Source: a virus
Length of the DNA: 64,000 nt
Reading direction: 5' to 3' (one strand)
Virus record (IMG/VR): IMGVR_UViG_3300010883_000015
Span: 16,696-80,695 of that record
Shown here: piece by piece, positions 1-64,000 of the stretch
How the letters are laid out: each line of letters starts with the position of its first letter
How positions within the stretch are numbered: position 1 is the first letter of the stretch
The notes under the pieces: model-generated
The model's database searches: none
The model's input: the letters and a program-made list of their open reading frames with translations, nothing else
Told to the model about the DNA's origin: nothing
Translations under genes and position numbers: made by a program

Positions 1-57
1 TAAGTCTATGACTGATAGATTGCATAAAACCATCGATTGGTATTTAGAAAATAAAAA

Positions 58-606
58 ATGGCTAAAGTAGGCTGCATTATATTTTCTGATAGAGTTTACG
101 GGATAGTTCGTAATCGTTACTCTTTAACAGAACTAATTCGTAAAGATCATCCCGATATTTTCTTTAGGAAACTTACCGCTAAGAATATTTCTGTTCTTAG
201 TAGGGTCTATACAAGCAAATTAGAGGATCTGAGGAAATTTGCTCAAGGCAATGATAAAACGATTGCATTTATAGCGGTTGGATTGTCTGAGTGTGCAGGT
301 GGTTATGATTATGGAATGATGAGTGTTCATGTAAATGGGATGATTTCAGAATTAGAAGAGATTGGATGTGAGGTTTGTTTAATCAATGGAAAAGTTAACA
401 ATAAATTAAATGGTAAGTTTTCAATATTCTATGAAAACCATCACTGTAACTTGTTAAAGATTTCCAAAGAAAGATTCTGTGATATAATAAGACCAGAATT
501 TAAATTATTATTCTTGGACAAAAAAGATTATTTAATATCAAGTCATACGGTTCTTTCTTATGTGAATAATATTTGTTCTTATATAGAGGCGAATAAACAT
601 GTATAA
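58..606 (+). CDS. hypothetical protein
   Basis: 182-aa ORF, co-oriented with structural module; no recognisable motif. Confidence 0.55.
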   Translation: MAKVGCIIFSDRVYGIVRNRYSLTELIRKDHPDIFFRKLTAKNISVLSRVYTSKLEDLRKFAQGNDKTIAFIAVGLSECAGGYDYGMMSVHVNGMISELEEIGCEVCLINGKVNNKLNGKFSIFYENHHCNLLKISKERFCDIIRPEFKLLFLDKKDYLISSHTVLSYVNNICSYIEANKHV

Positions 607-745
607 TGCCAATTTAATCCAACAACACGTGCTGTATTTTGATTGCAAAGCAAATCATCGCGCATTGTATTCAATGCCAATAAGAAATGCCGAAAAAGGC
701 TATTTTTGCTCGATTCTTGTGATAACAAAAAATACTGGTGTCTAA
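599..745 (+). CDS. small hypothetical protein (48 aa), not in ORF track
   Basis: ATG at 599 after GAGG; reads MYNANLIQQHVLYFDCKANH...; stop overlaps next ATG (TAATG at 743-747). Confidence 0.4.
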   Translation: MYNANLIQQHVLYFDCKANHRALYSMPIRNAEKGYFCSILVITKNTGV

Positions 746-1347
746 TGATTTTATCAATGTGCTTTACTACCGCAAAAGTTATCAGACAAAGCAATACAAG
801 TGTTTCTGAAACAACTGTTTCTTCAACAATAACTGTATCTAGCCAACCACAAGTAAGAACAGCAGTAACTCTTATTTTTGCTATTAGGGTTACTGGTAAT
901 GCCACAATAACAGGCACATTAAGTGGTGTATCTCAAATTGAGATAATATCTATATCTGCAAATAAAATTGGTCAAACGATTAAGCAATTTGATACCATTA
1001 CAAAAGTTGATTTATCTAGCGGGATTGTATCAACAGGAACAACTTTTAAAGTAAAATATGCAGGTACTTCAGGTACTTCTGTTCCTATATTAACAGATGT
1101 TATTGATAATTGGCCTATTCGGATATCACGAGGAAAGTCTTATATTAAGGTTGATATGGACGGATCAACTGAGATGGAAAAGTGTTCTGCAATTCTTCCT
1201 TATGATACTTTATGGACACCAAAGGAATTTGATATAATAACGATTAAAGAAACAAGCGAGAAATTTATAGTCGTTGGGGCACCAGAAATGGAGCAAGTAG
1301 GGATTAATCAACATTGGAATGTATATTTATCAAGGTATGAGAGATAA
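745..1347 (+). CDS. putative head-closure / head-tail joining protein
   Basis: Beta-rich ORF upstream of neck genes; C-terminus (PKEFDIITIKE...FIVVG...HWNVYL) resembles head-closure proteins; start moved to ATG 745. Confidence 0.5.
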   Translation: MILSMCFTTAKVIRQSNTSVSETTVSSTITVSSQPQVRTAVTLIFAIRVTGNATITGTLSGVSQIEIISISANKIGQTIKQFDTITKVDLSSGIVSTGTTFKVKYAGTSGTSVPILTDVIDNWPIRISRGKSYIKVDMDGSTEMEKCSAILPYDTLWTPKEFDIITIKETSEKFIVVGAPEMEQVGINQHWNVYLSRYER

Positions 1348-1411
1348 ACAACATATTGAACTTGGTTCGTCTTAATATTTCTTTAATTGTATTATCTCAA
1401 TAGGATTATAC

Positions 1412-1825
1412 ATGAAAAGCACTAGCGAAATGAAAGCCATAATTACCAGAAAGTTTTTCTATTCTGATATAGAACTGTTAGAAGTATTCCAGTCTGCATT
1501 ATTAATTTTTGTAAATCCATTTAATCTATCTTCAGTTGAATGCGCAGACTGCGGTACTTATCTTTCTTATATGTCTATCCCCAGTTTTATTATAGGAATT
1601 ATAACCATTATAAGTGTAATTTTTGATTACCATATAAAATCACGAATTAGAGTTGCAAGGCTTCACTGGGTTTTGTGTGTTGTCATAACTTCATTAATGT
1701 TATGTAGCACTGATCATATAGGTACCGGATTATTGTCTTATTATATTGTTCAGTGTGTATTTTGTGCATTTATTATAATTAGATTAAATTCTGAATTTTT
1801 ACACAACAAAAGAACAAGAGGATAA
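1412..1825 (+). CDS. multi-pass membrane protein (holin-like candidate)
   Basis: 137 aa with 3-4 hydrophobic segments and a basic C-terminus; AGGA SD. Confidence 0.5.
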   Translation: MKSTSEMKAIITRKFFYSDIELLEVFQSALLIFVNPFNLSSVECADCGTYLSYMSIPSFIIGIITIISVIFDYHIKSRIRVARLHWVLCVVITSLMLCSTDHIGTGLLSYYIVQCVFCAFIIIRLNSEFLHNKRTRG

Positions 1826-1829
1826 TAAA

Positions 1830-2162
1830 ATGAATGAAATGGTTATAACTGCTATCCTTTCGTTAATTGGCGCTTTTTTTAGTGCCAAAGGTTGGGAATA
1901 CTGGCGAGCTAGAGAGCAAAACAAAAAAGAATTGGACATGAAGGAAAGAGAGGATGTTCACTTGTATCGAGATGATTTGCGCATAGAGGTAGGAAGACTA
2001 AGAACTGAACTTCAGGGAGTTTATATTAAACGAGAGGAGGAACTGCTTAAACTTACCAAGTCAATTGCTGATCTTCGTGCCGAACTAGCGAGTTTTAAAA
2101 CACGCGTAGAATTTCTAGAAAAAGAAAATCAAGAATTGCGAGATGCTCTTAATAAAAAGTAA
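1830..2162 (+). CDS. N-terminal TM plus coiled-coil protein (holin/lysis-associated candidate)
   Basis: Hydrophobic N-terminus (MVITAILSLIGAFFSAKGW) followed by a long heptad coiled coil. Confidence 0.5.
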   Translation: MNEMVITAILSLIGAFFSAKGWEYWRAREQNKKELDMKEREDVHLYRDDLRIEVGRLRTELQGVYIKREEELLKLTKSIADLRAELASFKTRVEFLEKENQELRDALNKK

Positions 2163-2236
2163 AAAAATTATATTGTTAATAATTAATTAAGACAATATGC
2201 TTTATGTAGGTTCGAGAAACCATTACAGGAGTTAAT

Positions 2237-5098
2237 ATGTATAGTCACGCAATAGTTATTCCCACATGTGGAAATTATGAAACATTAACAGCAGGATTGC
2301 CCCGCTTTTTTGAGCACGCGAGCAAAGAAGTAATTATAATTTTAAGCATTAATCCAGTTATAAAAGTAGAAGCAGAAAGAGCATTAAAGATGATTACTGC
2401 TTTTTATGATGGGATTGATGGAGATAAGCCAGCATTTGACCATATATGGTCTGATAAAGCTATCGGTTTTGGTAATGCTGTAAATAAAGGAATTGACTAT
2501 CTAAGGGAAAAGTATGGCATTACTGAATTTATAACCATAGCAAATGATGATTTATTGGTTACGGAAGATTGGCTTACTAATCTTGAATTAGCTTTTAGTG
2601 CCAAAGAAATTGTGACAGTATCAACGCTTACTAATTCACAAAATAACCCTAAAAGAGATATTTCTTTTTTGAATGGTAAAATTGGAATGACAGGACCTAC
2701 CAGTAATGGTGTTTTTAATGATCAACGGGCTTATAATGCTGATTTACTTAATAAGGAAGGATTAGATCGTTATGCGAAATCAGTCTCAATAACAAATTCA
2801 GGTCATTACATTCCGACCTCTTTTCTTAGTGGTTTCTGCATTACATTCACTAAGGAATGCTTAGAAGATCTTTGTGATGAATCATTTAATTATAATGGAA
2901 TTTTTGATACGAGATTTAAAGTTGGTGGTTTTGAAGATGACGACCTAGCACATAGGGCATTAATAAAGGGGTGGAGACAGGTTATATCTGTTGCTGTTTT
3001 TGTTGGTCATGCAGTATCCAGTACCCTGAACCTTTACTTTGAAGGACAGAGGGGTGGTGTTGCCAATTGGGTTGATTATCTTTTAAAGTGGGAAGATTAC
3101 ACCCAGAAGGAACCTAAAATTATTGGAGCATATAGGGTTTCATTAAAGTGCGTTAATGATTTAAATCAATTACGCGCATCCTTAGTAAGAGCGGGAGATG
3201 TTCTGGATGGGGTTGGATTTGTTTTAACAAATAACCCAAAAGAAATAGTCGGTTCTTTTGATAATATGTTTATAAGTCATCTACCACCAGACGATCAGGC
3301 TTTTTTGGAAAAATGTAAATTACTTCCAGACGATATTAAAGAATGTTCTAATGAATTAAATGAATTGCTTAATGAATGGTTAACCAATTTATTAAGTAAT
3401 ACTGAAAGAGATATGGATGTAGCTTGTAAGGTTTGGACAGAAGTATTTAATGAGAGAGATGAAAGAAATCTAACTCATGAACTTTCAGAAAGTTTAAACT
3501 CAGATTGGATAATTTCTATTGATGCTGATGAAATATTTGAAGATCGGCTTACTAGAAAACATCTGGTTCGTATTGTTACGAATCCAAATCCTTCTAGATT
3601 TTGTTATAATGTAGGATTCTTAAATCATTGGGAATCAATGAAACTTCTTCGCCAAGATAGCAATTACGGTCAGCAAACAGGAGCTAGATTATGGAGATCT
3701 TTTCCTTCTAATCCAAGGATTGTTGGGGGTAATGAAGTCGGGTTCCATTGTGGAAACTCACCAGAACAAGGGAATTACTGTAGAAGAATTAGCGGGATAA
3801 GGATGAGGCATTTATCACACGTCCGACAGATAGACCGACATAATAAATATGAATTTTACAGCAAAACAGATACCGATAAACAGGTAGCTATGATAGGTGC
3901 CCAAACTTATCAGCACATTGTAAAGTCAGATAATGTTGTTGTTAGTTTGTATAATCCAAATAATGGAATTGCATTTTTCATGCTTTGTTATGAGCAAGAA
4001 GATTGGATTAATATCACAAGATGGTTGGATCAAGTCTATTCCGTTGCTGATAAATTAGTTCTAACATGGACGGGTGAGTGGGATCTTAAAGATAGGGCAT
4101 GGATTGAAAACATGGGATCGATAAAAGATTTGTCTGAAAAAGATTTCAATGAATTGTATAAGACTGGCCCTCGGTGGCACCTTGCTCAGGTTTCCAGACT
4201 TTTTAAAGTTGAATGGGTTTATAGTAAATTTGATTATGAAAAAGGTTTAGCGGAGTGTAGGAATTCTGCAATAAATCATATTCATGATACCAATGATGGA
4301 ACATTGGGGTGGTGTTGGTTTATGGATCCAGATGAAACCGCACAAGATATAGGAGTTATGTCTGGTTCAGCCCTAACGATAGCTCAAACCAGCGATAATA
4401 TTGGTTATATGTTTAAATTTCTTAATCCAACAGGGGATTCTGAGCGACCTGCAAATAGTGAAAGTATACGGTTGTTTAAATTAGACCCCAATCGTAGCTT
4501 GCAAATGGAAGGAAGAGTTCACGAAAGTTTTGAGGCATCTCTTAAGAAAATCAGAACAGAGAATTATATACCTAATATAGATTATTTCCCCGGTATTTTT
4601 ATTAATAGTGGCTTGTCACAAAGTCCTGAGCGAATGGCTGAAAAACTATTGAAGTATCGAGATCTTCTGGTTGTTCAATTAAAAGATGACATGTATGATA
4701 CGGGTGCTTGGGTTTCTCTTGGGTTACAATATTTGAATGATGACGATATTGATAATGCTGAACATTGTTATGATAACGCCCTTAAATGTGCAGGTGGTGC
4801 TTACTTACCATTTAAAGAATATGGAATTCATTGCTTAAGAAAGGCTGTTGTCCTTCTTCAGGAAAGCCATAGAAGAAGTAATTCTTCTGTTGATTTTCAT
4901 AAATTAAGTGAAGAAATGATCTCTACCTTGATAGGTTGGGATTTGTCCATGCCGATTGTAAATACAGGTGGTATATCTATAAGTGATACAACAATAATGC
5001 CTGAATTTATTGACCCCTCCAAAGCAGTAGAGAATCAAAGCAACCCTTCCGAAGAGGCTATTAATGAAATTATCCCTGAAGGTGTTAAAGGGTCCTAA
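2237..5098 (+). CDS. multidomain glycosyltransferase (three GT2/GT-A-like domains plus TPR)
   Basis: Domain 1: AIVIPT, GFGNAVNKGI, NDD, GGFEDDDLAHR. Domain 2: ERDERN..WIISIDADE. Domain 3: ECRN..WFMDPDE..RLFK..GRVHE. C-terminal TPR-like AWVSLGLQY..AEHCYDNAL. Confidence 0.85.
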   Translation: MYSHAIVIPTCGNYETLTAGLPRFFEHASKEVIIILSINPVIKVEAERALKMITAFYDGIDGDKPAFDHIWSDKAIGFGNAVNKGIDYLREKYGITEFITIANDDLLVTEDWLTNLELAFSAKEIVTVSTLTNSQNNPKRDISFLNGKIGMTGPTSNGVFNDQRAYNADLLNKEGLDRYAKSVSITNSGHYIPTSFLSGFCITFTKECLEDLCDESFNYNGIFDTRFKVGGFEDDDLAHRALIKGWRQVISVAVFVGHAVSSTLNLYFEGQRGGVANWVDYLLKWEDYTQKEPKIIGAYRVSLKCVNDLNQLRASLVRAGDVLDGVGFVLTNNPKEIVGSFDNMFISHLPPDDQAFLEKCKLLPDDIKECSNELNELLNEWLTNLLSNTERDMDVACKVWTEVFNERDERNLTHELSESLNSDWIISIDADEIFEDRLTRKHLVRIVTNPNPSRFCYNVGFLNHWESMKLLRQDSNYGQQTGARLWRSFPSNPRIVGGNEVGFHCGNSPEQGNYCRRISGIRMRHLSHVRQIDRHNKYEFYSKTDTDKQVAMIGAQTYQHIVKSDNVVVSLYNPNNGIAFFMLCYEQEDWINITRWLDQVYSVADKLVLTWTGEWDLKDRAWIENMGSIKDLSEKDFNELYKTGPRWHLAQVSRLFKVEWVYSKFDYEKGLAECRNSAINHIHDTNDGTLGWCWFMDPDETAQDIGVMSGSALTIAQTSDNIGYMFKFLNPTGDSERPANSESIRLFKLDPNRSLQMEGRVHESFEASLKKIRTENYIPNIDYFPGIFINSGLSQSPERMAEKLLKYRDLLVVQLKDDMYDTGAWVSLGLQYLNDDDIDNAEHCYDNALKCAGGAYLPFKEYGIHCLRKAVVLLQESHRRSNSSVDFHKLSEEMISTLIGWDLSMPIVNTGGISISDTTIMPEFIDPSKAVENQSNPSEEAINEIIPEGVKGS

Positions 5099-5543
5099 CT
5101 TTACAAACATTAGTAAATCTTTAAAAAAAAGGATGAAGAGAACCAAGAAAGATATTGGTGAAGATATTGCAGATTATATTTTCAGATCAATAATTAAAAA
5201 TGTTAGTAGAAAAGATTTTACATTAGAACAATTAAAGCAAATGGGGTATCCTTACTCTAAGAGAGGAACGGGTACTTTACCTAGTAGCATAGCTCCATAT
5301 ATGGTTCATTCTAGAAGTGGGGAGTTTAGAAAAACATTTACAATGAACAGGCAAGGGACAAACCAGTATCAAGATCAATTTAATATTAAATTTGTACCAA
5401 AACAAAAGTATCATAAAGATATATTTAAAGGTACAGAAAAAATGGTTAGCAGAGATCCAATTGGTGGGACTTTATCAGAGCATCAAGTACAGAAAAAGAT
5501 TAAACAAGCAATAAGAAATAAAATGAAAATGAACTTTGGTTAA
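5064..5543 (+). CDS. neck / virion morphogenesis protein (HK97 gp10-like position)
   Basis: Basic 159-aa protein before the tail terminator; GTEKMVSRD C-terminal motif typical of this family. Confidence 0.6.
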   Translation: MKLSLKVLKGPNFTNISKSLKKRMKRTKKDIGEDIADYIFRSIIKNVSRKDFTLEQLKQMGYPYSKRGTGTLPSSIAPYMVHSRSGEFRKTFTMNRQGTNQYQDQFNIKFVPKQKYHKDIFKGTEKMVSRDPIGGTLSEHQVQKKIKQAIRNKMKMNFG

Positions 5544-5545
5544 AA

Positions 5546-5956
5546 ATGCCTAATACTCAAAACATATTAACTTTAATAAGAAATAAATTACTAGGCGTGG
5601 CCTCTGTTACGGATGAGGTCGAAGATCGCGTACACACTTCACATTTTTATGATCTAGACAATGCCAGCATTGTTTATCCTATGATTATCTTAAATCCAGT
5701 AGGTGGATTTTCTTCTTATAGTAAATCATGGGCAAAAACAGAATTGCATATATATGTATATAGTCAATATAATTTAGATCAATGTTTAAGAATATATCAA
5801 CTTGTATATAATTCGTTACAGGCAGAAGGGTTAAGTAACACCAATATAAGCGATAAGGGTTATCTAAGAGAGACTGCTAGGCCGACAAATGGATACAATG
5901 ACCAAACAAGATCTTATTATTTAAGAGCTACTTATCAAATATATACAGCAGGCTAA
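5546..5956 (+). CDS. tail terminator / tail completion protein
   Basis: Size, position before tail tube, and the pattern IRNKL..V.DRV..YPMII..LHIYVYS. Confidence 0.7.
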   Translation: MPNTQNILTLIRNKLLGVASVTDEVEDRVHTSHFYDLDNASIVYPMIILNPVGGFSSYSKSWAKTELHIYVYSQYNLDQCLRIYQLVYNSLQAEGLSNTNISDKGYLRETARPTNGYNDQTRSYYLRATYQIYTAG

Positions 5957-5959
5957 ACC

Positions 5960-6307
5960 ATGACGAATAAAGGTTACGAACCAAAAAATAAAAATTCTCA
6001 ACAAGATCTTGATAAGAAGATCCAAAAAATAGAAAGGCATATAAAGGCTTTAGAGGATGAGGTTAATCAACTTTCTTCCGTAAAAGAAACCTTTGAAACA
6101 ACCCTGATTAAGCCTATCGATAAATTGTGGAATTGTGTTAAGTGCGGTAGTAGGCTTGGAATATACGATATAAAGACTGATGAATTGCGTGTTAGGTATC
6201 GAGATTTTTATGCTTGGTGGAAAGCGGGTATTGGTGGATATTTAAAAATAGTGTGTAGATCTTGCTCTCATTTAAATGAGATAAAATATGAAGAAGGTAA
6301 AAGTTGA
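5960..6307 (+). CDS. zinc-ribbon protein (Mu Com-like) with N-terminal coiled coil
   Basis: CVKCGSRLG ... IVCRSCSHLN paired CxxC motifs. Confidence 0.6.
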   Translation: MTNKGYEPKNKNSQQDLDKKIQKIERHIKALEDEVNQLSSVKETFETTLIKPIDKLWNCVKCGSRLGIYDIKTDELRVRYRDFYAWWKAGIGGYLKIVCRSCSHLNEIKYEEGKS

Positions 6308-6411
6308 ACTATCTTAAAATAAAGTGATTCATGATATGTTAAACTAGAGTAGACAAAAAAATAATTTACTTATAATTAAATTGATCTATATCGCATTAAT
6401 AGGAGAATGAA

Positions 6412-7029
6412 ATGCCTTTAAATATACCTACGGGTAGCAATAATAATATTAGTTTTGGACCCGCCCGAATCCTTATGGACCCTTGGAGTTCTGCTGTTGG
6501 CTCAACACCGACAACTGACGTTGGTTTTATTGGAGAGGATGGTCTGACCATAGAACTTTCTTCTGAAAAGAAAGATATTACACAGGGAAATCCTCAGCTT
6601 ATCCAATACAGTTTCGTTACTGCACAGTCTGCAACAATTAATTTTACATCTATTGAGTGGAATTTTGAAAACTTTAGACTTGCTCTTGGTGCTGGTGCAA
6701 CATCTATTGGTAATGTTGCCAAGCCTCCTTCTGGTGGAGCAGCAACCACTGTTGCTACATTTAACTTTGGTGGAAATCCTTTGAACACTTATGTTGCTCT
6801 TCAAGTTCAGCATAGAATGGCTCAAAGTGCAGGAACACTATATGCTTATATTTGGAAAGCCCAATCAGAATCAGGTTTCTCTCTTCCGTTTGGAACAGAT
6901 GAGCACACTTTTGAATTCAGTTTCAAGGCACTTGCTGCTACGAAAAACTGGAACGGTGTAACTTTACCTTTTGATCAGTGTTTGATGAAACTAGAAAGAG
7001 AATATAGTAGGACTCAAATTCTTACTTAG
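6412..7029 (+). CDS. major tail tube protein
   Basis: ISFGPARI..DVGFIGEDGLTIE pattern; strong AGGAG SD; precedes chaperones and tape measure. Confidence 0.8.
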   Translation: MPLNIPTGSNNNISFGPARILMDPWSSAVGSTPTTDVGFIGEDGLTIELSSEKKDITQGNPQLIQYSFVTAQSATINFTSIEWNFENFRLALGAGATSIGNVAKPPSGGAATTVATFNFGGNPLNTYVALQVQHRMAQSAGTLYAYIWKAQSESGFSLPFGTDEHTFEFSFKALAATKNWNGVTLPFDQCLMKLEREYSRTQILT

Positions 7030-7080
7030 AAGTTTAAATAATTTACCTTGACATTAAATGAGCGAGACTCAGGAGAAAAT

Positions 7081-7611
7081 ATGTCTGATGTACTAGAAAA
7101 AGAAAAAGCAGTTGAAGCGGTTGAAGAAACTATTGATATTGCCGAAGCCTCTCAGAACATAACAGATGCAGTAACAAGTTTACTTGAAACACTAGTTCCA
7201 CCAAAGGACATTCAAATCGTGGATGTTTTTGGAAACGAGTATGAATTGCCAACTTCTGTATCTGCTAGAAAACAAATTAAGATACTTCGAGAGTTTGAAA
7301 AACTTAAGGATATACCCGCTGAAAAGTTCTCAATAAAAGATGGAACTCCAGCGGGTATTGTTTCTATGATTGTTGATATAGCAATGAATGAAATAGTATT
7401 TGATGTTATTTGTAAATGTTTTTACACAGCGCACACGCTCACAGTTTTAAAAGCTAAAACTGTTGCAGATGAAGAGGGCGTGGAAGTAGAAAAAGACCAT
7501 TTAGGGGTAGGAGACTTGTTTCCTATTGAAGAGATAGTTTCAGGTATTGTCCCTTTATTTATACGGTTGGCTCGAAGGACAGGAAGCGCACTAGCGGTTC
7601 TGTCGAAATAA
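7081..7611 (+). CDS. tail assembly chaperone (gpG equivalent)
   Basis: Between tail tube and tape measure; AGGAG SD before ATG 7081; slippery heptamer near 3' end. Confidence 0.8.
   Translation: MSDVLEKEKAVEAVEETIDIAEASQNITDAVTSLLETLVPPKDIQIVDVFGNEYELPTSVSARKQIKILREFEKLKDIPAEKFSIKDGTPAGIVSMIVDIAMNEIVFDVICKCFYTAHTLTVLKAKTVADEEGVEVEKDHLGVGDLFPIEEIVSGIVPLFIRLARRTGSALAVLSK
7551..7557 (+). other. -1 programmed ribosomal frameshift site C CCT TTA
   Basis: X XXY YYZ heptamer in the G frame; the -1 frame is open from 7530 to 7973. Confidence 0.8.
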
Positions 7612-7973
7612 GTAAAAATACTTCGCAGTCAGCCGACGAGGTCATAGATTCCATTGAAAATTTAATGGGTATCTTATTGTCTTCTGGGCTTTCTTTAGAT
7701 AAAATTTTAGAAATGTCATGGGATCAAATTCACTTCACAGCAATGTGTATCCAAAAACATAAAGTAAGTATGATTGAAATGGTAATGACTCCCATTGCCG
7801 AAGGATTAGGAGGTAAAAGCTCTAAGAAATCTAAAAAGATGACGAAGAAGATGCAAGACCAAGTAAATAATATGACTCCAGAACAAAAAGTAGAAAGAGA
7901 TTTACATAGACAACACAGGTTACATCAACAACTTCATCTTGCAGGTATTAGAGTGCACGATAAACCCAGATAA
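7551..7973 (+). CDS. tail assembly chaperone T part (expressed as G-T fusion, 7081-7973)
   Basis: The 7665..7973 ORF extends without a stop back to the slippery site, in the -1 frame relative to G. Confidence 0.75.
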   Translation, partial: PFIYTVGSKDRKRTSGSVEISKNTSQSADEVIDSIENLMGILLSSGLSLDKILEMSWDQIHFTAMCIQKHKVSMIEMVMTPIAEGLGGKSSKKSKKMTKKMQDQVNNMTPEQKVERDLHRQHRLHQQLHLAGIRVHDKPR

Positions 7974-7989
7974 AATTTGAGAGACTAAA

Positions 7990-10900
7990 ATGGCAGAACG
8001 CACATGGAAAGAACAAGTAATTGTTCAGATTATGGGAAAAGATGCAGGTTATAACAAACTTGTATCTGATGCAACCAGAAGAACAGATCGATTTGGTAAG
8101 TCTCTTGAAATACTCAGTACACGGGTAACCAATCAATTTACAAAAGGATTGGCGAACATGGCAACTGCCGTGTCTGCTTTTTCTAAAGATATGGTTGTGG
8201 CTGGAGCAAATTTTGAGCAAGCGATAACTACACTTAGCGCAATAAAACCGTCAACAAGTAGTTCGGCCTTAGCAGGCCTTTCTGATGAGGCAAGAAAGTT
8301 AGGTGCCACGACTGCATATACTGCTACTGAGGCAGCAGAGGGTATGCAACAATTGGCTCGTGCGGGATTTGAAGCAAATCAAGTTCTAGCAATGACTGGC
8401 CCTGCATTATATTTCGCAGGAGCGAATGCAATAACAATGGATATGTCAACGAAATTGTTGGCATCCTCTTTAAAGCAGTTTAATCTTGTTGCTTCTGATT
8501 CCAATAATGTTCTGGATGTTTTTACTGTTGCAACACAGAATTCATTGTTTGATGTAGAATCCTTAGCGGTAGCTATGCGATATGGTGGTTCAGTTGGTGC
8601 TTCTCTTGGTAGGTCCCTTGAAGAAACTGTTGCGGTTATGTCGTCATTTAGAGATTTGGGCCTTGAAGGTTCGATGGTGGGTACTCGCTTTAGGCAAGCG
8701 ATGCTTTCATTAATTAATCCTACCGCAGGTGCTAAAAAGATAATAAAAGATTTAGGATTAACCTTAGAAGATGTCAACCCTTCTATTGTTGGCGCAACTG
8801 AGGCAATCAGAAATCTTGGAAAGGCGGGAGCCACAAGCCCAGATGCACTAGCGCCTATTGTTTCTAAAAGGGCAGCAGGTAGTGTTTCAAAACTAGCAAA
8901 AGATTTGGCAGAAGCATTAAGCATTGATGAATTAGAAATGTACTTTTCAAAATTAGGAAAAGATTTATCACTTCAAACTGTTGAAGATATTGCAAACGCA
9001 GAAAAGCAAATAGGGAAATCTCTTCACCAAATAGATCTAATGCAGATGAAGTTTCAGAGATCTGCTGGGATAACTGCGCGAACCTATGAGACAATGATCT
9101 CAACGGTAGAAGGTCAGTATAAGATATTGACCTCTGCTATTCAAGAATTGCAAATTACAACATTTAAAGCCTTTAATACAGATGTTTTCAGGGGAACAAA
9201 AAAAGAAATAGAAGAAATTGGAAAAACATTTAGCGGTACAATACCTGAAATTAATAGTTTTTCTTCTATACTTGAAGATTTAAAGAAAGTTGTTGATGAC
9301 GTAACAACCGTTATTTCTTTTCAGGGTATTGAAACAACATTATTCTTCACTGAAATGACCGATAAGATCAAAGAATTAGTTGATACATTTGGAACCACGG
9401 AAAGTATAACTATTCATTTTATAGAAATGAGTAAAGCAATTGTCTCTGCTTCTCTAAATGTTGCTTTATTTTTAAATAATTTCAGATTTTTAATTGATCT
9501 AGCACAGACATTTGTTGCTATAAAACTTGGGTTTATGTTTAAGAATATTGCCGAGTATATGCTAAGAAGTGCTGGAGCGATGACCGTGACTGCTGGTGCC
9601 ATGGTAAACCTTACAGGGGTGCAGGGTGCACTAAATGTAGCTTCTAAGGGTGATATAGCAATAAAGAATATACAGCGAACCCTAATGATCCAAATGCTGG
9701 AATTGATGATCGTTCAGACCCAAGCATTTGTTGCGTTAACAGCAGGGCAAAGTAGGGCAACAGTAGCAACTAAAACAAATACCGCAGCATTAACTACGCA
9801 AATCATGGCAATGAAGGCTAGTGTTGGTCTTTTAAAAAAGCAGATAATAAGCGCAGGAGCAGCAAGTGCCACTATACCGGTCGCGACTGTATCGATGGGG
9901 CTTCTAGGTAGGGCGACACTGAAAGCAGCCGGGTTCTTTCGTGCGCTTGCGGGTGCTTTATCAGGCCCAATAGGACTTCTTTTTATATTTGCACCCTTAT
10001 TAATGGATATATTTTCAGGCTGGAGCGACATTGCAGATGAAGTAGAGGCTACCACCTCAAAAGTTAATTCATTACGCCTATCACAAGAGGCATATAATAA
10101 ATCATTAGCTACCTCTGCTGGCGGGGATAAAGTTGATCAACAAGATGGGATAAATGCATTAAAGCAACAATTAAGAGATAGAGAAGAATATACCTCAGTT
10201 ATTAGAAATGAACTAAATTTAGTAAAAGATCTTACTGATAAAAAACGACAAGAACTTCTATTAGAGGGAAAATTATTTAAAGTTCAATATGGTAAGGAAA
10301 ATATTTTATTATCGGCTAATGCTGCTCAGGCATTAAGGAATACTTATTTAGAAAAAGAGCATGGGATTCTGGCTCAACAAGAAAAAATTGCTGAAAGTAT
10401 GACCGCTAATGCAGATGCTTTAAATAAAAAAGTTAAAGATGGAGCATCAGGATTCACATCATTAATATTACACCAAAAAGAACTTAATAAAGAGTCTGGA
10501 TGGTTTGGGAATTCATGGAAATTAAGCCTAACTGATTTAAATGATTTTAATAATATATTAAAAGAAACATCAGCATCCATGGGTTCAGTGCTTGTTGCAG
10601 GAGAAAAGCATAGCAACTTAATGTCGGCTATTGCTAGCAAAGGTTTAAATGTTTATAGTGCTAGTGATTATTCTGAGATAGTAAAATTATCTACTGAAGT
10701 TTATGAAACACTTGAGTCTCAAGCTAAAGCCACATCTAATCAAGCCAATGTAATGGGGAACGCCCTTACTGATGCAATAGATAGAGTTACAAATGCTGGA
10801 CAGAAAAGAATAGAGTCGAATAAACGTATAGGGAAAAGCAACAATGATCTAAATAAAGCAATTGAATCAAGGTTAAAGTTAGAAGAAAAGCTTAGGAAAG

Positions 10901-13900
10901 CCCTAGAAAAAGCAAAAGCAGTAAGAACACAAGAAACACTTGCTATTGAATATAAATATAGAATTAAAGAACTTCAAAAAGTTTATGAAAAAGAATTAGC
11001 ACTTCTTAAAAATAATTTAGAGAAAAAGAGGGCGCTTGAAGCACGTTATGCAAACTCTGTAAGGATGGTTCAGGATACTTATGAACAGAAATACTTGGCT
11101 GGTCATGACAAGATGCGAGAGCGGATTCTACAAGATATTGAAGAGAGTTCAAAAAGTGAAATAGGGCTTTTAAAGTCAAGTCATAAGGAAGAAATCGACG
11201 AAATAAAAGATAAATTTAAAGATGAAGAAAACCTGATAAAACAACAATTAGGCATTAGAGATGATAACTCAGCATTGTCTGCTGATATCATAAATAAACA
11301 TTTAGATAATGAATATGACATAACAATAGAGTCTTTTGATAAAAAAGCCAAGGCTCAGTACAGTGCAAATAGTGAATATGTAAAGAATAGTATAGGTGAT
11401 AATGCCTCACAAGAGAAAAGACTAGAATTATATGAATCAGATTTAGCTAAAATTACAGAAGAAGCAAACACAAAGAGGGAGGCCCAGAAAGACAAATCAC
11501 TCAATAGATTGGCTACTTTAACTACTAACCATCAATCGCTGCTGGTCTTAGCCGAGAAGAAGAACAGCGCAGAAGTTTTAAAGGCTACTGGCGAGTTGCA
11601 AGATGAATTATTTAAGAATGATATCGAGAGCATGGAGTCAAGGCTAGGTGTGTCTCTTCCTGTTTTAAATTTAATAGTTGAAGAAGAAGCATATAAAAAA
11701 TATCTTAAAAAATTAGAAGATAGTGGTGATATCTCTGCGAATAGAAGGGGACAATTAGAGCAACTATATACACAAAAAATATTAAATCTCAGGAAAAGTG
11801 TTCTTGACCAATCTCTAGGTTTTGATTCTAATTATCTGAAATCTCACAAAGAAGATATTGCAACTCTTCTCAATGAAGAAAACGCAATGTTTAATAATTC
11901 GCTAAATCTTACTGAGGATTTATCGAACAATAGATTACTGAAAATGCTTGGCTATTCTAAGGAAGAAATAAAATTACTTGTTTCTAGAACGCAGATAGCA
12001 AAGACCATATCAATAGAAGAATTAAAAATAAAGAAAGAGACTGCGCTAAAGCTTCTTGCATTAGATAAATGGTACAACGGAGAAGCACAAGCAGTAGCTC
12101 GTCAGGCTGAGGTAGATAAAAGAGAAGAAGTTAAAGCTAATATGACTACTCTTTATGAGTCCAGAAGACGTGCAATTGCAGAAGGAGAAAAGGAAGAAAT
12201 AGAGGAACTTTCAAAATATAACGATGAGAAGATTTTAGAAAATAAGAGATATTTTAAAATATTAAGCAATATATTCTCACAAACACTTCTAGCAACCCGG
12301 TCTTCTTTAAATAAAATAGCAAAAATAGTCGGTGGTGCAACTATTGCATTAGGCGCTCTGTTTTCATTACTATCAGGAGAAAAAAATTCATCTTCAGTGA
12401 AGGAATTTAAAAAATATTTAGCTGGAATAACTAGGTCATTTAGTGCTTTCGGAGCAAGACTAGAGAAAACAGGGTCAGAAACAAAAGATTTCTTCAAGGG
12501 ATTAGGTGACGGAGTAAAAGGTGTTAGCAAAAGTGGAGTTACAAATATAACTACTTTGTTTGCTGGAATAATATCATTATTTAAAGAAGGAGGATTAAAA
12601 AAGGGGTTTTCTTCATTATCAAAAGGATTAGGAGACTTGGGGAAATCCACTAAGGAAAAGGGATCAAAAGGAGACCTGCTTAAGGGATTGGTCGGTGGAG
12701 TAAATAAAGCCAGTAAGGCGCTAGGAAATGTAGAATTAACTACAGGTGGTGGGCTTGCAGGAATGGCTAGCAATACAAAAGCAATATCAGGTGCGCTTTC
12801 TGCAATTGGTGGAAAGTTGGGTGCTATCTTGGGTGGAGTTGCTTCTACACTAGGATATGCAGCTATTGGTGTGGTTGTATTAGGCAAGGCATTAGGCAAA
12901 ATATTAGGAGTTGTTGGAAAGGCAATTTCAAAAATAGTAGAGTTGAGCAAGCAAGCCTTTGATTATATAACTGGTGGATTTAATCTAAATGTTTTCACTG
13001 CAATATCAAATATTACTAGTGATATTATATCACAGCAGACCGCTGCTATTGATAAAGCGAAATCAGACTTAGAGTCCTTGGAACAGCAATTATTGGCGAG
13101 GAAAATAACTAAAGAAGAATATGACGAAGCAAGAGCAGGTGGAATCGGATCGGTAGATGAAGTTGATATTCAGGGTGAAACAGAAACTGCGGTAAATGAA
13201 CTTTTTAAACAAGCAGAAATGTTTATGGGTGTGATACTTCAAGTTGCTCCAAGAGTAATGGAGATGTTTGCGGAAAAACTTCCTGCTTTATTTACTATGT
13301 TTAAAAATGCTGCAATAAGTCTTTTAGGCACAATCGAAGCCTACATGCCTAATTTAGTTATAAGTTTTGTTGATTCTATATTCAGAATTGCTCCTTCTAT
13401 TTTATCTGTACTGCAAGAAGTCCTTCCATCTATACTTACATTTGCTACCAATTTAATTGTTAAAGAATTACCTGCTCTTGCAAATATGTTTTACAGCATA
13501 CTCTTAACTTTTGGCGATATTATAATATCTTCTTTGCCGGATATTGTAACTGCAATAATAAAGCTTGTTCCTACTGTGACTTCGATAATACAAAATATGT
13601 TAAAAATATTTGGTGTTGTTGTAAAGGAAGTAATTAAAAATGCTGATGAAATAACTAAAGTGATTACCGATGCGATTGGGCCAATTCTTGCGACACTTGC
13701 AGATCAATTGTTTCCATTACTAGCTAGTCTTCTAAGTGTTTTAGTAAAATGGGCATTATCCTCTGCTACCAATTTGACTAAATTTGCTATCGATCTGATT
13801 GTTGGGTTTATGAACGCCCTGCCTGATATAATCACCAAAGTAATTGATTTACTACCACTAATAATTGAAGAATTAATATTAAGCATTGGGGATATAATAA

Positions 13901-14622
13901 TTGCAATAGTTATGGCAATTCCTCAAATAATACATGCTATTATTATTTTAATACCAACATTGATCGCTAGTATTATAAAATTAATTCCTGATATTATTGG
14001 CGCTCTTGTAAGTAGTATAGGTATTGTCGGTAAGACAATGTTTGATTCATTCACATCAGGTATCTGGGATATGTTTACTGATATTGGCAAACAATTCGGT
14101 GAAGCATTTAAAGACACCTTGTTTAAAAATGATTGGCTTTCTGGGCTTAGGGACACAAACAATTCAGACGATGATGGGTCTTCTGTCGGGGGTGCAATCA
14201 AGGACTGGTTTGGAAGACAAAAAGATAGATTTGAGGGTAATGCCTCCGTATCGCTGAATGAGTATAATGATACTCCATATGCACTAAGGGCTGGACTAGA
14301 TGGTTTTGCTGCAAAATTTGCTGCTGGTGATTATATTGTCGCTGCTCAAAATCCTGCTGGATTATTACAGCAAGCATTAGATAATTTCATTAATACTACA
14401 AGTTCAAGAGGCTCATTTTCAGGGATGGAGTCAATGGGCAATTCAGGTGGCGCAATGCCCCCAATCGATATAGCTGTTATAGCCGAAGGAAGGCTGTTAG
14501 ATGCCGTTCAGATTACAGCCCTTGATCGAGGTCACGCCCCAAGAATGGAGCGTAAATTACGCAGAGCTAGCGGGGTCAATGTAGGCTTCGATAGAGGCCG
14601 ATTCAATAACTTTGGGAGATAG
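7990..14622 (+). CDS. tail tape measure protein
   Basis: 2210 aa; TP901-type core (ARKLGATTAYTATEAAEGMQQLARAG, GLEGSMVGT); coiled coils; C-terminal amphipathic repeats. Confidence 0.95.
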   Translation: MAERTWKEQVIVQIMGKDAGYNKLVSDATRRTDRFGKSLEILSTRVTNQFTKGLANMATAVSAFSKDMVVAGANFEQAITTLSAIKPSTSSSALAGLSDEARKLGATTAYTATEAAEGMQQLARAGFEANQVLAMTGPALYFAGANAITMDMSTKLLASSLKQFNLVASDSNNVLDVFTVATQNSLFDVESLAVAMRYGGSVGASLGRSLEETVAVMSSFRDLGLEGSMVGTRFRQAMLSLINPTAGAKKIIKDLGLTLEDVNPSIVGATEAIRNLGKAGATSPDALAPIVSKRAAGSVSKLAKDLAEALSIDELEMYFSKLGKDLSLQTVEDIANAEKQIGKSLHQIDLMQMKFQRSAGITARTYETMISTVEGQYKILTSAIQELQITTFKAFNTDVFRGTKKEIEEIGKTFSGTIPEINSFSSILEDLKKVVDDVTTVISFQGIETTLFFTEMTDKIKELVDTFGTTESITIHFIEMSKAIVSASLNVALFLNNFRFLIDLAQTFVAIKLGFMFKNIAEYMLRSAGAMTVTAGAMVNLTGVQGALNVASKGDIAIKNIQRTLMIQMLELMIVQTQAFVALTAGQSRATVATKTNTAALTTQIMAMKASVGLLKKQIISAGAASATIPVATVSMGLLGRATLKAAGFFRALAGALSGPIGLLFIFAPLLMDIFSGWSDIADEVEATTSKVNSLRLSQEAYNKSLATSAGGDKVDQQDGINALKQQLRDREEYTSVIRNELNLVKDLTDKKRQELLLEGKLFKVQYGKENILLSANAAQALRNTYLEKEHGILAQQEKIAESMTANADALNKKVKDGASGFTSLILHQKELNKESGWFGNSWKLSLTDLNDFNNILKETSASMGSVLVAGEKHSNLMSAIASKGLNVYSASDYSEIVKLSTEVYETLESQAKATSNQANVMGNALTDAIDRVTNAGQKRIESNKRIGKSNNDLNKAIESRLKLEEKLRKALEKAKAVRTQETLAIEYKYRIKELQKVYEKELALLKNNLEKKRALEARYANSVRMVQDTYEQKYLAGHDKMRERILQDIEESSKSEIGLLKSSHKEEIDEIKDKFKDEENLIKQQLGIRDDNSALSADIINKHLDNEYDITIESFDKKAKAQYSANSEYVKNSIGDNASQEKRLELYESDLAKITEEANTKREAQKDKSLNRLATLTTNHQSLLVLAEKKNSAEVLKATGELQDELFKNDIESMESRLGVSLPVLNLIVEEEAYKKYLKKLEDSGDISANRRGQLEQLYTQKILNLRKSVLDQSLGFDSNYLKSHKEDIATLLNEENAMFNNSLNLTEDLSNNRLLKMLGYSKEEIKLLVSRTQIAKTISIEELKIKKETALKLLALDKWYNGEAQAVARQAEVDKREEVKANMTTLYESRRRAIAEGEKEEIEELSKYNDEKILENKRYFKILSNIFSQTLLATRSSLNKIAKIVGGATIALGALFSLLSGEKNSSSVKEFKKYLAGITRSFSAFGARLEKTGSETKDFFKGLGDGVKGVSKSGVTNITTLFAGIISLFKEGGLKKGFSSLSKGLGDLGKSTKEKGSKGDLLKGLVGGVNKASKALGNVELTTGGGLAGMASNTKAISGALSAIGGKLGAILGGVASTLGYAAIGVVVLGKALGKILGVVGKAISKIVELSKQAFDYITGGFNLNVFTAISNITSDIISQQTAAIDKAKSDLESLEQQLLARKITKEEYDEARAGGIGSVDEVDIQGETETAVNELFKQAEMFMGVILQVAPRVMEMFAEKLPALFTMFKNAAISLLGTIEAYMPNLVISFVDSIFRIAPSILSVLQEVLPSILTFATNLIVKELPALANMFYSILLTFGDIIISSLPDIVTAIIKLVPTVTSIIQNMLKIFGVVVKEVIKNADEITKVITDAIGPILATLADQLFPLLASLLSVLVKWALSSATNLTKFAIDLIVGFMNALPDIITKVIDLLPLIIEELILSIGDIIIAIVMAIPQIIHAIIILIPTLIASIIKLIPDIIGALVSSIGIVGKTMFDSFTSGIWDMFTDIGKQFGEAFKDTLFKNDWLSGLRDTNNSDDDGSSVGGAIKDWFGRQKDRFEGNASVSLNEYNDTPYALRAGLDGFAAKFAAGDYIVAAQNPAGLLQQALDNFINTTSSRGSFSGMESMGNSGGAMPPIDIAVIAEGRLLDAVQITALDRGHAPRMERKLRRASGVNVGFDRGRFNNFGR

Positions 14623-14624
14623 AA

Positions 14625-17600
14625 ATGCCAAAAGCACCATCGCAATTTATGATTATCAATGATAATTCATTCGTAAACGCCTTATTAACATCAACCAATA
14701 GTTATAATGAATTAAGGTTGGATGTTGCAAATGCTGAAAGTACTAATTCAGGTGAGTTATCATTATTTTGCACAGGATTTAATCTGGGTGCTTTAACTAG
14801 TGATCCTACTAGTTATGAATTTAGAGTTCAAAATAGTGGGTCCTTAGATTCTGCTACATGGATATGGTCTAAATCACCATCTTCCGCTGCATCTTCTTGG
14901 TACGGAGAGCCAGATCTTCGCTATCCAAATGTAGTTGACAATGCAAACGTTAAGACTATTGCTTATGGTGCGACAGGTGTGTATTCTAGCAAAGAAAATG
15001 CAATATTATTATATTATGGATCTTCAACATCAAATAGTATAAATGTAAGAAAAAAAGCATTAGGTGAGGAATCGAGAGAAGGTTATTGGGGCACCAGCAC
15101 AATTGATATAGCTGCTATTGCAGGGTATGGGATTGATCATTCTAATGATCAAAGTATAACACTAGATGTTTGTGAGCTACCTAATGGGACGCTACTAATG
15201 CTTGTCGGATATAACGATGATTTATTCATATACGATAGTCTTGATGGTTCAACATGGAGTCTTTATGCAAATGAAATTGCTTCAAGGTTTGCAGGAATTA
15301 AGAGACAATTCCTTGATTGCAAAATAGAAACTAGCGGAAGTTATGTCAGAATTATTGGCACATATCCTAACACTATATCTACTGGTGTTCAAACATATAA
15401 TACTACTTACCCTTTGTTCTCCATGGTTTCATCAGATAGTGGCGCAACATGGAAAGACGTAACAACTAGTGACTTTCAATGTATTGAGATTTCAACTTCA
15501 GGAGCAGATAGATTTTCATTTGATATAGCAAAATATGATAACAATGGAACCTTCATAATTGTTGGGATGACTAATTTTCGTGCAAATAAAATATATGATA
15601 CGTTTATAGGTAGTGGAAATTTAGCATTACAATCAACATTGGAGTCCCCACATGCCACCTTAGATCCATCGGGCGTATACATTACAGATTATGGAGATTG
15701 GATCGTATGCGTTCAGGTCGGTGCCATATCTAGACAAGATTTATTTCAAGATGCTCAATTTATAAGTAGTACGAGTGTAAATAATAACCCGGCCTTACCG
15801 ACCCTTACTGTAATAGGTAGTAAAATAACAATGTATGAATTCATTTTTCAATACATTGATAAAACAGAAAATCCTTTGACTGCAAAATGGAAAAGTCTAA
15901 ATGATTCTTATGCTATTTCAGGATATTATGGATCTATGCGATATGTCCCATCTAGGGGTGCTATATTTGATACAGGGAAAGGGTTATCTTTCTTTTCTGC
16001 GCTTAGGGACATTGAAGAACCTTTGCAATTTGGATATGTTAAAGGAGCATCATATAGAGAGTTTTCTGGATGGGGAACTAGGCCAGTAAGAGATTACAAT
16101 ATTGATAATTTCGCAAGCGAATTAGATGCTACTGCCAATATGTCTGTTGAAATAACAAACCCTCATCAGCCCTCAGGTCGGTTTATGAGGCCTCAGTGGG
16201 ATGTTGGGGGTGGATGCCCCGACCAAGGAAGCAATGGTGGTATATATACTCCGTGGGAAAGAATAAGGTCATCTGGTGCCAGATCAAATATAGACTGGAA
16301 ATTTGGTCGAAGTATGGAGATTTATGATTGGGCTGGATCTTCATTGACTCAACAAAATTATTTTAGATTTATTGATCCAAACTTTTATGACCTACAGAGA
16401 ACATTTAGCATTCAATCCATTGCCGATGATCATTATAGTGGGGTTACTGGTGTCACTAATTTCTATGGATATAGTGATTATATAAAAGCAAGCGGTGAAA
16501 CTCCTTACGCAGCATCATTTAATGCACAAAAAAGCACACCCTTAAGGAATTGGGTTTTCTTACCACAAATAGATACTTCATCAAATATTACATCTAATTC
16601 ACAAACAAGCAATTCATACCCTCATGGCTCTTGTGTTGTATGGACAGCCAAATTCGACGATGGGACTACAGCATTTGACGGAACCCAAGACTTTATGGTT
16701 GTTGGGTTAAGTTCTTATAATATATTAACTAGATCATCAGGAGCCACAGATAAGTATGCGGTTAATTGCGTGGTTCGGCATTCTGAATATAAAGCAGTTG
16801 TTTATGATAAAATTTCTAATGTTGCGTTGGCAACAATAACACCTGATGCCTCTATTTATGGGGCAAATCCCTTTAGAGATGAATTTTGGGAATTCAGATG
16901 GGCTTGGTATCCATTCAAAGGAGGTCAGGTAATATCCAATACAACAAGTAATTGGAAAGGAAAATGTGCTCTGATGTGTAGAAAGTTAGGGTCTGATGAT
17001 TGGCTTTCTACAAGCGTTTTAACGCCTAGTTATGATGACATATCTGCAATAACTTCTGCTGATATTAATTCTAGGCTTCTTAATCAAATGATTTATTTTG
17101 GTAATTATGAAGGTAATCCTTATCAAAAATCTAACTGGAAAAACTTAGGTGTTCATACAGGTAATGATCTTGGTACTTTTGCTTATATAAATGCAAGTAT
17201 TTCTCCAGTTGCTTCTTTACAGCCTATTGATGCAATACGAGGAAGAAAGCTAGGAGACTCCCCAATAACTTTTGATAGTAAAGTAGCAAGTAGTCAAACG
17301 TCTTTTGCTAAGGCTGTTTGGGGCGGGGCTGGTGGTGTTTATAATGATCGATATACTTGCAATATAAAATATGTTTATCCACCAACAAATATGAATCAAT
17401 TTTCGTCTCCAAGAATAAAATATAGAACAAAAAAGTCTTCTGCTCGGAATACAACAAAAACTGCAAATGTTGTATTTAAGAGTAAAAATAATGATGTTTT
17501 TTATCATGACTCTGTTTCCTTTATTAATACGAATTTGGCTAGTCTTCATGTTTCTTATTCCATGGATAATTCAACATATAGCGCAGGTAAAACAATTGAT

Positions 17601-18374
17601 TTTAAAAGAATAGGTGGTGGACTAATTACTGCAGCAACTAGCAATATTATTACAATTGATTTTCCTAATAATAATTTATTCCCAAGTGAAATATCAAGTA
17701 GCGATAAGAAGAAATTCTATCTTCAAATTGATATTGCAACAGCAGGCACAACTTATGATAAATATTTAATACAAAAAAGTTTTGGAAATAATACCTTTGT
17801 TCTTGATCAAGAAAATTCAAATATTACCTCAGTCCCTTCTGGGATGGTAGGTTCGACTGTAAGTATATATAATGACCGTGGATACGGGATTTATTCTGCT
17901 CCTGAATATGGCAAGTATATGAAAATAACAATTCCTGAATATAACAGAACGAATACAACTTATGGAGAAATCGGAAGCATTGTAGCAGGGGTTTCCTTTA
18001 ATTTCGATGTTCCTTTATCTTGGTCTTTTACAGATACAGAGAAAGCGAATCAGCAAACCTTTAGAAGTCGCTCAGGAATACAATGGTCTTATAATCAAGG
18101 GCCCAGTACAAGGGAATTATCATTAACAATGATTGGTGATGTTAGCCAGCAAAATAGAAGAACAATTAGAGAGCAAATTAAGTCTATAAGTCAATACGGT
18201 AAAAATAATTTAGTTTTCATAACAGAATCAGGAAGTAAGGATTCTGATATGATTTTTCATGGTAGATATGAAGATTCAACTCAATTAAAAAATGACGGAT
18301 GGTATTATGACGAAACAAATAAGTTGTGGAGACCCATAGGTAATATGGGGATAAAATTAACTGAAATTAATTAG
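14625..18374 (+). CDS. tail protein with Asp-box (BNR) repeats and Dit-like C-terminus
   Basis: Directly after tape measure; SLDGSTW and SSDSGATW Asp-box motifs; C-terminal TFRSRSG..RELSLTM resembles distal tail proteins. Confidence 0.65.
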   Translation: MPKAPSQFMIINDNSFVNALLTSTNSYNELRLDVANAESTNSGELSLFCTGFNLGALTSDPTSYEFRVQNSGSLDSATWIWSKSPSSAASSWYGEPDLRYPNVVDNANVKTIAYGATGVYSSKENAILLYYGSSTSNSINVRKKALGEESREGYWGTSTIDIAAIAGYGIDHSNDQSITLDVCELPNGTLLMLVGYNDDLFIYDSLDGSTWSLYANEIASRFAGIKRQFLDCKIETSGSYVRIIGTYPNTISTGVQTYNTTYPLFSMVSSDSGATWKDVTTSDFQCIEISTSGADRFSFDIAKYDNNGTFIIVGMTNFRANKIYDTFIGSGNLALQSTLESPHATLDPSGVYITDYGDWIVCVQVGAISRQDLFQDAQFISSTSVNNNPALPTLTVIGSKITMYEFIFQYIDKTENPLTAKWKSLNDSYAISGYYGSMRYVPSRGAIFDTGKGLSFFSALRDIEEPLQFGYVKGASYREFSGWGTRPVRDYNIDNFASELDATANMSVEITNPHQPSGRFMRPQWDVGGGCPDQGSNGGIYTPWERIRSSGARSNIDWKFGRSMEIYDWAGSSLTQQNYFRFIDPNFYDLQRTFSIQSIADDHYSGVTGVTNFYGYSDYIKASGETPYAASFNAQKSTPLRNWVFLPQIDTSSNITSNSQTSNSYPHGSCVVWTAKFDDGTTAFDGTQDFMVVGLSSYNILTRSSGATDKYAVNCVVRHSEYKAVVYDKISNVALATITPDASIYGANPFRDEFWEFRWAWYPFKGGQVISNTTSNWKGKCALMCRKLGSDDWLSTSVLTPSYDDISAITSADINSRLLNQMIYFGNYEGNPYQKSNWKNLGVHTGNDLGTFAYINASISPVASLQPIDAIRGRKLGDSPITFDSKVASSQTSFAKAVWGGAGGVYNDRYTCNIKYVYPPTNMNQFSSPRIKYRTKKSSARNTTKTANVVFKSKNNDVFYHDSVSFINTNLASLHVSYSMDNSTYSAGKTIDFKRIGGGLITAATSNIITIDFPNNNLFPSEISSSDKKKFYLQIDIATAGTTYDKYLIQKSFGNNTFVLDQENSNITSVPSGMVGSTVSIYNDRGYGIYSAPEYGKYMKITIPEYNRTNTTYGEIGSIVAGVSFNFDVPLSWSFTDTEKANQQTFRSRSGIQWSYNQGPSTRELSLTMIGDVSQQNRRTIREQIKSISQYGKNNLVFITESGSKDSDMIFHGRYEDSTQLKNDGWYYDETNKLWRPIGNMGIKLTEIN

Positions 18375-18382
18375 GTTTTATT

Positions 18383-20071
18383 ATGGCAAATTTAACAGAC
18401 TTAAAAGAATTATTATTTAATAGAATAAAATCAATATCCTCAATAAATTCATATTGGGCTACATTAATTAATTCTGATCCATATTTAAAAGAATCTTTTA
18501 CTACAATAGATTTGGTTTTTGGAAATGGAAAAAAAGTTAGCTTTTCTACAAATAATTTGGAGTGTAGTGATGATAATGATAATAAATACATATATGAGCC
18601 TTTTTTGCAAGAAGAGATTACTATTTCTTCTTCCTACAAATTTGGCGGAGGACAAGCCAGCCAAAGAGTCCTATCGTTATCAATCGATGGGAGGAAGGTG
18701 GATGCTTTAAGCATAATTTTAAACGGAGATTTCTTATCGGGAATAGGCGAAATTTGCATACAGAATAATAATGGAGATTTTGAAAGCAGGTATGTGATTT
18801 TAAGAGGAGAAATGAGGGGGTCAATTAATTTTGGAGTAAAAGATGAATTGATTCAATTGGAAGTAGGTGATCCTGATTTAAGAATAAACAAAACAATACC
18901 AGAATTTTTAATTACGAAAGAAGACTTTTATGCTTTACCTGATAATAATACAGGATTAAGATTTCCTGTTGTTTTTGACAATTGCTACGCAGGAGTATCA
19001 ACAATAAGAACATCCGAATATGAATGGGGGCCTACATTTATTATTGCGTATGGACATGATATTACCGTAATTGAGGTGTATTTAAATGGGATTCTTGTTC
19101 CCAATAATGACCAAGCAAGAGGTTGGGAAATATTATATGAGATTACAGATTCAGGGATTCCCTATACAGCTATTGATTTTGTTTTTGCAAACGGGCAAAT
19201 AATAACTCAAAATATGTCCAACGGACTTCCATTTTCAACATCAGTTGATATACCACCTTGGGATAATTCTGATTCTGTATATGTAAGAACAGAGTCTAAA
19301 AGTGGAAAAAACAGATCCATAATAGACTTAATAAGGAATTTATTAAGAAATAACATAGTTTATGGGGCCAACCTAATTGATGAAAAATTATTTGGAAAAT
19401 CCGAAGGAAAGGTTCCTTTTCTTTTTGGTCAAGTAATAATAAATGGATCATCTTCTAGTACTGTAACAACTGCACTAGAGTATGTAGAAAGCGCCATATG
19501 TCCTAGCTTTCCTATGATCTCTATGGTGTATAGCGGGAGTGGGATAGGTTGTGTTGTTACCGACAGAAGAAGCAATGTTTTCTTTGGGACATTCATTGTT
19601 GGTCAAGAATTAATATTTGATAGAATTACTGGGATTCAAGAAACCCCAAAAGAAGAAATATATAATTCTTTTACACTTAGATATGGATATAATTCTTTAT
19701 CAGATACTTATGAAAAGAGTGTTACAAGAAATAAATCTAATTCTTATGTTTGTGAGATATCAGAAAACAGAACAGGTAAGCGAGATTACGATCAAATAGA
19801 TAGCATATTGATATTTGATGATTCGACTGCTAATTATGTAATTGAATGGCTGTCTGCTCACTTCTCTTTACCTTCATATTATATTGAATATTTAGCAATC
19901 CCTTCTTTGTTTTTTAAATTAAATTTAGGTGACAATATAAAAATAACTGACAATGAATTGGGGTTTATAGAAGAAGTTGGGACTATTGAAAAATTAGAGT
20001 ATACAAAAGGAAGCCTAACAATAGGAATTCGATTTTGGATACTTTATACTAAATTAACAAATTCGCATTAA
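18383..20071 (+). CDS. tail tip / baseplate hub protein
   Basis: Position; G.RFPVVF motif and C-terminal LNLGDNIKITD motif of hub proteins. Confidence 0.65.
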   Translation: MANLTDLKELLFNRIKSISSINSYWATLINSDPYLKESFTTIDLVFGNGKKVSFSTNNLECSDDNDNKYIYEPFLQEEITISSSYKFGGGQASQRVLSLSIDGRKVDALSIILNGDFLSGIGEICIQNNNGDFESRYVILRGEMRGSINFGVKDELIQLEVGDPDLRINKTIPEFLITKEDFYALPDNNTGLRFPVVFDNCYAGVSTIRTSEYEWGPTFIIAYGHDITVIEVYLNGILVPNNDQARGWEILYEITDSGIPYTAIDFVFANGQIITQNMSNGLPFSTSVDIPPWDNSDSVYVRTESKSGKNRSIIDLIRNLLRNNIVYGANLIDEKLFGKSEGKVPFLFGQVIINGSSSSTVTTALEYVESAICPSFPMISMVYSGSGIGCVVTDRRSNVFFGTFIVGQELIFDRITGIQETPKEEIYNSFTLRYGYNSLSDTYEKSVTRNKSNSYVCEISENRTGKRDYDQIDSILIFDDSTANYVIEWLSAHFSLPSYYIEYLAIPSLFFKLNLGDNIKITDNELGFIEEVGTIEKLEYTKGSLTIGIRFWILYTKLTNSH

Positions 20072-20083
20072 TAAGGAGAAGAA

Positions 20084-21676
20084 ATGAGTTCAGGTGGTAA
20101 TTTAACAATCGATAGGCCAACTGCAACCGCAGCAGTGTTAAATTCTTTTTGGGATATGGCAGTTGCAAATATAGCAACTATGATGCCTACCGCCTTGAGG
20201 TATATTGATTCAAGGGCGTTTGATGATCTTACAATGGATGAAGATGATGTTGAGGCTATTTCTATATTACGACAAGGAGATATATTACAAGCAATAGCAA
20301 ATAAAGCAAATCGTATGTTTTTTAATACACCGAGCCTGTCATGGGATCTTGATGATGATGGAATTGGAATAGTAGATCTTTATGATGATGCCTATGATTT
20401 AGGTGTAAATGTTTTACCTAATTTTTTCGATACAGAAGGATATGAGGTTAATGAAGAATTAAAATATTATGAAGCGAATCCTGATTGGAGTTCTGATTTC
20501 TGGGATTTACAAAACAATATAAGTCAATTAAATAAATGGTTGATCGACGGTTCTCCTTATAGGGTAACCGTTTATGATGATAGTCTAGATCCAGAACAAG
20601 GATACTTTAGGGATATGATCTATGGGAATAGATACAGAACAAATACTCAATACCAAAATGGATACTTATCCCAGGTAGGATCCGTTCCTTTAGATGGAAC
20701 AATTGTTACAGGTTCTAATAATCAATCTTCTCAATATATGCAGTCTGCATTATATAAAGCTAGTAATAATGTCATGCAGACAACATTTTCCATGACAGGA
20801 AGTAATAAACAAATAAACATGCCCACAATGAACATGTCTTTAAAAGAAAGACTTAATATTTCTGCTGAATTTAAAAGAAGCGGGCTTGGGGGGTGCAGAA
20901 CTAATGCGTGTGCTTTATCCAAGCCTATATCTGACTGTATAAATGTTACTGACCCTAATGCCATAATAGATAATGCATATATGAAGTTATCAACTGGGGA
21001 TTTATTTCCGCTAAGATTTCTACCAAAAACTGCATTTGAGAATGCCATCTTGCAGAAGGCAAGAACAGAGAGGGGGTCTGATGTTAGTACTTCAACTGCA
21101 ACACAAACTATTGCAACTATTACTTTTGATGTATCTGTTATTGGTAATCCAATAGTAACTAAAACAGATAAGAGAGTAAACAACACAACAGGAATAGGAT
21201 GGTTTTCTAATGGGTTTTTAGGCTCAGAAACTTTTGATGGAACAGGAAGTAAAAAAGAATGGAATCCTGGTGATTCAAGAATTCTATCTAGGAATAATTT
21301 AGGATATAAAAATACAGATCTAAATGTAATAAAATATGATTATGGAAATGGATATAATGAATGGTTTTCAGATAAAGCATATAAATTAGGGGAATCAGAA
21401 AGATTTGAAGGTGGCTGGAAAGAAGGGAGGACACCTTCTATACCTAATAATAGCCTTGATTTATTATATGTGACTGAAAACTTATCCTCTCAATGTACGG
21501 GATCAAATGCAATATTTAAATTAAGTTCCTTGTATGAAACAGGAACGCTTCATGTTTATTGGAATGGAGTTAGACAGAGTGATATTCAGATAACCGAATT
21601 AAGTTCAACAACATTCGGCACTTCGTTTGTTCCATCTTCAATTGGTGTGCTAATTGTAGATTACATGCCTTTGTAG
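20084..21676 (+). CDS. minor tail / structural protein
   Basis: In tail operon; C-terminal LHVYWNGVRQ domain resembles that of the next gene. Confidence 0.55.
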   Translation: MSSGGNLTIDRPTATAAVLNSFWDMAVANIATMMPTALRYIDSRAFDDLTMDEDDVEAISILRQGDILQAIANKANRMFFNTPSLSWDLDDDGIGIVDLYDDAYDLGVNVLPNFFDTEGYEVNEELKYYEANPDWSSDFWDLQNNISQLNKWLIDGSPYRVTVYDDSLDPEQGYFRDMIYGNRYRTNTQYQNGYLSQVGSVPLDGTIVTGSNNQSSQYMQSALYKASNNVMQTTFSMTGSNKQINMPTMNMSLKERLNISAEFKRSGLGGCRTNACALSKPISDCINVTDPNAIIDNAYMKLSTGDLFPLRFLPKTAFENAILQKARTERGSDVSTSTATQTIATITFDVSVIGNPIVTKTDKRVNNTTGIGWFSNGFLGSETFDGTGSKKEWNPGDSRILSRNNLGYKNTDLNVIKYDYGNGYNEWFSDKAYKLGESERFEGGWKEGRTPSIPNNSLDLLYVTENLSSQCTGSNAIFKLSSLYETGTLHVYWNGVRQSDIQITELSSTTFGTSFVPSSIGVLIVDYMPL

Positions 21677-21717
21677 GTATGTGTTTTAAATTAATATTCT
21701 AATAAGGAAAAAATAAC

Positions 21718-22437
21718 ATGGCTGATAATATTCAAATTAAAACGGGTCAGATAACTGATGATGCCGTTACCGCTGACAAAGTAAATCTTGCCGCTGGTGC
21801 ATATGACTTTAGTTCTGGTGGTGTTCTAAGTGTCACAACTCAAGCTGCAAGCACTAATTCTGTTCTTGCTGCATCTACCGCTTATGTAGATGCTGCTGTT
21901 GGTGCCGGATACAGTGCTGGTGTTGGTATTGCGATTGCTGGTGGAGTAATTACCGCTAAAGCTGCTATCAATGCTGGTATTACCTATGCTGGTAGTGCTG
22001 CTGGTGATGGTGCTCAAGTTGTTCTTGATGCAACTAAATCTCTTTCTGTTGACAGTAATGGTATTGCAGTTGAAGTACTTACCGCTGGTGGGATTGCCCA
22101 TTCTGGTAGTGCTGGACTTTCTCTCCGTTTGGGTGGGATGATGCAGATCGCTTCTGGTGTTCTTGAGCTTAAAGATGATAAAGTAACTCTTGCTAAGATG
22201 AAATGGTCACCTAAGTATGAAGAGTTTACTGCTCAAACAGGAACTACTATTACAGTAGCCGGATCGATACCTGTTGGATATGAACTAACTACTGTAGTAT
22301 ACAAAAACGGATTGAGACTTTCTTATGATGCAGATCCAAGTACTAATAATGAATATAAAGCATTAGGAACTACTATTACATTTGGTGCCGTTTGTGATAC
22401 CGCTGATCTTATCCAAATTCAATACGTTAAGGAATAG
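21718..22437 (+). CDS. tail fibre / decoration-like protein
   Basis: Ala/Gly-rich; ITDDAVTADK and DDKVTLAK fibre repeats; ASTAYVD; VYKNGLRL C-terminal domain. Confidence 0.65.
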   Translation: MADNIQIKTGQITDDAVTADKVNLAAGAYDFSSGGVLSVTTQAASTNSVLAASTAYVDAAVGAGYSAGVGIAIAGGVITAKAAINAGITYAGSAAGDGAQVVLDATKSLSVDSNGIAVEVLTAGGIAHSGSAGLSLRLGGMMQIASGVLELKDDKVTLAKMKWSPKYEEFTAQTGTTITVAGSIPVGYELTTVVYKNGLRLSYDADPSTNNEYKALGTTITFGAVCDTADLIQIQYVKE

Positions 22438-22444
22438 TAAACCT

Positions 22445-22490
22445 GTTTAAATCTAAGGTTTAAATCTAAAGTTTAAATCTAAAGTTTAAA
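22445..22490. repeat. 13-bp tandem repeat GTTTAAATCTAA(A/G) x3.5
   Basis: Units start at 22445, 22458, 22471, 22484 (partial). Confidence 0.9.
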
Positions 22491-22516
22491 GCCCCTTCAT
22501 CTGGAGGGGCTTTTTT
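22488..22516. terminator. intrinsic terminator, probably bidirectional, ending the structural operon
   Basis: AAAGCCCCT..AGGGGCTTTTTT between convergent genes. Confidence 0.85.
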
Positions 22517-22517
22517 C

Positions 22518-23177
22518 TTAAGATTGACCCATGTTCTTCATCATAGAATCATAGTTAAAATGTTGACCAAGACATTCTGAAATATTAACCATTTTATCTT
22601 CACAGAATCCAGTCACCTTTCCATTAAATGTATATACATATTTGGCAACCTTAATTCTTCCTTTAACAAAATCAATACCTTCCTGAGTGGGCCTCCACAT
22701 TCCATTTGTTCTTGTGTTTCTATCTGGGTCAATCTTTGTTTCTGCCAATCCCCAGTAAGCCAGAGCGGGATAATCTCTACTTGAAAATTTACATTCTTTA
22801 TAATGTACCCAATCATTTCTATTTTCAAATTCCCTAACAAGAGAAATTAGGAATTTAGTACTATTGCTAGAAATATTACGCTTGTATTCTTTCGCTAATT
22901 GATCACAAGTTGGACAGTATACACCTCCGTTCCTTCTATCTATTTGTACTTTATTTTTTAAACTTAAAGAAACATTATCTTCTATAAACAAAATCGCTTT
23001 AGGATAAAAAGCTTTAAGGAAAGAATATATTTCTTCCTCTTTATTGCTTTTTAATTCTTGCAAGCAAAACATAAGTACCTTGCCTTTTGATATTTCATTT
23101 ATTTCAAAATAAAGAGAAGCATTAGAAATGAATTTCTTTAAATAATTTAGTTTTTCAAGTTTTAATCTTGATGACAT
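22518..23177 (-). CDS. hypothetical protein (CxxC, possible winged-helix C-terminus)
   Basis: AGGAG SD on minus strand; CPTCDQ; LAYWGL..GMWRPT.EG. Confidence 0.7.
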   Translation of the reverse strand: MSSRLKLEKLNYLKKFISNASLYFEINEISKGKVLMFCLQELKSNKEEEIYSFLKAFYPKAILFIEDNVSLSLKNKVQIDRRNGGVYCPTCDQLAKEYKRNISSNSTKFLISLVREFENRNDWVHYKECKFSSRDYPALAYWGLAETKIDPDRNTRTNGMWRPTQEGIDFVKGRIKVAKYVYTFNGKVTGFCEDKMVNISECLGQHFNYDSMMKNMGQS

Positions 23178-23198
23178 TTAATCTCCTTTTGGCGTAAG

Positions 23199-23582
23199 TT
23201 ATAATTCAATTCTAATTTCTTCATAGTCTGAAATTTTACCCATTTTTTCAGCGGTATCATTTAATACAACCCCATTATTCCAACATTCAAAAGTAAGGTC
23301 GAAAGTAACGGATAAAGGGTTTAATCTTTCAAATTGAACTAATATTTTACATCTTTTATGTTTTTCATTTGTTTCAATATCAAAATGATCAAACGCCAAT
23401 TGAACTAATGCAAATTCTTGGTTTTCGTCTAATTTGTTAATAAATGTATCATCTAAAACTGAATAATAGTCTTTTTCTAAAGAGATATTGTTAGCATTTA
23501 TTATTAATTCATTAGGCAATGCAATAAAAAGCTTCTTTCCATTTTTAGTAAAAAAAGAATTGAATAGATTATTATCTGACAT
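23199..23582 (-). CDS. hypothetical protein
   Basis: ORF in minus-strand operon; start uncertain (23582 or 23594). Confidence 0.6.
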   Translation of the reverse strand: MSDNNLFNSFFTKNGKKLFIALPNELIINANNISLEKDYYSVLDDTFINKLDENQEFALVQLAFDHFDIETNEKHKRCKILVQFERLNPLSVTFDLTFECWNNGVVLNDTAEKMGKISDYEEIRIEL

Positions 23583-23874
23583 AATTATTACCAATAGATT
23601 CTACTGATGTAATCTCAATCAAATCAGTAGAGATCGTAACTTTAACATCTAATTCTTTTAGTAAATATAATATACACCAGTCTGGGCATAACCTTAATTT
23701 CTCATTTGAGATTGAACAATAAGCACTAAGATTTGAAGGGTTTATTTGTAATAACCTAGCTAAATCTTTTGAGTTTTTAGTTGGATTCCTTAAGATCCAA
23801 AGATCTCTTAATTTTGTAAATATGTCATTTCTAGGTAATTTTATTTTTTTATCACATTCTGATATAGTCATCAT
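23572..23874 (-). CDS. XRE-like helix-turn-helix protein
   Basis: SKDLARLLQINPSNLSAY HTH pattern; AAGGAG SD. Confidence 0.65.
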   Translation of the reverse strand: MMTISECDKKIKLPRNDIFTKLRDLWILRNPTKNSKDLARLLQINPSNLSAYCSISNEKLRLCPDWCILYLLKELDVKVTISTDLIEITSVESIGNNYVR

Positions 23875-23887
23875 GTCTCCTTGTTGA

Positions 23888-24214
23888 TTACAATTTTATT
23901 TCTATGGGGCTATCGGGTTTATTAATTAGACAACTTATATCTATTTGCATCTCGTCATCATTCTCAATTGATTTTTCCATATGAGTGTCAGTTCTAATAA
24001 CTTTTTGACCGCTAAACATATTTTTAAAGTCTTTTTCTGATACCCAAAAAGAAATGGTGAACTTTATTGGTTTTCCAAATGTATAAGAAAAACCTCTATT
24101 TACATTTAGATTAAAAGTAAATAATATAGATTGTTTGGATAAGTTTAAAGCGAATTCAAGAATTCGATTTTGTAGTTTTAATTTTGTATCAATAGTAGAT
24201 ATTTTTACATCCAT
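23888..24214 (-). CDS. hypothetical protein
   Basis: GAGGTG SD on minus strand; first gene of the minus-strand operon. Confidence 0.65.
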   Translation of the reverse strand: MDVKISTIDTKLKLQNRILEFALNLSKQSILFTFNLNVNRGFSYTFGKPIKFTISFWVSEKDFKNMFSGQKVIRTDTHMEKSIENDDEMQIDISCLINKPDSPIEIKL

Positions 24215-24421
24215 AGGGCACCTCTGTCTTAATAATTAATTCTATACAATGGAACATTCCAATTTGTGTATATGTATATATAGCACATACAGAAGACAAT
24301 TCAATAAATTGTATGTTCTGTTGACATAGAATTAACAAGAAGGATTATATGTAAAGCTATTACTAATAGTAAACAACTATAATTACATCATTTATGTTAA
24401 ATAAAATGAAAAATAGCTTGT

Positions 24422-24475
24422 TGATACATGTATTAATATAATATAATTATAATTGAATTAATATTACATGTATCA
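24422..24475. repeat. inverted repeat TGATACATGTA / TACATGTATCA around an almost pure A/T spacer
   Basis: 11-bp perfect arms at 24422-24432 and 24465-24475. Confidence 0.7.
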
Positions 24476-24507
24476 TGTTCAATGTTCATTATTAACAACA
24501 AGGATTA

Positions 24508-25854
24508 CTATTCTTGTACAATTGGAGCATATGAATAATAAGGGTGACTTGTTGGGAGCCTTACCCACGTAGCATATTTGTGAGCCAGATAACCTTCAAT
24601 TAATTGGCGGTTTTCTTCGTTACATTCACCATTTACCAATATAACTTCGGCAATATCACCTTTAAAGAATTGTGAAGAGCCATTTTTACCCATAAGTAGC
24701 TCATTCGCATTATCAGCACCTGCTCCCATATATTTATGATTTATTTTGCTACCATCTAAAAATAATCCACCTGTTCCTGCGCTTAATTTATCAGTTATGG
24801 CTTCTGACATTTGATAAGTATTTGTAACGCCTGTAAAGCTTGCTGCATGCGAATTAGAATCACCCGTCATTGAAAGTCCGACAGTTGATACATATCCTAA
24901 TGAATAAGTTAGATCTTTCACTAATAATGGATTGTTCCCAACTGCCGGATCAGTAGGGCTATTAATTATAAATATACTATATCCATTTGTAATTAAATCT
25001 AAGGTCGCAGAGTCTGCTGCACTTAGAAAATCATTAGTTCCATCAAATTTAATAATAGAATAATTGTTTAAAGCATTTTTATATTCAACAGGTTCATTTC
25101 CTACTCCAGCAGCAGACATGGTATTACTATTTGCACTAGAGTCTGACCAAGCTGTAACTGTTGATCCAGTGACGGTGACTCCAAGATCTGCTTTATACCA
25201 TGAAGCAATTGTTACTCCTGTAATATTGTTTGGATTCCATAAAGAAGGAGACGTTCCTGTTTGTGTATATTGAGAAACAGTAAATGTATCTAAATATACA
25301 GTTCCATTTTTTACTTGAATCCCTGGAACTCCCCCTGTTAGTTTAGAATCATTAATATCGCCAACATTAGCAACAATAGTTGAGTCTAATAGCAATTGAA
25401 GAGTAACTTGGTCTTTACCATAACACCTAAATTCCATTGTATGCTTTGCGCCCCTAGATATAGAGGTGTTTGGCATTGTAGCGTCTACTAGAATAGTTTC
25501 TTTATTTCTAACTCTTCGACATATCTGTACTTTCCTTTGCTCTACATTTAATTTTGCAATATAACATGAGTAAGCACTTTGAGGGTCGCCTTGAAAATTA
25601 GTAGATCTTGCTATAAGCCCTAATGTTCCACCCATAAATGGATGAGTTTCATTATAATTAGGCCAAGCATAATCAGTATATACCGAGTAGCTAGTTGCAG
25701 ACATTGTTGTTGTTGTTCCAACAACTGTTAATAAATAATCTTCTGTTTGGGTGGTTAAGCCTGAACTTGCAACTAGGCATCTTCCGCTTAGAACACCTGT
25801 TGGGTCATTTATTGCTCCCCATCCTGACGTTCCTTTCCAATTACTTTTACTCAT
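24508..25854 (-). CDS. LamG/concanavalin-like beta-sandwich protein (probable virion accessory or adhesin)
   Basis: WYKAD..VTAWSDSS..FDGTNDFL..GDIAEVIL..IEGYLAHKY; GAGGA SD before ATG 25854. Confidence 0.75.
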   Translation of the reverse strand: MSKSNWKGTSGWGAINDPTGVLSGRCLVASSGLTTQTEDYLLTVVGTTTTMSATSYSVYTDYAWPNYNETHPFMGGTLGLIARSTNFQGDPQSAYSCYIAKLNVEQRKVQICRRVRNKETILVDATMPNTSISRGAKHTMEFRCYGKDQVTLQLLLDSTIVANVGDINDSKLTGGVPGIQVKNGTVYLDTFTVSQYTQTGTSPSLWNPNNITGVTIASWYKADLGVTVTGSTVTAWSDSSANSNTMSAAGVGNEPVEYKNALNNYSIIKFDGTNDFLSAADSATLDLITNGYSIFIINSPTDPAVGNNPLLVKDLTYSLGYVSTVGLSMTGDSNSHAASFTGVTNTYQMSEAITDKLSAGTGGLFLDGSKINHKYMGAGADNANELLMGKNGSSQFFKGDIAEVILVNGECNEENRQLIEGYLAHKYATWVRLPTSHPYYSYAPIVQE

Positions 25855-25934
25855 GATATCCTCACATAATTTACCCCATGACAATCACAAGGCTCGCATC
25901 CACAGACTAGGCACTCATATCTAAAAAATAGCAT
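25851..25934 (-). CDS. 27-aa Cys-rich peptide, not in ORF track
   Basis: MLFFRYECLVCGCEPCDCHGVNYVRIS; stop overlaps next start (ATGA). Confidence 0.55.
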   Translation of the reverse strand: MLFFRYECLVCGCEPCDCHGVNYVRIS

Positions 25935-25939
25935 ACCTT

Positions 25940-26281
25940 TTATTTCTTAATCTGAGAAATTCTATCTCTTAAACTTTTAGGTATCTTTGCTTTTTCAAGA
26001 TTAGATCTTTCTTGTTTTCTAGCCTTCCTGTCTTCTGGGGACTTTTTGGAGAAGGAAACTGCTATCTTAATTGCAGTAGCAAAAATTAACCCATCTATTG
26101 CTTCAATAGCTGCGCCCATAGGGTTTTTGACTATTGCATTAAAATCAATAAGTTCATCTAATAAAGATGACAATTGATCTATTACCTCTTCTTCTGGTAT
26201 TCCTTTTTCTAACAAAAGGTCTGCCATATCCAATATTTCTTTCCAAGGTAATTTACTTAAATTTAAAGCAATTTTAGCCAT
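25940..26281 (-). CDS. hypothetical protein
   Basis: GGAG SD; acidic helical N-half, basic C-tail. Confidence 0.7.
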   Translation of the reverse strand: MAKIALNLSKLPWKEILDMADLLLEKGIPEEEVIDQLSSLLDELIDFNAIVKNPMGAAIEAIDGLIFATAIKIAVSFSKKSPEDRKARKQERSNLEKAKIPKSLRDRISQIKK

Positions 26282-26297
26282 GATATCTCCACGTAGT

Positions 26298-26615
26298 TTA
26301 TTTTTTTATTGATTTTCTTTTCTTATCTAATTCTTTGTTGATTGATTTATCAGTTTCACTCTGTATCATTTCTTTTAAATTATCTATAGGCTCTACTATT
26401 GATCTTGTTATATATAAAACATTTCTTTTCCGAACATGCACTTCATTCATATCGAATTTAGGAAATCTATTATCGGACATTGTGGTTACGTTTATTAAAA
26501 CAAAAGCATCCTCCAATAAGGCAGATGTTTTTACTTCATCACATACACATGGTAACCAAAATTCAGGTGTTGAAAATTCTGCATATACAATATATTTCTT
26601 TACTTCATCACTCAT
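26298..26615 (-). CDS. hypothetical protein
   Basis: AGGG SD; divergent from endolysin-like gene. Confidence 0.65.
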   Translation of the reverse strand: MSDEVKKYIVYAEFSTPEFWLPCVCDEVKTSALLEDAFVLINVTTMSDNRFPKFDMNEVHVRKRNVLYITRSIVEPIDNLKEMIQSETDKSINKELDKKRKSIKK

Positions 26616-26691
26616 AAATCCCTTGTTATTTTACATATATTTATATAGAGTTAGTGCTACTATAACATATATATCAATTTGGAGTATAAAA

Positions 26692-27276
26692 ATGACACCT
26701 AAAATATTAGAGATAATAAAAAATAAAGGATACAAAATATTTCTAAATGGTTCCTATAATATAAATATTATAGGCGTTAGGGGCGATTCTTTAATATCAA
26801 ATTCATTTGATGATTCATTGTTTCTTGTTTTTAAGGATAGCGAAGGGCTTTGGGTCGAATTAAAATTTAAAATAACAACTGACCCCGGAAAATATTGGTT
26901 GCAAAATCCTTCTCGTATTGAAGGTACGGCAATTCTTGTTGAAGGTCAATATAGTGGTGCTTATCGAATAGATAAACATCGTGGAAGTTATGATGCACTA
27001 TGTCAGCGTGGTGCTCAAGTACGAATATATAGAGATAATAATAAAAATATAATATTAGACAAAGAAATTGAAGATATTAATTCTGGTTATTTTGGTATAA
27101 ATATTCATAAAGCTAGTGCAACAAGAACAAGTACACAAGTAGATAAATGGTCAGCAGGATGCCAAGTTTTCGCTAATCCAGATGATTTTGAACTTTTTAT
27201 GAGTATTTGCAGAATATCTTCAAGTAAATACGGGAATTCATTTACTTATACATTAATTACCGAAAGCGATTTATAG
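26692..27276 (+). CDS. putative endolysin (L,D-transpeptidase-like Cys peptidoglycan enzyme)
   Basis: FGINIH...WSAGCQVF His/Cys motif; TTDPG; GGAG SD before ATG 26692. Confidence 0.7.
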   Translation: MTPKILEIIKNKGYKIFLNGSYNINIIGVRGDSLISNSFDDSLFLVFKDSEGLWVELKFKITTDPGKYWLQNPSRIEGTAILVEGQYSGAYRIDKHRGSYDALCQRGAQVRIYRDNNKNIILDKEIEDINSGYFGINIHKASATRTSTQVDKWSAGCQVFANPDDFELFMSICRISSSKYGNSFTYTLITESDL

Positions 27277-27283
27277 GATAGTC

Positions 27284-28267
27284 ATGGAAGACTCTGACTT
27301 TATTTTAAAAATTGGTGACTGCATTGAAGAATTGAAATTATTAAAAGAGAATTCTATTGATTCTATTGTTACTGATCCTCCTTATGCCGTATCCATAGAC
27401 AAAAATGATTGGGACGATTTTAAATCTTTACGCCATTTTCAAAAGTGGTGTGAGAAATGGGCAATAGAATGCTTTAGGGTTCTAAAGCCCGGTGGTTATA
27501 TTGTTGCATTTAGCTCGGGAAGAACGTATCACAGGTTAGCTTCGGGCATAGAAGACGCTGGGTTTCAAGTTAAAGATACAATTAATTGGGTGTATTTTAG
27601 CGGGATGCCAAAGGGGTTACGAATAGATAATTTAGGTACTCAATTAAAGCCAAGTTGTGAGCCTGCGGTATTGGCCCAAAAGCCTATATCAGAAAAAACC
27701 TATGCTGATCAATTAAAGAAAACAGGTACAGGGTTTATGAATATAGATGAATGTAGATTCCATCATAAAGACCGTTGTTGGCTAGGCCCTAAAAATGCTG
27801 ATTTTGTTAAAGCTTGGGATAAGCCGATAATGAGTAACTTTACAGGAGACGGAGCTAAGTTATTCGTGGCTGATAGTAAAACAAATTATCAAATAAGAGA
27901 TATTTCTAAATATAAACCTACTGGTGGTAGATTTCCTGCGAATATTTATCATTGTAAAAAGCCAAACAAAAAAGAAAAAGATGCAGGAATAAGAGCATCG
28001 AGGGATAATAACCAAAATGGAAGAAGAAACTTCCACCCAACAGTAAAGCCCTTAAAATTGATGAAATGGCTTGTTAGGCTAGTAACGCCCCGAAACAACA
28101 ATGCTGTTGTCTTAGACCCATTTCTAGGCTCAGGAACAACGGGTATGGCTTGTTTATTAGAAGGATACCGATGCATAGGGATTGAGCGTAATCCTGAGTA
28201 CAAACATATAATAGAATCTAGGATAAAAATAGCTAGAAAAAGTATTTCTGATAAAAATCTTGACTGA
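27284..28267 (+). CDS. DNA methyltransferase, N4-C/N6-A beta class
   Basis: TDPPY, HPTVKP, LDPFLGSGTT. Confidence 0.9.
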   Translation: MEDSDFILKIGDCIEELKLLKENSIDSIVTDPPYAVSIDKNDWDDFKSLRHFQKWCEKWAIECFRVLKPGGYIVAFSSGRTYHRLASGIEDAGFQVKDTINWVYFSGMPKGLRIDNLGTQLKPSCEPAVLAQKPISEKTYADQLKKTGTGFMNIDECRFHHKDRCWLGPKNADFVKAWDKPIMSNFTGDGAKLFVADSKTNYQIRDISKYKPTGGRFPANIYHCKKPNKKEKDAGIRASRDNNQNGRRNFHPTVKPLKLMKWLVRLVTPRNNNAVVLDPFLGSGTTGMACLLEGYRCIGIERNPEYKHIIESRIKIARKSISDKNLD

Positions 28268-28289
28268 ATATATTCGTATAGTTTATATT
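28260..28289 (+). promoter_or_regulatory. sigma70-like promoter
   Basis: TTGACT-N18-TATATT. Confidence 0.5.
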
Positions 28290-28295
28290 AATATA

Positions 28296-28404
28296 AGCCT
28301 CGTACCGCCTTAATCACCTCCTAGCTCGTACACGGTCACCTAGTTTGTAATGATAGAGTATTTGTGAAAGGATCGCTGTTTATGATAGCGATCCTTTTAT
28401 TTTT
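28296..28404 (+). ncRNA. candidate ~105-nt small RNA with anti-Shine-Dalgarno motif
   Basis: Promoter upstream, strong terminator downstream, no convincing ORF; contains ATCACCTCCT. Confidence 0.45.
28367..28404 (+). terminator. intrinsic terminator
   Basis: AAAGGATCGCT..AGCGATCCTTT followed by T-tract. Confidence 0.85.
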
Positions 28405-28527
28405 ATATTTTCGGACATATTCTGTCTTGATCATGTCAATTCAATGTAAATCGCTTTAAATTATATGTTTAATCCAATACAATTAAACATGTCAATAAGA
28501 CATTAATATAAATAATAAGGTGGTAAT

Positions 28528-28884
28528 ATGGTAGATAAATTTTACTTAGGAAGTGTCGTAGTTACGAAGTCTTTAAATAATTTCTTAGAAGAAAGCGAGT
28601 CTTTTCAGAAGGTAATATTTGGGTGTCTCGAAAAGCATAAGTCTGGGAATTGGGGTGACACTGCCCTTAATGATTGTGAACTTAATAACAAGGCAATTGA
28701 AGAGAAGAATGGAGATAGAATTGTTTCAAAATATGAACTCTCTAATACGACTCTGAATTACCTTAATTGTGATTCGATTCCGAAAAGAGAAAGTGATCTT
28801 TATTCTTCTATTTTTATAATTACTGAAAATATTGGAATTACAGAAAAAACGTTAACAACACTACTGTTTTGTTCAGAATATTAA
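28528..28884 (+). CDS. conserved phage/plasmid hypothetical protein
   Basis: FYLG.VVVT..H.SGNWG..RIVSKY..IFIITE..TTLLF.SEY pattern. Confidence 0.7.
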   Translation: MVDKFYLGSVVVTKSLNNFLEESESFQKVIFGCLEKHKSGNWGDTALNDCELNNKAIEEKNGDRIVSKYELSNTTLNYLNCDSIPKRESDLYSSIFIITENIGITEKTLTTLLFCSEY

Positions 28885-28893
28885 GGAGTTGTA

Positions 28894-30240
28894 ATGAAAT
28901 ATAATAATATGGAATTACATTTAAAAAGATATGAATATCCTGAAATGATAAAAAAGGGACTGATATTTCCTGTCTCATACAGTGAAATAAAAACTTTACC
29001 TTGTTCCAGAAAGTATGCATTTAAATATATAGAAGGCTTTTCTTCTAATTCTTATAGTAGGCCATTAACATTTGGAATTTCTTGGCACTATGTCTGTGAA
29101 CAAATCTTAATCAAAACAATAAAAACTGATCAAATTATGGACAATAAAGAAATAAATGATGTTTGTGATAAATATTTAGTTCATTTCCTTGAAGGTGAAT
29201 TAAAAAACAAGTATTTCTATGAAGGTGTAACAATAAAAGGAGAAATAGAAAGCATAGTTACACAGATAAAATTAGGAATAATAGGATGGGCAAAGAATTG
29301 GTCGGAAAATATACATCCCAGATATAAAGTTATTGCTGTTGAACTTGCTTTAGGCATGCCTATTTCGTGCGACGGAAAAGTTCTCCGTAAAAAGATGACT
29401 TTTGTAAAGCATGAATTTAAAGATTGTGAAATATTAAGACTTCCTGTTTCTGGCGAGTTGGATAAAAATGGAAAATCTTTTTCAAAAGACAATTATGTAC
29501 CTGAAATTCAGATGGGTGATAAAATATCAACTGAATCGTTAAAAAACACTTGTATTTCTAAACAAATTAAATTCTTTAAAGTTGGAAAATTGGACTGCTT
29601 ATTGCAGTCAAGAGAGACGGGTGGGCTATGGATATTGGATCATAAAACGTCTGGTTCACCAAAAGGGTACAAAACTAAGATGCAATTTAATCTTCAACTT
29701 CATAATTATTGCTCTCTTGTTAGGTACGCCATTAAAGAGGGAAGGTTTTCTGATTTAAATTCAGATAATTTAATTGTTGAAGGGGTCATGTGGGATATCG
29801 CTTCTTCAAAATACAACCCGATGCAATTTGATTCTGATGGAAAATTAAAAAAGTTAAAGAGACCGATCCCTCCTTACCATATCGTTAAAGAATATGTTGA
29901 GAAGAATAAGTTAGAAGACTCATATTCTGATTATTTAGATCTTTTAGAAGAGAAGAACCTCGACAAATATTTTTTAGTTGAAGAGATGATCTCTGAAGAA
30001 GATATGGACAGATGTGAACTAGAAGATTACTGTTATGTTCAAGAAATGATCATAAAGAGAAAAAAGGCAGAAATCGTTAATTTGCGATCTCCTTCCGATC
30101 TTAGCGTAAAGATTCCACGTTTTACAATTTGTGAAACGTATAATTTTTGTCAATTCTATATCAATTGTTTTGCAAATACAGCAATGCACAAGATACAATA
30201 TAAACGTGAAGCCAATATGTTTTGGCGAAGCATTCTATAA
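28894..30240 (+). CDS. PD-(D/E)XK exonuclease, Cas4/RecB-like with probable Fe-S cysteines
   Basis: SYSEI..CSRKY; G..WH; GKLD..ILDHKTS; QL..Y; C-terminal CETYNFCQFYINC. Confidence 0.85.
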   Translation: MKYNNMELHLKRYEYPEMIKKGLIFPVSYSEIKTLPCSRKYAFKYIEGFSSNSYSRPLTFGISWHYVCEQILIKTIKTDQIMDNKEINDVCDKYLVHFLEGELKNKYFYEGVTIKGEIESIVTQIKLGIIGWAKNWSENIHPRYKVIAVELALGMPISCDGKVLRKKMTFVKHEFKDCEILRLPVSGELDKNGKSFSKDNYVPEIQMGDKISTESLKNTCISKQIKFFKVGKLDCLLQSRETGGLWILDHKTSGSPKGYKTKMQFNLQLHNYCSLVRYAIKEGRFSDLNSDNLIVEGVMWDIASSKYNPMQFDSDGKLKKLKRPIPPYHIVKEYVEKNKLEDSYSDYLDLLEEKNLDKYFLVEEMISEEDMDRCELEDYCYVQEMIIKRKKAEIVNLRSPSDLSVKIPRFTICETYNFCQFYINCFANTAMHKIQYKREANMFWRSIL

Positions 30241-30268
30241 ACACAAACTACACTACAAGGAAACCAAT

Positions 30269-31051
30269 ATGGCTATTGAAATAAGAAGAGCAAGCGAGGC
30301 TCTAAAGAAAGGAAACACTCATGCAAAAATACTTGTCTGGGGCAATTCTGGGGTGGGCAAGTCGTGGCTCGCTGCCAGTGCACCGAACCCTTTGATTGTC
30401 CTAACAGAGTCTAACGGGGCTGTCTCTGTTGGTCACAGCAACCCAGATGCCGATGTCATAGTTATCGATAATATTAAAGACTTGAGAACTATTTGTGGTA
30501 TGGCTAAAAGTGGAAAGTTGAACAAATATGATACCATTGTATTTGACAGCCTTACAGAGTGTCAGAGGTTATTTAAAGATGAAATCCTTGGCGATAGGGA
30601 TACTCTGAAAATACAAGATTGGGGCTTATTGGCTACTAGGATGTTAAAATTCATTCGCTTGGTTCGCGACTTACCTTTCCATATTGTCTGTACTGCTTTG
30701 GCAGACAAACTTACAGACTCTGAGGGTGTCATAACAATGAACCTTCCTCAATTTGAAGGCAAGAAAACAGCTAATGAGATTATGCAATATTTCAGTGCTG
30801 TTGGGTATTATTTTCAAAAGAGCACAATCGTAAAGACAAGTGATGGTGATGAACATAAACAATTAGTTCGTAATCTTATGTTCGAGAACACAACAAAATG
30901 GATGGTGAAACCTTGCCACCCACTAACAAATGTATCTGATCCTAATATGACAGATATTATATCCCGCATAATTTCTGGTTCAAATACTACAGAGATTATT
31001 AATAAAAACAAAACTAAAAAAAATCAAAAAGTTGAGGTGACACATGGCTAA
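30269..31051 (+). CDS. Sak4-like AAA_24 ATPase / single-strand annealing protein
   Basis: Walker A GNSGVGKS, TIVFDSLT; AAGGA SD before ATG 30269. Confidence 0.8.
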   Translation: MAIEIRRASEALKKGNTHAKILVWGNSGVGKSWLAASAPNPLIVLTESNGAVSVGHSNPDADVIVIDNIKDLRTICGMAKSGKLNKYDTIVFDSLTECQRLFKDEILGDRDTLKIQDWGLLATRMLKFIRLVRDLPFHIVCTALADKLTDSEGVITMNLPQFEGKKTANEIMQYFSAVGYYFQKSTIVKTSDGDEHKQLVRNLMFENTTKWMVKPCHPLTNVSDPNMTDIISRIISGSNTTEIINKNKTKKNQKVEVTHG

Positions 31052-31649
31052 AATAAACCCTAGAAAAGATGGAAGTATTTCCGATTCTGGATCAAGACCT
31101 AAGAAAGTAACGGCAGGTAATAAAATATTTGCCCCTATTGGAATAGCATACACAAAATCAGCAAACAAAGGAACTGTTTGTCTGCATGTATACTCTATTG
31201 TTATTAAAGACCTAGAAGGTGATAATAATGAAGGTATAATTCACATTGAAAAGTTTTGGCAAACAGGAAAGGCGCTTTGGAAGGTTGCTAATTTTGCATT
31301 ATCAATGAGATGTGAAATTGAATTTGATTCAGAGGATAGGAATGATGTTGAGAAGATGATAGCCAATGGTGTGTGTTTCTCTGGTGAAATCGCTGTTAAA
31401 GATAGCGGTGAATATACTGTTAGAGAGATCGTTAATTTTAATATACCTAGTGATGTAATAGATGATGGTAAATTGAAGTTGACACCTGAAATGGAAGAAT
31501 ATATTGTTCAGGGAGAACAAGCGTTTCCTAAATATATTCAAAAACAAAAAGAGTATGGTGTTAACTTTATAGAACCTAAAAGTTCTGTTAAGATAGACTT
31601 ATCATCTGACGAGGAAGAAGAATATCAACATGATAGTATCCCATTCTAA
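31044..31649 (+). CDS. single-stranded DNA-binding protein (DUF669-like)
   Basis: Follows Sak4-like gene; acidic tail ending DSIPF. Confidence 0.7.
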   Translation: MAKINPRKDGSISDSGSRPKKVTAGNKIFAPIGIAYTKSANKGTVCLHVYSIVIKDLEGDNNEGIIHIEKFWQTGKALWKVANFALSMRCEIEFDSEDRNDVEKMIANGVCFSGEIAVKDSGEYTVREIVNFNIPSDVIDDGKLKLTPEMEEYIVQGEQAFPKYIQKQKEYGVNFIEPKSSVKIDLSSDEEEEYQHDSIPF

Positions 31650-32196
31650 AGTATTAGTTGGCATTGACCCTGCAACCGCAGGATCAGCAGTTGTTTTAAT
31701 CGGAACTTCTGTTCCTGCGGTTATACTTTGGAAGAAGGTTACTAGAAAAAAAAGGAAAGTATTTAGTGTTAGTATCTCTTTCTCAAATTCAAAAAATGTA
31801 CAAACAACATTATGTAGAACCCCTGCTCATATTGGAGCAGTAATATCTGGATTGAGTTGTTTAAATATAGTGAATGGTATTTCTATTGAAGATTGTTATT
31901 TTCATAAGAATCCTAAAACCACTATTATGTTGGCAAGATTTGGAACTGCTGTTTCTGCTCCCTTGCAGATAAAATGCGGATTTGATCCTGTATTTGTTGC
32001 ACCTACTGAATGGAGGAAGTCAGTCATAGGTGTGAGAACTAGAATAAAAAGAGAAGAAGCAAAGAGATTATCGTTAAAGCACTTACCTTTATTACTGCCC
32101 GAATTAGAGCATCACTTAAACCTCTTAGGTCGCTACGATCATATAACTGATGCAGCAGGTATAGCCTTATGGCTGTCATACAAATACTCTAAATAA
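31630..32196 (+). CDS. RuvC-like Holliday junction resolvase
   Basis: VGIDP, IE, V.PTEWRK, TDAAGIA. Confidence 0.8.
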   Translation: MIVSHSKVLVGIDPATAGSAVVLIGTSVPAVILWKKVTRKKRKVFSVSISFSNSKNVQTTLCRTPAHIGAVISGLSCLNIVNGISIEDCYFHKNPKTTIMLARFGTAVSAPLQIKCGFDPVFVAPTEWRKSVIGVRTRIKREEAKRLSLKHLPLLLPELEHHLNLLGRYDHITDAAGIALWLSYKYSK

Positions 32197-32227
32197 TTTA
32201 ACATAATAATAAAAAAAAGGGATTAAC

Positions 32228-32545
32228 ATGAGGGTAACATACCAACATGATAGGATATCTACGCCTATAAAAATAGCAAAACTGTTTGAATTGTGGCTTC
32301 ACATACACAGATGGAAACGAAGGCCAAGACTAACAACGCGGAGAATTATTATTTTTAATTCTCAAATTCAGGAAAAGGGATTCGCTGAGATTTCTCAGGT
32401 ATTCTACTTTCTTATAAAGGATAATGATTATTCAAATCATATCAAAAGCAATGGTCATACAAAATTAAGAAGTATATTTAATCGGCACAATTGGGATGAA
32501 AAGGTTCAACGTTCAACAGTAGGTAAAAAAAATGAGTGCATTTGA
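32228..32545 (+). CDS. hypothetical protein (replication-associated position)
   Basis: Overlaps start of primase-helicase. Confidence 0.55.
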   Translation: MRVTYQHDRISTPIKIAKLFELWLHIHRWKRRPRLTTRRIIIFNSQIQEKGFAEISQVFYFLIKDNDYSNHIKSNGHTKLRSIFNRHNWDEKVQRSTVGKKNECI

Positions 32546-34442
32546 AAGATTTAATAAGCAAGGTATCGATATAGCAATTGGCTTATTAGGCATGAGATCA
32601 GGAAGGATGAGGTCATACGGGGATTGTCCTGCTTGTGGCTCTGAAAAGAGAGGCAAAAACGATAATCGCTTGCCTATCGGGATAACGCCCAATGGGAATG
32701 GCTGGCATTGTCATAAATGCCAAATATCAGGCAATTTGACAGATCTATTAAGTTATAGTCTTTGTGGTAATTCTTATTCTGATTTAGATGATGTAAGTAA
32801 AACAACTATTTTGGATTGGTTGCTGGATAAAGGTTTCGGAACAAAAAGAACTGATGTTTCTAAAAAGTTTACAAATATATCTAAAGTCGTTGATAATACA
32901 ACAGTAAAGAAGAAACCTAAAATTGATACTACTTCTGATTTTAGATGGGAGAAAGATTTATGGAGGCAATACAAGGCAAATTTGAGTTCTGATATAGGTA
33001 AGTTCGTATTTGAGTATCTTACATTGGATCGCAAGTTATCTACTGAAGTAATTGATAAGGCAGATTTGGGCATGGTAAGTATAAGGGGCGAAGATTGGCT
33101 GGTAATCCCTCTCAAAGATAAGCATGGAAAGGTAATAAACATGCGCTTCAGAACAACACCACCCCTTGATAAGACATTCCGTGTCTGCGCTGGGTGTCCT
33201 ATGCCATTGTATGGGCTAGATAGCACATCTAAGCAGAAAGGAAATCGCGTTATAATTATGGAGGGAGAATTAGATGTTCTAGCCATGCATACTTACGGGT
33301 ATGAAAATATTGTTTCAGGAACAACGGGAGCATCAGCAAATTGGAAAGAGGATTGGCTTGATAGCATTGAAGGGTTTCAATCATTCCTGATTTATTATGA
33401 TAATGATCAAGCAGGTGATACTGGAGCCGAAAAAGTAGCCAAAAAATTAGGATATTATAGATGTTTTAGGGTTAAGGATGACGTATTTAATGATGCGGGA
33501 GAATGTTTACAGAACAATATTCCTTATAATCATATTCAAAAACTTTTAGAAAATCCAGAAGGATTTATTAAAAGCAGACTGAAGCGTGTCGGTTCTTATC
33601 AAGACCAAATTGAAGAACTTGTTAACAACCCAACAGCAGTAAAAGGTTTTTCAAGTGGTTTAAATAAATTAGATCCATTGATCGGTGGTATAAGACCGGG
33701 TTTGTGGGTTGTGTCTGGAGATACTGGTCATGGTAAAACAACATTTTTAACATGGTTACTTTGGAAACAAGCAACAAATATGATTCCTGTTCTTGTTACC
33801 AGTTTTGAGCAACAGCCCATTGGAACAGTTCAGAAATTATTAAGAACTCAAGTAGGCAATGACTTCACAAAGGTTAGCGTTAGTGATAGAAAAAAGGCAT
33901 TTAATGAATTAGATGCTCTTCCTATTCATATATATGATCATTATGGTGAAATAAAATTAGACGAAATAATAGAATGTATAAGATTCTCTTGTAGAAGACA
34001 TGATATTAAAATTGCCTTAGTTGATCATTTAGGATTTCTTGTCGGTGGTCAAGATAAGAATTTAGATGAAAGACAGGCTATTGAAAATGCTGTTAGAGAA
34101 TTGGCTACCATTGCAGTTCAGGATGATATTACGATAATGCTTGTTTGCCACCCTAACAATATGTCAATAGCCCAGCAAAGAAGAGTAAAGATCACAGACC
34201 TAAAAGGAGCAAGTGCTATTCGACAAGATGCACATGTTGGTATTATCGTGGAAAGAAACGATATAGATCAAAATTCAATATTTCCAACCACAACAATATA
34301 TGTTGATAAATGTAGATCTGAATTCGGATTATCAGGATCAAATTGTTTATTAGCATTTGATCCATTGTCGTGTTATTTTGCTGATGATTGGAACTCAACC
34401 CCGAGCGGTATTGCTAATAGAAAAGTGATTTGTCCTACTTAA
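32532..34442 (+). CDS. primase-helicase (T7 gp4/Twinkle-like)
   Basis: Zn finger CPAC..CHKC; TOPRIM EGELD, DNDQAG; SF4 helicase GDTGHGKT, DHL, LKGASAIRQDA, KCR. Confidence 0.92.
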   Translation: MSAFERFNKQGIDIAIGLLGMRSGRMRSYGDCPACGSEKRGKNDNRLPIGITPNGNGWHCHKCQISGNLTDLLSYSLCGNSYSDLDDVSKTTILDWLLDKGFGTKRTDVSKKFTNISKVVDNTTVKKKPKIDTTSDFRWEKDLWRQYKANLSSDIGKFVFEYLTLDRKLSTEVIDKADLGMVSIRGEDWLVIPLKDKHGKVINMRFRTTPPLDKTFRVCAGCPMPLYGLDSTSKQKGNRVIIMEGELDVLAMHTYGYENIVSGTTGASANWKEDWLDSIEGFQSFLIYYDNDQAGDTGAEKVAKKLGYYRCFRVKDDVFNDAGECLQNNIPYNHIQKLLENPEGFIKSRLKRVGSYQDQIEELVNNPTAVKGFSSGLNKLDPLIGGIRPGLWVVSGDTGHGKTTFLTWLLWKQATNMIPVLVTSFEQQPIGTVQKLLRTQVGNDFTKVSVSDRKKAFNELDALPIHIYDHYGEIKLDEIIECIRFSCRRHDIKIALVDHLGFLVGGQDKNLDERQAIENAVRELATIAVQDDITIMLVCHPNNMSIAQQRRVKITDLKGASAIRQDAHVGIIVERNDIDQNSIFPTTTIYVDKCRSEFGLSGSNCLLAFDPLSCYFADDWNSTPSGIANRKVICPT

Positions 34443-34460
34443 CAAAATAAGGATAATAAA

Positions 34461-34700
34461 ATGACTAGAAAATATGTATTACTTAGAGATATGTCGTTTA
34501 ACGATACGTCAAAGAATGACCATTCATTGCGTATTCTTAAAAAGGGTTCTGTATATCCTCTTGTATATTTTAATGAATATGATCGGTACTCAAAATCAAT
34601 GTTTTTCCAAAGTAAAAAAAAGAAAGAAAATATTGTAATATTGTTTGCTGAGGGAATACAGAGGAAATTTATATTAAATATAGATGTTAGGCTTGTGTAG
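34461..34700 (+). CDS. hypothetical protein
   Basis: AAGGA SD, 79 aa. Confidence 0.6.
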   Translation: MTRKYVLLRDMSFNDTSKNDHSLRILKKGSVYPLVYFNEYDRYSKSMFFQSKKKKENIVILFAEGIQRKFILNIDVRLV

Positions 34701-34738
34701 CTATTGATAATAGTATTTAAATATATTACATTATCTTT

Positions 34739-35428
34739 ATGTTCACTATAAAAGAAATTTTCGCGACACTTCAAGGTGAAGGATCAAGATCAGGAACTCC
34801 TGCGATCTTTGTAAGGTTTGCTGGTTGTAACCTATGGTCGGGACAAGATCATCTTCGAGAGAAAGGAAAAGGTCACTGTGCTTTATGGTGTGATACTGAT
34901 TTTTTTCGTGGAGATAAATATGAAGGTTCTGAATTATTAAACCGCCTCAATAGATTAACCTCTAAGTGGCAAGATAAGATGGTTGTATTTACAGGGGGAG
35001 AGCCTTGCTTACAATTAAAGAAGCCCGAAGCCGTAGGATTAATTGAAAGATTGCTAAATACAGGATGGGTGGTTGCAATAGAAACAAATGGAACGATATC
35101 TGCTGAAGAGTGTCAAGTGCTAAATATATTAAATGATCACCCGAATGGTCATATTACGGTTAGTCCGAAACCTCTTATGGATAAAAGTAAACGTCACAGT
35201 ATTGAGCATATTAAATTAAGATTTGGTACAGATTTAAAAATAATCATCCCAACAGTGTTACCTTTAAATGAATTTCAAGAGTTAAATTTTGAACATTTCT
35301 TCTTTCAACCAATGGATCTACAGGACGGGACTTCTGGATTAAGTTCAGTAGAAGAAACCATTGAATTCTGCATAACTTATGGATGGAGGCTATCTTGCCA
35401 AACACACAAATTTCTAAACCTACAATAG
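34739..35428 (+). CDS. queE: 7-carboxy-7-deazaguanine synthase (radical SAM)
   Basis: EIFATLQGEG, FVRFAGCNLW..C..WCDTDF, TGGEP, ETNG, SPK, Q.HK. Confidence 0.95.
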   Translation: MFTIKEIFATLQGEGSRSGTPAIFVRFAGCNLWSGQDHLREKGKGHCALWCDTDFFRGDKYEGSELLNRLNRLTSKWQDKMVVFTGGEPCLQLKKPEAVGLIERLLNTGWVVAIETNGTISAEECQVLNILNDHPNGHITVSPKPLMDKSKRHSIEHIKLRFGTDLKIIIPTVLPLNEFQELNFEHFFFQPMDLQDGTSGLSSVEETIEFCITYGWRLSCQTHKFLNLQ

Positions 35429-35979
35429 ATGAAGTAGAAAAAGCATTTAAAACTATATTGAAATATGTAGGCGAAGATCCAGAAAGAGAAGGCTTAAAAG
35501 AAACGCCTAAACGAGTAGCTAGATCATTAAAAGAATGGTTTTCAGGATATGACATAGATCCTAAATCTGTATTATCAACAACGTTTGAAGAAGTTGAAAA
35601 TTACAACGAGATTGTAGTTTTAAGAAATATTAGGCTAGAAAGTCATTGTGAGCATCACATGTGTCCTATTATTGGAACGGCAACGGTAGCTTACTTGCCT
35701 AGAAATAAAGTTGTAGGAATTTCAAAATTAGCTAGAGTAGTAGATGCATTCGCGAAGCGTTATCAAATTCAAGAAGTTATGACAAAGCAAATAGCAGACA
35801 CCATACAAGAAGTGTTAAATCCTAAAGGTGTTGCAGTTATAATTAAAGCACAGCATTTCTGTATTGGAACAAGGGGAATTCATAAGCATGAAAGTGATAT
35901 GATTACCTCCTGTATGCTTGGTGTATTTATGGAAGATAGCACAGCCAGACTAGAACTTATGCATTTAATAAAAGATTAA
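35383..35979 (+). CDS. folE: GTP cyclohydrolase I
   Basis: REGLKETPKRV, SHCEHH, GISKLAR, QIQE, H.C...RG. Confidence 0.97.
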   Translation: MEAILPNTQISKPTIDEVEKAFKTILKYVGEDPEREGLKETPKRVARSLKEWFSGYDIDPKSVLSTTFEEVENYNEIVVLRNIRLESHCEHHMCPIIGTATVAYLPRNKVVGISKLARVVDAFAKRYQIQEVMTKQIADTIQEVLNPKGVAVIIKAQHFCIGTRGIHKHESDMITSCMLGVFMEDSTARLELMHLIKD

Positions 35980-35988
35980 GGATACAGT

Positions 35989-36789
35989 ATGCTTTCAGTA
36001 TTATCAGCAAGTGGTGGAATGGATAGCACCTCTCTTTTGATGAGACTCTTAGGAGAGGGTCATGAAGTCCATGCTATTTCATTTTATTATGGTCAAACCC
36101 ATTCTTTAGAATTGATTAGGCTTAAAGATAATATCACTTATCTTAGTGAAAATGGATACAAAGTAGTTCATAAAGTTATTAATATAAAATCTATCATGTC
36201 CTCCTTTCATAGCGCTCTGACTGGCTTAATTGATATGCCAGAAGGGCATTATGAAGAAGACAACATGAAAGATACTGTTGTTCCGAATAGGAATGCCATT
36301 TTTAGTTCTATCATATATGGTTATGCATTATCAGAAGCAAATAAACGAGGATGTAAAGCACAGGTTGCTCTTGGTGTTCATAGCGGGGATCATGCAATAT
36401 ATCCTGATTGCAGACCTGAATTCTATGACTATTTATTTATGGCTTTTGATTTTGGAAATTGGAATTCTGAAAGCGTTAAATTGTATCTTCCTTATTTAAA
36501 CGGAGATAAAGAAAGTATTCTAGTAGATGCTATCCATTATTGTAAGAAGTTAAGACTTGATTTTGATACCGTATTTGCGAACACAAACACAGGTTATGAT
36601 CCAGATGAAAAAGGAAGATCTAGCGGGAAAACTGGGGCAGATATAGAGCGCATATTAGCCTTTCACGCTATTGGAAGAACGGATCCGATAGAATATGTGG
36701 ACGGATGGGAAAGTGCCCTAAAGCACGCGATATCAACGCAAGAAAGACATGATACAGATAAAGAACAGCATTCAAATTCAGAGTCTTAA
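35989..36789 (+). CDS. queC: 7-cyano-7-deazaguanine synthase
   Basis: SGGMDST, YGQ.H, VPNRN, YPDCRPEF. Confidence 0.95.
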   Translation: MLSVLSASGGMDSTSLLMRLLGEGHEVHAISFYYGQTHSLELIRLKDNITYLSENGYKVVHKVINIKSIMSSFHSALTGLIDMPEGHYEEDNMKDTVVPNRNAIFSSIIYGYALSEANKRGCKAQVALGVHSGDHAIYPDCRPEFYDYLFMAFDFGNWNSESVKLYLPYLNGDKESILVDAIHYCKKLRLDFDTVFANTNTGYDPDEKGRSSGKTGADIERILAFHAIGRTDPIEYVDGWESALKHAISTQERHDTDKEQHSNSES

Positions 36790-36794
36790 TATCC

Positions 36795-37133
36795 ATGTCT
36801 TTATTCAAGAATAAACCATGGGGTTATGAGTTATTATTTGCTCATAGCGAATATTATGTTGGTAAGATTCTTTTCATAAAAAAAGGACATAGGCTGTCAC
36901 GTCAATACCATGAACAAAAAGATGAAACTATATTTGTTCTTAATGGAAAGCTTAATTTGGTTTTAAATAAATCAGAAGATCTTATTATTTTAGAACAAGG
37001 AGACTCTTACAGAATAAATCCACTTATAATTCACAGGATGGAGGCCAAAGAAGGAGACGTTAAATTAGTGGAAGTATCTACTCCTGAACTCAATGATATA
37101 GTCAGATTAGAGGATGATTATGGAAGAGTTTGA
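36795..37133 (+). CDS. cupin, mannose-6-phosphate-isomerase-like
   Basis: KPWG.E, LSRQYHEQKDET, HRM, EVSTP..DIVRLEDDYGR. Confidence 0.85.
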   Translation: MSLFKNKPWGYELLFAHSEYYVGKILFIKKGHRLSRQYHEQKDETIFVLNGKLNLVLNKSEDLIILEQGDSYRINPLIIHRMEAKEGDVKLVEVSTPELNDIVRLEDDYGRV

Positions 37134-37791
37134 TGATTACATATTTCTAATACCAGCGAGAAAGGGATCGAAAGGGGTTCCATTTAAAAATAGGAAACTT
37201 TTTGACTACACAGCTAAAATAATACCTGATTCAATTAAGCATAAAGTCTACGTCTCAACTGATGATGAGTTTTTTATTGAAAAGTGTAAAGAATTTGGAT
37301 TTAATTATATAGAAAGAGACCCCTTGTTTGCACAAGATGAAACTACAACAAAGGACATGGTTAATAATTTCATTGATAATAATAAAATAGTAAATAAAAC
37401 CATTATTTTATTATATTTAACGTATCCAGAAAGAAAATGGATTGATGTTTTAGGTGCTAAAAAGTTCTATGAGTTAAAAAAATGTCAATCTTTGCTATGT
37501 AAGAAAAAAACTATTGTATCTCCTTATCTAATCCTTTATGATTTAGGAGATGATTTTGGAGAGCAGGTAATTCCACACAACCTTTGTAGGAGACAAGAAT
37601 ACAGAGAATGTTTTGAAATTAGCCACTTCATAAGTATATTTAGTGTCCAGAATTTAAAAGATTTAAACGTGAATTTATATAATTCAAAAACTAAATTTAT
37701 GATTATTAAAAATGCAATAGATATAGATACAACTAATGACTTAAGGGTATTTTATGACAAAAGTAAAAATAATAGCAGAGATCGGGATTAA
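37120..37791 (+). CDS. neuA: CMP-nonulosonate synthetase (acylneuraminate cytidylyltransferase family)
   Basis: IPARKGSKGVPFKN, VSTDD, RRQ, DIDT..D. Confidence 0.85.
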   Translation: MEEFDDYIFLIPARKGSKGVPFKNRKLFDYTAKIIPDSIKHKVYVSTDDEFFIEKCKEFGFNYIERDPLFAQDETTTKDMVNNFIDNNKIVNKTIILLYLTYPERKWIDVLGAKKFYELKKCQSLLCKKKTIVSPYLILYDLGDDFGEQVIPHNLCRRQEYRECFEISHFISIFSVQNLKDLNVNLYNSKTKFMIIKNAIDIDTTNDLRVFYDKSKNNSRDRD

Positions 37792-38578
37792 CCATAATGG
37801 TGATATTAATATTGCCAAAGAATTGATTGATGCTTCAATACTTGCTGGTTGTGATTTTGCTAAATTTCAAAAAAGAACACCAGATATTTGTGTTCCTGAA
37901 CATCAGAAATCTAAATTAAGGGAGACTCCTTGGGGTGAAATTCCTTATATAGAATATAAGAAAAAGATTGAATTTGAAAAAGAAGAGTATGAAGAATTGT
38001 TCGATTATGTAGAAGATCTACCTATTGAAATATTTGCCTCTGTATGGGATAAGCCTTCTGTTGATTTTATGTCTAGATATACTCCATTTTCAAAAATAGG
38101 ATCAGCCTTAATAACAGATTTGGAATTATGTAAATATGCTAGAAAGAAATCAGAATTTCTTATTATCTCAACAGGCATGAGTACTGAATATGAAATTGAA
38201 GATTGCATAAATGCCTGTAATCCTGACGTTGTAATGCACACGAATTCTGCTTATCCTTCGCCAGTTAATGAATTAAATCTAAATTACATTCATTGGCTAA
38301 AGGAAAAATGGCCTGAGCACGCCATTGGATATAGTGGTCATGAATATGGCTTGGTTACTACTTTTGCAGCAGTTGCAATGGGTTGCACTTGGGTAGAACG
38401 ACATATTACGCTAGAAAGAACTATGTGGGGAAGTGATCAAATGGCATCGATAGAGCCACAAGGATTTACTAAATTAGTAAAAGGGATAAGAGACATAGAA
38501 AAAGCTTGTATTTTACCCCCACAAGCGCGGGTCTTATTTCCTAGTGAAACCTCTAAAAGAGCAAGTTTAAGGAAATAA
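37754..38578 (+). CDS. neuB: nonulosonate (N-acetylneuraminate/KDN-9-P) synthase, without C-terminal SAF domain
   Basis: IIAEIGINHNGD, KFQKR, STGMS, YP, GYSGHE, ERHITL, GSDQ. Confidence 0.92.
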   Translation: MTKVKIIAEIGINHNGDINIAKELIDASILAGCDFAKFQKRTPDICVPEHQKSKLRETPWGEIPYIEYKKKIEFEKEEYEELFDYVEDLPIEIFASVWDKPSVDFMSRYTPFSKIGSALITDLELCKYARKKSEFLIISTGMSTEYEIEDCINACNPDVVMHTNSAYPSPVNELNLNYIHWLKEKWPEHAIGYSGHEYGLVTTFAAVAMGCTWVERHITLERTMWGSDQMASIEPQGFTKLVKGIRDIEKACILPPQARVLFPSETSKRASLRK

Positions 38579-38579
38579 G

Positions 38580-39593
38580 ATGAAAGCATTACATTTATAT
38601 GCCTCTAAGGCACAGTTTAATTCTGGTGATTTCTTTCTAGGCCCTGCAACTAAATGGAAATTTGAAAAAATAATTGATTCAAAAGTAGATTGGGAAACGC
38701 TAGACATTAGACAATCTTTCTCAAAAGGAACTATCAATTATATAAATTCGTTTGATTATTTAATTGTTGGTGGGGGTGGATTGATTCTTCCTGATAGCAA
38801 CCCAAATGAAGTATCTTGCTGGCAATGGGCTATATCCAAAGAATTATTAGAACTCATAACGGCAAAAATATATGTAATGGCTATTGGTTATAATTTGTTT
38901 TTTGAACAAGACATGTCCATGCCTCATCGAGAAATAGAAGATTCTATACCAAGAAGAAAAACAATATTTAAATCTAATATAGAAACCTTAATAAGGAAAA
39001 GTCATTATTTTAGTATGAGGCATAAAGGGGACATAATTCAATTAAGGAAAATTGTTGATACTGAGTATCATTCAAAAATAGAATTTATGTTTTGCCCTGT
39101 TATTGATTATGTTAAAAATAAGTATCTTCTTTCATTCAATTCAGGAGATTATTATACTTTTGAAATTAAAGATGATCGTCCCAACAGAAGATATAAAGGA
39201 ACATCTAAAGAGGAATTTTATAGTAAATTAAAACAATTTATAGAATATTTAATATCTGAAAACAAGCCTGTTGCTATCATGTCTCATGATGGTAGTCGTT
39301 CCTTTTATGATTATTTAAAATCTAAATCTATAAATATTCCACTTTTAGACAATACAACCGCAGATGAGATTAAAATAATTACAAATTATTCAAAAGTTAA
39401 AAAATTATATTGTATGGCAGGTCATAGTCAAATGACAGGTCACGCTCTCGGAATAGATATGTTTAGTTTAATAAGCCACAACAAATTAAAATACTTTCTT
39501 GAAGACATAAAGAGAACAATACCTAAAGATGGTGAATATGTGTCTGAATTAACTTTAAGTAATTTAATTAAAGGATATAATGATGAATCTTGA
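38580..39593 (+). CDS. polysaccharide pyruvyl-transferase-like protein
   Basis: NSGD, IVGGGGLI, AIGY, SMR, HS motif order of this family. Confidence 0.7.
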   Translation: MKALHLYASKAQFNSGDFFLGPATKWKFEKIIDSKVDWETLDIRQSFSKGTINYINSFDYLIVGGGGLILPDSNPNEVSCWQWAISKELLELITAKIYVMAIGYNLFFEQDMSMPHREIEDSIPRRKTIFKSNIETLIRKSHYFSMRHKGDIIQLRKIVDTEYHSKIEFMFCPVIDYVKNKYLLSFNSGDYYTFEIKDDRPNRRYKGTSKEEFYSKLKQFIEYLISENKPVAIMSHDGSRSFYDYLKSKSINIPLLDNTTADEIKIITNYSKVKKLYCMAGHSQMTGHALGIDMFSLISHNKLKYFLEDIKRTIPKDGEYVSELTLSNLIKGYNDES

Positions 39594-40254
39594 ACAAGTT
39601 AAAAAAATATTTTCGAGAAAAAAGAACAGTAGAAACCCTATGATGAAATTATATAATGTAGACGAATTTTATCAGGATATAAATAAATTATTTCATTCGT
39701 ATGAAAGTCTCGATATTTTAGATATTGGAGGGGGGAGAGGTCGCACATTTGATACTGTCAATTCCAATTATCATGTGTTTGATTTAAATCATCATAATAG
39801 TAAAAATTTTATTAAAGGCGATATTACTGATCCTAAATTAAGCGTAAACAAGCAATTTGATATAATTTTTACTAAAGATACTTTTGAGCATATCTTAAAC
39901 CCTTGGGAGGCCACAGATAACATCAAAAAACTTCTTAAAGAAAAAGGGGTCTTTATCTGTATAGCACCCTTTTCTTGGCGATTTCATCCTTCTCCATATG
40001 ATGCTTATAGATATTCTCATCAAGGATTAAAATATATTTTTGAACATAAAAATAATATTAAAGAAATAGAGTCAGGATATATTTATGCCATTGATAAAAC
40101 AAAAGGAACTTGGCCTAATAAATATGACTCTTGGATTGCTCCAGATGGAGTATATAAAGATTGCGTTTCTGCTTTTTATATAGGGATTAAAGATTCAAAT
40201 TATATTTTCAATAAAAATATTATTGTAGCCGATACTTCTCTAAATCATGATTAA
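39580..40254 (+). CDS. class I SAM-dependent methyltransferase
   Basis: ILDIGGG, GDITD, FEHILNPW, H..PYD.YR. Confidence 0.85.
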   Translation: MMNLEQVKKIFSRKKNSRNPMMKLYNVDEFYQDINKLFHSYESLDILDIGGGRGRTFDTVNSNYHVFDLNHHNSKNFIKGDITDPKLSVNKQFDIIFTKDTFEHILNPWEATDNIKKLLKEKGVFICIAPFSWRFHPSPYDAYRYSHQGLKYIFEHKNNIKEIESGYIYAIDKTKGTWPNKYDSWIAPDGVYKDCVSAFYIGIKDSNYIFNKNIIVADTSLNHD

Positions 40255-40927
40255 AAAAACAATGAATTGTGTTATTTGTAATGGTTCAAGTTTTTTATAT
40301 CGTGAACATCTTTTATTAAAAGAAGAAATATATAAATGTTCTTCTTGCTTTTATCATTTTGTAAATTGTTCAAATTTTAATGAAAAAGATATATTTGATC
40401 AGCAGAATAATAATTCTGGAAGTTTTGGTGGGAATTTTTCCAGAAATTCTAAGTATTTATCTTTATTGAAAAAACAAACAAATATTAAAAGCATATTAGA
40501 AATTGGAACACCTGATAATTACGGATTTTTAGAAATGGTTTTTAAAGAATTTGGAAAAACCATTGAAATAAATTCTCATGACTTAATAAAGAATAATTTT
40601 CCTTCTTATATTAATTTTTATTCCAATAAAGATGAATTGCTAAGAAAAGAAATTGATCTCTTGTTTTGTATTCATACTTTAGAACATATCCCAACTAATC
40701 ATCTTTTAGAATTCATTTCATTTTGTAAATCTGTATCAAAAAAATACATATTTGAAGTACCTTGCTGTGAAACCCTTACAAGAGTATTAAAAAGTTCCAC
40801 TCAGCCTCATTATAGTTTCTTTTCTGAATTATCATTAAAGGTTCTTTTTGAAGAGGATTTGATTCTAAATAAAACAAATGAAGTTATTAGATTTACTAAT
40901 TTGGAAGAATTAAATATATTAATATAA
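40247..40927 (+). CDS. SAM-dependent methyltransferase-like protein with N-terminal Zn knuckle
   Basis: CVIC..CSSC; ILEIG; HTLEHIP; FEVP; H.SFFS..SL. Confidence 0.75.
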   Translation: MIKKTMNCVICNGSSFLYREHLLLKEEIYKCSSCFYHFVNCSNFNEKDIFDQQNNNSGSFGGNFSRNSKYLSLLKKQTNIKSILEIGTPDNYGFLEMVFKEFGKTIEINSHDLIKNNFPSYINFYSNKDELLRKEIDLLFCIHTLEHIPTNHLLEFISFCKSVSKKYIFEVPCCETLTRVLKSSTQPHYSFFSELSLKVLFEEDLILNKTNEVIRFTNLEELNILI

Positions 40928-41055
40928 TTATATTAAAATGAAAGAATAATGAAAAAGCTAAATATAGGCCCAGTCTCTTCTACTTCTTATTTTAAAAATC
41001 TTGCAGACTAGGAAGCAAGAGAGCATTATAGAAGTATGTATATAGAGGTTATTAA

Positions 41056-41385
41056 ATGATTATTTATGTAGACATAGATGAAACGATCTGCAATTCTCCT
41101 GAAAATAGAGACTATGCAAAAGCAGAACCAATTTACGCACATATTAAGGAGATAAACAGGCTATATCAACAAGGTAATACAATTATATATTGGACAGCAA
41201 GAGGGACTGGCTCTGGTATAGATTGGAGATATATTACCGAAAATCAATTTAAAGAATGGGGCGTTCAATACCATCAATTAAAGTTTGGTAAGCCCATTTA
41301 TGATCTGTTCATAGACGACAAAAATATAAATAGCGAGGTATTTTTTAATGGAGCTTTCGAGTTTAAAAAACAAGCACAAATATGA
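41056..41385 (+). CDS. capless HAD-superfamily phosphatase
   Basis: VDIDETIC, WTARG, GKP, IDDK. Confidence 0.85.
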   Translation: MIIYVDIDETICNSPENRDYAKAEPIYAHIKEINRLYQQGNTIIYWTARGTGSGIDWRYITENQFKEWGVQYHQLKFGKPIYDLFIDDKNINSEVFFNGAFEFKKQAQI

Positions 41386-42046
41386 AGACGTATGGGTTAT
41401 CGGTTCAGGATCTTCTCTTGATTTTATAGATAAATCATTTTTTGAAAACAAAATAACCGTTGGAGTTAATAGGTCTTGTTGTTATTTTGAATGCGATTAT
41501 GTGGTTGCAAAAGATCTTAGAGGATTAGAAGAAATAGAAGAAAACACTTTAAATAAAAATATTCAAAAAATATATTCTTTATTTAATTGTGGGAATACTA
41601 CATCAACAAGAAATGACGAAAATAAAGATAAAGATATTGTTTATTTCCATCACCCACAAAATGGGAACCCTAGGACAGAAATCATTGGAACGACCAATAG
41701 TAATGGAGAAGACTTAATTATTGTTTCTTTATCAACAATAACTAGTGCAATTCATATTGCGGCCTATATGGGCGCTAAGAATATAATTATATGTGGTCAT
41801 GATTGTGGGAAACTAAATAATAATATTTCAATAAAAGGATATAATTCTATTATCCCGCCCGTACAGGGAGCTAATGAATATGTTGAATGGTTAAACCGCA
41901 TAGAAAATCATACTATAAAAGTATGTAAAAAACTTAAAGAAGTATACAATTGCAATATACATTCATTAAATCCATTCATAAATTTTAATTTAGAAGGATT
42001 TAAATTTGAGTCAAATCCAAAAATAAACGAAAGAAGGTTTAGTTAA
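41348..42046 (+). CDS. DUF115/Maf-like (sialyltransferase-like) protein
   Basis: VIGSGSSL, GVN, D, AIHIAAYMGAKNIIICGHD. Confidence 0.75.
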   Translation: MELSSLKNKHKYEDVWVIGSGSSLDFIDKSFFENKITVGVNRSCCYFECDYVVAKDLRGLEEIEENTLNKNIQKIYSLFNCGNTTSTRNDENKDKDIVYFHHPQNGNPRTEIIGTTNSNGEDLIIVSLSTITSAIHIAAYMGAKNIIICGHDCGKLNNNISIKGYNSIIPPVQGANEYVEWLNRIENHTIKVCKKLKEVYNCNIHSLNPFINFNLEGFKFESNPKINERRFS

Positions 42047-42082
42047 ATATTGCCTTAAATATATAAATATAAGGAGTGAAAA

Positions 42083-42256
42083 ATGAAAAAGAGCAAAAAC
42101 AAAATAAAAACAACAACACAAAATAGATCTGAAATATTAGAAGGCAAGCCTGAAATATTAGAAAATAAAAAAATTATAAAAAATAAAGAAGAACGAGACT
42201 GGAGATATCCTTGGGAAAAGGCGTGGAAGACTGATCTTAGAATAAAGTGGAATTAG
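42083..42256 (+). CDS. small basic hypothetical protein (57 aa), not in ORF track
   Basis: AAGGAG SD; MKKSKNKIK...DWRYPWEKAWKTDLRIKWN. Confidence 0.55.
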   Translation: MKKSKNKIKTTTQNRSEILEGKPEILENKKIIKNKEERDWRYPWEKAWKTDLRIKWN

Positions 42257-42406
42257 ATAAAAATAAAGATCAAGCAAATTAAGAACTTATAATAAATTAC
42301 TAAAAATTATCAAATCCGTTTAGTTGTAAAAAAAATGTAAATTAATCAATTAAATTGTTGATTTAACATACTGATTAATTTAAGTAATAATATAAGGAGA
42401 ATTTTA

Positions 42407-42865
42407 ATGGGATATCAAAGTACAAAAATATTTTCAGGATATAGCACAGCCTTCAGGCAGTGGAAAGCAACTCATTCTCATTGTAAATTTATGCATGGAT
42501 ATGCATTAAGTTTTAAAGTATGGTTTGAGGGAGACATAGACGAAAGAAATTGGGTAGCAGATTTCGGGTCTTTTAAAAAGAATGGAATTAAAGACAAATT
42601 AAGTAATATATTTGATCACACTACCATCATCGCTAACGATGACCCTCTTTTGGCAGACTTTGAAAACCTGCATAACAAAGGTGCAATTCAGATTATTATA
42701 ATGGAAGATGTGGGGTGTGAAGTATTTGCTAAATGTGTATCAGATATGATAAATACAATAATAAGTAAAGAAACCAATGGAAGGGTGCAAGTCAAAAGAG
42801 TTGAATGTTTTGAAGGCTCTACAAGCAATAGTGCAATTTATGAGGCTAATAATGAGATCAAATAA
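42407..42865 (+). CDS. queD: 6-carboxy-5,6,7,8-tetrahydropterin synthase
   Basis: HSHCKFMHGY, WVADFG, FDH, GCE.FA. Confidence 0.9.
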   Translation: MGYQSTKIFSGYSTAFRQWKATHSHCKFMHGYALSFKVWFEGDIDERNWVADFGSFKKNGIKDKLSNIFDHTTIIANDDPLLADFENLHNKGAIQIIIMEDVGCEVFAKCVSDMINTIISKETNGRVQVKRVECFEGSTSNSAIYEANNEIK

Positions 42866-43139
42866 TACTCAAATTGCGACTATAAGATTGAATTTATTAG
42901 ATCTAAATAAAAGCGCGAATGAGCCTCAATTTAAATCTTTAATAAGCGATGGATGGACTGTTATTTCTTCATTGGCGGTACAAGAAGAAGAACGACCTAC
43001 TTTAATTTTACTGTTGGCTCCCCCTAAAGAAGAAATCAGGGTTAAAGTTGAAAAGGAAATAAAGATAAAACTAATAATCATGATTATTATTCAAATATTA
43101 ATAGCAATTGTTTTAATAAAGGGAGGCCTGTATGCCTAA
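42852..43139 (+). CDS. hypothetical protein with C-terminal TM anchor
   Basis: LIIMIIIQILIAIVLI; GAGG SD before ATG 42852. Confidence 0.6.
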   Translation: MRSNNTQIATIRLNLLDLNKSANEPQFKSLISDGWTVISSLAVQEEERPTLILLLAPPKEEIRVKVEKEIKIKLIIMIIIQILIAIVLIKGGLYA

Positions 43140-43767
43140 GGTAATAGAAGAAATAGAAGTAGAAGAAGGTCAAAAAGTAGAAACAGAAAAAGTAGGGGAA
43201 TGGGTGCACCTAGATCAATTGGTGGAATGGGATCAGAATCCAAGATTTAACGACCAAGCGATAGATCAAATTGCTGATAGTATAAAAAAGTTTGGTTTTT
43301 CTTCTCCTATAATTGCTAGAAAAGCAGATAACAAAATAATTGCAGGACATACAAGATTTAAGGCTGCTCAGTCCTTAGGTATGCAATTTGTTCCTGTCCG
43401 ATTTATGGACTTGTCAGAAACAGAAGCAAAGGCTCTTGCCCTTGCCGATAACAGGCTCGGAGAGATAGCATCTTGGGACGACGGGCTGTTAGGTGACGTG
43501 CTATCTGAATTAAAGAAAGAAGGCGTAGATATGGACATATTGGGCTTTTCTCAACAAGAAGTCGATCAATTGTTAGGAAATTGGACTGATCCTTTTTGGG
43601 ATGAAGATGAACTTAATAGCAGTGAATTAAATGATGACGAAATAGAAGATAATGGTCAATCAATAATCTATATCACCGTAGCTATAAATAGAGCCAAAGA
43701 TACTAGTGATCTCATTACAGAATTGCTAAATAGCAACAACATAGAACATACAATTAAATTAAAATAA
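43132..43767 (+). CDS. ParB/Srx N-terminal-domain protein (DNA-modification-associated type)
   Basis: NPR, SIKKFGF..PII, IIAGHTRFKAA, LADNR; no HTH apparent. Confidence 0.88.
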   Translation: MPKVIEEIEVEEGQKVETEKVGEWVHLDQLVEWDQNPRFNDQAIDQIADSIKKFGFSSPIIARKADNKIIAGHTRFKAAQSLGMQFVPVRFMDLSETEAKALALADNRLGEIASWDDGLLGDVLSELKKEGVDMDILGFSQQEVDQLLGNWTDPFWDEDELNSSELNDDEIEDNGQSIIYITVAINRAKDTSDLITELLNSNNIEHTIKLK

Positions 43768-43780
43768 AAGGATTTACAAC

Positions 43781-44257
43781 ATGACTGATGATGAAAAATA
43801 TGAGTCTCATGGGAATTCTTCGCAATTAAAATCCCTTGGGAATGCCAAAACTAAATACCCAACAACGCCAGACGAGGCAGAGTTAGAGAAAATACCGTGG
43901 AAAGGAGAAGGCTTTAGTTACGTTACTTGGGAATGCCCTGAATATACTTGTGCTTGTCCCAAAACAGGCCAACCTGACTTTGCAACAGTCTATATACAAT
44001 ACATACCAGAAGCATATATTGTAGAAAGTAAATCATTGAAAATATATTTATTCTCTTTCCGTAATTATGGTCATTTCCATGAAGTTGGGATTGAAAGAAT
44101 TGCTAAAGATATATTTGATTTTATACAACCTAAATTCTTAAGAGTAGTTGGAGACTTCAATAAGAGAGGAGGGATATCAATTGTCCCTATTTCAGAATTT
44201 GGAGATCTTTCTTTATCTAGCTCTATACCTATTCCTAAAATAACATATGGCTCTTAA
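43781..44257 (+). CDS. queF: preQ0 reductase (unimodular type I)
   Basis: CPKTGQPDFA, QueF motif ESKSLKIYL, HE, RGGI. Confidence 0.93.
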   Translation: MTDDEKYESHGNSSQLKSLGNAKTKYPTTPDEAELEKIPWKGEGFSYVTWECPEYTCACPKTGQPDFATVYIQYIPEAYIVESKSLKIYLFSFRNYGHFHEVGIERIAKDIFDFIQPKFLRVVGDFNKRGGISIVPISEFGDLSLSSSIPIPKITYGS

Positions 44258-45147
44258 TGCCTATTAAATTCCATAATTTAGTTTCTTTTGCATTATTTGG
44301 AGATCGAATTAATGAAGGCTTGCATCCAGAATGGAATACTATGTTGGATAGCGGGGGATTTACAAACTTTGTAAGAGGTAAAGATATTGTTACCTTGAAA
44401 GATTATTGTATGTATCTTAAAACCGAAAAGGTAAGGTTTTGGGAATATATGGCTCTCGACCGAATTGGGGATAAAAAGATCAGCGGGGAGTATCTTAATA
44501 AAATGATAAGCGTCGGTCTTGCTCCTGTTCCAATTTATCAGAGAGGAGAAGGAAGTGCCAAAGAATTAACTAAGATGATAGAAGCAAATAGATTAATTGC
44601 TATTGGTGGAATCTCTCAAAACCTTTCAGCCAAAGCCGAGCAAGAGTACCTTCGTAACGTAATGAGGGTGGTAAGAAAAGTTCCGACTGCAAAGGTTCAT
44701 CTTCTTGGGGTAGGTGTTAGAGAAGCCAAGCTATATTGCCCTTATAGTTCAGATAGTAGCACTTGGGCTAGTCATTTTAGATTTGGGATTATTCGTCTTT
44801 GGCATCAAGGTAAATTGTTAGACTTCCAAAAACATAAGACTGCTCAACACGCCAAGAGATATGTTAGGCCGAATCCAAATTACACACGATGTTTAGCTAA
44901 ATATAGCCTGACTTGGAATGATCTATATGATAATGCCGATTGGTCTAAGCCTGAAAGTAAATTAAGCATAGCAGCAACTAGGTCTTGGATAAGGCAATCT
45001 AGGTCTTTGTATCGAAAAGATAGCAGATATTTATTAGCAAGTTTACCAATAAATGTTCAAGCGATTAAAGAGGCTTGGAATTATGAAAGAATTTCATGGG
45101 GTTGGCCTAAGTCTAAATTCATAAGTATACCATCTGAAAAGAAATAA
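44257..45147 (+). CDS. dpdA: DNA 7-deazaguanine transglycosylase (TGT-like)
   Basis: MLDSGGFT, LD.IGD, PIYQ.G, IAIGG, VHLLG, SSDSSTW; adjacent to que genes. Confidence 0.85.
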   Translation: MPIKFHNLVSFALFGDRINEGLHPEWNTMLDSGGFTNFVRGKDIVTLKDYCMYLKTEKVRFWEYMALDRIGDKKISGEYLNKMISVGLAPVPIYQRGEGSAKELTKMIEANRLIAIGGISQNLSAKAEQEYLRNVMRVVRKVPTAKVHLLGVGVREAKLYCPYSSDSSTWASHFRFGIIRLWHQGKLLDFQKHKTAQHAKRYVRPNPNYTRCLAKYSLTWNDLYDNADWSKPESKLSIAATRSWIRQSRSLYRKDSRYLLASLPINVQAIKEAWNYERISWGWPKSKFISIPSEKK

Positions 45148-45184
45148 TTGTTATATTGTTGTCAATTGTTTCTTGTTCTTATTG

Positions 45185-45200
45185 ATACATGATCATGTAT
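45185..45200. promoter_or_regulatory. 16-bp perfect palindrome ATACATGATCATGTAT (operator candidate)
   Basis: Direct reading; intergenic. Confidence 0.5.
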
Positions 45201-45281
45201 TGATATAATATATATATAATATTATTTATACATGTTCATATAAGATATTTATCATAAATGTAATAATTAATACTTAAGCAG

Positions 45282-45345
45282 TAATATAAATATATTTTAA
45301 AAGACCCTATGAATAATATAAATATATTTTAAAAGACCCTATGAA
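45282..45345. repeat. perfect 32-bp tandem duplication TAATATAAATATATTTTAAAAGACCCTATGAA
   Basis: Copies at 45282-45313 and 45314-45345, just upstream of an AAGGAG SD. Confidence 0.95.
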
Positions 45346-45356
45346 AGGAGATCAAA

Positions 45357-45674
45357 ATGGATTGTAGGTGGGCAACAACTGAAAGTATTAAAGAACTTAA
45401 TTTCTGGTCTTCATCTTTTAAAATGAAAAGATACTTTACTGATAGATTAATTTCAATATTAGACCCTGAGGGTTATCATCTCTGTATTGGAGTTGTTGTT
45501 TACTCTAAAGGGAAGGGAGATTCTCTTGTTGATTACTATAGAACTCAATGGATGCTGAAATTAAAAGATCAAAAAAGTCCCCACATGGACTATATGGATA
45601 TAGATATTAAAGAATTTAAAAAATTAACTCTTTCTAAGCCCGCCCCTTCTGATAAATTTAAATATAAAACCTAG
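45357..45674 (+). CDS. hypothetical protein
   Basis: AAGGAG SD. Confidence 0.7.
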   Translation: MDCRWATTESIKELNFWSSSFKMKRYFTDRLISILDPEGYHLCIGVVVYSKGKGDSLVDYYRTQWMLKLKDQKSPHMDYMDIDIKEFKKLTLSKPAPSDKFKYKT

Positions 45675-45688
45675 CTCTTTAAATAATT

Positions 45689-45886
45689 ATGAAATGTGAA
45701 TTATGCCATTATTCAGAAAGTATTGAGTTGTTGGAAGATATAAAAAAAACCAAACAACATGAAAGTAGTATAACAATGATTTTTAGAACAAAAGAAAGTT
45801 TCATGTTGGTTTGCAAAGCCTGTATAAGTGAAAATGAAGCGATTATGAAATTATACAATTCAGATTTAAATAAAGGAAAAAAATGA
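45689..45886 (+). CDS. small Zn-finger-like hypothetical protein
   Basis: CELC..CKAC; ATGA overlap with next gene. Confidence 0.6.
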   Translation: MKCELCHYSESIELLEDIKKTKQHESSITMIFRTKESFMLVCKACISENEAIMKLYNSDLNKGKK

Positions 45887-46230
45887 ATATTACAAATCTC
45901 GGCAATGAATTAGATCATGATGAAATCAAAAAAGAACCCGAAGAAAGTCATGTTGATTTAAATACAGTTTCAAGTTTTTTCTTACTTTATAGGGATGATA
46001 ATGGAAATATATCTTTATCAAATAAATCTTCATCGGCTGACGATAAAGTATTACTGATGTGGCATGGGTTCATGTTATTAATAGAGATACTTTCAGAGTG
46101 TATTAATATAGATATAAAATACTCAAAAATATCCAATATAGCTTCTACGATAATAGAGGCTTTATCAGAAAATGGGATCTACACTTATAATGAACTACAT
46201 TCAGAGCCAGAGAATATAGAAGAAGAGTAA
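45883..46230 (+). CDS. hypothetical protein
   Basis: AAGGA SD, coupled start. Confidence 0.65.
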   Translation: MNITNLGNELDHDEIKKEPEESHVDLNTVSSFFLLYRDDNGNISLSNKSSSADDKVLLMWHGFMLLIEILSECINIDIKYSKISNIASTIIEALSENGIYTYNELHSEPENIEEE

Positions 46231-46231
46231 G

Positions 46232-46651
46232 ATGCAAAGCATGATAGATTTAAAATTGCTATTTAAATTTGGAAAAATAACAAGTTCCGTTTTAGATAAA
46301 ATTACTATTCTTGATTTTTCAGATTACTTGGATCCAATAGAATATTCTATATTAAGTATATTTATTAGCCATAGGACATTAAAGGGCGCTGATGATTTAA
46401 CCTTCCAAAAGATAACATCGTCTAATATTTTAAATTCTTTTTATGACCACCTTAGTGCTAGTCTTTTATTTATAAGTATAAAAAGATTACCTTCTGGGTA
46501 TTTAGTTATTAAACCTTATAGCTCTAATCAGGCTTTTGATTTTATGAGAGATGTTCCTCTGCATGTGGCATTGTACTCCTTTGGTGTACCGGGTAATGAT
46601 GTTAAATTTTTCATTAGAAAAAGACTTAAAGAAAATGATAAAAAAGAGTAA
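46232..46651 (+). CDS. hypothetical protein
   Basis: Operon packing. Confidence 0.6.
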   Translation: MQSMIDLKLLFKFGKITSSVLDKITILDFSDYLDPIEYSILSIFISHRTLKGADDLTFQKITSSNILNSFYDHLSASLLFISIKRLPSGYLVIKPYSSNQAFDFMRDVPLHVALYSFGVPGNDVKFFIRKRLKENDKKE

Positions 46652-46653
46652 AA

Positions 46654-47256
46654 ATGAAAGTATTAGGATCTTCTGTATTAAGAAGTAAAAATTCAGAAAA
46701 AAGAGAAAAGAATGATTTTTATGCCACGGAACCTTGGGGTGTTGAATTGTTTTTATCTTGTCATAAGATGAATAATAAACTATGGGAACCTGCTTGTGGG
46801 CAAGGCCATATAGCCGAAGTTCTATCTAAACACGGCAAAGAAGTAAGGTCGACAGACCTTATAGATCGGGGCTATGGTAATAGGCTTGATTTCTTGACCG
46901 CAGAGGGTACTTGGGATGGGGATATAATAACAAATCCTCCATTCTCATTGACAGAAAGTTTTATAAGAAAGGGAATGTCATTACTTGAAGATAAGAATCA
47001 ACTTATGCTGTTTTTAAAAATACAATTTTTGGAAACAAAATCCCGATATAAACTTTTTAAAGAGTATCCCTTAAAGTATGTTTATGTTCATTCTTCTCGT
47101 ATTGGTACTGCAAAGGATGCTGATTTTGAAAAATATAATGCTAAAGCAATGTGCTATGCTTGGTTTGTTTGGGAGAAAGGTTTCAAAGGGGAGAGCACAC
47201 TAAGATGGGTGCCTCCATCTTTAGATCAAGAAGATCAGTTTCAGATGTTTAAATAG
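46654..47256 (+). CDS. phage amino-type (N6-adenine-like) DNA methyltransferase
   Basis: DFYAT.P, WEPACGQG, DIITNPPF, AWFVW. Confidence 0.85.
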   Translation: MKVLGSSVLRSKNSEKREKNDFYATEPWGVELFLSCHKMNNKLWEPACGQGHIAEVLSKHGKEVRSTDLIDRGYGNRLDFLTAEGTWDGDIITNPPFSLTESFIRKGMSLLEDKNQLMLFLKIQFLETKSRYKLFKEYPLKYVYVHSSRIGTAKDADFEKYNAKAMCYAWFVWEKGFKGESTLRWVPPSLDQEDQFQMFK

Positions 47257-47318
47257 CCTATAATTCAGATTAGATATACACATGAAGCATAAGATTATAG
47301 ACCGCAAGGGGAATTAGA

Positions 47319-47645
47319 ATGAAGCTATCAATTAAATATCCTATTTTATTTTCTATTAATGAAGATATTTTACCGAAGCAATTATTACCAAGCAATGGTA
47401 GGACTTTTTCAATTGCTGAAATATTTGAATTCCTAATTGTTTCTTCTGATCATGACGATTTGGATAGAATTGAAATATTTGATGGTGCTTTATATTTAAA
47501 TCCTGTTGATAAGATTTTTAATAAACGAGCAAGTAAATTTTGGTTTTCTAATTCTGCTTTTTTTGATAGAGATCACCTTAGTGGTTCTGTAATGTTTATA
47601 CCTACTAGGTATGATCCTTATCAAGGAAAAAATAAGATAATTTGA
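47319..47645 (+). CDS. hypothetical protein
   Basis: AAGGGG SD. Confidence 0.6.
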   Translation: MKLSIKYPILFSINEDILPKQLLPSNGRTFSIAEIFEFLIVSSDHDDLDRIEIFDGALYLNPVDKIFNKRASKFWFSNSAFFDRDHLSGSVMFIPTRYDPYQGKNKII

Positions 47646-47775
47646 TTATAGCTTTATCTTTAATTAAACTAATTTATGCTTACGAGTGTTCTGCTCTTAG
47701 GTTCAAATATTAACTTTTACATACTAATGATGTAAACGAGGAAAAGATATAGATTATTGAGAAGATATAGTAGAT

Positions 47776-47809
47776 AGTGGCGGTCGAGGGATTTGACCGC
47801 CACTTTTTT
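47776..47809 (+). terminator. intrinsic terminator
   Basis: AGTGGCGGTCGA..TTGACCGCCACT followed by T-tract. Confidence 0.9.
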
Positions 47810-47995
47810 ATTGTTAATAGAATGTCAAAACATAAATTTTCTGTGTGCATTTTGATAATTATTCGATATAATCATTATGAGCGTTACAATTATTACATAT
47901 TCTAATTATTACATTATAAGGTCATATAAATCTATCGCTAGTTAAAATACAAATAAACTTTCTATTAACTATACAATACAAAAAAAGGAGAAATC

Positions 47996-48109
47996 ATGTA
48001 CGACTTATTAACTTATGCACCTATCGTTCTGTGCGCTTTAAACTTAACTTTCTTAGGATGGGTAACAAATAAATTCATTCAAAAGTATAGTCCTAATGGA
48101 GAAGGGTAA
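47996..48109 (+). CDS. 37-aa single-TM peptide, not in ORF track
   Basis: AAGGAG SD; MYDLLTYAPIVLCALNLTFLGWVTNKF...; TAATG overlap with next gene. Confidence 0.65.
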   Translation: MYDLLTYAPIVLCALNLTFLGWVTNKFIQKYSPNGEG

Positions 48110-48342
48110 TGCCAAAGTTGAAATTAAAAAAGACTAAAAATCATGATCATTTTGATAGAAGAATTTATCGTGATCGTACAGGTAAAAAATATGTTGATGT
48201 AAATTTAGACGATTCTAATCCTCAAATTTGTACAACTTGTAACAAATCTGGAGAGCCTAGTTATCCAATAGATGATTACGTCATAATAGAATTTGATGGG
48301 CAATGGAGAACATACGATAAAAATAATGAAGGTGCCCAATGA
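48109..48342 (+). CDS. hypothetical protein
   Basis: Coupled small gene. Confidence 0.65.
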   Translation: MPKLKLKKTKNHDHFDRRIYRDRTGKKYVDVNLDDSNPQICTTCNKSGEPSYPIDDYVIIEFDGQWRTYDKNNEGAQ

Positions 48343-48554
48343 TGAATCCGCTATCCTCACGAAGATACACAGAACTTGTTGACAGAATAAATGGTTCTTT
48401 TTCATTGTTTACAAAGTATTTAAGCCTGAAAATAAAATTAATGAAAAAAGAAATCGAAGAAATGGAAACAGTAGACCACTTGGCTTTGGAACAGACCAAA
48501 GAAATCATTCAAGATTTTGCTGATGATTTATTAAAAACAGAAGGTGAAAAATGA
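48339..48554 (+). CDS. hypothetical protein
   Basis: ATGA overlap. Confidence 0.6.
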   Translation: MMNPLSSRRYTELVDRINGSFSLFTKYLSLKIKLMKKEIEEMETVDHLALEQTKEIIQDFADDLLKTEGEK

Positions 48555-48838
48555 GCAGGAATTATGAGAGGCATATGGAGCACTTAATATTAAAGGAAAA
48601 GAACGATCAAATAGGCAGTTTTAAAATTACTGAAGAAACTCTGACGGTAAGTGAGAAACTCTCAGAGTGGAGCAAAAAAATGAAGATTAACGTATCCCCA
48701 ATGTTCGCGGAACCGCTGGGCGATATAAATAAAATTATGATCGAATGGGAAGAACACAAATTGACCGAAGCCGAAGCGCGTAAGTCTATTAATGATATCT
48801 TCACTTATGTATTTCAGAGGGAGGTGCGTGATGGGTAA
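48551..48838 (+). CDS. hypothetical protein
   Basis: ATGA overlap. Confidence 0.6.
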   Translation: MSRNYERHMEHLILKEKNDQIGSFKITEETLTVSEKLSEWSKKMKINVSPMFAEPLGDINKIMIEWEEHKLTEAEARKSINDIFTYVFQREVRDG

Positions 48839-49013
48839 AGCAATGAACCTACATTATTCAATAAAGGATCAAGAAGATTGGTCTGATAGGGATTGGAAGA
48901 TGTTTTTCAAGGACGAAAGATTCAATGAAGAAAAGGCAAGACAACAACCAATAATGAATAAACGGAAGATTAATAAAATGGAACCCAAAAGATTTACAGG
49001 TAGATTGTTATGA
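48831..49013 (+). CDS. hypothetical protein
   Basis: GGAGGTG SD before ATG 48831. Confidence 0.6.
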   Translation: MGKAMNLHYSIKDQEDWSDRDWKMFFKDERFNEEKARQQPIMNKRKINKMEPKRFTGRLL

Positions 49014-49027
49014 TTATTAGAGGAATA

Positions 49028-49444
49028 ATGAATGCTAATCAGAATGGTGTTTACCAAGACCCTGAAGATGAAAATCTGTTCTATATTGCTAAAAGATATG
49101 GTGAAGAGAAAATTTATTCTACATTTTTAACACCCGCCTTAAGTAGATTTTTTATAATACCTGAAGAAATAAGATTAGTTCTTATTGAAAATGGAGCAGT
49201 TAATATTGATCTTAACAAAGATGGTAAAAAAAAGGAAAGTTACGCGAGATATAGAGGATTATGGGCTAGTTGTCCTTATTGCTCTGAGAGCGATATTTGT
49301 GCTACCGTCTATCTTAAAAGATCAAATATTCACATTACTCACTGTTATAATTTTAAAGAATTTGCTTTTGGTATTTCAAAACATATGAACTTTCTTAGAT
49401 CGGTTAGATTGACCCATATTGGCGATAAAGAAGTAAAATCTTAA
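49028..49444 (+). CDS. hypothetical protein (Cys/His-containing)
   Basis: GAGGA SD before ATG 49028; CPYC. Confidence 0.6.
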   Translation: MNANQNGVYQDPEDENLFYIAKRYGEEKIYSTFLTPALSRFFIIPEEIRLVLIENGAVNIDLNKDGKKKESYARYRGLWASCPYCSESDICATVYLKRSNIHITHCYNFKEFAFGISKHMNFLRSVRLTHIGDKEVKS

Positions 49445-49471
49445 ATTAAGAATAACAAATTAGGAGTGTAA

Positions 49472-49810
49472 ATGAATATTATTTTTAGCGTGTTTAGTGG
49501 GGAGAGTGGATACTTTGTAGGTGGTCAATATGAAGACAGATCTCAATGTATTAGGTTGTCTCATGATCTGAATATCTGCCCAGAAGTAGGGTCAACAATA
49601 CCAATGTTAATGGCAACAGAGCAAAGTCCTGATTTAATAAATAAACTGATTGAACATGGATTTATTAAGTCTCCAGCTTCTTATGATGTTACAGACCACA
49701 TAGGAAGGTTCTTAGGTCAGAATTGCTTATGGTATGATTTATGTTCTATGCATATGAGTATAGATATTGAATGGCTTTTTAATAAATCGCCTATTAATGA
49801 AGAGTGTTAG
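49472..49810 (+). CDS. hypothetical protein
   Basis: AGGAG SD. Confidence 0.65.
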   Translation: MNIIFSVFSGESGYFVGGQYEDRSQCIRLSHDLNICPEVGSTIPMLMATEQSPDLINKLIEHGFIKSPASYDVTDHIGRFLGQNCLWYDLCSMHMSIDIEWLFNKSPINEEC

Positions 49811-49812
49811 AT

Positions 49813-50211
49813 ATGAGTCATACATATAAAACAGATTTACTTTATCTTACAGTTAAAAAAACAAATAAAAATTCATTTAATTTTTATCTTAGATATAAAT
49901 TAAATGAAGATAATAGTTCAGCAAAAACTAAGGCTGAAGTCTTGTCTGGCTTTTTAGAAATAGAAAGATTTAATGTAGATGAAGATAATTTACTTCAATG
50001 GATTGTTGAGGGATTAAAAGATATAGAACAGAAATTACTTGATAATATACTATTATTTGATAGTAATAAATTGTTTGATTCTTCTTATTCTAACAGGGTT
50101 AATGAAAAGATAAATTGCCTTTATGGGTTTGTTGAAATGAATAAGATTATAGATAACCCAAAAGATATTAGGGATTTTCTGGCTATTGCTAAATTAATTA
50201 AAGCATGCTAG
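49813..50211 (+). CDS. hypothetical protein
   Basis: Last gene before terminator. Confidence 0.6.
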   Translation: MSHTYKTDLLYLTVKKTNKNSFNFYLRYKLNEDNSSAKTKAEVLSGFLEIERFNVDEDNLLQWIVEGLKDIEQKLLDNILLFDSNKLFDSSYSNRVNEKINCLYGFVEMNKIIDNPKDIRDFLAIAKLIKAC

Positions 50212-50279
50212 TTTTAAATCACATCGATACTTTTGGTGTATGATCTTTGTTGTTTATAGAATGTTATATGTTTTTCTTT

Positions 50280-50313
50280 AAAAGAGAGTCCCTTCTGTGG
50301 CTCTCTTTTTTTT
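50280..50313 (+). terminator. intrinsic terminator
   Basis: AAAAGAGAGTC..GGCTCTCTTTT plus T-tract. Confidence 0.85.
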
Positions 50314-50450
50314 ATTCTAAATATTCAAACCTAAAATTCAGATTGAGTTTTGAGTTCAGATAATTTTTAATATTTACTGTTATTAATATAAAAAAATTAA
50401 AAAAATGAAACAATTAATTACATGCTTATTACTTATTATTTGTGATCCAA

Positions 50451-50598
50451 AATTCAGGACGGTATTTGGTTTCAAATAAAAAGTTTTTGCCACTATATTA
50501 ATATTTTTATTTTATTTTTTTGAAAATGAAATCTTACTTATTAGTTCTACTAGATACTTATTAGTTCTATGGTTTTGTGGATTATTACACTTATTAGT
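50451..50598. repeat. degenerate copy of the repeat grammar seen at 61 and 63.5 kb
   Basis: AATTCAG..AAAAAGT..CCACT at 50451-50494; ACTTATTAGT at 50536, 50556, 50589. Confidence 0.6.
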
Positions 50599-50938
50599 AT
50601 TTATTTATTTACCTGAAATTAGTTGTTTATTTGTTCCTTGAATTGGTACGACTAATCCTTTGTTGTTTTATTTAACTTTATTCATAATTTGAACTTGGTT
50701 GCTTATATTTAGTTCTTATTTTTTTGTAGATATTATCTTTATATATTCATAAATTTTAAAGATTTATTATTGACATTTCCTTTGCATTCTCTATTGTTCC
50801 GATAAGCTCGGCATTATAGAGATATGCTTGCTCTTGGAACTAGCAACTGGAATGGATTTTTTATGATAAAATGCTAAATTGATATTGTGAAAAGAAATTC
50901 ACATTCTCAAATAATCATAAATAAAAAGGAAAATTATC

Positions 50939-52102
50939 ATGTCTTTAAATAATAATAATATAGACCATATCTCTGAAAGTATGGAAAAAATTGCAGATGG
51001 GTTTGGATTCTGTTGTTTTTGGAGAACTCAATCATTTCGTCATACACCTTTTCAATTAAAAGACATGGCGCGAGCAAGTGGTTTCTCACAAACAATACTT
51101 GATTCATTCTCTGAGCATTCACTTAAGGCCTCAATCGGACTAGCTAAATATGACTCCCAATGGAAAAAGATTAAATTTAATAACCATAACATTGAAGCTA
51201 AGACTGTTCATGTAGATGATTCTACTGGAGCAATAACAGTTGAATTTCTTGGGTATGAGAAAATAACAGATCAAGAAGGCAAGAGAACGCAGGTAGATTC
51301 TATTGTGTTTGATAGTTATGGAAATCTATTGAAAACAGGAGTAACTGATGCTTCTAGGGAGTTTGTAAGGGCTGTTGACCACCATATGCATTTCTGGGGC
51401 AACAATGACATTTATGACAAGGTTACTAAGCCAATGTTGAAGTCTATGGATGCCCTTAGAATTAGTAGTTCTAATTATTATGTTATGAAATCACCTTCTA
51501 ATATAGAAAAAATAGACAAACTTAAAAACTTTCTATCTATGATTGGGTATGAATTCTTCACTTTAACTCAAGCGAAAGATAAGCAAACCCAGTCTGCTCT
51601 TTCTGCTCAGGTTCAAGATGCTTTGGCATCGAGGATTTCAGATGCGGAAGCCAAGGTTAAAAAATGGAATAGCCAAAACAGGGTTCATGGGCGATCTGAA
51701 TCGGCAATGTTAACTGAATTGCATGACATTCTTCAATTAGCTGAGGAGTTAGAGAGAAATCTAGGTTCTGACTTGAAGGGTATTAAAGAGATGACTGCTA
51801 ATGTTAGAAATGAAGCTAAGTCAATCATACATTCTCAGTCTCCTGCTGGAATGAATACTATGGCTTACAATTATTTTAAAACAATGGTTGAAGATGATAA
51901 TAATATTGCCCAAAAAGAATCGTATGGTAATACATATTATGTTAAAGTAGGAGATGATAATCAAGAATTTATCATTAATGACTCACTCAGAGCAGATGCG
52001 AAGAAGGTTGTTGAAAGTCTCGGATTTTATGCAGTGGTTGCTGTTGGTTGTATTGTCTTAAAGCCATTAAAGTCCCTAGATACATTGTCAGTTGATATCT
52101 AA
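50939..52102 (+). CDS. DUF6744-like protein (AAA+/VWA-associated)
   Basis: N-terminal G..FW, central R...YYV, C-terminal helical EELERNLG; recognised by pattern only. Confidence 0.5.
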   Translation: MSLNNNNIDHISESMEKIADGFGFCCFWRTQSFRHTPFQLKDMARASGFSQTILDSFSEHSLKASIGLAKYDSQWKKIKFNNHNIEAKTVHVDDSTGAITVEFLGYEKITDQEGKRTQVDSIVFDSYGNLLKTGVTDASREFVRAVDHHMHFWGNNDIYDKVTKPMLKSMDALRISSSNYYVMKSPSNIEKIDKLKNFLSMIGYEFFTLTQAKDKQTQSALSAQVQDALASRISDAEAKVKKWNSQNRVHGRSESAMLTELHDILQLAEELERNLGSDLKGIKEMTANVRNEAKSIIHSQSPAGMNTMAYNYFKTMVEDDNNIAQKESYGNTYYVKVGDDNQEFIINDSLRADAKKVVESLGFYAVVAVGCIVLKPLKSLDTLSVDI

Positions 52103-52124
52103 TATCATTCCCCAAAATGTCCCT

Positions 52125-52165
52125 GTTGTAGGGAGGCTCTATTGTCTCCCTACAACTTTATTTTT
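52125..52165 (+). terminator. intrinsic terminator
   Basis: GTTGTAGGGAGGC..GTCTCCCTACAAC plus T-rich tail. Confidence 0.8.
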
Positions 52166-52184
52166 AATACACACAGGAAAATAC

Positions 52185-52838
52185 ATGTCCCCTCCATTTA
52201 CCTTCTCTGAAACCTTTAATTTACAACCTGAAATATCTATATTGCCTGTTCTTTCTGAACTTCGAGCCAACTGGGCAGGGGTTCGTTATCGAATTGGCAT
52301 GTTTAATGATCCGGATTTTAAGCCTGTTATATCAAAAATATACCTACCTGATGATTCTTGTACATCTATTGATGATCAGTTTATGTTTGAAATAGGAGTG
52401 CTTGATCTAGGCGTAACCAATGTGTTGGAAATAATAAATGCCTGCAAGTATTTATTGGATGACAATATAGCTATATCTATTGTTCTTCCAACACTTGTTC
52501 CTCTTGGTAAGGTTCTTATTCAAGCTATTATTCATGTCTCTATCTCTAAGAATGGTATAGGCCCAACATTCATTACTACTTTTGAAAATTGTGTAAACTT
52601 TTCAAAAGGAATAAAAAGAACCGCTGGGAGCACACAGGAAGAGTATTATGAGGATGTTTCATTATATTTATATGATAGCCTAGAAAAAGAACGCGTCTGT
52701 AAAACTTTCGATAATATAAGTAACAATGATTATGCTCTTATATTGGGTGAATTCTCTTTAAATCTATGTGGGAATGCCTCTTCTGCTTTAAAGAGTACCG
52801 AGATAAATAAGATTATTGAAGATTACAACCTACAATAG
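52185..52838 (+). CDS. hypothetical protein
   Basis: AGGA SD before ATG 52185; the longer ORF-track start runs through the terminator. Confidence 0.65.
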   Translation: MSPPFTFSETFNLQPEISILPVLSELRANWAGVRYRIGMFNDPDFKPVISKIYLPDDSCTSIDDQFMFEIGVLDLGVTNVLEIINACKYLLDDNIAISIVLPTLVPLGKVLIQAIIHVSISKNGIGPTFITTFENCVNFSKGIKRTAGSTQEEYYEDVSLYLYDSLEKERVCKTFDNISNNDYALILGEFSLNLCGNASSALKSTEINKIIEDYNLQ

Positions 52839-52951
52839 TCATCTTTATGCTTATGGCAATGCCTCGATTTTGTCGGGGCTTTGTTATGTATGAGAGCGCG
52901 ATCATAAGTGTTTCAAATTATTTAAATAAATTTATTCTTTTCATTATCTTT

Positions 52952-53050
52952 ACAATTGCTTGAATGCTCGAAACGTCCGAAGCTATCGAACACATGGGCA
53001 TAATCAACCTTGCTAACTAGAAATAATTTCCATTAAAATTAAGCTATAAT
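52952..53050 (+). promoter_or_regulatory. promoter with upstream ACAWTTGCTT-N6-TCGA element and TATAAT box
   Basis: Same architecture at 55672-55759 and 61639-61737. Confidence 0.55.
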
Positions 53051-53127
53051 ATACATGTGGAAAGAAACACATAATGAAAATCTCATTCATTATTTTACTT
53101 AAATCATTCATAAAAAAAGGAAATGTT

Positions 53128-54345
53128 ATGAATACCAACTCAACCCTCATTAAGAACTCTAAACTATTAGATGGTGTCAGGACTGAACTTAATTCTAAAT
53201 TCTTAGAAAGAGAAGATGAAATCAATTGCATACTTACTGCTCTTGTTAGTAATACAAATGTTCAATTTATAGGAGCGCCAGGAACCGGAAAGTCTGCTTT
53301 GGCAAATTCTGTTTCACACTTGTTAAATTGCTCTTTCTTTAAAGTGAATTTGGATCAAGATTTAGATCCTGATTTTGTTATAGGCCATATCTCATTAAAA
53401 GAAATGAGAGATAATGACCGAATAATCCGTAACACATCAGGCAAGATTGCAGATGGACAACTTGTCTTCTTGGATGAGTGTAATAAATGTAATAGCGCCA
53501 TGAAAAATGCATTGCTTTTACCTCTTAACGAACGTCAGGTTGATATAGGCGATGGTATACCAAGAGATACAGAGATCAGAAGCGTTATTGGTGCCAGTAA
53601 TGAGTATCCCGGTTGTACTTCAATCGACGACGATACCGATCATCTTGTTCACGATCCAAACTGGGATAGATGGGCGCTAAGAATGGAGGTTAGATATATC
53701 GAAGCCGATCACAATTTCAAGGATCTTTTGATTAATAGATTTACAGTTGGCAAGGTTGATAAATCTTTAGCTATTGACCTCTCTATTATAGATGAAATGA
53801 GGATGGCTCTTTATAGTGTGAATTTAGATAATGTTATGGATCTAATATGTAAATTTAGAACCTTACTGCAAAGACAAGCAATAAATCTATCAGACCGTAG
53901 GTGGATGACAATTTGTAAATTGATTTCAGCACAAACAGTTATGCGCGGATCTCTTACTGCTAAGGGTGAAGACCTTATGATACTTGAACATGCTCTGTGG
54001 AGAACACCAGAAGAAAAGTCTATTACAGACATGGTTATACAAGACAATATTAAGTCACAATATATTGAATCAAAGAAGATTCTCGGTATCGTTAAGGCGA
54101 CAATTAAATCTACACTTGAAGCAATAAAAGAAGATGACATTAATTGCAAAGACACTAAAAGCAAAAGTCGTGCAGTTGCAATGCTTACTTCTTCAAAGGA
54201 TTTACTGGTAGATCAAGTTCGCTCTGCTGGATCTAAGAATTGGACTTGCCCAAAGGCACTGAAAGTTAAAGAAGAAATAGGTGGGCTTATTCAATCTTTA
54301 GGAATTGAAGCACACAAAAGAATGAACTTAAACATAAATCTATAA
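53128..54345 (+). CDS. MoxR/RavA-like AAA+ ATPase
   Basis: FLEREDEI, GAPGTGKS, FLDE, GASNE.P, DRW, SDRRW, LW. Confidence 0.9.
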   Translation: MNTNSTLIKNSKLLDGVRTELNSKFLEREDEINCILTALVSNTNVQFIGAPGTGKSALANSVSHLLNCSFFKVNLDQDLDPDFVIGHISLKEMRDNDRIIRNTSGKIADGQLVFLDECNKCNSAMKNALLLPLNERQVDIGDGIPRDTEIRSVIGASNEYPGCTSIDDDTDHLVHDPNWDRWALRMEVRYIEADHNFKDLLINRFTVGKVDKSLAIDLSIIDEMRMALYSVNLDNVMDLICKFRTLLQRQAINLSDRRWMTICKLISAQTVMRGSLTAKGEDLMILEHALWRTPEEKSITDMVIQDNIKSQYIESKKILGIVKATIKSTLEAIKEDDINCKDTKSKSRAVAMLTSSKDLLVDQVRSAGSKNWTCPKALKVKEEIGGLIQSLGIEAHKRMNLNINL

Positions 54346-54374
54346 ACTTAAACAATTGTATTACGAGGTGTAAA

Positions 54375-55088
54375 ATGAAAATATATAGAAAAAACGTATC
54401 TGATGGTAAGAAAAAGACTTTTAAGGTTTTAGATAATTATATACTGGACATAGCTGGTTATGAAAATGTCGTATTAATATTACATCCTAAATATTATAGA
54501 AAGTCAAATAATCGGATTATGAACATGGTGGTAAAGCATACAAGCAAGTGCAACACTGTGTTTGTGTTGAAGGCAGAAGTTAAGCAGGATGCATATTATT
54601 TTCAGTCCTATATCAAAGTTTCTGTCATGCTAGAAGACTGCTCTTGGTCACATCTTATGGACGGGGTATGGGATTCGTCGAAAAGCAGCCTTAATCCTGA
54701 TCCCGCTTGTAGGTCTCTCTATTATGAGGAAAAGTCTAAACTTGGCTTACTTAAAGATTGCGAGTCTATCATATCCGAAGGGTTAACTATTTTGCTTGCC
54801 AATCTAGCTCCCAAGCATAATGAAGATGAGGATGAAGATGAAGATGAGGGTAACCTCGATGGGGGGCACCGAATGACATTCCAATACCCAGTCGAATTCC
54901 ATTACAACGGTGAAGACTTTCATTTTTTGGCAGAGGTTGATGATATCGAAGACTCTTGGGTAAGGGTTAGCGATGCCTTTAACGTAAATGTCAAGACAGT
55001 AAATGATGAAGTGGAAGTGTCAGTCTATTGTATCAATGCAGAAACAAAGAAAATAATAGGAGGCAAGATCTCGGTAGAGACTTGGTAA
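54375..55088 (+). CDS. hypothetical protein with acidic EDEDEDEDE linker
   Basis: GAGGTG SD. Confidence 0.7.
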   Translation: MKIYRKNVSDGKKKTFKVLDNYILDIAGYENVVLILHPKYYRKSNNRIMNMVVKHTSKCNTVFVLKAEVKQDAYYFQSYIKVSVMLEDCSWSHLMDGVWDSSKSSLNPDPACRSLYYEEKSKLGLLKDCESIISEGLTILLANLAPKHNEDEDEDEDEGNLDGGHRMTFQYPVEFHYNGEDFHFLAEVDDIEDSWVRVSDAFNVNVKTVNDEVEVSVYCINAETKKIIGGKISVETW

Positions 55089-55183
55089 AAGATATTGGCA
55101 ACTTAGCTTTTTCCTTTTTTGCTAGGTTGTTAAACCTCGTAGGTGTGGCTTTAATGTACATTAAAGACCTAATCTACTGAGGA

Positions 55184-55229
55184 GGCTAGATGGTGGGCGT
55201 GAGATACCCGCTGTCTAGTCATTTTTTTT
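55184..55229 (+). terminator. intrinsic terminator
   Basis: GGCTAGATGGTGGG..CCCGCTGTCTAGTC then A and T8. Confidence 0.85.
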
Positions 55230-55485
55230 ATAATCGAGTAATCAGTAAGTGATTTATAAATTGAACAAAAGAACTAGAAGCTTGGCTGTGATCTAAATTT
55301 GCAATAGAGATAAATAGCATTTATGTCATTTAAACGCTCAAAAAGGGCTAAATTAAGCCTTTAGATTCAATATCCGTCTATCTGTATCAATTCCAATATA
55401 GAGCTTAAATTATAGCCGATTCTGAGAGGGTTGAATTTAGGTTAGTGTTTTCGTGACAAGAAGGCAGTCAAATTGCTTGTGTACT

Positions 55486-55594
55486 ATATATAAAATAATT
55501 AATTAAATTATAATTAATTATAATTATAAATTAAATTACTAATCTTAAATTATAATTTATTAATCTTAAATTATAAATTAAATTACTAATATAA
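55486..55594. repeat. ~110-bp almost pure A/T repeat tract
   Basis: No G on + strand; internal repeats TAAATTAAATTACTAAT x2 and TAATCTTAAATTATAA x2. Confidence 0.75.
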
Positions 55595-55671
55595 CATGAC
55601 AACCAGCTATCGTTATCTGATAATTGCAAGATCGCAAATATTAAGCAAATTACAAGCTTGACAATTGCTTG

Positions 55672-55759
55672 ACAATTGCTTAATACGTCGAAAGGCTCGA
55701 ACGCATAGCGATTAACTAGCGTTCAAAGTAAAGCGGATCGCATAAATAAAGCATATAAT
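55672..55759 (+). promoter_or_regulatory. promoter with upstream ACAWTTGCTT-N6-TCGA element and TATAAT box
   Basis: Same architecture as 52952 and 61639. Confidence 0.55.
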
Positions 55760-55814
55760 ATTATATGCCAAAAGAACAAAGAGACAAAGACTCTCAAAAT
55801 AGAAAGGAAATAAC

Positions 55815-57323
55815 ATGGACTTTAAACCAAAAGCAAAAAAGAACCTAAGCAGAAGAGTAAGTGACTTTTCTCGTTTTCTACATGATCAAAGACATTTCTA
55901 CGGAACCAATGCATTCAGGCAAACAAGAAAACTAGAAAATAGATTAGCTTATGAATTTAAAGTAAAGTGCAACCTTGAAATTACAAATGAAGAATTAAAC
56001 TCTGATATGGAATTGTTTGCTACTGAAATGTTTTCAAGAATGTATGAAGATTCAGATATTTCTGAGACTGTTGATAAACAATGGGCAGAAGACATACATG
56101 AAATCTTAGATGCTCAGTCAGAGTTTCAGTCAATAAAAAGAATGGCTAGAAGGGATCCAGATCTGGCTTCTTTAGCTACTGCTTACACATTCAATCACTT
56201 TAAAGAAGAAATATGCTCAGTTATTACATACAGAAAACAAGAAGAGCAGGAAAACAAAAAGAAAGAACAAGAAAGAGAACAAGGACAAGAAAAGTCTAAA
56301 GGAAAAGGTCAGGATCAAGAACAGAAAGAAAAAGGAGAAAATAGTCAAGACAAGGCTGTCTCTAAGCTACCTGAATCATTGAAGAACGAGTTCCTCTCAA
56401 AAGCAATGGATTTTTCTGAAAGTGTTGAAGAAATAGGGGAACTAAAAGAAGCAATGTCAGGAATCGGGTCGTTGGGATCAACAAAGGAATTAAGCACTGA
56501 AAGAACAGAGCTAATTAATTCATTGACAACAAATGGATCACTTAAAAACATCTTAAAGATGGTTGGAAGATTGAAAAAGTTAATGAATTCTTTTCCCGCT
56601 CTTGTTAAGTCTAAAAGAAAAGAAAAGATTTATGAGATAGAGCAGGACAGGGCACCTAAAGAACTCAGCAGGGAGCGAATGTTAGCTGCTAATGATGACA
56701 CTTTTGACCAGTATTGTTTTAGATTTGCTACTCGTAAACAATGGAAGAAAAAGAAAGGGAACGGTCAAGACGAATCGGGACTAGGTCCAATACTTATGTG
56801 TATCGATACATCTGGTTCTATGCATGGGGAAAGAATTGAACTTGCAGTAGCTTTAGCTATTGCAACCGCAAGTATTGCAAGCGATACAAAAAGAGAATTT
56901 AAGGCGGTAACATTCAACAAAAAGTTGGGACATGAATTCTACATACCAAAGAAAGCTAGAAATTCAGATGTTCTAACTGTTTTAAAGATGATTTCAAAGC
57001 TAGGTGCAAGTGGAGGAACATCATTTAATCCACCTGTTAAATGGGCGGTAGATCAAGCTTTGAAACACCCAAAATCAGACATATTGTTCTTGACTGACGG
57101 AACAGGGAGTTGTTCTACGAAAATGTCTAGTATGTTAGAATTTGCCAAGAAAAAGAGAGGGCTAAGACTCTTTACTGTATTGATTGGGGAAGATGATTAC
57201 CCGCATGCAGGTGGTATCGAAGAGATATCTGATGGAGTTATCAACGTCAAAGAACTTACAGAAAACAAGTCAATTAATGAATTGGCAAGACTGATGAAAT
57301 CAATCAAAACAAGAAAACTATAA
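55815..57323 (+). CDS. VWA-domain protein (ViaA-like partner of MoxR ATPase)
   Basis: MIDAS DTSGSM, GGTSF, FLTDG; GP.L.CID. Confidence 0.9.
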   Translation: MDFKPKAKKNLSRRVSDFSRFLHDQRHFYGTNAFRQTRKLENRLAYEFKVKCNLEITNEELNSDMELFATEMFSRMYEDSDISETVDKQWAEDIHEILDAQSEFQSIKRMARRDPDLASLATAYTFNHFKEEICSVITYRKQEEQENKKKEQEREQGQEKSKGKGQDQEQKEKGENSQDKAVSKLPESLKNEFLSKAMDFSESVEEIGELKEAMSGIGSLGSTKELSTERTELINSLTTNGSLKNILKMVGRLKKLMNSFPALVKSKRKEKIYEIEQDRAPKELSRERMLAANDDTFDQYCFRFATRKQWKKKKGNGQDESGLGPILMCIDTSGSMHGERIELAVALAIATASIASDTKREFKAVTFNKKLGHEFYIPKKARNSDVLTVLKMISKLGASGGTSFNPPVKWAVDQALKHPKSDILFLTDGTGSCSTKMSSMLEFAKKKRGLRLFTVLIGEDDYPHAGGIEEISDGVINVKELTENKSINELARLMKSIKTRKL

Positions 57324-57342
57324 CAAACAAAAGGAAAAACCA

Positions 57343-57588
57343 ATGAACTGTTCAATATGTAAAAACCCAATAGATAGATTCGGGCATAACGCTCAACCTT
57401 TCATGTTTGGGAGGTGCTGTGACACTTGTAATATCACGAAAGTAATACCAAAAAGAATGGAGGCCATTACTGAAGAACCTGTTTCTTGTGAGCAACAACT
57501 GTCTGAGATTTATGATGAGGTTGTTGGGGATAATGGACAAGAAAGATTCACTCATGAAGAGCTAATTAAATTACTAAAGGAGCGGTAA
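57343..57588 (+). CDS. small Zn-finger-like phage protein
   Basis: CSIC..GHNAQP..GRCCDTCN..VIPKR. Confidence 0.7.
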   Translation: MNCSICKNPIDRFGHNAQPFMFGRCCDTCNITKVIPKRMEAITEEPVSCEQQLSEIYDEVVGDNGQERFTHEELIKLLKER

Positions 57589-57929
57589 TGTGGAACAACG
57601 TACCTGACGATTGGAACTCATATCACAGAACATGTAGTTTTTGTAGTCAGTCATATCATGCCTCAGAAGGATCCTGTGATTGTGAGCCAGACATTGAGTG
57701 TGAACGATCATGGTTAGCTAGTTCTGGCTATGAAGTAGGCGAGGATAAAATATGGACAAAAGTTCTTTCTAAGAAGAACCGCTTGGCTAGGAAAGACCAC
57801 AAAGATGGGAAAGTCCTCAAAGGACAGAGGTACCTAGTGACTACACTAAGATGCATAGCTGATAGTAGCGGTCAGAGTTGGTTCCATATAGAAAAAAGAA
57901 TCATTAAAAATATAAAAATAAACAACTAA
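57588..57929 (+). CDS. hypothetical protein (Cys-containing)
   Basis: AAGGAG SD; CSFC..YHASEG.C.C. Confidence 0.7.
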   Translation: MWNNVPDDWNSYHRTCSFCSQSYHASEGSCDCEPDIECERSWLASSGYEVGEDKIWTKVLSKKNRLARKDHKDGKVLKGQRYLVTTLRCIADSSGQSWFHIEKRIIKNIKINN

Positions 57930-57946
57930 CCAAGAAAGGAAATCTC

Positions 57947-58243
57947 ATGAGTAAATTACTTAATCCCTTAACAGATAAAGAAAACGAGGATCTAAAAGCC
58001 TTTATCTTTGTCACCAACGACTCTCATCTTAAGGTCGTCTGCATTTGCCCTGAATGTGGCGTGTCATTCTTCCACTGGCTTCAAGATGGTCATGATATGG
58101 ATCTTGAAACAGTCAAGATGGAAATGGCGACAACAGATTGTACTGTATGTGCAGAAGATTGGAAACCTCTATCAACCAACCAGAAAGAGGAATGCCTAGA
58201 TCGAATAAGAAAGAATATTAAAACTAAAAATAACAAAGAATAA
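57947..58243 (+). CDS. hypothetical Zn-ribbon protein
   Basis: CPEC..CTVC; AAGGA SD. Confidence 0.65.
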   Translation: MSKLLNPLTDKENEDLKAFIFVTNDSHLKVVCICPECGVSFFHWLQDGHDMDLETVKMEMATTDCTVCAEDWKPLSTNQKEECLDRIRKNIKTKNNKE

Positions 58244-58253
58244 CGAGAAGACA

Positions 58254-58556
58254 GTGGCTGACAAACCCATAATTACAACCAACAATCACATCCGAAATTA
58301 TAAATATGACTATGAGGTTCCAAAGTCTGTTCTGGACGACTATGACTGGCTCGATAAAGGAGACAAAAGTGACGGGTGGATACATTATAAAAATACTTGG
58401 TATCACGTCAGTGACTTCCTACGATTGGAAACAAATTGCTTTACCTCTTTTCACGACTGGGACGGATATTACGGTCACGGGTACTCTTCAGGAGTATTGA
58501 TAAAGCTCGGTGATAACCCTTCTGAAGAATATATTATAGGATCTTTTCAGCAATAA
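58254..58556 (+). CDS. hypothetical phage protein
   Basis: GTG start; aromatic-rich WDGYYG..YSSGVLIK. Confidence 0.65.
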   Translation: MADKPIITTNNHIRNYKYDYEVPKSVLDDYDWLDKGDKSDGWIHYKNTWYHVSDFLRLETNCFTSFHDWDGYYGHGYSSGVLIKLGDNPSEEYIIGSFQQ

Positions 58557-58586
58557 AATGATTAATTAACAAGAAAGGAAACTAAA

Positions 58587-58919
58587 ATGGACAATTTCAC
58601 AAAAGAACTACTTATGTATATAGAAGTACCAACAACTGAGAATACAATAGATAATTTTACAACAGAGCTAACTATTAATTTCAAATATAAAGGAGAAGAA
58701 TACAAGTTTGAGTTTACTCCTGAAAATGAAGATTGGTGGACAGCATTCCCTAGTAAAATTAAAGGTATAGAATTTGATGTTCACTACAACGAAGATTACG
58801 GGGATATCTCAGTTTATGAAGTAGTTGATGGAGAGAACAATAATAAATTACTGCATCACAAAAGAATAGAAGAAAATTTACAGACTAAATACTCTGACAC
58901 CAAAGTAACAAGTAAATAG
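58587..58919 (+). CDS. hypothetical protein
   Basis: AAGGA SD. Confidence 0.7.
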   Translation: MDNFTKELLMYIEVPTTENTIDNFTTELTINFKYKGEEYKFEFTPENEDWWTAFPSKIKGIEFDVHYNEDYGDISVYEVVDGENNNKLLHHKRIEENLQTKYSDTKVTSK

Positions 58920-58939
58920 ATACACATAAAGGAGGAATA

Positions 58940-59248
58940 ATGGAAACTAAATACGAATACGAATTTATATTGATTAGTAGCGATAACAAAGAATCAGAAA
59001 ATGTAATCTGGTACGATTGCAAACTAGATCAAATAGAAAAAATAGCTACTGAATTTATTGATTTATCTGGAAAATATAAACATATATCTATTAAACAGTG
59101 GGATCTCGAATATGAAGAATTTACAAACGAATTCGATCTACACCAAGAACTACCACACCGAAATGCAGAAGAAATACGACTAAAACTTATAAACAAAATT
59201 AAAGAACTTAATGCAGGATCAATTAATGATATTTACTACCAAAGTTGA
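58940..59248 (+). CDS. hypothetical protein
   Basis: AAGGAGG SD. Confidence 0.7.
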   Translation: METKYEYEFILISSDNKESENVIWYDCKLDQIEKIATEFIDLSGKYKHISIKQWDLEYEEFTNEFDLHQELPHRNAEEIRLKLINKIKELNAGSINDIYYQS

Positions 59249-59444
59249 AACTAAACAATCTATTAAAGAACTTAATGAAGGATCAATTCCCAAACACCAC
59301 GATGTTAAATTATACATAAACCCAGATCACATAGTCTCTATTATGGACGAGGGTGTAAAAGGATCCCTTATCAGATTAACTAATGGAAATTATGTCGTGG
59401 TTAAAGAATTGTTTGAAAGCGTTGTATACGGGCAAAAAAAATAA
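59226..59444 (+). CDS. FlbD-family-like small protein
   Basis: LYINPDHIVSI..SLIRLTNG.YVVVKE..E.V pattern. Confidence 0.55.
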   Translation: MIFTTKVETKQSIKELNEGSIPKHHDVKLYINPDHIVSIMDEGVKGSLIRLTNGNYVVVKELFESVVYGQKK

Positions 59445-59552
59445 ATTGCGATTACGCAATACCTGTATATTTCTGCAATACTTAAAATGAGCTAACGAAA
59501 GTTATGGTTCTACCTATGAGAAGGTGTTGTGTTAAGTAAATAGAAAAGTGGT

Positions 59553-59584
59553 AAAGGAGGGAGTAATTTCCCTCCTTTTTTTTG
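59553..59584 (+). terminator. intrinsic terminator
   Basis: AAAGGAGGGAG..TTCCCTCCTTT plus T-tract. Confidence 0.9.
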
Positions 59585-59748
59585 ACTACTTGCAATGAAT
59601 GAAACCTTATCTTGTTAATTGTGCAATTTAACTTGCACCAGTTGAAACTTATTGCATATAATTGTATTATATGAATACTCCATATGGTATTCCCTCTGTA
59701 TCGGGATTGTAGAGGATCTTTAAAATAATATGAAACTTTCAGGAGACA

Positions 59749-60507
59749 ATGATGCCAAGGCTATATAAGAAAAACAAGAAGAATCCTACTCCTCGCGAGG
59801 TCGAGTCCTCGGGAATAAAACGTATGAAATGTGAAACCGAAAGGCATCACAGAGCGTTCCTACTCTATGCTATGCAGTCCTTATCTGCTCGCAAGGCATT
59901 GCCTATCAGTCGTATCATGAGTGTGTCTCATACTGCGGTTCAGCAATGGAGGAAAAAGTATCGTTGGGAGTCAAGAGTGACCTCGCAAACAATTGAAGTT
60001 GAGGCGCAGCAATTATACAAGGCTTTGTATGGCGGTACTTATGGGGTTGTAGAGATTAGTCAGATTGAAAAGAATATAGCAACTCCTGTTAGCGCCTCGT
60101 CTCCTGTTTCTCAAAGTGTAGCAGACAGCGTTACTGATGCTATTAAGCAGGCGCAGAGCCAGCCGACTACTGTGCACGGTAAAGAGATGAAGAAGAAGCA
60201 GATGATGATACTAGATGCTGCGATTGGTTATGTTGCGCAAGGTATTAGGGATCAGAGTATCAGGAGGAACATACGCGACCTTCCCGTACTAATTGGTCTG
60301 CGCAATGAGCTAGCTGGTGACGGAGTCAAGGCAGATGGTAGGACAATAATGATCGAGAGTTTGCGAGTTAAGGATGCTAAGGCAAGCGGTGGTAATGTTA
60401 TAGAGGCAATGTTTGAAGATGCACTAGAATTGACATTAATATTAAAGAACTTAAAGGGTAATGAAGCAAGTGCCCAAATACACCCAAAGGAAACAAGTAA
60501 TGAGTAG
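59749..60507 (+). CDS. putative terminase small subunit (N-terminal HTH)
   Basis: RAFLLY..ISRIMSVSHTAVQQWRKKYRWESRV HTH plus helical C-terminus; AGGAG SD. Confidence 0.5.
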   Translation: MMPRLYKKNKKNPTPREVESSGIKRMKCETERHHRAFLLYAMQSLSARKALPISRIMSVSHTAVQQWRKKYRWESRVTSQTIEVEAQQLYKALYGGTYGVVEISQIEKNIATPVSASSPVSQSVADSVTDAIKQAQSQPTTVHGKEMKKKQMMILDAAIGYVAQGIRDQSIRRNIRDLPVLIGLRNELAGDGVKADGRTIMIESLRVKDAKASGGNVIEAMFEDALELTLILKNLKGNEASAQIHPKETSNE

Positions 60508-60892
60508 TAAATTTGAAAAGTTAAGTATCAATTTAGATGCACCGATAATGGAAGAGTTGTTAGTTCGGACTCGTCCTTTGCAGGACCCTAATCAAGATGA
60601 GTGTTTACGCGAGTATCAACTAGGTGGCACACATAGTAATCGTGATGTTAGGCTTATCCTTGATACTGACACCTTAGAGACGTTGCTGTGCATAGCTAGG
60701 ATTAGTCGTACAGGTAGGGTTATTCTGAACCGTGCAGGTATCAAGATGAAGGTTAAGCGAGCCTCAACAGGTCATATATATGAGACGTTACATTTGACTG
60801 GTTTACAGCCTGTTCCTGAGCAAGCACCTACAAGTATAAAGATTCCGACAGATGAGTATTCTGCTCGTGATTGGTTAAAGTGGGGAGGTTAA
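60500..60892 (+). CDS. hypothetical protein
   Basis: AAGGA SD before ATG 60500. Confidence 0.65.
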   Translation: MSSKFEKLSINLDAPIMEELLVRTRPLQDPNQDECLREYQLGGTHSNRDVRLILDTDTLETLLCIARISRTGRVILNRAGIKMKVKRASTGHIYETLHLTGLQPVPEQAPTSIKIPTDEYSARDWLKWGG

Positions 60893-61018
60893 TTACTTGG
60901 TGAAGTATGCGTGTTTTCCGTTTGTAAGAAATGCGCCTAACTTGCACTAAAACTGGACCCAAAAAGCATTTAGTTGCAAAATAATCCATTTAATGCCTTG
61001 AAGTTGCAATTAGGTTGC

Positions 61019-61345
61019 AATTCAGGGTGTTATTGGTTTCAATTAAAAATGTACTGAATTCAGATTGGTTATTCTTTTAATTAAAAACGCAACTGTCCAA
61101 TTCAGGATGGTTTTCTGTTTTATTAAAAACGTAAGTGCCCACTAGCTCTGGTTGCACTGAAACTAATTGGTATTCCAGTATCAGTTTTAGTGATACTAAT
61201 TAGTGCTCCTGATTAGTGATACTAATTAGTGATACTAATAAGGGCCGTAACAAAGTTACATGTTACGATTACTAATTAGTGCTACACGCGTAACGTAACA
61301 ATGTTTCGTAACGTAACAATGTTTCGTGTTACGGAACTAATTAGT
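61019..61345. repeat. complex repeat array A
   Basis: AATTCAG-N19-AAAAAYG at 61019, 61057, 61099; ACTAATTAGT at 61195, 61221, 61271, 61336; 18-bp tandem CGTAACGTAACAATGTTT x2 at 61289-61324. Confidence 0.85.
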
Positions 61346-61638
61346 TGTCCATTTGCTCTACTGGTATGTTTGGATCTGGATCGGTTGTTGTTTGCAAGAT
61401 CAATCTTGAACTGACAGAATGCTATATTTTGTGCTCTTTGTAGCGTGTTAATGCATAGCTTTAAAGCTCTATATCTGCCGTTTATAGCGCTTTATAGCCG
61501 TTTCTATATGTATAGATAGCAAGCAAGACAGATGTTCTAAGATCGATGCACCGATAAAAATGTATGATGTGTGAACTGATGCTCATTACGCTCATGATCG
61601 TCTGAATTGCTGTCAATATATAATTTAACATTCATTTA

Positions 61639-61737
61639 ACATTTGCTTATTATGTCGATACGTAGCGCCTTTTAGACGTTCTCAGTTATATTCCGAAATA
61701 GACTGAATAATCACATATCACATACATGCTTTATAAT
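61639..61737 (+). promoter_or_regulatory. promoter with upstream ACAWTTGCTT-N6-TCGA element and TATAAT box
   Basis: Same architecture as 52952 and 55672. Confidence 0.55.
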
Positions 61738-61778
61738 ATAGATATGCAATTCAGCATATTTTCAAAAAGGAAGACAAA

Positions 61779-62009
61779 ATGTCAGCTATATATCTCTCAA
61801 TACTTTCTGTTCTAGAAGCTCTAGAAGAAACCGGACACGCTACATTCATTAAAGGCGAAGACGGTTGCTCTCAAATCTACGAGATAAACGATCTATGGAT
61901 CAGTTTTGGAGAAAGTGGAATCAATTGCATCGGTGAGAACAAAAAAAATGCAGACGGAAGCTTTCCAGTTCTATGGACATCAGACGTAAAAGGCGGTGAA
62001 GAATGTTAA
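61779..62009 (+). CDS. hypothetical protein
   Basis: AAGGA SD after promoter. Confidence 0.65.
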   Translation: MSAIYLSILSVLEALEETGHATFIKGEDGCSQIYEINDLWISFGESGINCIGENKKNADGSFPVLWTSDVKGGEEC

Positions 62010-62398
62010 AATTATTTATTAATTATCTAAGCGGAGCATATCCAGACATGAAACTGGAATTTAATGACATTGGATGTGTCGCTATTCAGTTTCCAGAAAT
62101 TGAAAAAAATAAAGGCAAAATCTGCTTTGTTGATATGCAGGATGAAGATGAGTCAGTAGCGCTACATTGTATTCATTGGAAGACTGATGGAGATGATCGG
62201 TGGTTTTTTCGGCGTGTTTTTGAATGCGAGTTCAACACAGAAGAACAAATCAAAACTGGAATTGATTTTATGATGGAGTCTGATTCCAGCACTATAACAT
62301 TGGAAGAGTTGTATTCTGGATGCGATACATGCTGGGGTCCTAATAATGAAACGTATCCATCAGGAATATATGATGTTCAGCAAAAAGGAGTTTCGTAA
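62003..62398 (+). CDS. hypothetical protein
   Basis: Overlapping start; acidic. Confidence 0.65.
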   Translation: MLKLFINYLSGAYPDMKLEFNDIGCVAIQFPEIEKNKGKICFVDMQDEDESVALHCIHWKTDGDDRWFFRRVFECEFNTEEQIKTGIDFMMESDSSTITLEELYSGCDTCWGPNNETYPSGIYDVQQKGVS

Positions 62399-62625
62399 TG
62401 TCAACGAATCAGCGCAAAAAAACTAAAATAGCTATCGGAGCTTATTCAGTTTGTATCGATGCAATAGAATATATCATCACTCATGCGAAAGGCATGGACG
62501 ATGTGGTGGACAGAAATGGACACATCTTACAAGAGACAGTTGAGCAATTGCTTCATCAGTATGAATATCTATCAGAAAAAGAAACAGAAACCGTAATATC
62601 ATTCTTTAATGGAGTTTCACAATGA
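62398..62625 (+). CDS. hypothetical protein
   Basis: AAGGAG SD, TAATG coupling. Confidence 0.65.
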   Translation: MSTNQRKKTKIAIGAYSVCIDAIEYIITHAKGMDDVVDRNGHILQETVEQLLHQYEYLSEKETETVISFFNGVSQ

Positions 62626-62993
62626 CAATCAATAAACAAAACATAGAATCAGTTGCAACAGCACATGAGCGTAATTGCTTTATACCAGTATCATATATCG
62701 CATTAGACGGAAGCTATTGGATATTTGAAACTAAGCATTGGAGCGGAGTCACATACAGTGGATCAGCAGAGCGAGCGATTAGTATGATAGAGAACGACTC
62801 TTGCGAACTGTGGCTCTATAAATGGCATGGAACCGATATAAAGATATTGGACTCACTGCTCATATCTACGAAAGGAGCAAGCTTTCCTGATTCTGTCGAT
62901 GATTTTAAATCTGCTCCACTTGTAATACAGAATGAGTATAAGCAATTTATTAAGAATCGAAATAACGAAACTATACAAAAAGTAGGTGCGTAA
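62622..62993 (+). CDS. hypothetical protein
   Basis: GGAG SD, ATGA coupling. Confidence 0.65.
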   Translation: MTINKQNIESVATAHERNCFIPVSYIALDGSYWIFETKHWSGVTYSGSAERAISMIENDSCELWLYKWHGTDIKILDSLLISTKGASFPDSVDDFKSAPLVIQNEYKQFIKNRNNETIQKVGA

Positions 62994-63163
62994 TGGAGAG
63001 AATATCAGAATTAGTGCCGACAGAAGAAGACTCTGTCTTGAACTCGTGCAGAGAGATCGCTCTGTCAGTCTCTTATACGTCAGTCATTCTTCCGATTGCA
63101 TGCTTCGTTGTTTCAGGGTCAATCGCAATCGCATTTCTAATCTTCGCAAAACTATTAATCTAA
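62993..63163 (+). CDS. 56-aa membrane peptide, not in ORF track
   Basis: TAATG coupling; MERISELVPTEEDS...VILPIACFVVSGSIAIAFLIFAKLLI. Confidence 0.6.
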   Translation: MERISELVPTEEDSVLNSCREIALSVSYTSVILPIACFVVSGSIAIAFLIFAKLLI

Positions 63164-63177
63164 TAACAGGAGTGACA

Positions 63178-63345
63178 ATGAATCAATTTATATTTGGAAT
63201 ATCTTTAACCGTGTACATGGCTTGCTTGTATTCTATATGCACCTCATATTCTTACACGGAGCCATTTATCGGGCTTGTTATATCAACAGTGTGTATCATT
63301 GGAACGGGAGTGTTTGCTGTTGTGAGAGACGCTATACAAGACTGA
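63178..63345 (+). CDS. 55-aa two-TM membrane peptide
   Basis: AGGAG SD before ATG 63178; hydrophobic. Confidence 0.6.
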   Translation: MNQFIFGISLTVYMACLYSICTSYSYTEPFIGLVISTVCIIGTGVFAVVRDAIQD

Positions 63346-63353
63346 TATAAGCG

Positions 63354-63930
63354 ATTAATTAGTGTAGCCATTAGCTCGGTTACTTTAATTAATCACAAAG
63401 GAAAACTAATTAGTCAATTCAGATTGATACTGAGATTAAAGAAAAACGTTGAGATCCACTGATCTGGTTAGCACTAATTAGTTTGTTACGATTTGTTACG
63501 ATCAGTTGTTACGATTTGTTACGTTTCACTAATTAGTGTGCTTCGATTTATTGCAATTACTAAATAGTGCGCTTGGAATATTCTACAAATTACTAAATAG
63601 TTTGTTACGATTTGTTACGTTTTACTAATTAGTTTGTTTCGGATATTCTACATTTTACTAAATAGTGTGTTTCGAAATTACTAAATAGTTTGTTTCAGAC
63701 GTTTCGCTAATACTAAAAGTATTAAGTGGAAATAAATAAACAACTAATTAGTAATCCGAAAAGGACTCTGGCTACCGTCTACTAATTAGTAGCGAGACGC
63801 TAGGCACTAGATCAGTTTCTTTAAATATATTTATTTGCAAGTGATTGATTCCGTCGGTGATTATTTGCTTAATTGCTCACACCAGAATTCATACAGCTTT
63901 TAGTTTCTATTAAAAACGTAAATGTCCACT
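63354..63930. repeat. complex repeat array B
   Basis: ACTAAWTAGT at 63405, 63473, 63528, 63559, 63592, 63624, 63657, 63680, 63743, 63781; TTGTTACG x6; 45-bp bipartite element at 63416 and 63886. Confidence 0.9.
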
Positions 63931-64000
63931 GAATTACAGAATCTCGATAGCTAGGGCGGTGTAGACGGAAAGCTCTACGATCTCGTGTCTATCGGCATCA

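Follow-up and report, generated by a model that had tools for sequence, protein, structure and literature searches.

The known phage dPreQ1 systems cluster a full preQ0 pathway with QueF and a DpdA-family transglycosylase. Bacterial Kdn and sialic-acid pathways employ a NeuB-type synthase, a HAD phosphatase and a CMP-synthetase, as in the Kdn-9-P route of Bacteroides thetaiotaomicron. Maf, the flagellin nonulosonate transferase, is a cytoplasmic protein glycosyltransferase; together with the GT42 enzymes it forms O-ketosidic bonds to hydroxyls, and preQ1 has only a primary amine. DpdM, which has been validated as a dPreQ1 methylase, is a DUF3109 protein and not a class I SAM methyltransferase (PMC10516641). 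Phage DNA glycosylation clusters combine C5-MT/5mYOX or ThyS with GT-A/GT-B enzymes, and a phage GT-B enzyme was reported to decorate 5hmC in DNA with a Kdo-like ulosonic acid (bioRxiv 10.1101/2023.12.21.572611). In mycobacteriophages, phage glycosyltransferases have been described to decorate capsid and tail proteins of the virion (Freeman 2023, as cited in PMC12619734).

Here, we analyzed a window of 64,000 nucleotides (the whole stretch of DNA considered) from an uncultured, marine 80-kb phage, whose genome is 100% complete according to CheckV. It probably holds two independent modules that adjoin each other in a single block of early genes running in the same direction, namely a preQ1-DNA module and a Kdn-like nonulosonate pathway with a non-DNA acceptor.

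Gene content of the block

The originally predicted gene order, with sugar genes placed between QueC and QueD, proved real. Every gene call is backed by profile searches, and all que/dpdA and sugar genes lie on the plus strand at the coordinates first given. QueE (34739-35428; TIGR04508, 158 bits), FolE (35383-35979; PF01227, 245 bits) and QueC (35989-36789; PF06508, 117 bits) cover the first half of preQ0 synthesis (34739-36789). Downstream of the sugar genes follow orf57 (42083-42256), a lysine-rich 57-aa entry of the ORF list that had no family match in the profile search, and QueD, a 6-carboxytetrahydropterin synthase (42407-42865; PTPS, PF01242, 50.7 bits) preceded by an AT-rich gap of 150 nt and a strong ribosome-binding site. 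A small protein with a hydrophobic C-terminus (42777-43139) is conserved within the que cluster of locus L079, the closest relative compared (44% identity to L079 8625-8915). The adjacent ParB-N protein (43132-43767; PF02195, 44.9 bits) carries the GxxRxxA motif as GHTRFKA and is 51% identical to its L079 counterpart. A ParB homologue directly precedes dpdA in 62 of 80 viral loci, and the protein may act as an accessory partner of DpdA. QueF (43781-44257; TIGR03139, 128.9 bits, over cut-off) converts preQ0 to preQ1, and the DNA guanine transglycosylase DpdA (44257-45147) was recognized by phrog_887 (E 7e-20) with no match in Pfam. This DpdA is divergent, with at most 39% identity to every IMG/VR locus except one.

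The cassette starts with a small cupin (36795-37133), which exceeds the cut-offs of both PF01050 MannoseP_isomer (36.7 bits) and Cupin_2 (35.5 bits) and resembles the C-terminal domain of type II mannose-6-phosphate isomerase; it presumably supplies mannose-6-phosphate, and relatives with 33-38% identity occur in 15 cassette loci. The NeuA/PseF-like cytidylyltransferase (37114-37791), a CMP-nonulosonate synthetase, was matched by CTP_transf_3 (PF02348, 33 bits with a cut-off of 22.6) and by TIGR03584 PseF (E 1e-8); its cluster was found in 53 viral loci, usually neighboring the Maf-like gene or NeuB. The NeuB-family nonulosonate (-9-phosphate) synthase (37754-38578; PF03102, 209 bits) consists of the TIM-barrel domain only and lacks the SAF domain; its alignment stops near residue 270 of the solved 349-aa chains. 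Its best solved relatives are PseI 8h2c, SpsE and NeuB 6ncs/1xuu (E 1e-28 to 1e-22), and the histidines of its SGH and ERH motifs have aligned counterparts in these structures. No NCBIfam equivalog was matched at its cut-off (197 bits vs 400).

The next gene encodes a GT-B-fold, pyruvyltransferase-like protein (38580-39593; PF04230, 22.6 bits, under cut-off). Its model (pLDDT 83) scored a VIA-align Z of 16.9 against yeast Pvg1p, with UDP-GlcNAc 2-epimerases level with it at Z ~16, and T4 alpha-glucosyltransferase ranked 17 among its Foldseek matches. This gene comes after NeuB in 13 loci, and its product might tailor the sugar or serve as a second transferase. Two class I SAM methyltransferases, MT1 (39580-40254) and MT2 (40247-40927), together matched Methyltransf_23/11/12, had Methyltransf_23 neighbors in the Atlas without exception, and occupy the part of the cassette in which the tailoring genes vary. 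The original prediction had considered that they act on the preQ1 amine. This is not supported: at locus L090, an MT1 relative (48%) has a PyrT relative on one side and NeuB/Maf relatives on the other, and no que genes are present; DpdM, moreover, has a different fold. The 109-aa HAD phosphatase (41056-41385) carries an N-terminal DxD motif, matches the capsule-biosynthesis phosphatase family TIGR01689 (E 3e-6) and phrog_1238 (E 3e-27), and adjoins NeuB or Maf in 36 loci; we infer that it is the nonulosonate-9-phosphate phosphatase.

The cassette ends with a minimal, 232-aa Maf/CstII/MptE-fold protein of the DUF115/MptE-like type (41348-42046), which is the candidate CMP-nonulosonate transferase. 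Its model (pLDDT 89.8) superposed with Maf 5mu5 (VIA-align Z 13.4), the MptE HPPK 8sd5 (13.2) and CstII (11.8), and it matched phrog_4603 'alpha-2,3-sialyltransferase' with an E of 7e-6. Homologues form more than 766 protein clusters across metagenomes, and a search of 50,697 deposited phage genomes, which should include the known preQ1-DNA phages, found no Maf homologue. Since the M. jannaschii HPPK ties as top fold match, the sole Pfam match is MptE-like and the pterin enzymes FolE and QueD are both encoded close by, the protein could instead be a pterin pyrophosphokinase, with the other sugar genes feeding CMP-sugar to host enzymes. However, this is hardly credible: the Pfam match reaches 26 bits over just 38 residues and stays under cut-off, across 57 viral loci the homologous genes mostly adjoin NeuA, no FolE or QueD match turned up at the 78 cassette loci, and the 80 DpdA/FolE loci are all without a homologue.

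As predicted, the junctions are tight. The gap from QueC to the cupin is 5 nt, and the sugar genes follow one another with overlapping or abutting frames, interrupted by 128 nt upstream of the HAD gene and by the gap before QueD. A Logan contig from run X1 spans 36195-37191 with zero differences and thereby bridges the QueC-cupin junction, although it offers weak independent support because X1 is probably the source sample. The GC content of the cassette genes is 0.23-0.34 (six of eight at or below 0.31), compared to 0.34-0.37 for the que genes. Promoter and terminator scans of the region gave signals no higher than shuffled controls.

Distribution of the two modules among viral loci

The locus was compared with approximately 160 other viral loci, comprising 78 cassette loci and 80 DpdA loci (1.0 Mb). 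L079 (DpdA and primase-helicase each 58% identical) shows the order primase-helicase, QueE, FolE, QueC, small ORF, ParB, QueF, DpdA, with 78 bp after QueC standing in place of the cassette, orf57 and QueD. Identities are 47% for QueE, 75% for FolE, 62% for QueC and 70% for QueF, and QueD was not found in the 13 kb available for L079. There are DpdA relatives nearer still, such as that of the 65-kb contig P0054 (67% identity). Conversely, the cassette order of NeuA, NeuB, GT-B protein, variable tailoring genes, HAD and Maf-like gene occurs in dozens of marine viral contigs (L002, L003, L005, L056 and others). There, the cassette is part of multi-GT glycan islands with epimerases, DegT aminotransferases, GT1, GT2, GT4, a GT29-like gene, WbqC and PglD, and it is often located near the DNA-metabolism genes DNA polymerase, dUTPase, UvsX and PhoH.

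No que or dpdA gene lies within 10 kb at any of the 78 cassette loci, and DpdA was absent from all 30 whole records searched, six of which are at least 96% complete (positive control E 9.5e-24). The only que signals in these records were weak QueC-family matches, with the highest (33 bits) in a record whose only cassette gene is a Maf relative. TET/JBP was absent from the complete cassette-bearing genomes, and ThyS-family genes occurred in only six of the 30 records, none closer than about 15 kb to the cassette. In the opposite direction, NeuA, NeuB, the GT-B protein, the Maf-like protein, the cupin, MT1 and MT2 had no match in the 80 DpdA loci. Nesting of the cassette inside a que operon with overlapping frames is unique to this phage among the loci compared and could represent a newly evolved coupling. 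Judged from gene content, the sugar cassette is a module independent of the que/dpdA genes, and the two happen to be neighbors here.

One of the two original proposals was a sialic-acid-like glycan on dPreQ1 DNA. In this scenario, a CMP-activated Kdn-like sugar, or its carboxylate, would be joined to the dPreQ1 aminomethyl group after DpdA insertion, giving a nonulosonate-decorated 7-deazaguanine. The tight nesting within the operon speaks for it, as does QueF, whose presence means that the reactive amine is made; the ulosonic acid on 5hmC offers a precedent, T4 alpha-glucosyltransferase is among the fold matches of the GT-B protein, and no such base was found described in the literature searched. 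However, a sugar-coated base is very improbable, because the survey shows two independent neighboring modules: the cassette is found at unrelated loci independent of que/dpdA, and the nearest relative compared keeps its que/dpdA cluster without the cassette. Moreover, preQ1 lacks a hydroxyl for a sialyltransferase-type reaction, and profile searches identified no amide-forming ligase among the cassette genes. The second original proposal, the supply of CMP-nonulosonate to a non-DNA acceptor, is judged to be right, with the nature of the acceptor discussed below.

Proposed pathway and acceptor

In the first module, FolE, QueD, QueE, QueC, QueF, the ParB-like partner and DpdA would make preQ1 and replace guanine with it in phage DNA, with plain dPreQ1 as the most likely end product. 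The second module (36795-42046) would be a mobile cassette inserted in the early operon, which the related phage lacks. Here, the cupin is predicted to convert fructose-6-phosphate to mannose-6-phosphate, which the SAF-less NeuB would condense with PEP to a Kdn-like nonulosonate-9-phosphate. The small HAD phosphatase would then remove the phosphate, the cytidylyltransferase would form the CMP-sugar, and the methyltransferases and the GT-B protein may tailor it before the Maf/CstII-fold enzyme moves it to a protein or glycan hydroxyl rather than DNA.

As acceptor, we tentatively favor the phage virion proteins over a host envelope glycan, because a gene for a 953-aa GT2-type protein is part of the tail module, immediately ahead of the genes for the major tail protein and the tape measure. 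With a host envelope glycan as acceptor instead (LOS/LPS core or capsule precursor), the pathway would alter the surface of infected cells, which could for example prevent superinfection or keep progeny off debris. CstII-type enzymes, close in fold, sialylate lipooligosaccharide, and such a role has been read from marine viral genomes that encode NeuA, KdsA and similar enzymes (PMC5332604); the cassette is also predicted to go with early/replication genes and not the structural module, and the islands of other phages are rich in glycosyltransferases and nucleotide-sugar enzymes of the kind that surface polysaccharides typically require. We nevertheless regard a host acceptor as rather unlikely, given the GT2 gene in the tail module, the protein-glycosylating Maf type as top fold match, and the absence of flippase, polymerase, ligase and lipid-carrier enzyme among the annotated genes. 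In addition, the phage appears to be lytic, as no integrase was noticed in an unsystematic look.

Comparison with known systems

The virion proteins favored here as acceptor recall mycobacteriophage virion glycosylation, with the large GT2 gene in the tail module as a parallel. However, no nonulosonate is known from those phages, and in our phage the candidate transferase and the predicted sugar pathway are encoded in the early region. Phage DNA glycosylation clusters likewise unite base-modification, sugar-activating and GT-fold enzymes. In contrast to them, the sugar genes here travel independently of the base-modification genes and the base made bears an amine instead of a hydroxyl. A family search of the genome found no thymidylate-synthase or C5-methylase gene, and a search run without positive control gave no TET/JBP match, so no hydroxymethyl-pyrimidine route of known kind was found.

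The Maf-like protein shares its core fold with Maf 5mu5 and the GT42 enzymes CstI/CstII, and likewise its pairing with a CMP-nonulosonate synthetase. It is, however, one third as long as Maf 5mu5 without the flanking acceptor-binding domains, is phage-encoded, and retains only 14-17% sequence identity. As in bacterial Kdn and sialic-acid pathways, the NeuB-family synthase, small HAD and cytidylyltransferase are adjacent, and the PMI-like cupin could supply their mannose-6-phosphate. Differences are the missing SAF domain and sub-cut-off NCBIfam score of NeuB, the short HAD, and the additional methyltransferases and GT-B protein. Finally, compared to the known dPreQ1 systems, the cluster is broken by the 5.3-kb sugar cassette, lacks DpdM (DUF3109) or DpdN, and has a ParB-like gene preceding QueF and a divergent DpdA. 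Nonetheless, it combines the same full preQ0 pathway with QueF and a DpdA-family transglycosylase, and its predicted product is the same dPreQ1.

Genomic context and linkage of the two gene sets

The viral record of 80,695 bp, of which the window is the final 64 kb, was rated complete by CheckV, and its sequence was found in marine-metagenome runs; run X2 yielded diverged fragments only. All genes between 34739 and 45147 lie on the plus strand, and profile searches bore out the gene calls of the original prediction for this region. Between QueC and QueD stand a cupin, a cytidylyltransferase (NeuA), NeuB, a pyruvyltransferase-like protein (GT-B protein), two class I methyltransferases (MT1 and MT2), a small HAD protein and a DUF115/MptE-like (Maf-like) protein, the sugar genes together forming a cassette at 36795–42046. 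The junctions are as tight as had been described, the exceptions being a 128-nt gap ahead of the HAD gene and one of 150 nt ahead of QueD. The QueC-cupin junction was spanned by an independently assembled Logan contig, which probably represents the source sample. Read joints, including one skipping 34637–43143, had sides of at most 24 nt throughout and were hence unreliable. Promoter and terminator scans of the region returned no more than shuffle level and thus carry no information on operon structure. In the 150-nt AT-rich spacer before QueD (42257–42406), TTAACA-17-AATAAT resembles a promoter and TAAGGAG forms a strong ribosome-binding site; QueD to DpdA may form a transcription unit apart from the cassette. 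The GC content was 0.23–0.34 for the cassette genes versus 0.34–0.37 for the que genes, with six of the eight cassette genes being more AT-rich than the que genes.

The linkage between the cassette and the que/dpdA genes was surveyed from both sides. The Maf-like protein and NeuB served as queries for scans of IMG/VR, which yielded 78 loci taken with flanks of 10 kb; all window proteins were compared with these loci by tblastn. The cassette order NeuA-NeuB-GT-B protein-variable genes-HAD-Maf was repeated elsewhere, and the closest cassettes (viral loci L056 and L002) reached identities of 71–76% for NeuB, 72–74% for HAD, 52–58% for the GT-B protein and 48–50% for Maf. QueE, FolE, QueC, QueD, QueF, ParB and DpdA had zero matches in the 78 loci. 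The whole records behind 30 cassette loci, six of them 96–100% complete, held no DpdA (positive control: L079 record, E 9.5e-24) and only weak QueC-family matches, the best of which (33 bits) came from a record with only a Maf relative. On the other side, a profile of DpdA relatives led to 80 viral loci covering 1.0 Mb, with FolE in 74, QueE in 70, ParB in 62 and QueC in 55 of them, and NeuA, NeuB, the GT-B protein, Maf, the cupin, MT1 and MT2 were absent from all 80. The sole close IMG/VR relative reached from DpdA was L079 (58% identity for DpdA, 58% for the primase-helicase, 75% for FolE and 70% for QueF), and its contig was also the only return of the QueF alignment scan. L079 is syntenic with the window over the entire block and has 78 bp from QueC to a small conserved ORF; in the window, this interval is occupied by the cassette, a lysine-rich ORF (orf57, 42083–42256) and QueD. 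Among deposited phages, no megablast match to the region was obtained, and NeuB matched two uncultured records only.

The proposed tie between cassette and que/dpdA did not hold up: co-occurrence was 0/78, 0/30 and 0/80, L079 carries the que cluster without the cassette, and both surveys returned the outcome named beforehand as refuting the tie, i.e., a cassette that is independent of que/dpdA in related phages. The two gene sets are inherited independently of each other, which makes a sialic-acid-like sugar on the deazaguanine base unlikely, and the DNA-sugar reading of the original prediction has to be called improbable. The juxtaposition itself is real, and insertion of the cassette into an early operon that tolerated it explains it best.

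The deazaguanine module

The que/dpdA genes present encode QueE, FolE, QueC, QueD, a type II QueF, a ParB-N protein and a DpdA-family transglycosylase. The preQ0 pathway is complete (FolE, PF01227, 245 bits; QueD, PF01242, 50.7 bits; QueE, TIGR04508, 158 bits; QueC, PF06508, 117 bits), and QueF scored 128.9 bits against TIGR03139 (QueF-II; cut-off 86.9). With QueF being present, the base offered is predicted to be preQ1 rather than preQ0. DpdA, a TGT-fold DNA transglycosylase, had no Pfam or NCBIfam match and was recognized by phrog_887 (E 7e-20); 80 viral homologues adjoin que genes, and its closest relatives are P0054 (67% identity), P0062 and P0064. An N6/N4 DNA methylase (27284–28267; PF01555, 148 bits), encoded 6.5 kb upstream of the que genes, adds a second DNA-modifying function to this early region.

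The ParB-N gene (43132–43767) contains the GxxRxxA motif as GHTRFKA, and such a gene immediately precedes dpdA in 62 of the 80 viral DpdA loci (L091–L169). Bacterial DpdA requires the ParB-like ATPase DpdB (PMC10164549), and some phage T-dioxygenases require a ParB activator (PMC13229309), while a word search found ParB unmentioned in the phage deazaguanine papers PMC10516641 and PMC10484667. By analogy, phage DpdA may be ParB-dependent as well, and the near-universal ParB-dpdA pairing provides a lead on the activation of phage DpdA enzymes. Between QueC/QueD and ParB, the window (42777–43139) and L079 (8625–8915) both encode a small protein whose C-terminal segment is hydrophobic (44% identity), for which the window ORF gave no family match. 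As listed, this ORF shares 89 nt with QueD, and the protein itself is probably shorter.

The sugar pathway and its putative transferase

NeuB is a genuine NeuB TIM barrel (PF03102, 209 bits), and its 'SGH' and 'ERH' histidines, conserved metal-binding residues, align with the solved PseI and NeuB enzymes. Unlike these enzymes, which carry a C-terminal SAF (antifreeze-like) domain, the 274-aa phage protein has none, its alignments ending near residue 270 of 349-aa chains, and the domain is likewise missing from all 35 non-redundant phage NeuB homologues (235–290 aa). The cytidylyltransferase passed the PF02348 (CTP_transf_3) cut-off (33 versus 22.6 bits) with only residues 10–93 aligned and stayed far under that of TIGR03584 (34.8 bits). 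The PMI-like cupin was above the Pfam cut-off, and the HAD phosphatase gave weak matches only. NeuB-HAD and NeuA-NeuB adjacency is kept across dozens of loci, which would fit a route via a 9-phosphate intermediate. Since a PMI-like cupin is present and neither an aminotransferase nor a dehydratase was found in the window, the most economical reading of the gene content is that a Kdn-like sugar would be built from mannose-6-phosphate.

The 337-aa GT-B protein (38580–39593) has a GT-B fold and scored 22.6 bits against PF04230 (cut-off 25.3). In VIA-align, the yeast pyruvyltransferase Pvg1p ranked top (Z 16.9), with UDP-GlcNAc 2-epimerases tied (Z 15–16); T4 alpha-glucosyltransferase was a Foldseek match too, which any GT-B protein would be expected to give. 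For MT1 and MT2 (within 39580–40927), either the preQ1 amine or the sugar had been considered as substrate, and only the latter option stood. DpdM, the validated methyltransferase of dPreQ1, belongs to DUF3109 and is a metalloprotein with the metal motif CxxxCxxCC (PMC10516641), whereas MT1 and MT2 are of the class I SAM type, and thus both are candidates for sugar tailoring. The DpdM-type motif was also absent from orf120. The que-less locus L090 has an MT1 relative (48%) between its GT-B and NeuB/Maf relatives, and none occurs in the 80 DpdA loci, so that a role as preQ1 methylases was rejected. In other phages, the same slot holds variable tailoring genes (DegT, WbqC, a CmcI-like methyltransferase, PhyH); single-protein scans of viral contigs with MT1 and MT2 gave no match.

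The model of the 232-aa DUF115 protein (41348–42046; pLDDT 89.8) matched Maf (5mu5; Z 13.4, rmsd 3.6, 175 aligned), the archaeal pterin kinase MptE (Z 13.2) and CstII (1ro8; Z 11.8, rmsd 3.4, 170 aligned) about equally, and it shares the Rossmann-like core fold of the Maf/GT42 nonulosonate transferases. It scored 26 bits against PF01973 (cut-off 34.6), and most of its metagenomic homologues carry a precomputed match to this family. In contrast to full-length Maf (about 600 aa), it lacks the N- and C-terminal acceptor-binding domains and aligns solely to residues 262–508 of a 632-aa Maf. PDB sequence searches with the Maf and GT-B alignments produced chance matches only. The gene is near-constantly found beside the CMP-sugar synthetase, in phage loci without a FolE or QueD match. 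This position argues for a putative nonulosonate transferase, acting from CMP-nonulosonate onto an acceptor, over a pterin kinase; the latter was rejected on genomic association, i.e., the pairing with NeuA and the absence from the 80 DpdA loci. Overall, the cassette is apparently a compact, self-sufficient nonulosonate pathway with a minimal Maf/CstII-fold putative transferase.

The Maf-like family is large and uncharacterised: at 90% identity, it comprises more than 766 clusters from metagenomic contigs of phage size. In 50,697 deposited phage genomes, tblastn detected no homologue. Tandem pairs of Maf-family genes, one member having full Maf length (623 aa), occur in L018–L022 and L047 (about 8798–11366 in L018), with no NeuA, NeuB or HAD relative within 10 kb. 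A scan of genome contigs with one 8-residue pattern, which says nothing against cellular members, returned two loci, one being a phage contig in a Flavobacteriales MAG. This 44-kb contig (L170, NZWA01000089.1) encodes proteins 85–100% identical to those of L038, L052 and L049, among them the NeuA-Maf pair. The contig resembles a phage sequence that was binned with the MAG, and it points weakly to the host of that cassette-bearing lineage.

Acceptor of the sugar and comparison with known systems

If the deazaguanine pathway of this single lineage had recruited the cassette and the sugar were placed on DNA, the dPreQ1 aminomethyl group in the virion DNA would carry a methylated or pyruvylated Kdn-like nonulosonic acid, set by the Maf-fold or GT-B-fold protein. 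A purine analogue bearing a nine-carbon sugar acid would be a DNA base of a kind not described in the literature searched, where no paper joined 7-deazaguanine, phage and nonulosonic acid, or phage DNA hypermodification and sialic acid. A precedent is the reported phage GT-B enzyme that transfers a Kdo-like ulosonic acid onto 5hmC (bioRxiv 10.1101/2023.12.21.572611). However, this chemistry uses a hydroxyl, whereas preQ1 offers an amine only, and an amide-forming ligase is absent from the cassette. The phage DNA-glycosylation clusters of Pyle et al. contain a C5-MT/5mYOX or ThyS-type hydroxymethyl maker, whereas none was found here: PF00303, PF12851 and PF00145 (ThyS, TET/JBP and C5-methylase) gave no match in the complete own genome, the TET/JBP search being run without a positive control. 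Among the 30 cassette-bearing records, a ThyS-family gene was present in six, none within about 15 kb of the cassette, and TET/JBP gave no match, again in a search without a positive control. We therefore consider this modified base very improbable; the sugar-on-deazaguanine idea could be set aside as unlikely from gene inheritance, with no bench work required.

The two targets left from the original prediction are the virion and the host surface. A 953-aa protein (2237–5098) with a weak Pfam GT2 match (25.9 bits) has Atlas neighbours that are all viral GT2 clusters, some with TPR (0.97), and its gene is closely followed by those for the major tail protein (6412–7029) and the tape measure (7990–14622), making it a candidate virion glycosyltransferase. 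Given this GT2 gene beside the tail genes and the lack of a hydroxyl handle or ligase, we favour, by analogy, a virion protein as the putative acceptor. The main alternative is a host envelope glycan, which is how NeuA/KdsA-type genes of marine viruses are usually interpreted (PMC5332604). Cassettes of other phages lie within larger glycan islands with GT1, GT2, GT4, GT29-like, epimerase/dehydratase, aminotransferase, UDP-glucose dehydrogenase and PglD-like acetyltransferase genes, often beside replication and nucleotide-metabolism genes. In some cassette-bearing phages, such as that of L013 (11283–12419 and neighbours), a GT29-like gene (eukaryote-type sialyltransferase family) adjoins NeuA, accompanied by three GT2 genes and a PglD-like acetyltransferase, and islands of this type suggest a multi-sugar glycan capped by nonulosonates.

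The compact nonulosonate pathway is widespread in uncultured marine phages. If a virion protein is the acceptor, many marine phages may wear sialic-acid-like sugars, and such a coat would matter for adsorption, grazing and the recognition of hosts. Virion glycosylation of mycobacteriophages, as reported in work cited in PMC12619734, is resembled by the GT2 gene beside the tail genes here. Taken together, the cassette belongs, as a variant, with the sugar-metabolism modules already known from phages, and the que/dpdA module is a further member of the known DpdA/7-deazaguanine DNA modification systems.

Follow-up and report, generated by a model that had tools for sequence, protein, structure and literature searches.

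What role do two long, multi-motif repeat arrays play beside the probable small-terminase gene of an uncultured marine phage? The window, i.e. the whole stretch of 64,000 nucleotides analysed here, ends with its 80,695-bp contig and carries close to that end two non-coding arrays (A and B) on either side of a cassette of six small genes; array A starts 48 bp past p130, a conserved gene that overlaps the putative terS gene (p252) (Table 1). The initial annotation had proposed a protein-coated DNA landmark, such as a packaging or terminal-repeat boundary, a T5-like injection-stop signal, a replication origin or a centromere-like site, or else recombination hot spots for the shuffling of cassettes. 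For nearly every uncultured marine phage, neither the packaging signal nor the genome ends have yet been defined.

Table 1. Features of the locus, in coordinates of the window.
Feature	Position	Strand	Description
Site C0	50334..50600	+	Partial element at 50334; 45-bp-type element at 50451; ACTTATTAGT x3 at 50536, 50556, 50589
Terminator and boxes	59553..59670	+	Strong terminator (59553-59578), then TTGCAA/TTGCAC boxes
Promoter of terS and p130	59642-59670	+	Sigma70-like, TTGAAA-17-TATTAT
p252	59749..60507	+	Probable small terminase; N-terminal HTH, C-terminal helices modelled on TerL N-terminus
p130	60500..60892	+	Conserved partner ORF overlapping terS; no fold match
TTGCA(A/C) boxes	60940..61017		Four boxes immediately 3' of p130, read directly from the sequence
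Array A, part 1	61018..61143	+	Three tandem 45-bp bipartite elements AATTCAG-N19-AAAAAYG...CCACT, spacing 38 and 42 bp
Array A, part 2	61162..61345		ACTAATTAGT x4 and degenerate copies
Spacer	61346..61778	+	TATAGC repeats; palindromic TCTATATGTATAGATAG; sigma70-like cassette promoter ATCACA-16-TATAAT (61710-61737); AAAAAGGAA leader
Cassette	61779..63345	+	ORFs 61779-62009, 62003-62398, 62398-62625, 62622-62993, 62993-63163, 63178-63345
Array B	63354..63930	+	ACTAAWTAGT x10 and 2 degenerate copies
Third array (start)	63931..64000	+	Units GCTCTAYGATCTC...TATCGACGTTATAGA; cut by contig end, ~270 bp more in L045:4221-4500

Composition of the two arrays

The arrays are made of the same motifs in a different arrangement. 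The palindrome ACTAATTAGT occurs in ten exact copies (starting at 61195, 61221, 61271, 61336, 63405, 63473, 63528, 63624, 63743, and 63781) where shuffled sequence leads one to expect 0.19, and its variant ACTAAATAGT in four, every one of them in array B (63559, 63592, 63657, and 63680; 0.27 expected). These exact counts match the 4 + 10 copies first reported, and neither form is found elsewhere in the whole contig. The unit TGTTACG/CGTAACA is present 16 times in the window (3.1 expected), 11 of these inside the two blocks: array A holds it in both orientations in its second part, an 18-bp exact tandem (61289-61324) included, and all six TGTTACG copies of array B are on the plus strand, four of them phased at 10-13 bp. 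The third component, the 45-bp bipartite element AATTCAK-N19-AAAAAYG, has five exact copies against 0.04 expected, all on the plus strand: 61019, 61057, and 61099 in array A, and 63416 and 63886 near the two ends of array B. In addition, array A has an AT-rich run with a period of 13 bp (61187-61238), and array B is organised in units of ~32 bp (spacings of 31, 33, 32, and 33), that is, phased at three helical turns. No other part of the window reaches a k-mer repeat score as high as that of A and B. Their alignment bears out that they are not simple duplicates, their motifs being rearranged; they form two clusters of the same palindromic site, ~2.3 kb apart and flanking the small gene cassette, with several sets of short direct repeats such as a pac-type site requires.

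The arrays are the same in independent assemblies and therefore are not an assembly artefact, the objection that had been foreseen. The stretch is matched by contigs from four sequencing runs (four studies), with the arrays themselves in runs X2 and X3, and two JGI contigs match it at 99.8-99.9% and free of indels. The existence of these motif-rich arrays is thus confirmed. The SNPs among three assemblies, few overall, never fall in a box or a TGTTACG unit.

The genes beside and between the arrays

From gene order in a distant relative and a complex model with TerL, p252 probably is a true small terminase, which strengthens its first description as terS-like. It shows weak matches to the Terminase_5 and Phage_terminase HTH families, under the curated cut-offs, and it resembles a DUF1804/Terminase_5 cluster in the Atlas (score 0.94). 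The distant relative L073 has the gene order p252-like, p130-like (hhalign 97%), and TerL, with overlapping or abutting codons that couple their translation. In a model of the complex of TerL, p130, and p252, the partner score was 0.66 as against 0.00 for the best of three controls, and replacing TerL brought it to 0.00 as well. Since TerS-TerL complexes already are known, resemblance to solved structures may contribute to this score. Of 80 solved complexes, 58 pass the mark used for such scores; of 110 mismatched pairs, 2 do. This calibration is only approximate here because the complex model was built on our own alignments. At least 45% of the contacts are shared between runs, with a partner pLDDT of at least 58. 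The modelled interface places p252 residues 202-245 against TerL residues 2-47, 208-217, and 272-281, so that contact with TerL through the C-terminal helices of p252 is supported by a model.

Fold searches (Foldseek, VIA) gave no informative match for p252 (a generic helical hairpin only, Z ≤7.7) or for p130 (Z ≤2.6), nor did a profile search against PDB sequences return any hit. A regular-expression search for XRE-type HTH motifs found nothing; an XRE-like ORF (23572-23874, minus strand) was picked out by eye only.

As first described, one promoter and six small genes lie between the arrays. The genes are tightly packed, and their products have 76, 131, 75, 123, 56, and 55 amino acids, the last two being hydrophobic membrane peptides. 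None of the six has a family match above Pfam cut-offs or in PHROGs; consequently, no DNA-binding domain or regulator gene is seen there, p252 apart, and by sequence the cassette proteins are ORFans. Rfam had no match in 59000-64000.

The locus in related phages

The closest relatives (P0002-P0004) share 59-82% TerS identity, and one of them lies on an 86-kb contig. Megablast and tblastn searches with the region and with p252 found no match among cultured phages, and Acinetobacter phage Mystique proved too distant for a useful comparison. A scan of IMG/VR for paired ACTAATTAGT returned 41 loci, 0 of them related, and neither p252 nor TerL had a match in single-sequence scans.

In about ten divergent relatives, repeat arrays follow directly 3' of the terS-p130 pair, regardless of the genes downstream. 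The top repeat window falls within 600 bp after p130 in 8-9 of the 16 relatives with a p130 homologue, and likewise at this place in two relatives (L047 and L050) that have no p130. The motifs are specific to the lineage (AATTGATAGTAAT, CTTTCAG, GGGGTGGAC, TTGGCAAC, and palindromes of the type TCTTCTT..AAGAAGA), as is expected of a cis site that co-evolves with a neighbouring DNA-binding protein, and in most relatives they are confined to the terS locus. The expectation of arrays at syntenic positions holds in part: the place recurs, the motifs differ, and seven relatives have no array after p130. The CTAATTAG core was found again only in L052, L069, and L043. The TTAGT/ACTAA half-sites show no general enrichment after p130 in the relatives, nor is there a general signal, against cross-locus controls, of the same lineage-specific 7-mers on both sides of terS, with the exceptions of TTGCAA in this phage and TTGCCAA in L050. 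One relative of 79 kb (G001), effectively circular, has a single array with a 13-bp period at the same site, once in 79 kb, and no cassette.

What follows p130 is highly variable. At least six configurations exist among the relatives, and the genes after the arrays may be Zn93 or a VWA/MoxR/DUF6744 block, which is inverted in some relatives and forward in others. With the ORFan nature of the cassette proteins, this agrees with the proposal of a recombination hot spot for cassette shuffling. A conserved terS-p130 pair, then fast-evolving arrays at a rearrangement hot spot: this description stands whether the arrays serve packaging or transcription.

Such plasticity, the complete turnover of motifs between lineages, and the relatives without arrays would also suit a neutral by-product, i.e. 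expansions of the minisatellite kind and scars of recombination, in a junction that is not essential and that no dedicated protein binds. We consider this quite improbable: the exact 10-bp palindromes are kept in 14 copies whereas their spacers have diverged, the spacing of the bipartite element is fixed, the few SNPs spare the boxes and the TGTTACG units, and arrays are present at this locus in many lineages.

Sites beyond the two arrays

The contig is incomplete, cut 70 bp past array B. The metagenome contig L045 adds 2.4 kb, with a third array of different motifs (GATC only mildly enriched), a second cassette of small genes, and another occurrence of the palindromic TCTATATGTATAGATAG of the spacer; from this extension, the arrays are part of a junction region of more than 5 kb, not of a closed bracket. 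A smaller, third copy of the array grammar (site C0), with mutually identical boxes that are one-mismatch variants, is situated ~10 kb upstream of the arrays, where an AT-rich gap of 700 bp separates a terminator from a DUF6744-like/MoxR/VWA gene block. The original picture of a bracket thus overstates the case. Scanning the rest of the contig for the motifs yielded this one more site with the same grammar, and no exact copy of either palindrome. A pac-type site should be unique, and here the motifs are in both A and B, with the one-mismatch variant in C0.

Because the same grammar precedes a gene block 10 kb upstream, the main rival to a packaging function is that these are operator or upstream-regulatory arrays, a possibility that we take seriously while holding it doubtful. 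The ACTAAWTAGT palindromes would be the sites of HTH dimers of a phage or host transcription factor, and with the 45-bp element would form a repeated header, some hundreds of bp 5' of the promoter that drives each early unit; looping between A and B could silence or time the cassette, and the repeats could be recombination substrates, like those of T4-type PeSL cassettes. Three headers of the same orientation do stand before three plus-strand blocks (C0 before the block at 50939, A before 61779, and B before the next cassette), and each block so headed has a sigma70-like promoter and a AAAAAGGAA leader 340-860 bp downstream; the boxes, however, are 350-450 bp upstream of the promoters and do not overlap them. 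Nor are the arrays themselves promoter-terminator composites, the weak hairpin at 63364-63383 and the cassette promoter both lying outside the arrays proper. As sigma70 promoters, the 45-bp element and the 32-bp units have weak hexamers by eye, and a scan gave no plus-strand sites there. ORFan genes like those of the cassette are typical of hyperplastic early regions (PMC2839356), but no regulator gene was found in or beside the cassette by Pfam cut-offs and PHROGs, apart from p252.

The relatives speak on both sides of the operator reading. L050 has arrays ahead of both its DUF6744-like unit and its MoxR unit. L052 has a near-identical palindrome, CCTAATTAGG, between terS and p130 and, at three cassette boundaries, a single CCTAATTAGG after the terminators and ~80 bp 5' of a conserved extended -10 promoter, a placement that looks regulatory. 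Against this, the array motif is limited to the terS locus in most relatives, and the arrays of L053, L057, and L043 are at a convergent junction, where they have no promoter to act on. Phage lambda, with two operator clusters (OL and OR) flanking its immunity cassette, is alike in that two clusters of one palindromic site, likewise about 2.3 kb apart, flank a small gene cassette, and looping is conceivable here too; it differs in having 3 and 3 sites rather than 4 and 10, and here no repressor gene was found in the cassette and the promoter is distant from the boxes. If the arrays are operators, they would reveal an early regulon of the phage, together with shuffling of the PeSL type in phages other than the T4 group.

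Terminal repeats, origins, and centromeres as less likely readings

The other landmarks initially suggested, a T5-type stop signal, an iteron origin, and a centromere, find little support. If the phage has a long direct terminal repeat of the T5 or SPO1 kind, A and B would lie at its boundaries or as repeat regions inside it; the redundant DNA between and around them would enter first with its host-takeover genes, and the arrays would mark the repeat ends or an ejection pause. SPO1- and Twort-like phages, which have long terminal repeats, are among the best cultured relatives by TerL, at an identity to cultured phages of at most ~24%, and the cassettes consist of small, promoter-led ORFan genes including membrane peptides. 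Yet the cassette proteins have no PHROG match, the two ends of the contig do not overlap, and in G001, in effect a circular genome, a single array stands without a cassette. The T5 terminal repeat has comparable spaced repeat regions, three in number, untranslated and with common elements, between which lie 1.8-4.3 kb of pre-early genes (bioRxiv 10.1101/866236); as here, small early genes take up a variable 2-4 kb between the blocks (bioRxiv 10.1101/866236). [quoted passage not shown] A terminal repeat thus seems improbable to us, and the T5-like injection stop receives no support.

Iteron-type origins are an unlikely explanation as well. The boxes would be the iterons of an initiator, the AT-rich 13-bp run a DNA-unwinding element, and A, B, and C0 multiple or auxiliary origins, similar to ori and crr of P4, which carry one common motif. 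There are indeed several arrays with one common motif, built of direct repeats at phased intervals; a tandem run of AT-rich 13-bp units is present in A and again at this site of G001; and C0 lies within an AT-rich gap. Against this, p252, the adjacent DNA-binding protein, models as a partner of TerL and not as an initiator, the primase-helicase and recombination genes are 27 kb off, DnaA boxes are absent, and the GC skew only tracks gene orientation.

Highly improbable is a partition centromere of the sopC/parC type belonging to a plasmid-like prophage. Its resemblance is to the sopC array, located after sopB: here too, units each with a short palindrome stand downstream of a gene for a DNA-binding protein. 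That protein, however, is p252, modelled as the partner of TerL. No ParA-type ATPase, integrase, or protelomerase was seen among the scanned ORFs, and the ParB-like gene lies in the DNA-modification cluster (43132-43767); in place of the adjacent ParA and ParB of a type I centromere the neighbours are the terS-like gene and p130.

A packaging landmark as the preferred reading

Most likely, the arrays are docking sites for DNA-binding proteins, predicted to mark the start of packaging and at once a hot spot of gene swapping. More specifically, at a probability of about 0.4, we read them as phased terminase-recognition or terminus-proximal arrays that were duplicated when an early cassette of ORFans was acquired. 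A and B would be phased clusters of predicted sites for sequence-specific DNA-binding proteins, in a junction region whose start is the operon of p252 and p130. The small terminase may form an oligomer that binds the repeated units through its N-terminal HTH domains, possibly together with p130; the spacings of these units, 10-13 bp and ~32 bp, would permit cooperative binding or the wrapping of DNA. The C-terminal helices of p252 would then recruit TerL, on account of which we propose the region as a packaging-initiation or genome-end landmark. In the ancestral state one array, as in G001, may have been the landmark; a cassette of ORFan early genes with its own promoter would have recombined into it, leaving related, rearranged copies on both sides. 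We infer the binding itself, the pairing of each protein with its motif, any cleavage or genome end, and the succession of the duplication events.

Several observations argue for this packaging reading: the lineage-specific motifs, the terminase-like features of p252, its modelled contact with TerL, and the repeats of the SPP1 pac site; in addition, the spacings of 10, 13, and ~32 bp are those that phased protein binding would give, and the location at or next to the small-terminase gene is that of a pac-type site. The proposal of a protein-coated landmark such as a packaging boundary gains from this location, since the arrays lie directly 3' of a terminase-associated-looking pair and those of relatives in the same place. 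Against the packaging reading, C0 repeats the grammar before another gene block although a packaging signal should be unique; the L052 palindromes near terminators and promoters look regulatory; the HTH of p252 differs strongly between this phage and L052 despite a common box core; and seven relatives have no array after p130.

The pac site of SPP1 is the closest in kind, with three sets of direct repeats around terS (PMC4737164). In SPP1/SF6 (boxA, boxB, boxC; pacL-pacC-pacR) as here, distinct sets of short direct repeats are found at the small-terminase gene, they are the presumed target of a ring-forming TerS with N-terminal HTH domains, and conservation of the motifs from one related phage to the next is poor (PMC4737164). 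The SPP1 site differs in that its few hundred bp overlap with the terS promoter and the start of the gene, and in that it occurs only once per genome; the arrays described here are downstream of terS and p130, extend over more than 900 bp with 14 palindromes, far above known pac sites, are split by a 2-kb gene cassette, and have a variant copy 10 kb away.

A bolder version, which we regard as a long shot, is that A, B, and the third array are the recognition "barcode" of a two-part small terminase (the p252 HTH and the fold-orphan p130) and delimit a short, terminally redundant, first-entering segment with swappable ORFan host-takeover cassettes; the lineage-specific phased arrays would co-evolve with TerS and double as recombination sites that load early genes at the genome end. 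If the terminase landmark is true, it would provide a sequence-readable marker of packaging start, TerS specificity, and the place where early genes are loaded in a widespread group of marine siphophages, as well as a natural series of TerS/array pairs for learning how an HTH ring reads phased repeats.

Finally, as regards gene swapping, the T4-type PeSL cassettes are alike: intergenic modules recur around the ORFan genes of a hyperplastic region, and modular shuffling by way of them is plausible (PMC2839356, PMC4122927). PeSLs are compact units of a promoter and a stem-loop, while A and B are long multi-motif arrays hundreds of bp from promoters; the terminator-box-promoter module of L052 fits the PeSL kind better than A and B do.

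Repeat arrays in the contig

The two most repetitive places in the window are the non-coding arrays A and B, which flank a cassette of six ORFan genes (see table). On recount, all the motif numbers that the initial annotation gave for them were borne out: the short box ACTAATTAGT occurs ten times (four in A, six in B; 0.19 in shuffles) and ACTAAATAGT four times, in B only (0.27 in shuffles), while a search of the entire contig for both revealed no copies outside A and B. The two arrays also hold 11 of the 16 window copies of TGTTACG, together with five exact + strand copies (0.04 expected) of the bipartite element AATTCAK-N19-AAAAAYG. Array A includes a run with a 13-bp period, and array B is built from ca. 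32-bp units. An assembly artefact is excluded, since two JGI contigs (L045 and L046) match the phage contig at 99.8-99.9% identity without indels, and contigs of four sequencing runs from four studies match the stretch, the arrays themselves being present in runs X2 and X3. None of the few SNPs between assemblies falls inside a box or a TGTTACG unit.

Ten kb upstream, a third site (C0) carries one 45-bp-type element plus three ACTTATTAGT boxes, identical to one another, ahead of the DUF6744-like/MoxR/VWA block. Three gene blocks are thus headed by one grammar, in the same orientation each time. The AGCGCTTTATAG / TATAGC element downstream of the first array recurs in this phage, has the same relative position in two distant relatives (L044:11500-11540; L068), and may be a conserved core site.

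The 80.7-kb record stops at its right end (window 64000) within a repeat array, and the independent contig L045 (L045:4291-6711) extends 2.4 kb past this point, as L046 and one Logan contig also extend past it. Here array C presents other motifs: GCTCTAYGATCTC...TATCGACGTTATAGA units, then four ATGTCAA copies. It is followed by a TGCTATAAT promoter, whose leader is again AAAAAGGAA, and by two ORFs, one of 326 aa whose N-terminus is Rho_N/SAP-like by eye, the other a membrane ORF of 130 aa; last comes a further copy of the TCTATATG(T/C)ATAGATAG spacer element. The repeat structure is larger than first described.

Features of the phage genome and of the repeat region (window positions unless marked genome)
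Feature	Position	Strand	Remarks
Zn-ribbon ORF (L001)	genome 151-432		NrdR-type zinc-ribbon match slightly under Pfam cut-off
TerL	genome 856-2520	-	
Portal	genome 6612-8117	-	
Head proteins			after portal
Tape measure			2210 aa
XRE-like ORF	23572-23874	-	100 aa; putative HTH by eye (NSKDLARLLQINPSNLSAYCS); in minus-strand block among tail-fibre genes
Site C0	50334-50600		
DUF6744-like/MoxR-type ATPase/VWA trio	50939-57323		
p252 (terS-like)	59749-60507		
p130	60500-60892		overlaps p252
Array A	61019-61345		
AGCGCTTTATAG / TATAGC element	61440-61530		
ORFan cassette	61779-63345		six genes
Array B	63354-63930		

The probably terminase-associated gene pair

The source genome is that of a tailed phage (GC ca. 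33%), the window being bases 16696-80695 of one 80,695-bp virus contig and ending where the contig ends. There is no close cultured phage, TerL identity to any being at most ca. 24%; related contigs originate from marine metagenomes. The matches of p252 to Terminase_5 and Phage_terminase HTH all lie below threshold, and it has a feature-level likeness to a DUF1804/Terminase_5 cluster. In the distant relative L073, a p252-like gene, a 104-aa p130 homologue (hhalign 97%, E 2.8e-11) and TerL follow one another with overlapping or abutting codons. A three-chain model of TerL, p130 and p252 as partner scored 0.66, while none of three controls, one of them with TerL replaced, rose above 0.00; 58 of 80 solved complexes attained this mark, as did 2 of 110 mismatched pairs. 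The model was built on our own alignments and, TerS-TerL being a known kind of complex, may owe part of its score to resemblance to solved structures. Contacts agree by at least 45% between runs, the partner pLDDT is at least 58, and the modelled interface places p252 residues 202-245 on TerL residues 2-47, 208-217, and 272-281. The model supports a predicted p252-TerL binding and, with the L073 gene order, strengthens the putative terS assignment of p252. The p130 protein is conserved and has no recognisable fold.

Comparison with relatives

Homologues of p252 were compared in 29 metagenome loci and two IMG/VR loci. What lies 3' of p252/p130 varies: TerL in L073; the gene Zn93, 57 bp away, in L072; one array, then Zn93, in G001/L044; arrays, then an inverted VWA-MoxR-DUF6744 block, in L053, L057, and L043; a small minus-strand ORF, then the forward block, in L065-L067; and an array, then the forward block, in L047-L051 and L054, which are without p130. 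In this phage the order is A, ORFan cassette, B, array C, second cassette. Arrays at the syntenic site occur immediately 3' of p252/p130 in ca. ten lineages; their motifs do not carry over, each lineage having its own. The most extreme, in L058 (L058:11200-11500), spans ca. 300 bp with ca. 25 copies of (GAG)CTTTCAG directly 3' of the p130 homologue.

The 79-kb relative G001 (the record of L044/L063, annotated 'linear, 100% complete') is in effect closed, as its ends overlap over ca. 2 kb at 80-94% identity (bases 1-2088 versus 77232-79172, direct copies), likely a circular assembly closed via two strain variants. Its only array at this site has a 13-bp period (AATTGATAGTAAT), occurs nowhere else in the 79 kb and lies only ca. 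0.65 kb from Zn93; the cassette, array B and array C thus appear to be an expansion in the lineage of this phage. A 131-aa cassette protein has one relative only among 5.8 billion clusters.

Lineage-specific repeats occur upstream of p252 too, and there 14 of the 31 contigs (our own count from the table of loci) have an end in the first 10% of the available length, consistent both with a physical end and with a boundary between conserved and hypervariable DNA.

Possible functions of the arrays

Because fast-evolving arrays constantly adjoin the 3' end of the terminase-associated pair, whatever lies beyond, we tentatively (probability ca. 0.4) take as the best explanation that A and B are a putative cis site for p252/p130, be it for packaging recognition or as a terminus landmark. 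Their grammar is comparable to that of the SPP1 pac site, with its three repeat sets (PMC4737164). Against this stands the pattern of C0, with the same grammar ahead of another gene block, and of L052, where CCTAATTAGG sits between terS and p130 and also singly at three boundaries of cassettes, each time after a terminator and ca. 80 bp ahead of a conserved promoter. This pattern favours operator-like headers on early units, together with shuffling like that of PeSLs (PMC2839356); we consider operator headers the main rival, less likely than the terminase landmark, and the remaining weight is shared by other rivals. The repeated intergenic modules of L052 (L052:5610-8240; terminator hairpin, CCTAATTAGG, ca. 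80 bp, promoter AAGTGCTAGATCTCAATTTGGTATACT) look PeSL-like between their small-gene cassettes.

The T5 analogy (bioRxiv 10.1101/866236) is structurally apt to these arrays and fails in that they are without DnaA boxes and are not conserved among relatives; for an origin or a centromere, the expected partner genes are missing. A role as recombination hot spots, also proposed initially, would be compatible with all these readings and finds direct support in the comparative data.

The DUF6744-like/MoxR/VWA trio (L047-L067) accompanies the terS-like gene in almost every relative, and its orientation or position takes at least three forms; this suggests that the trio is a conserved module beside the packaging genes. 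The Zn-ribbon ORF is kept beside TerL or terS in L043, L044, L072, and L073. In L044, an odd GC-rich non-coding stretch 3' of it (L044:12200-12800), with repeated GCTAATGCC and 'gggtagggtag' motifs, is partly duplicated at the opposite contig end.
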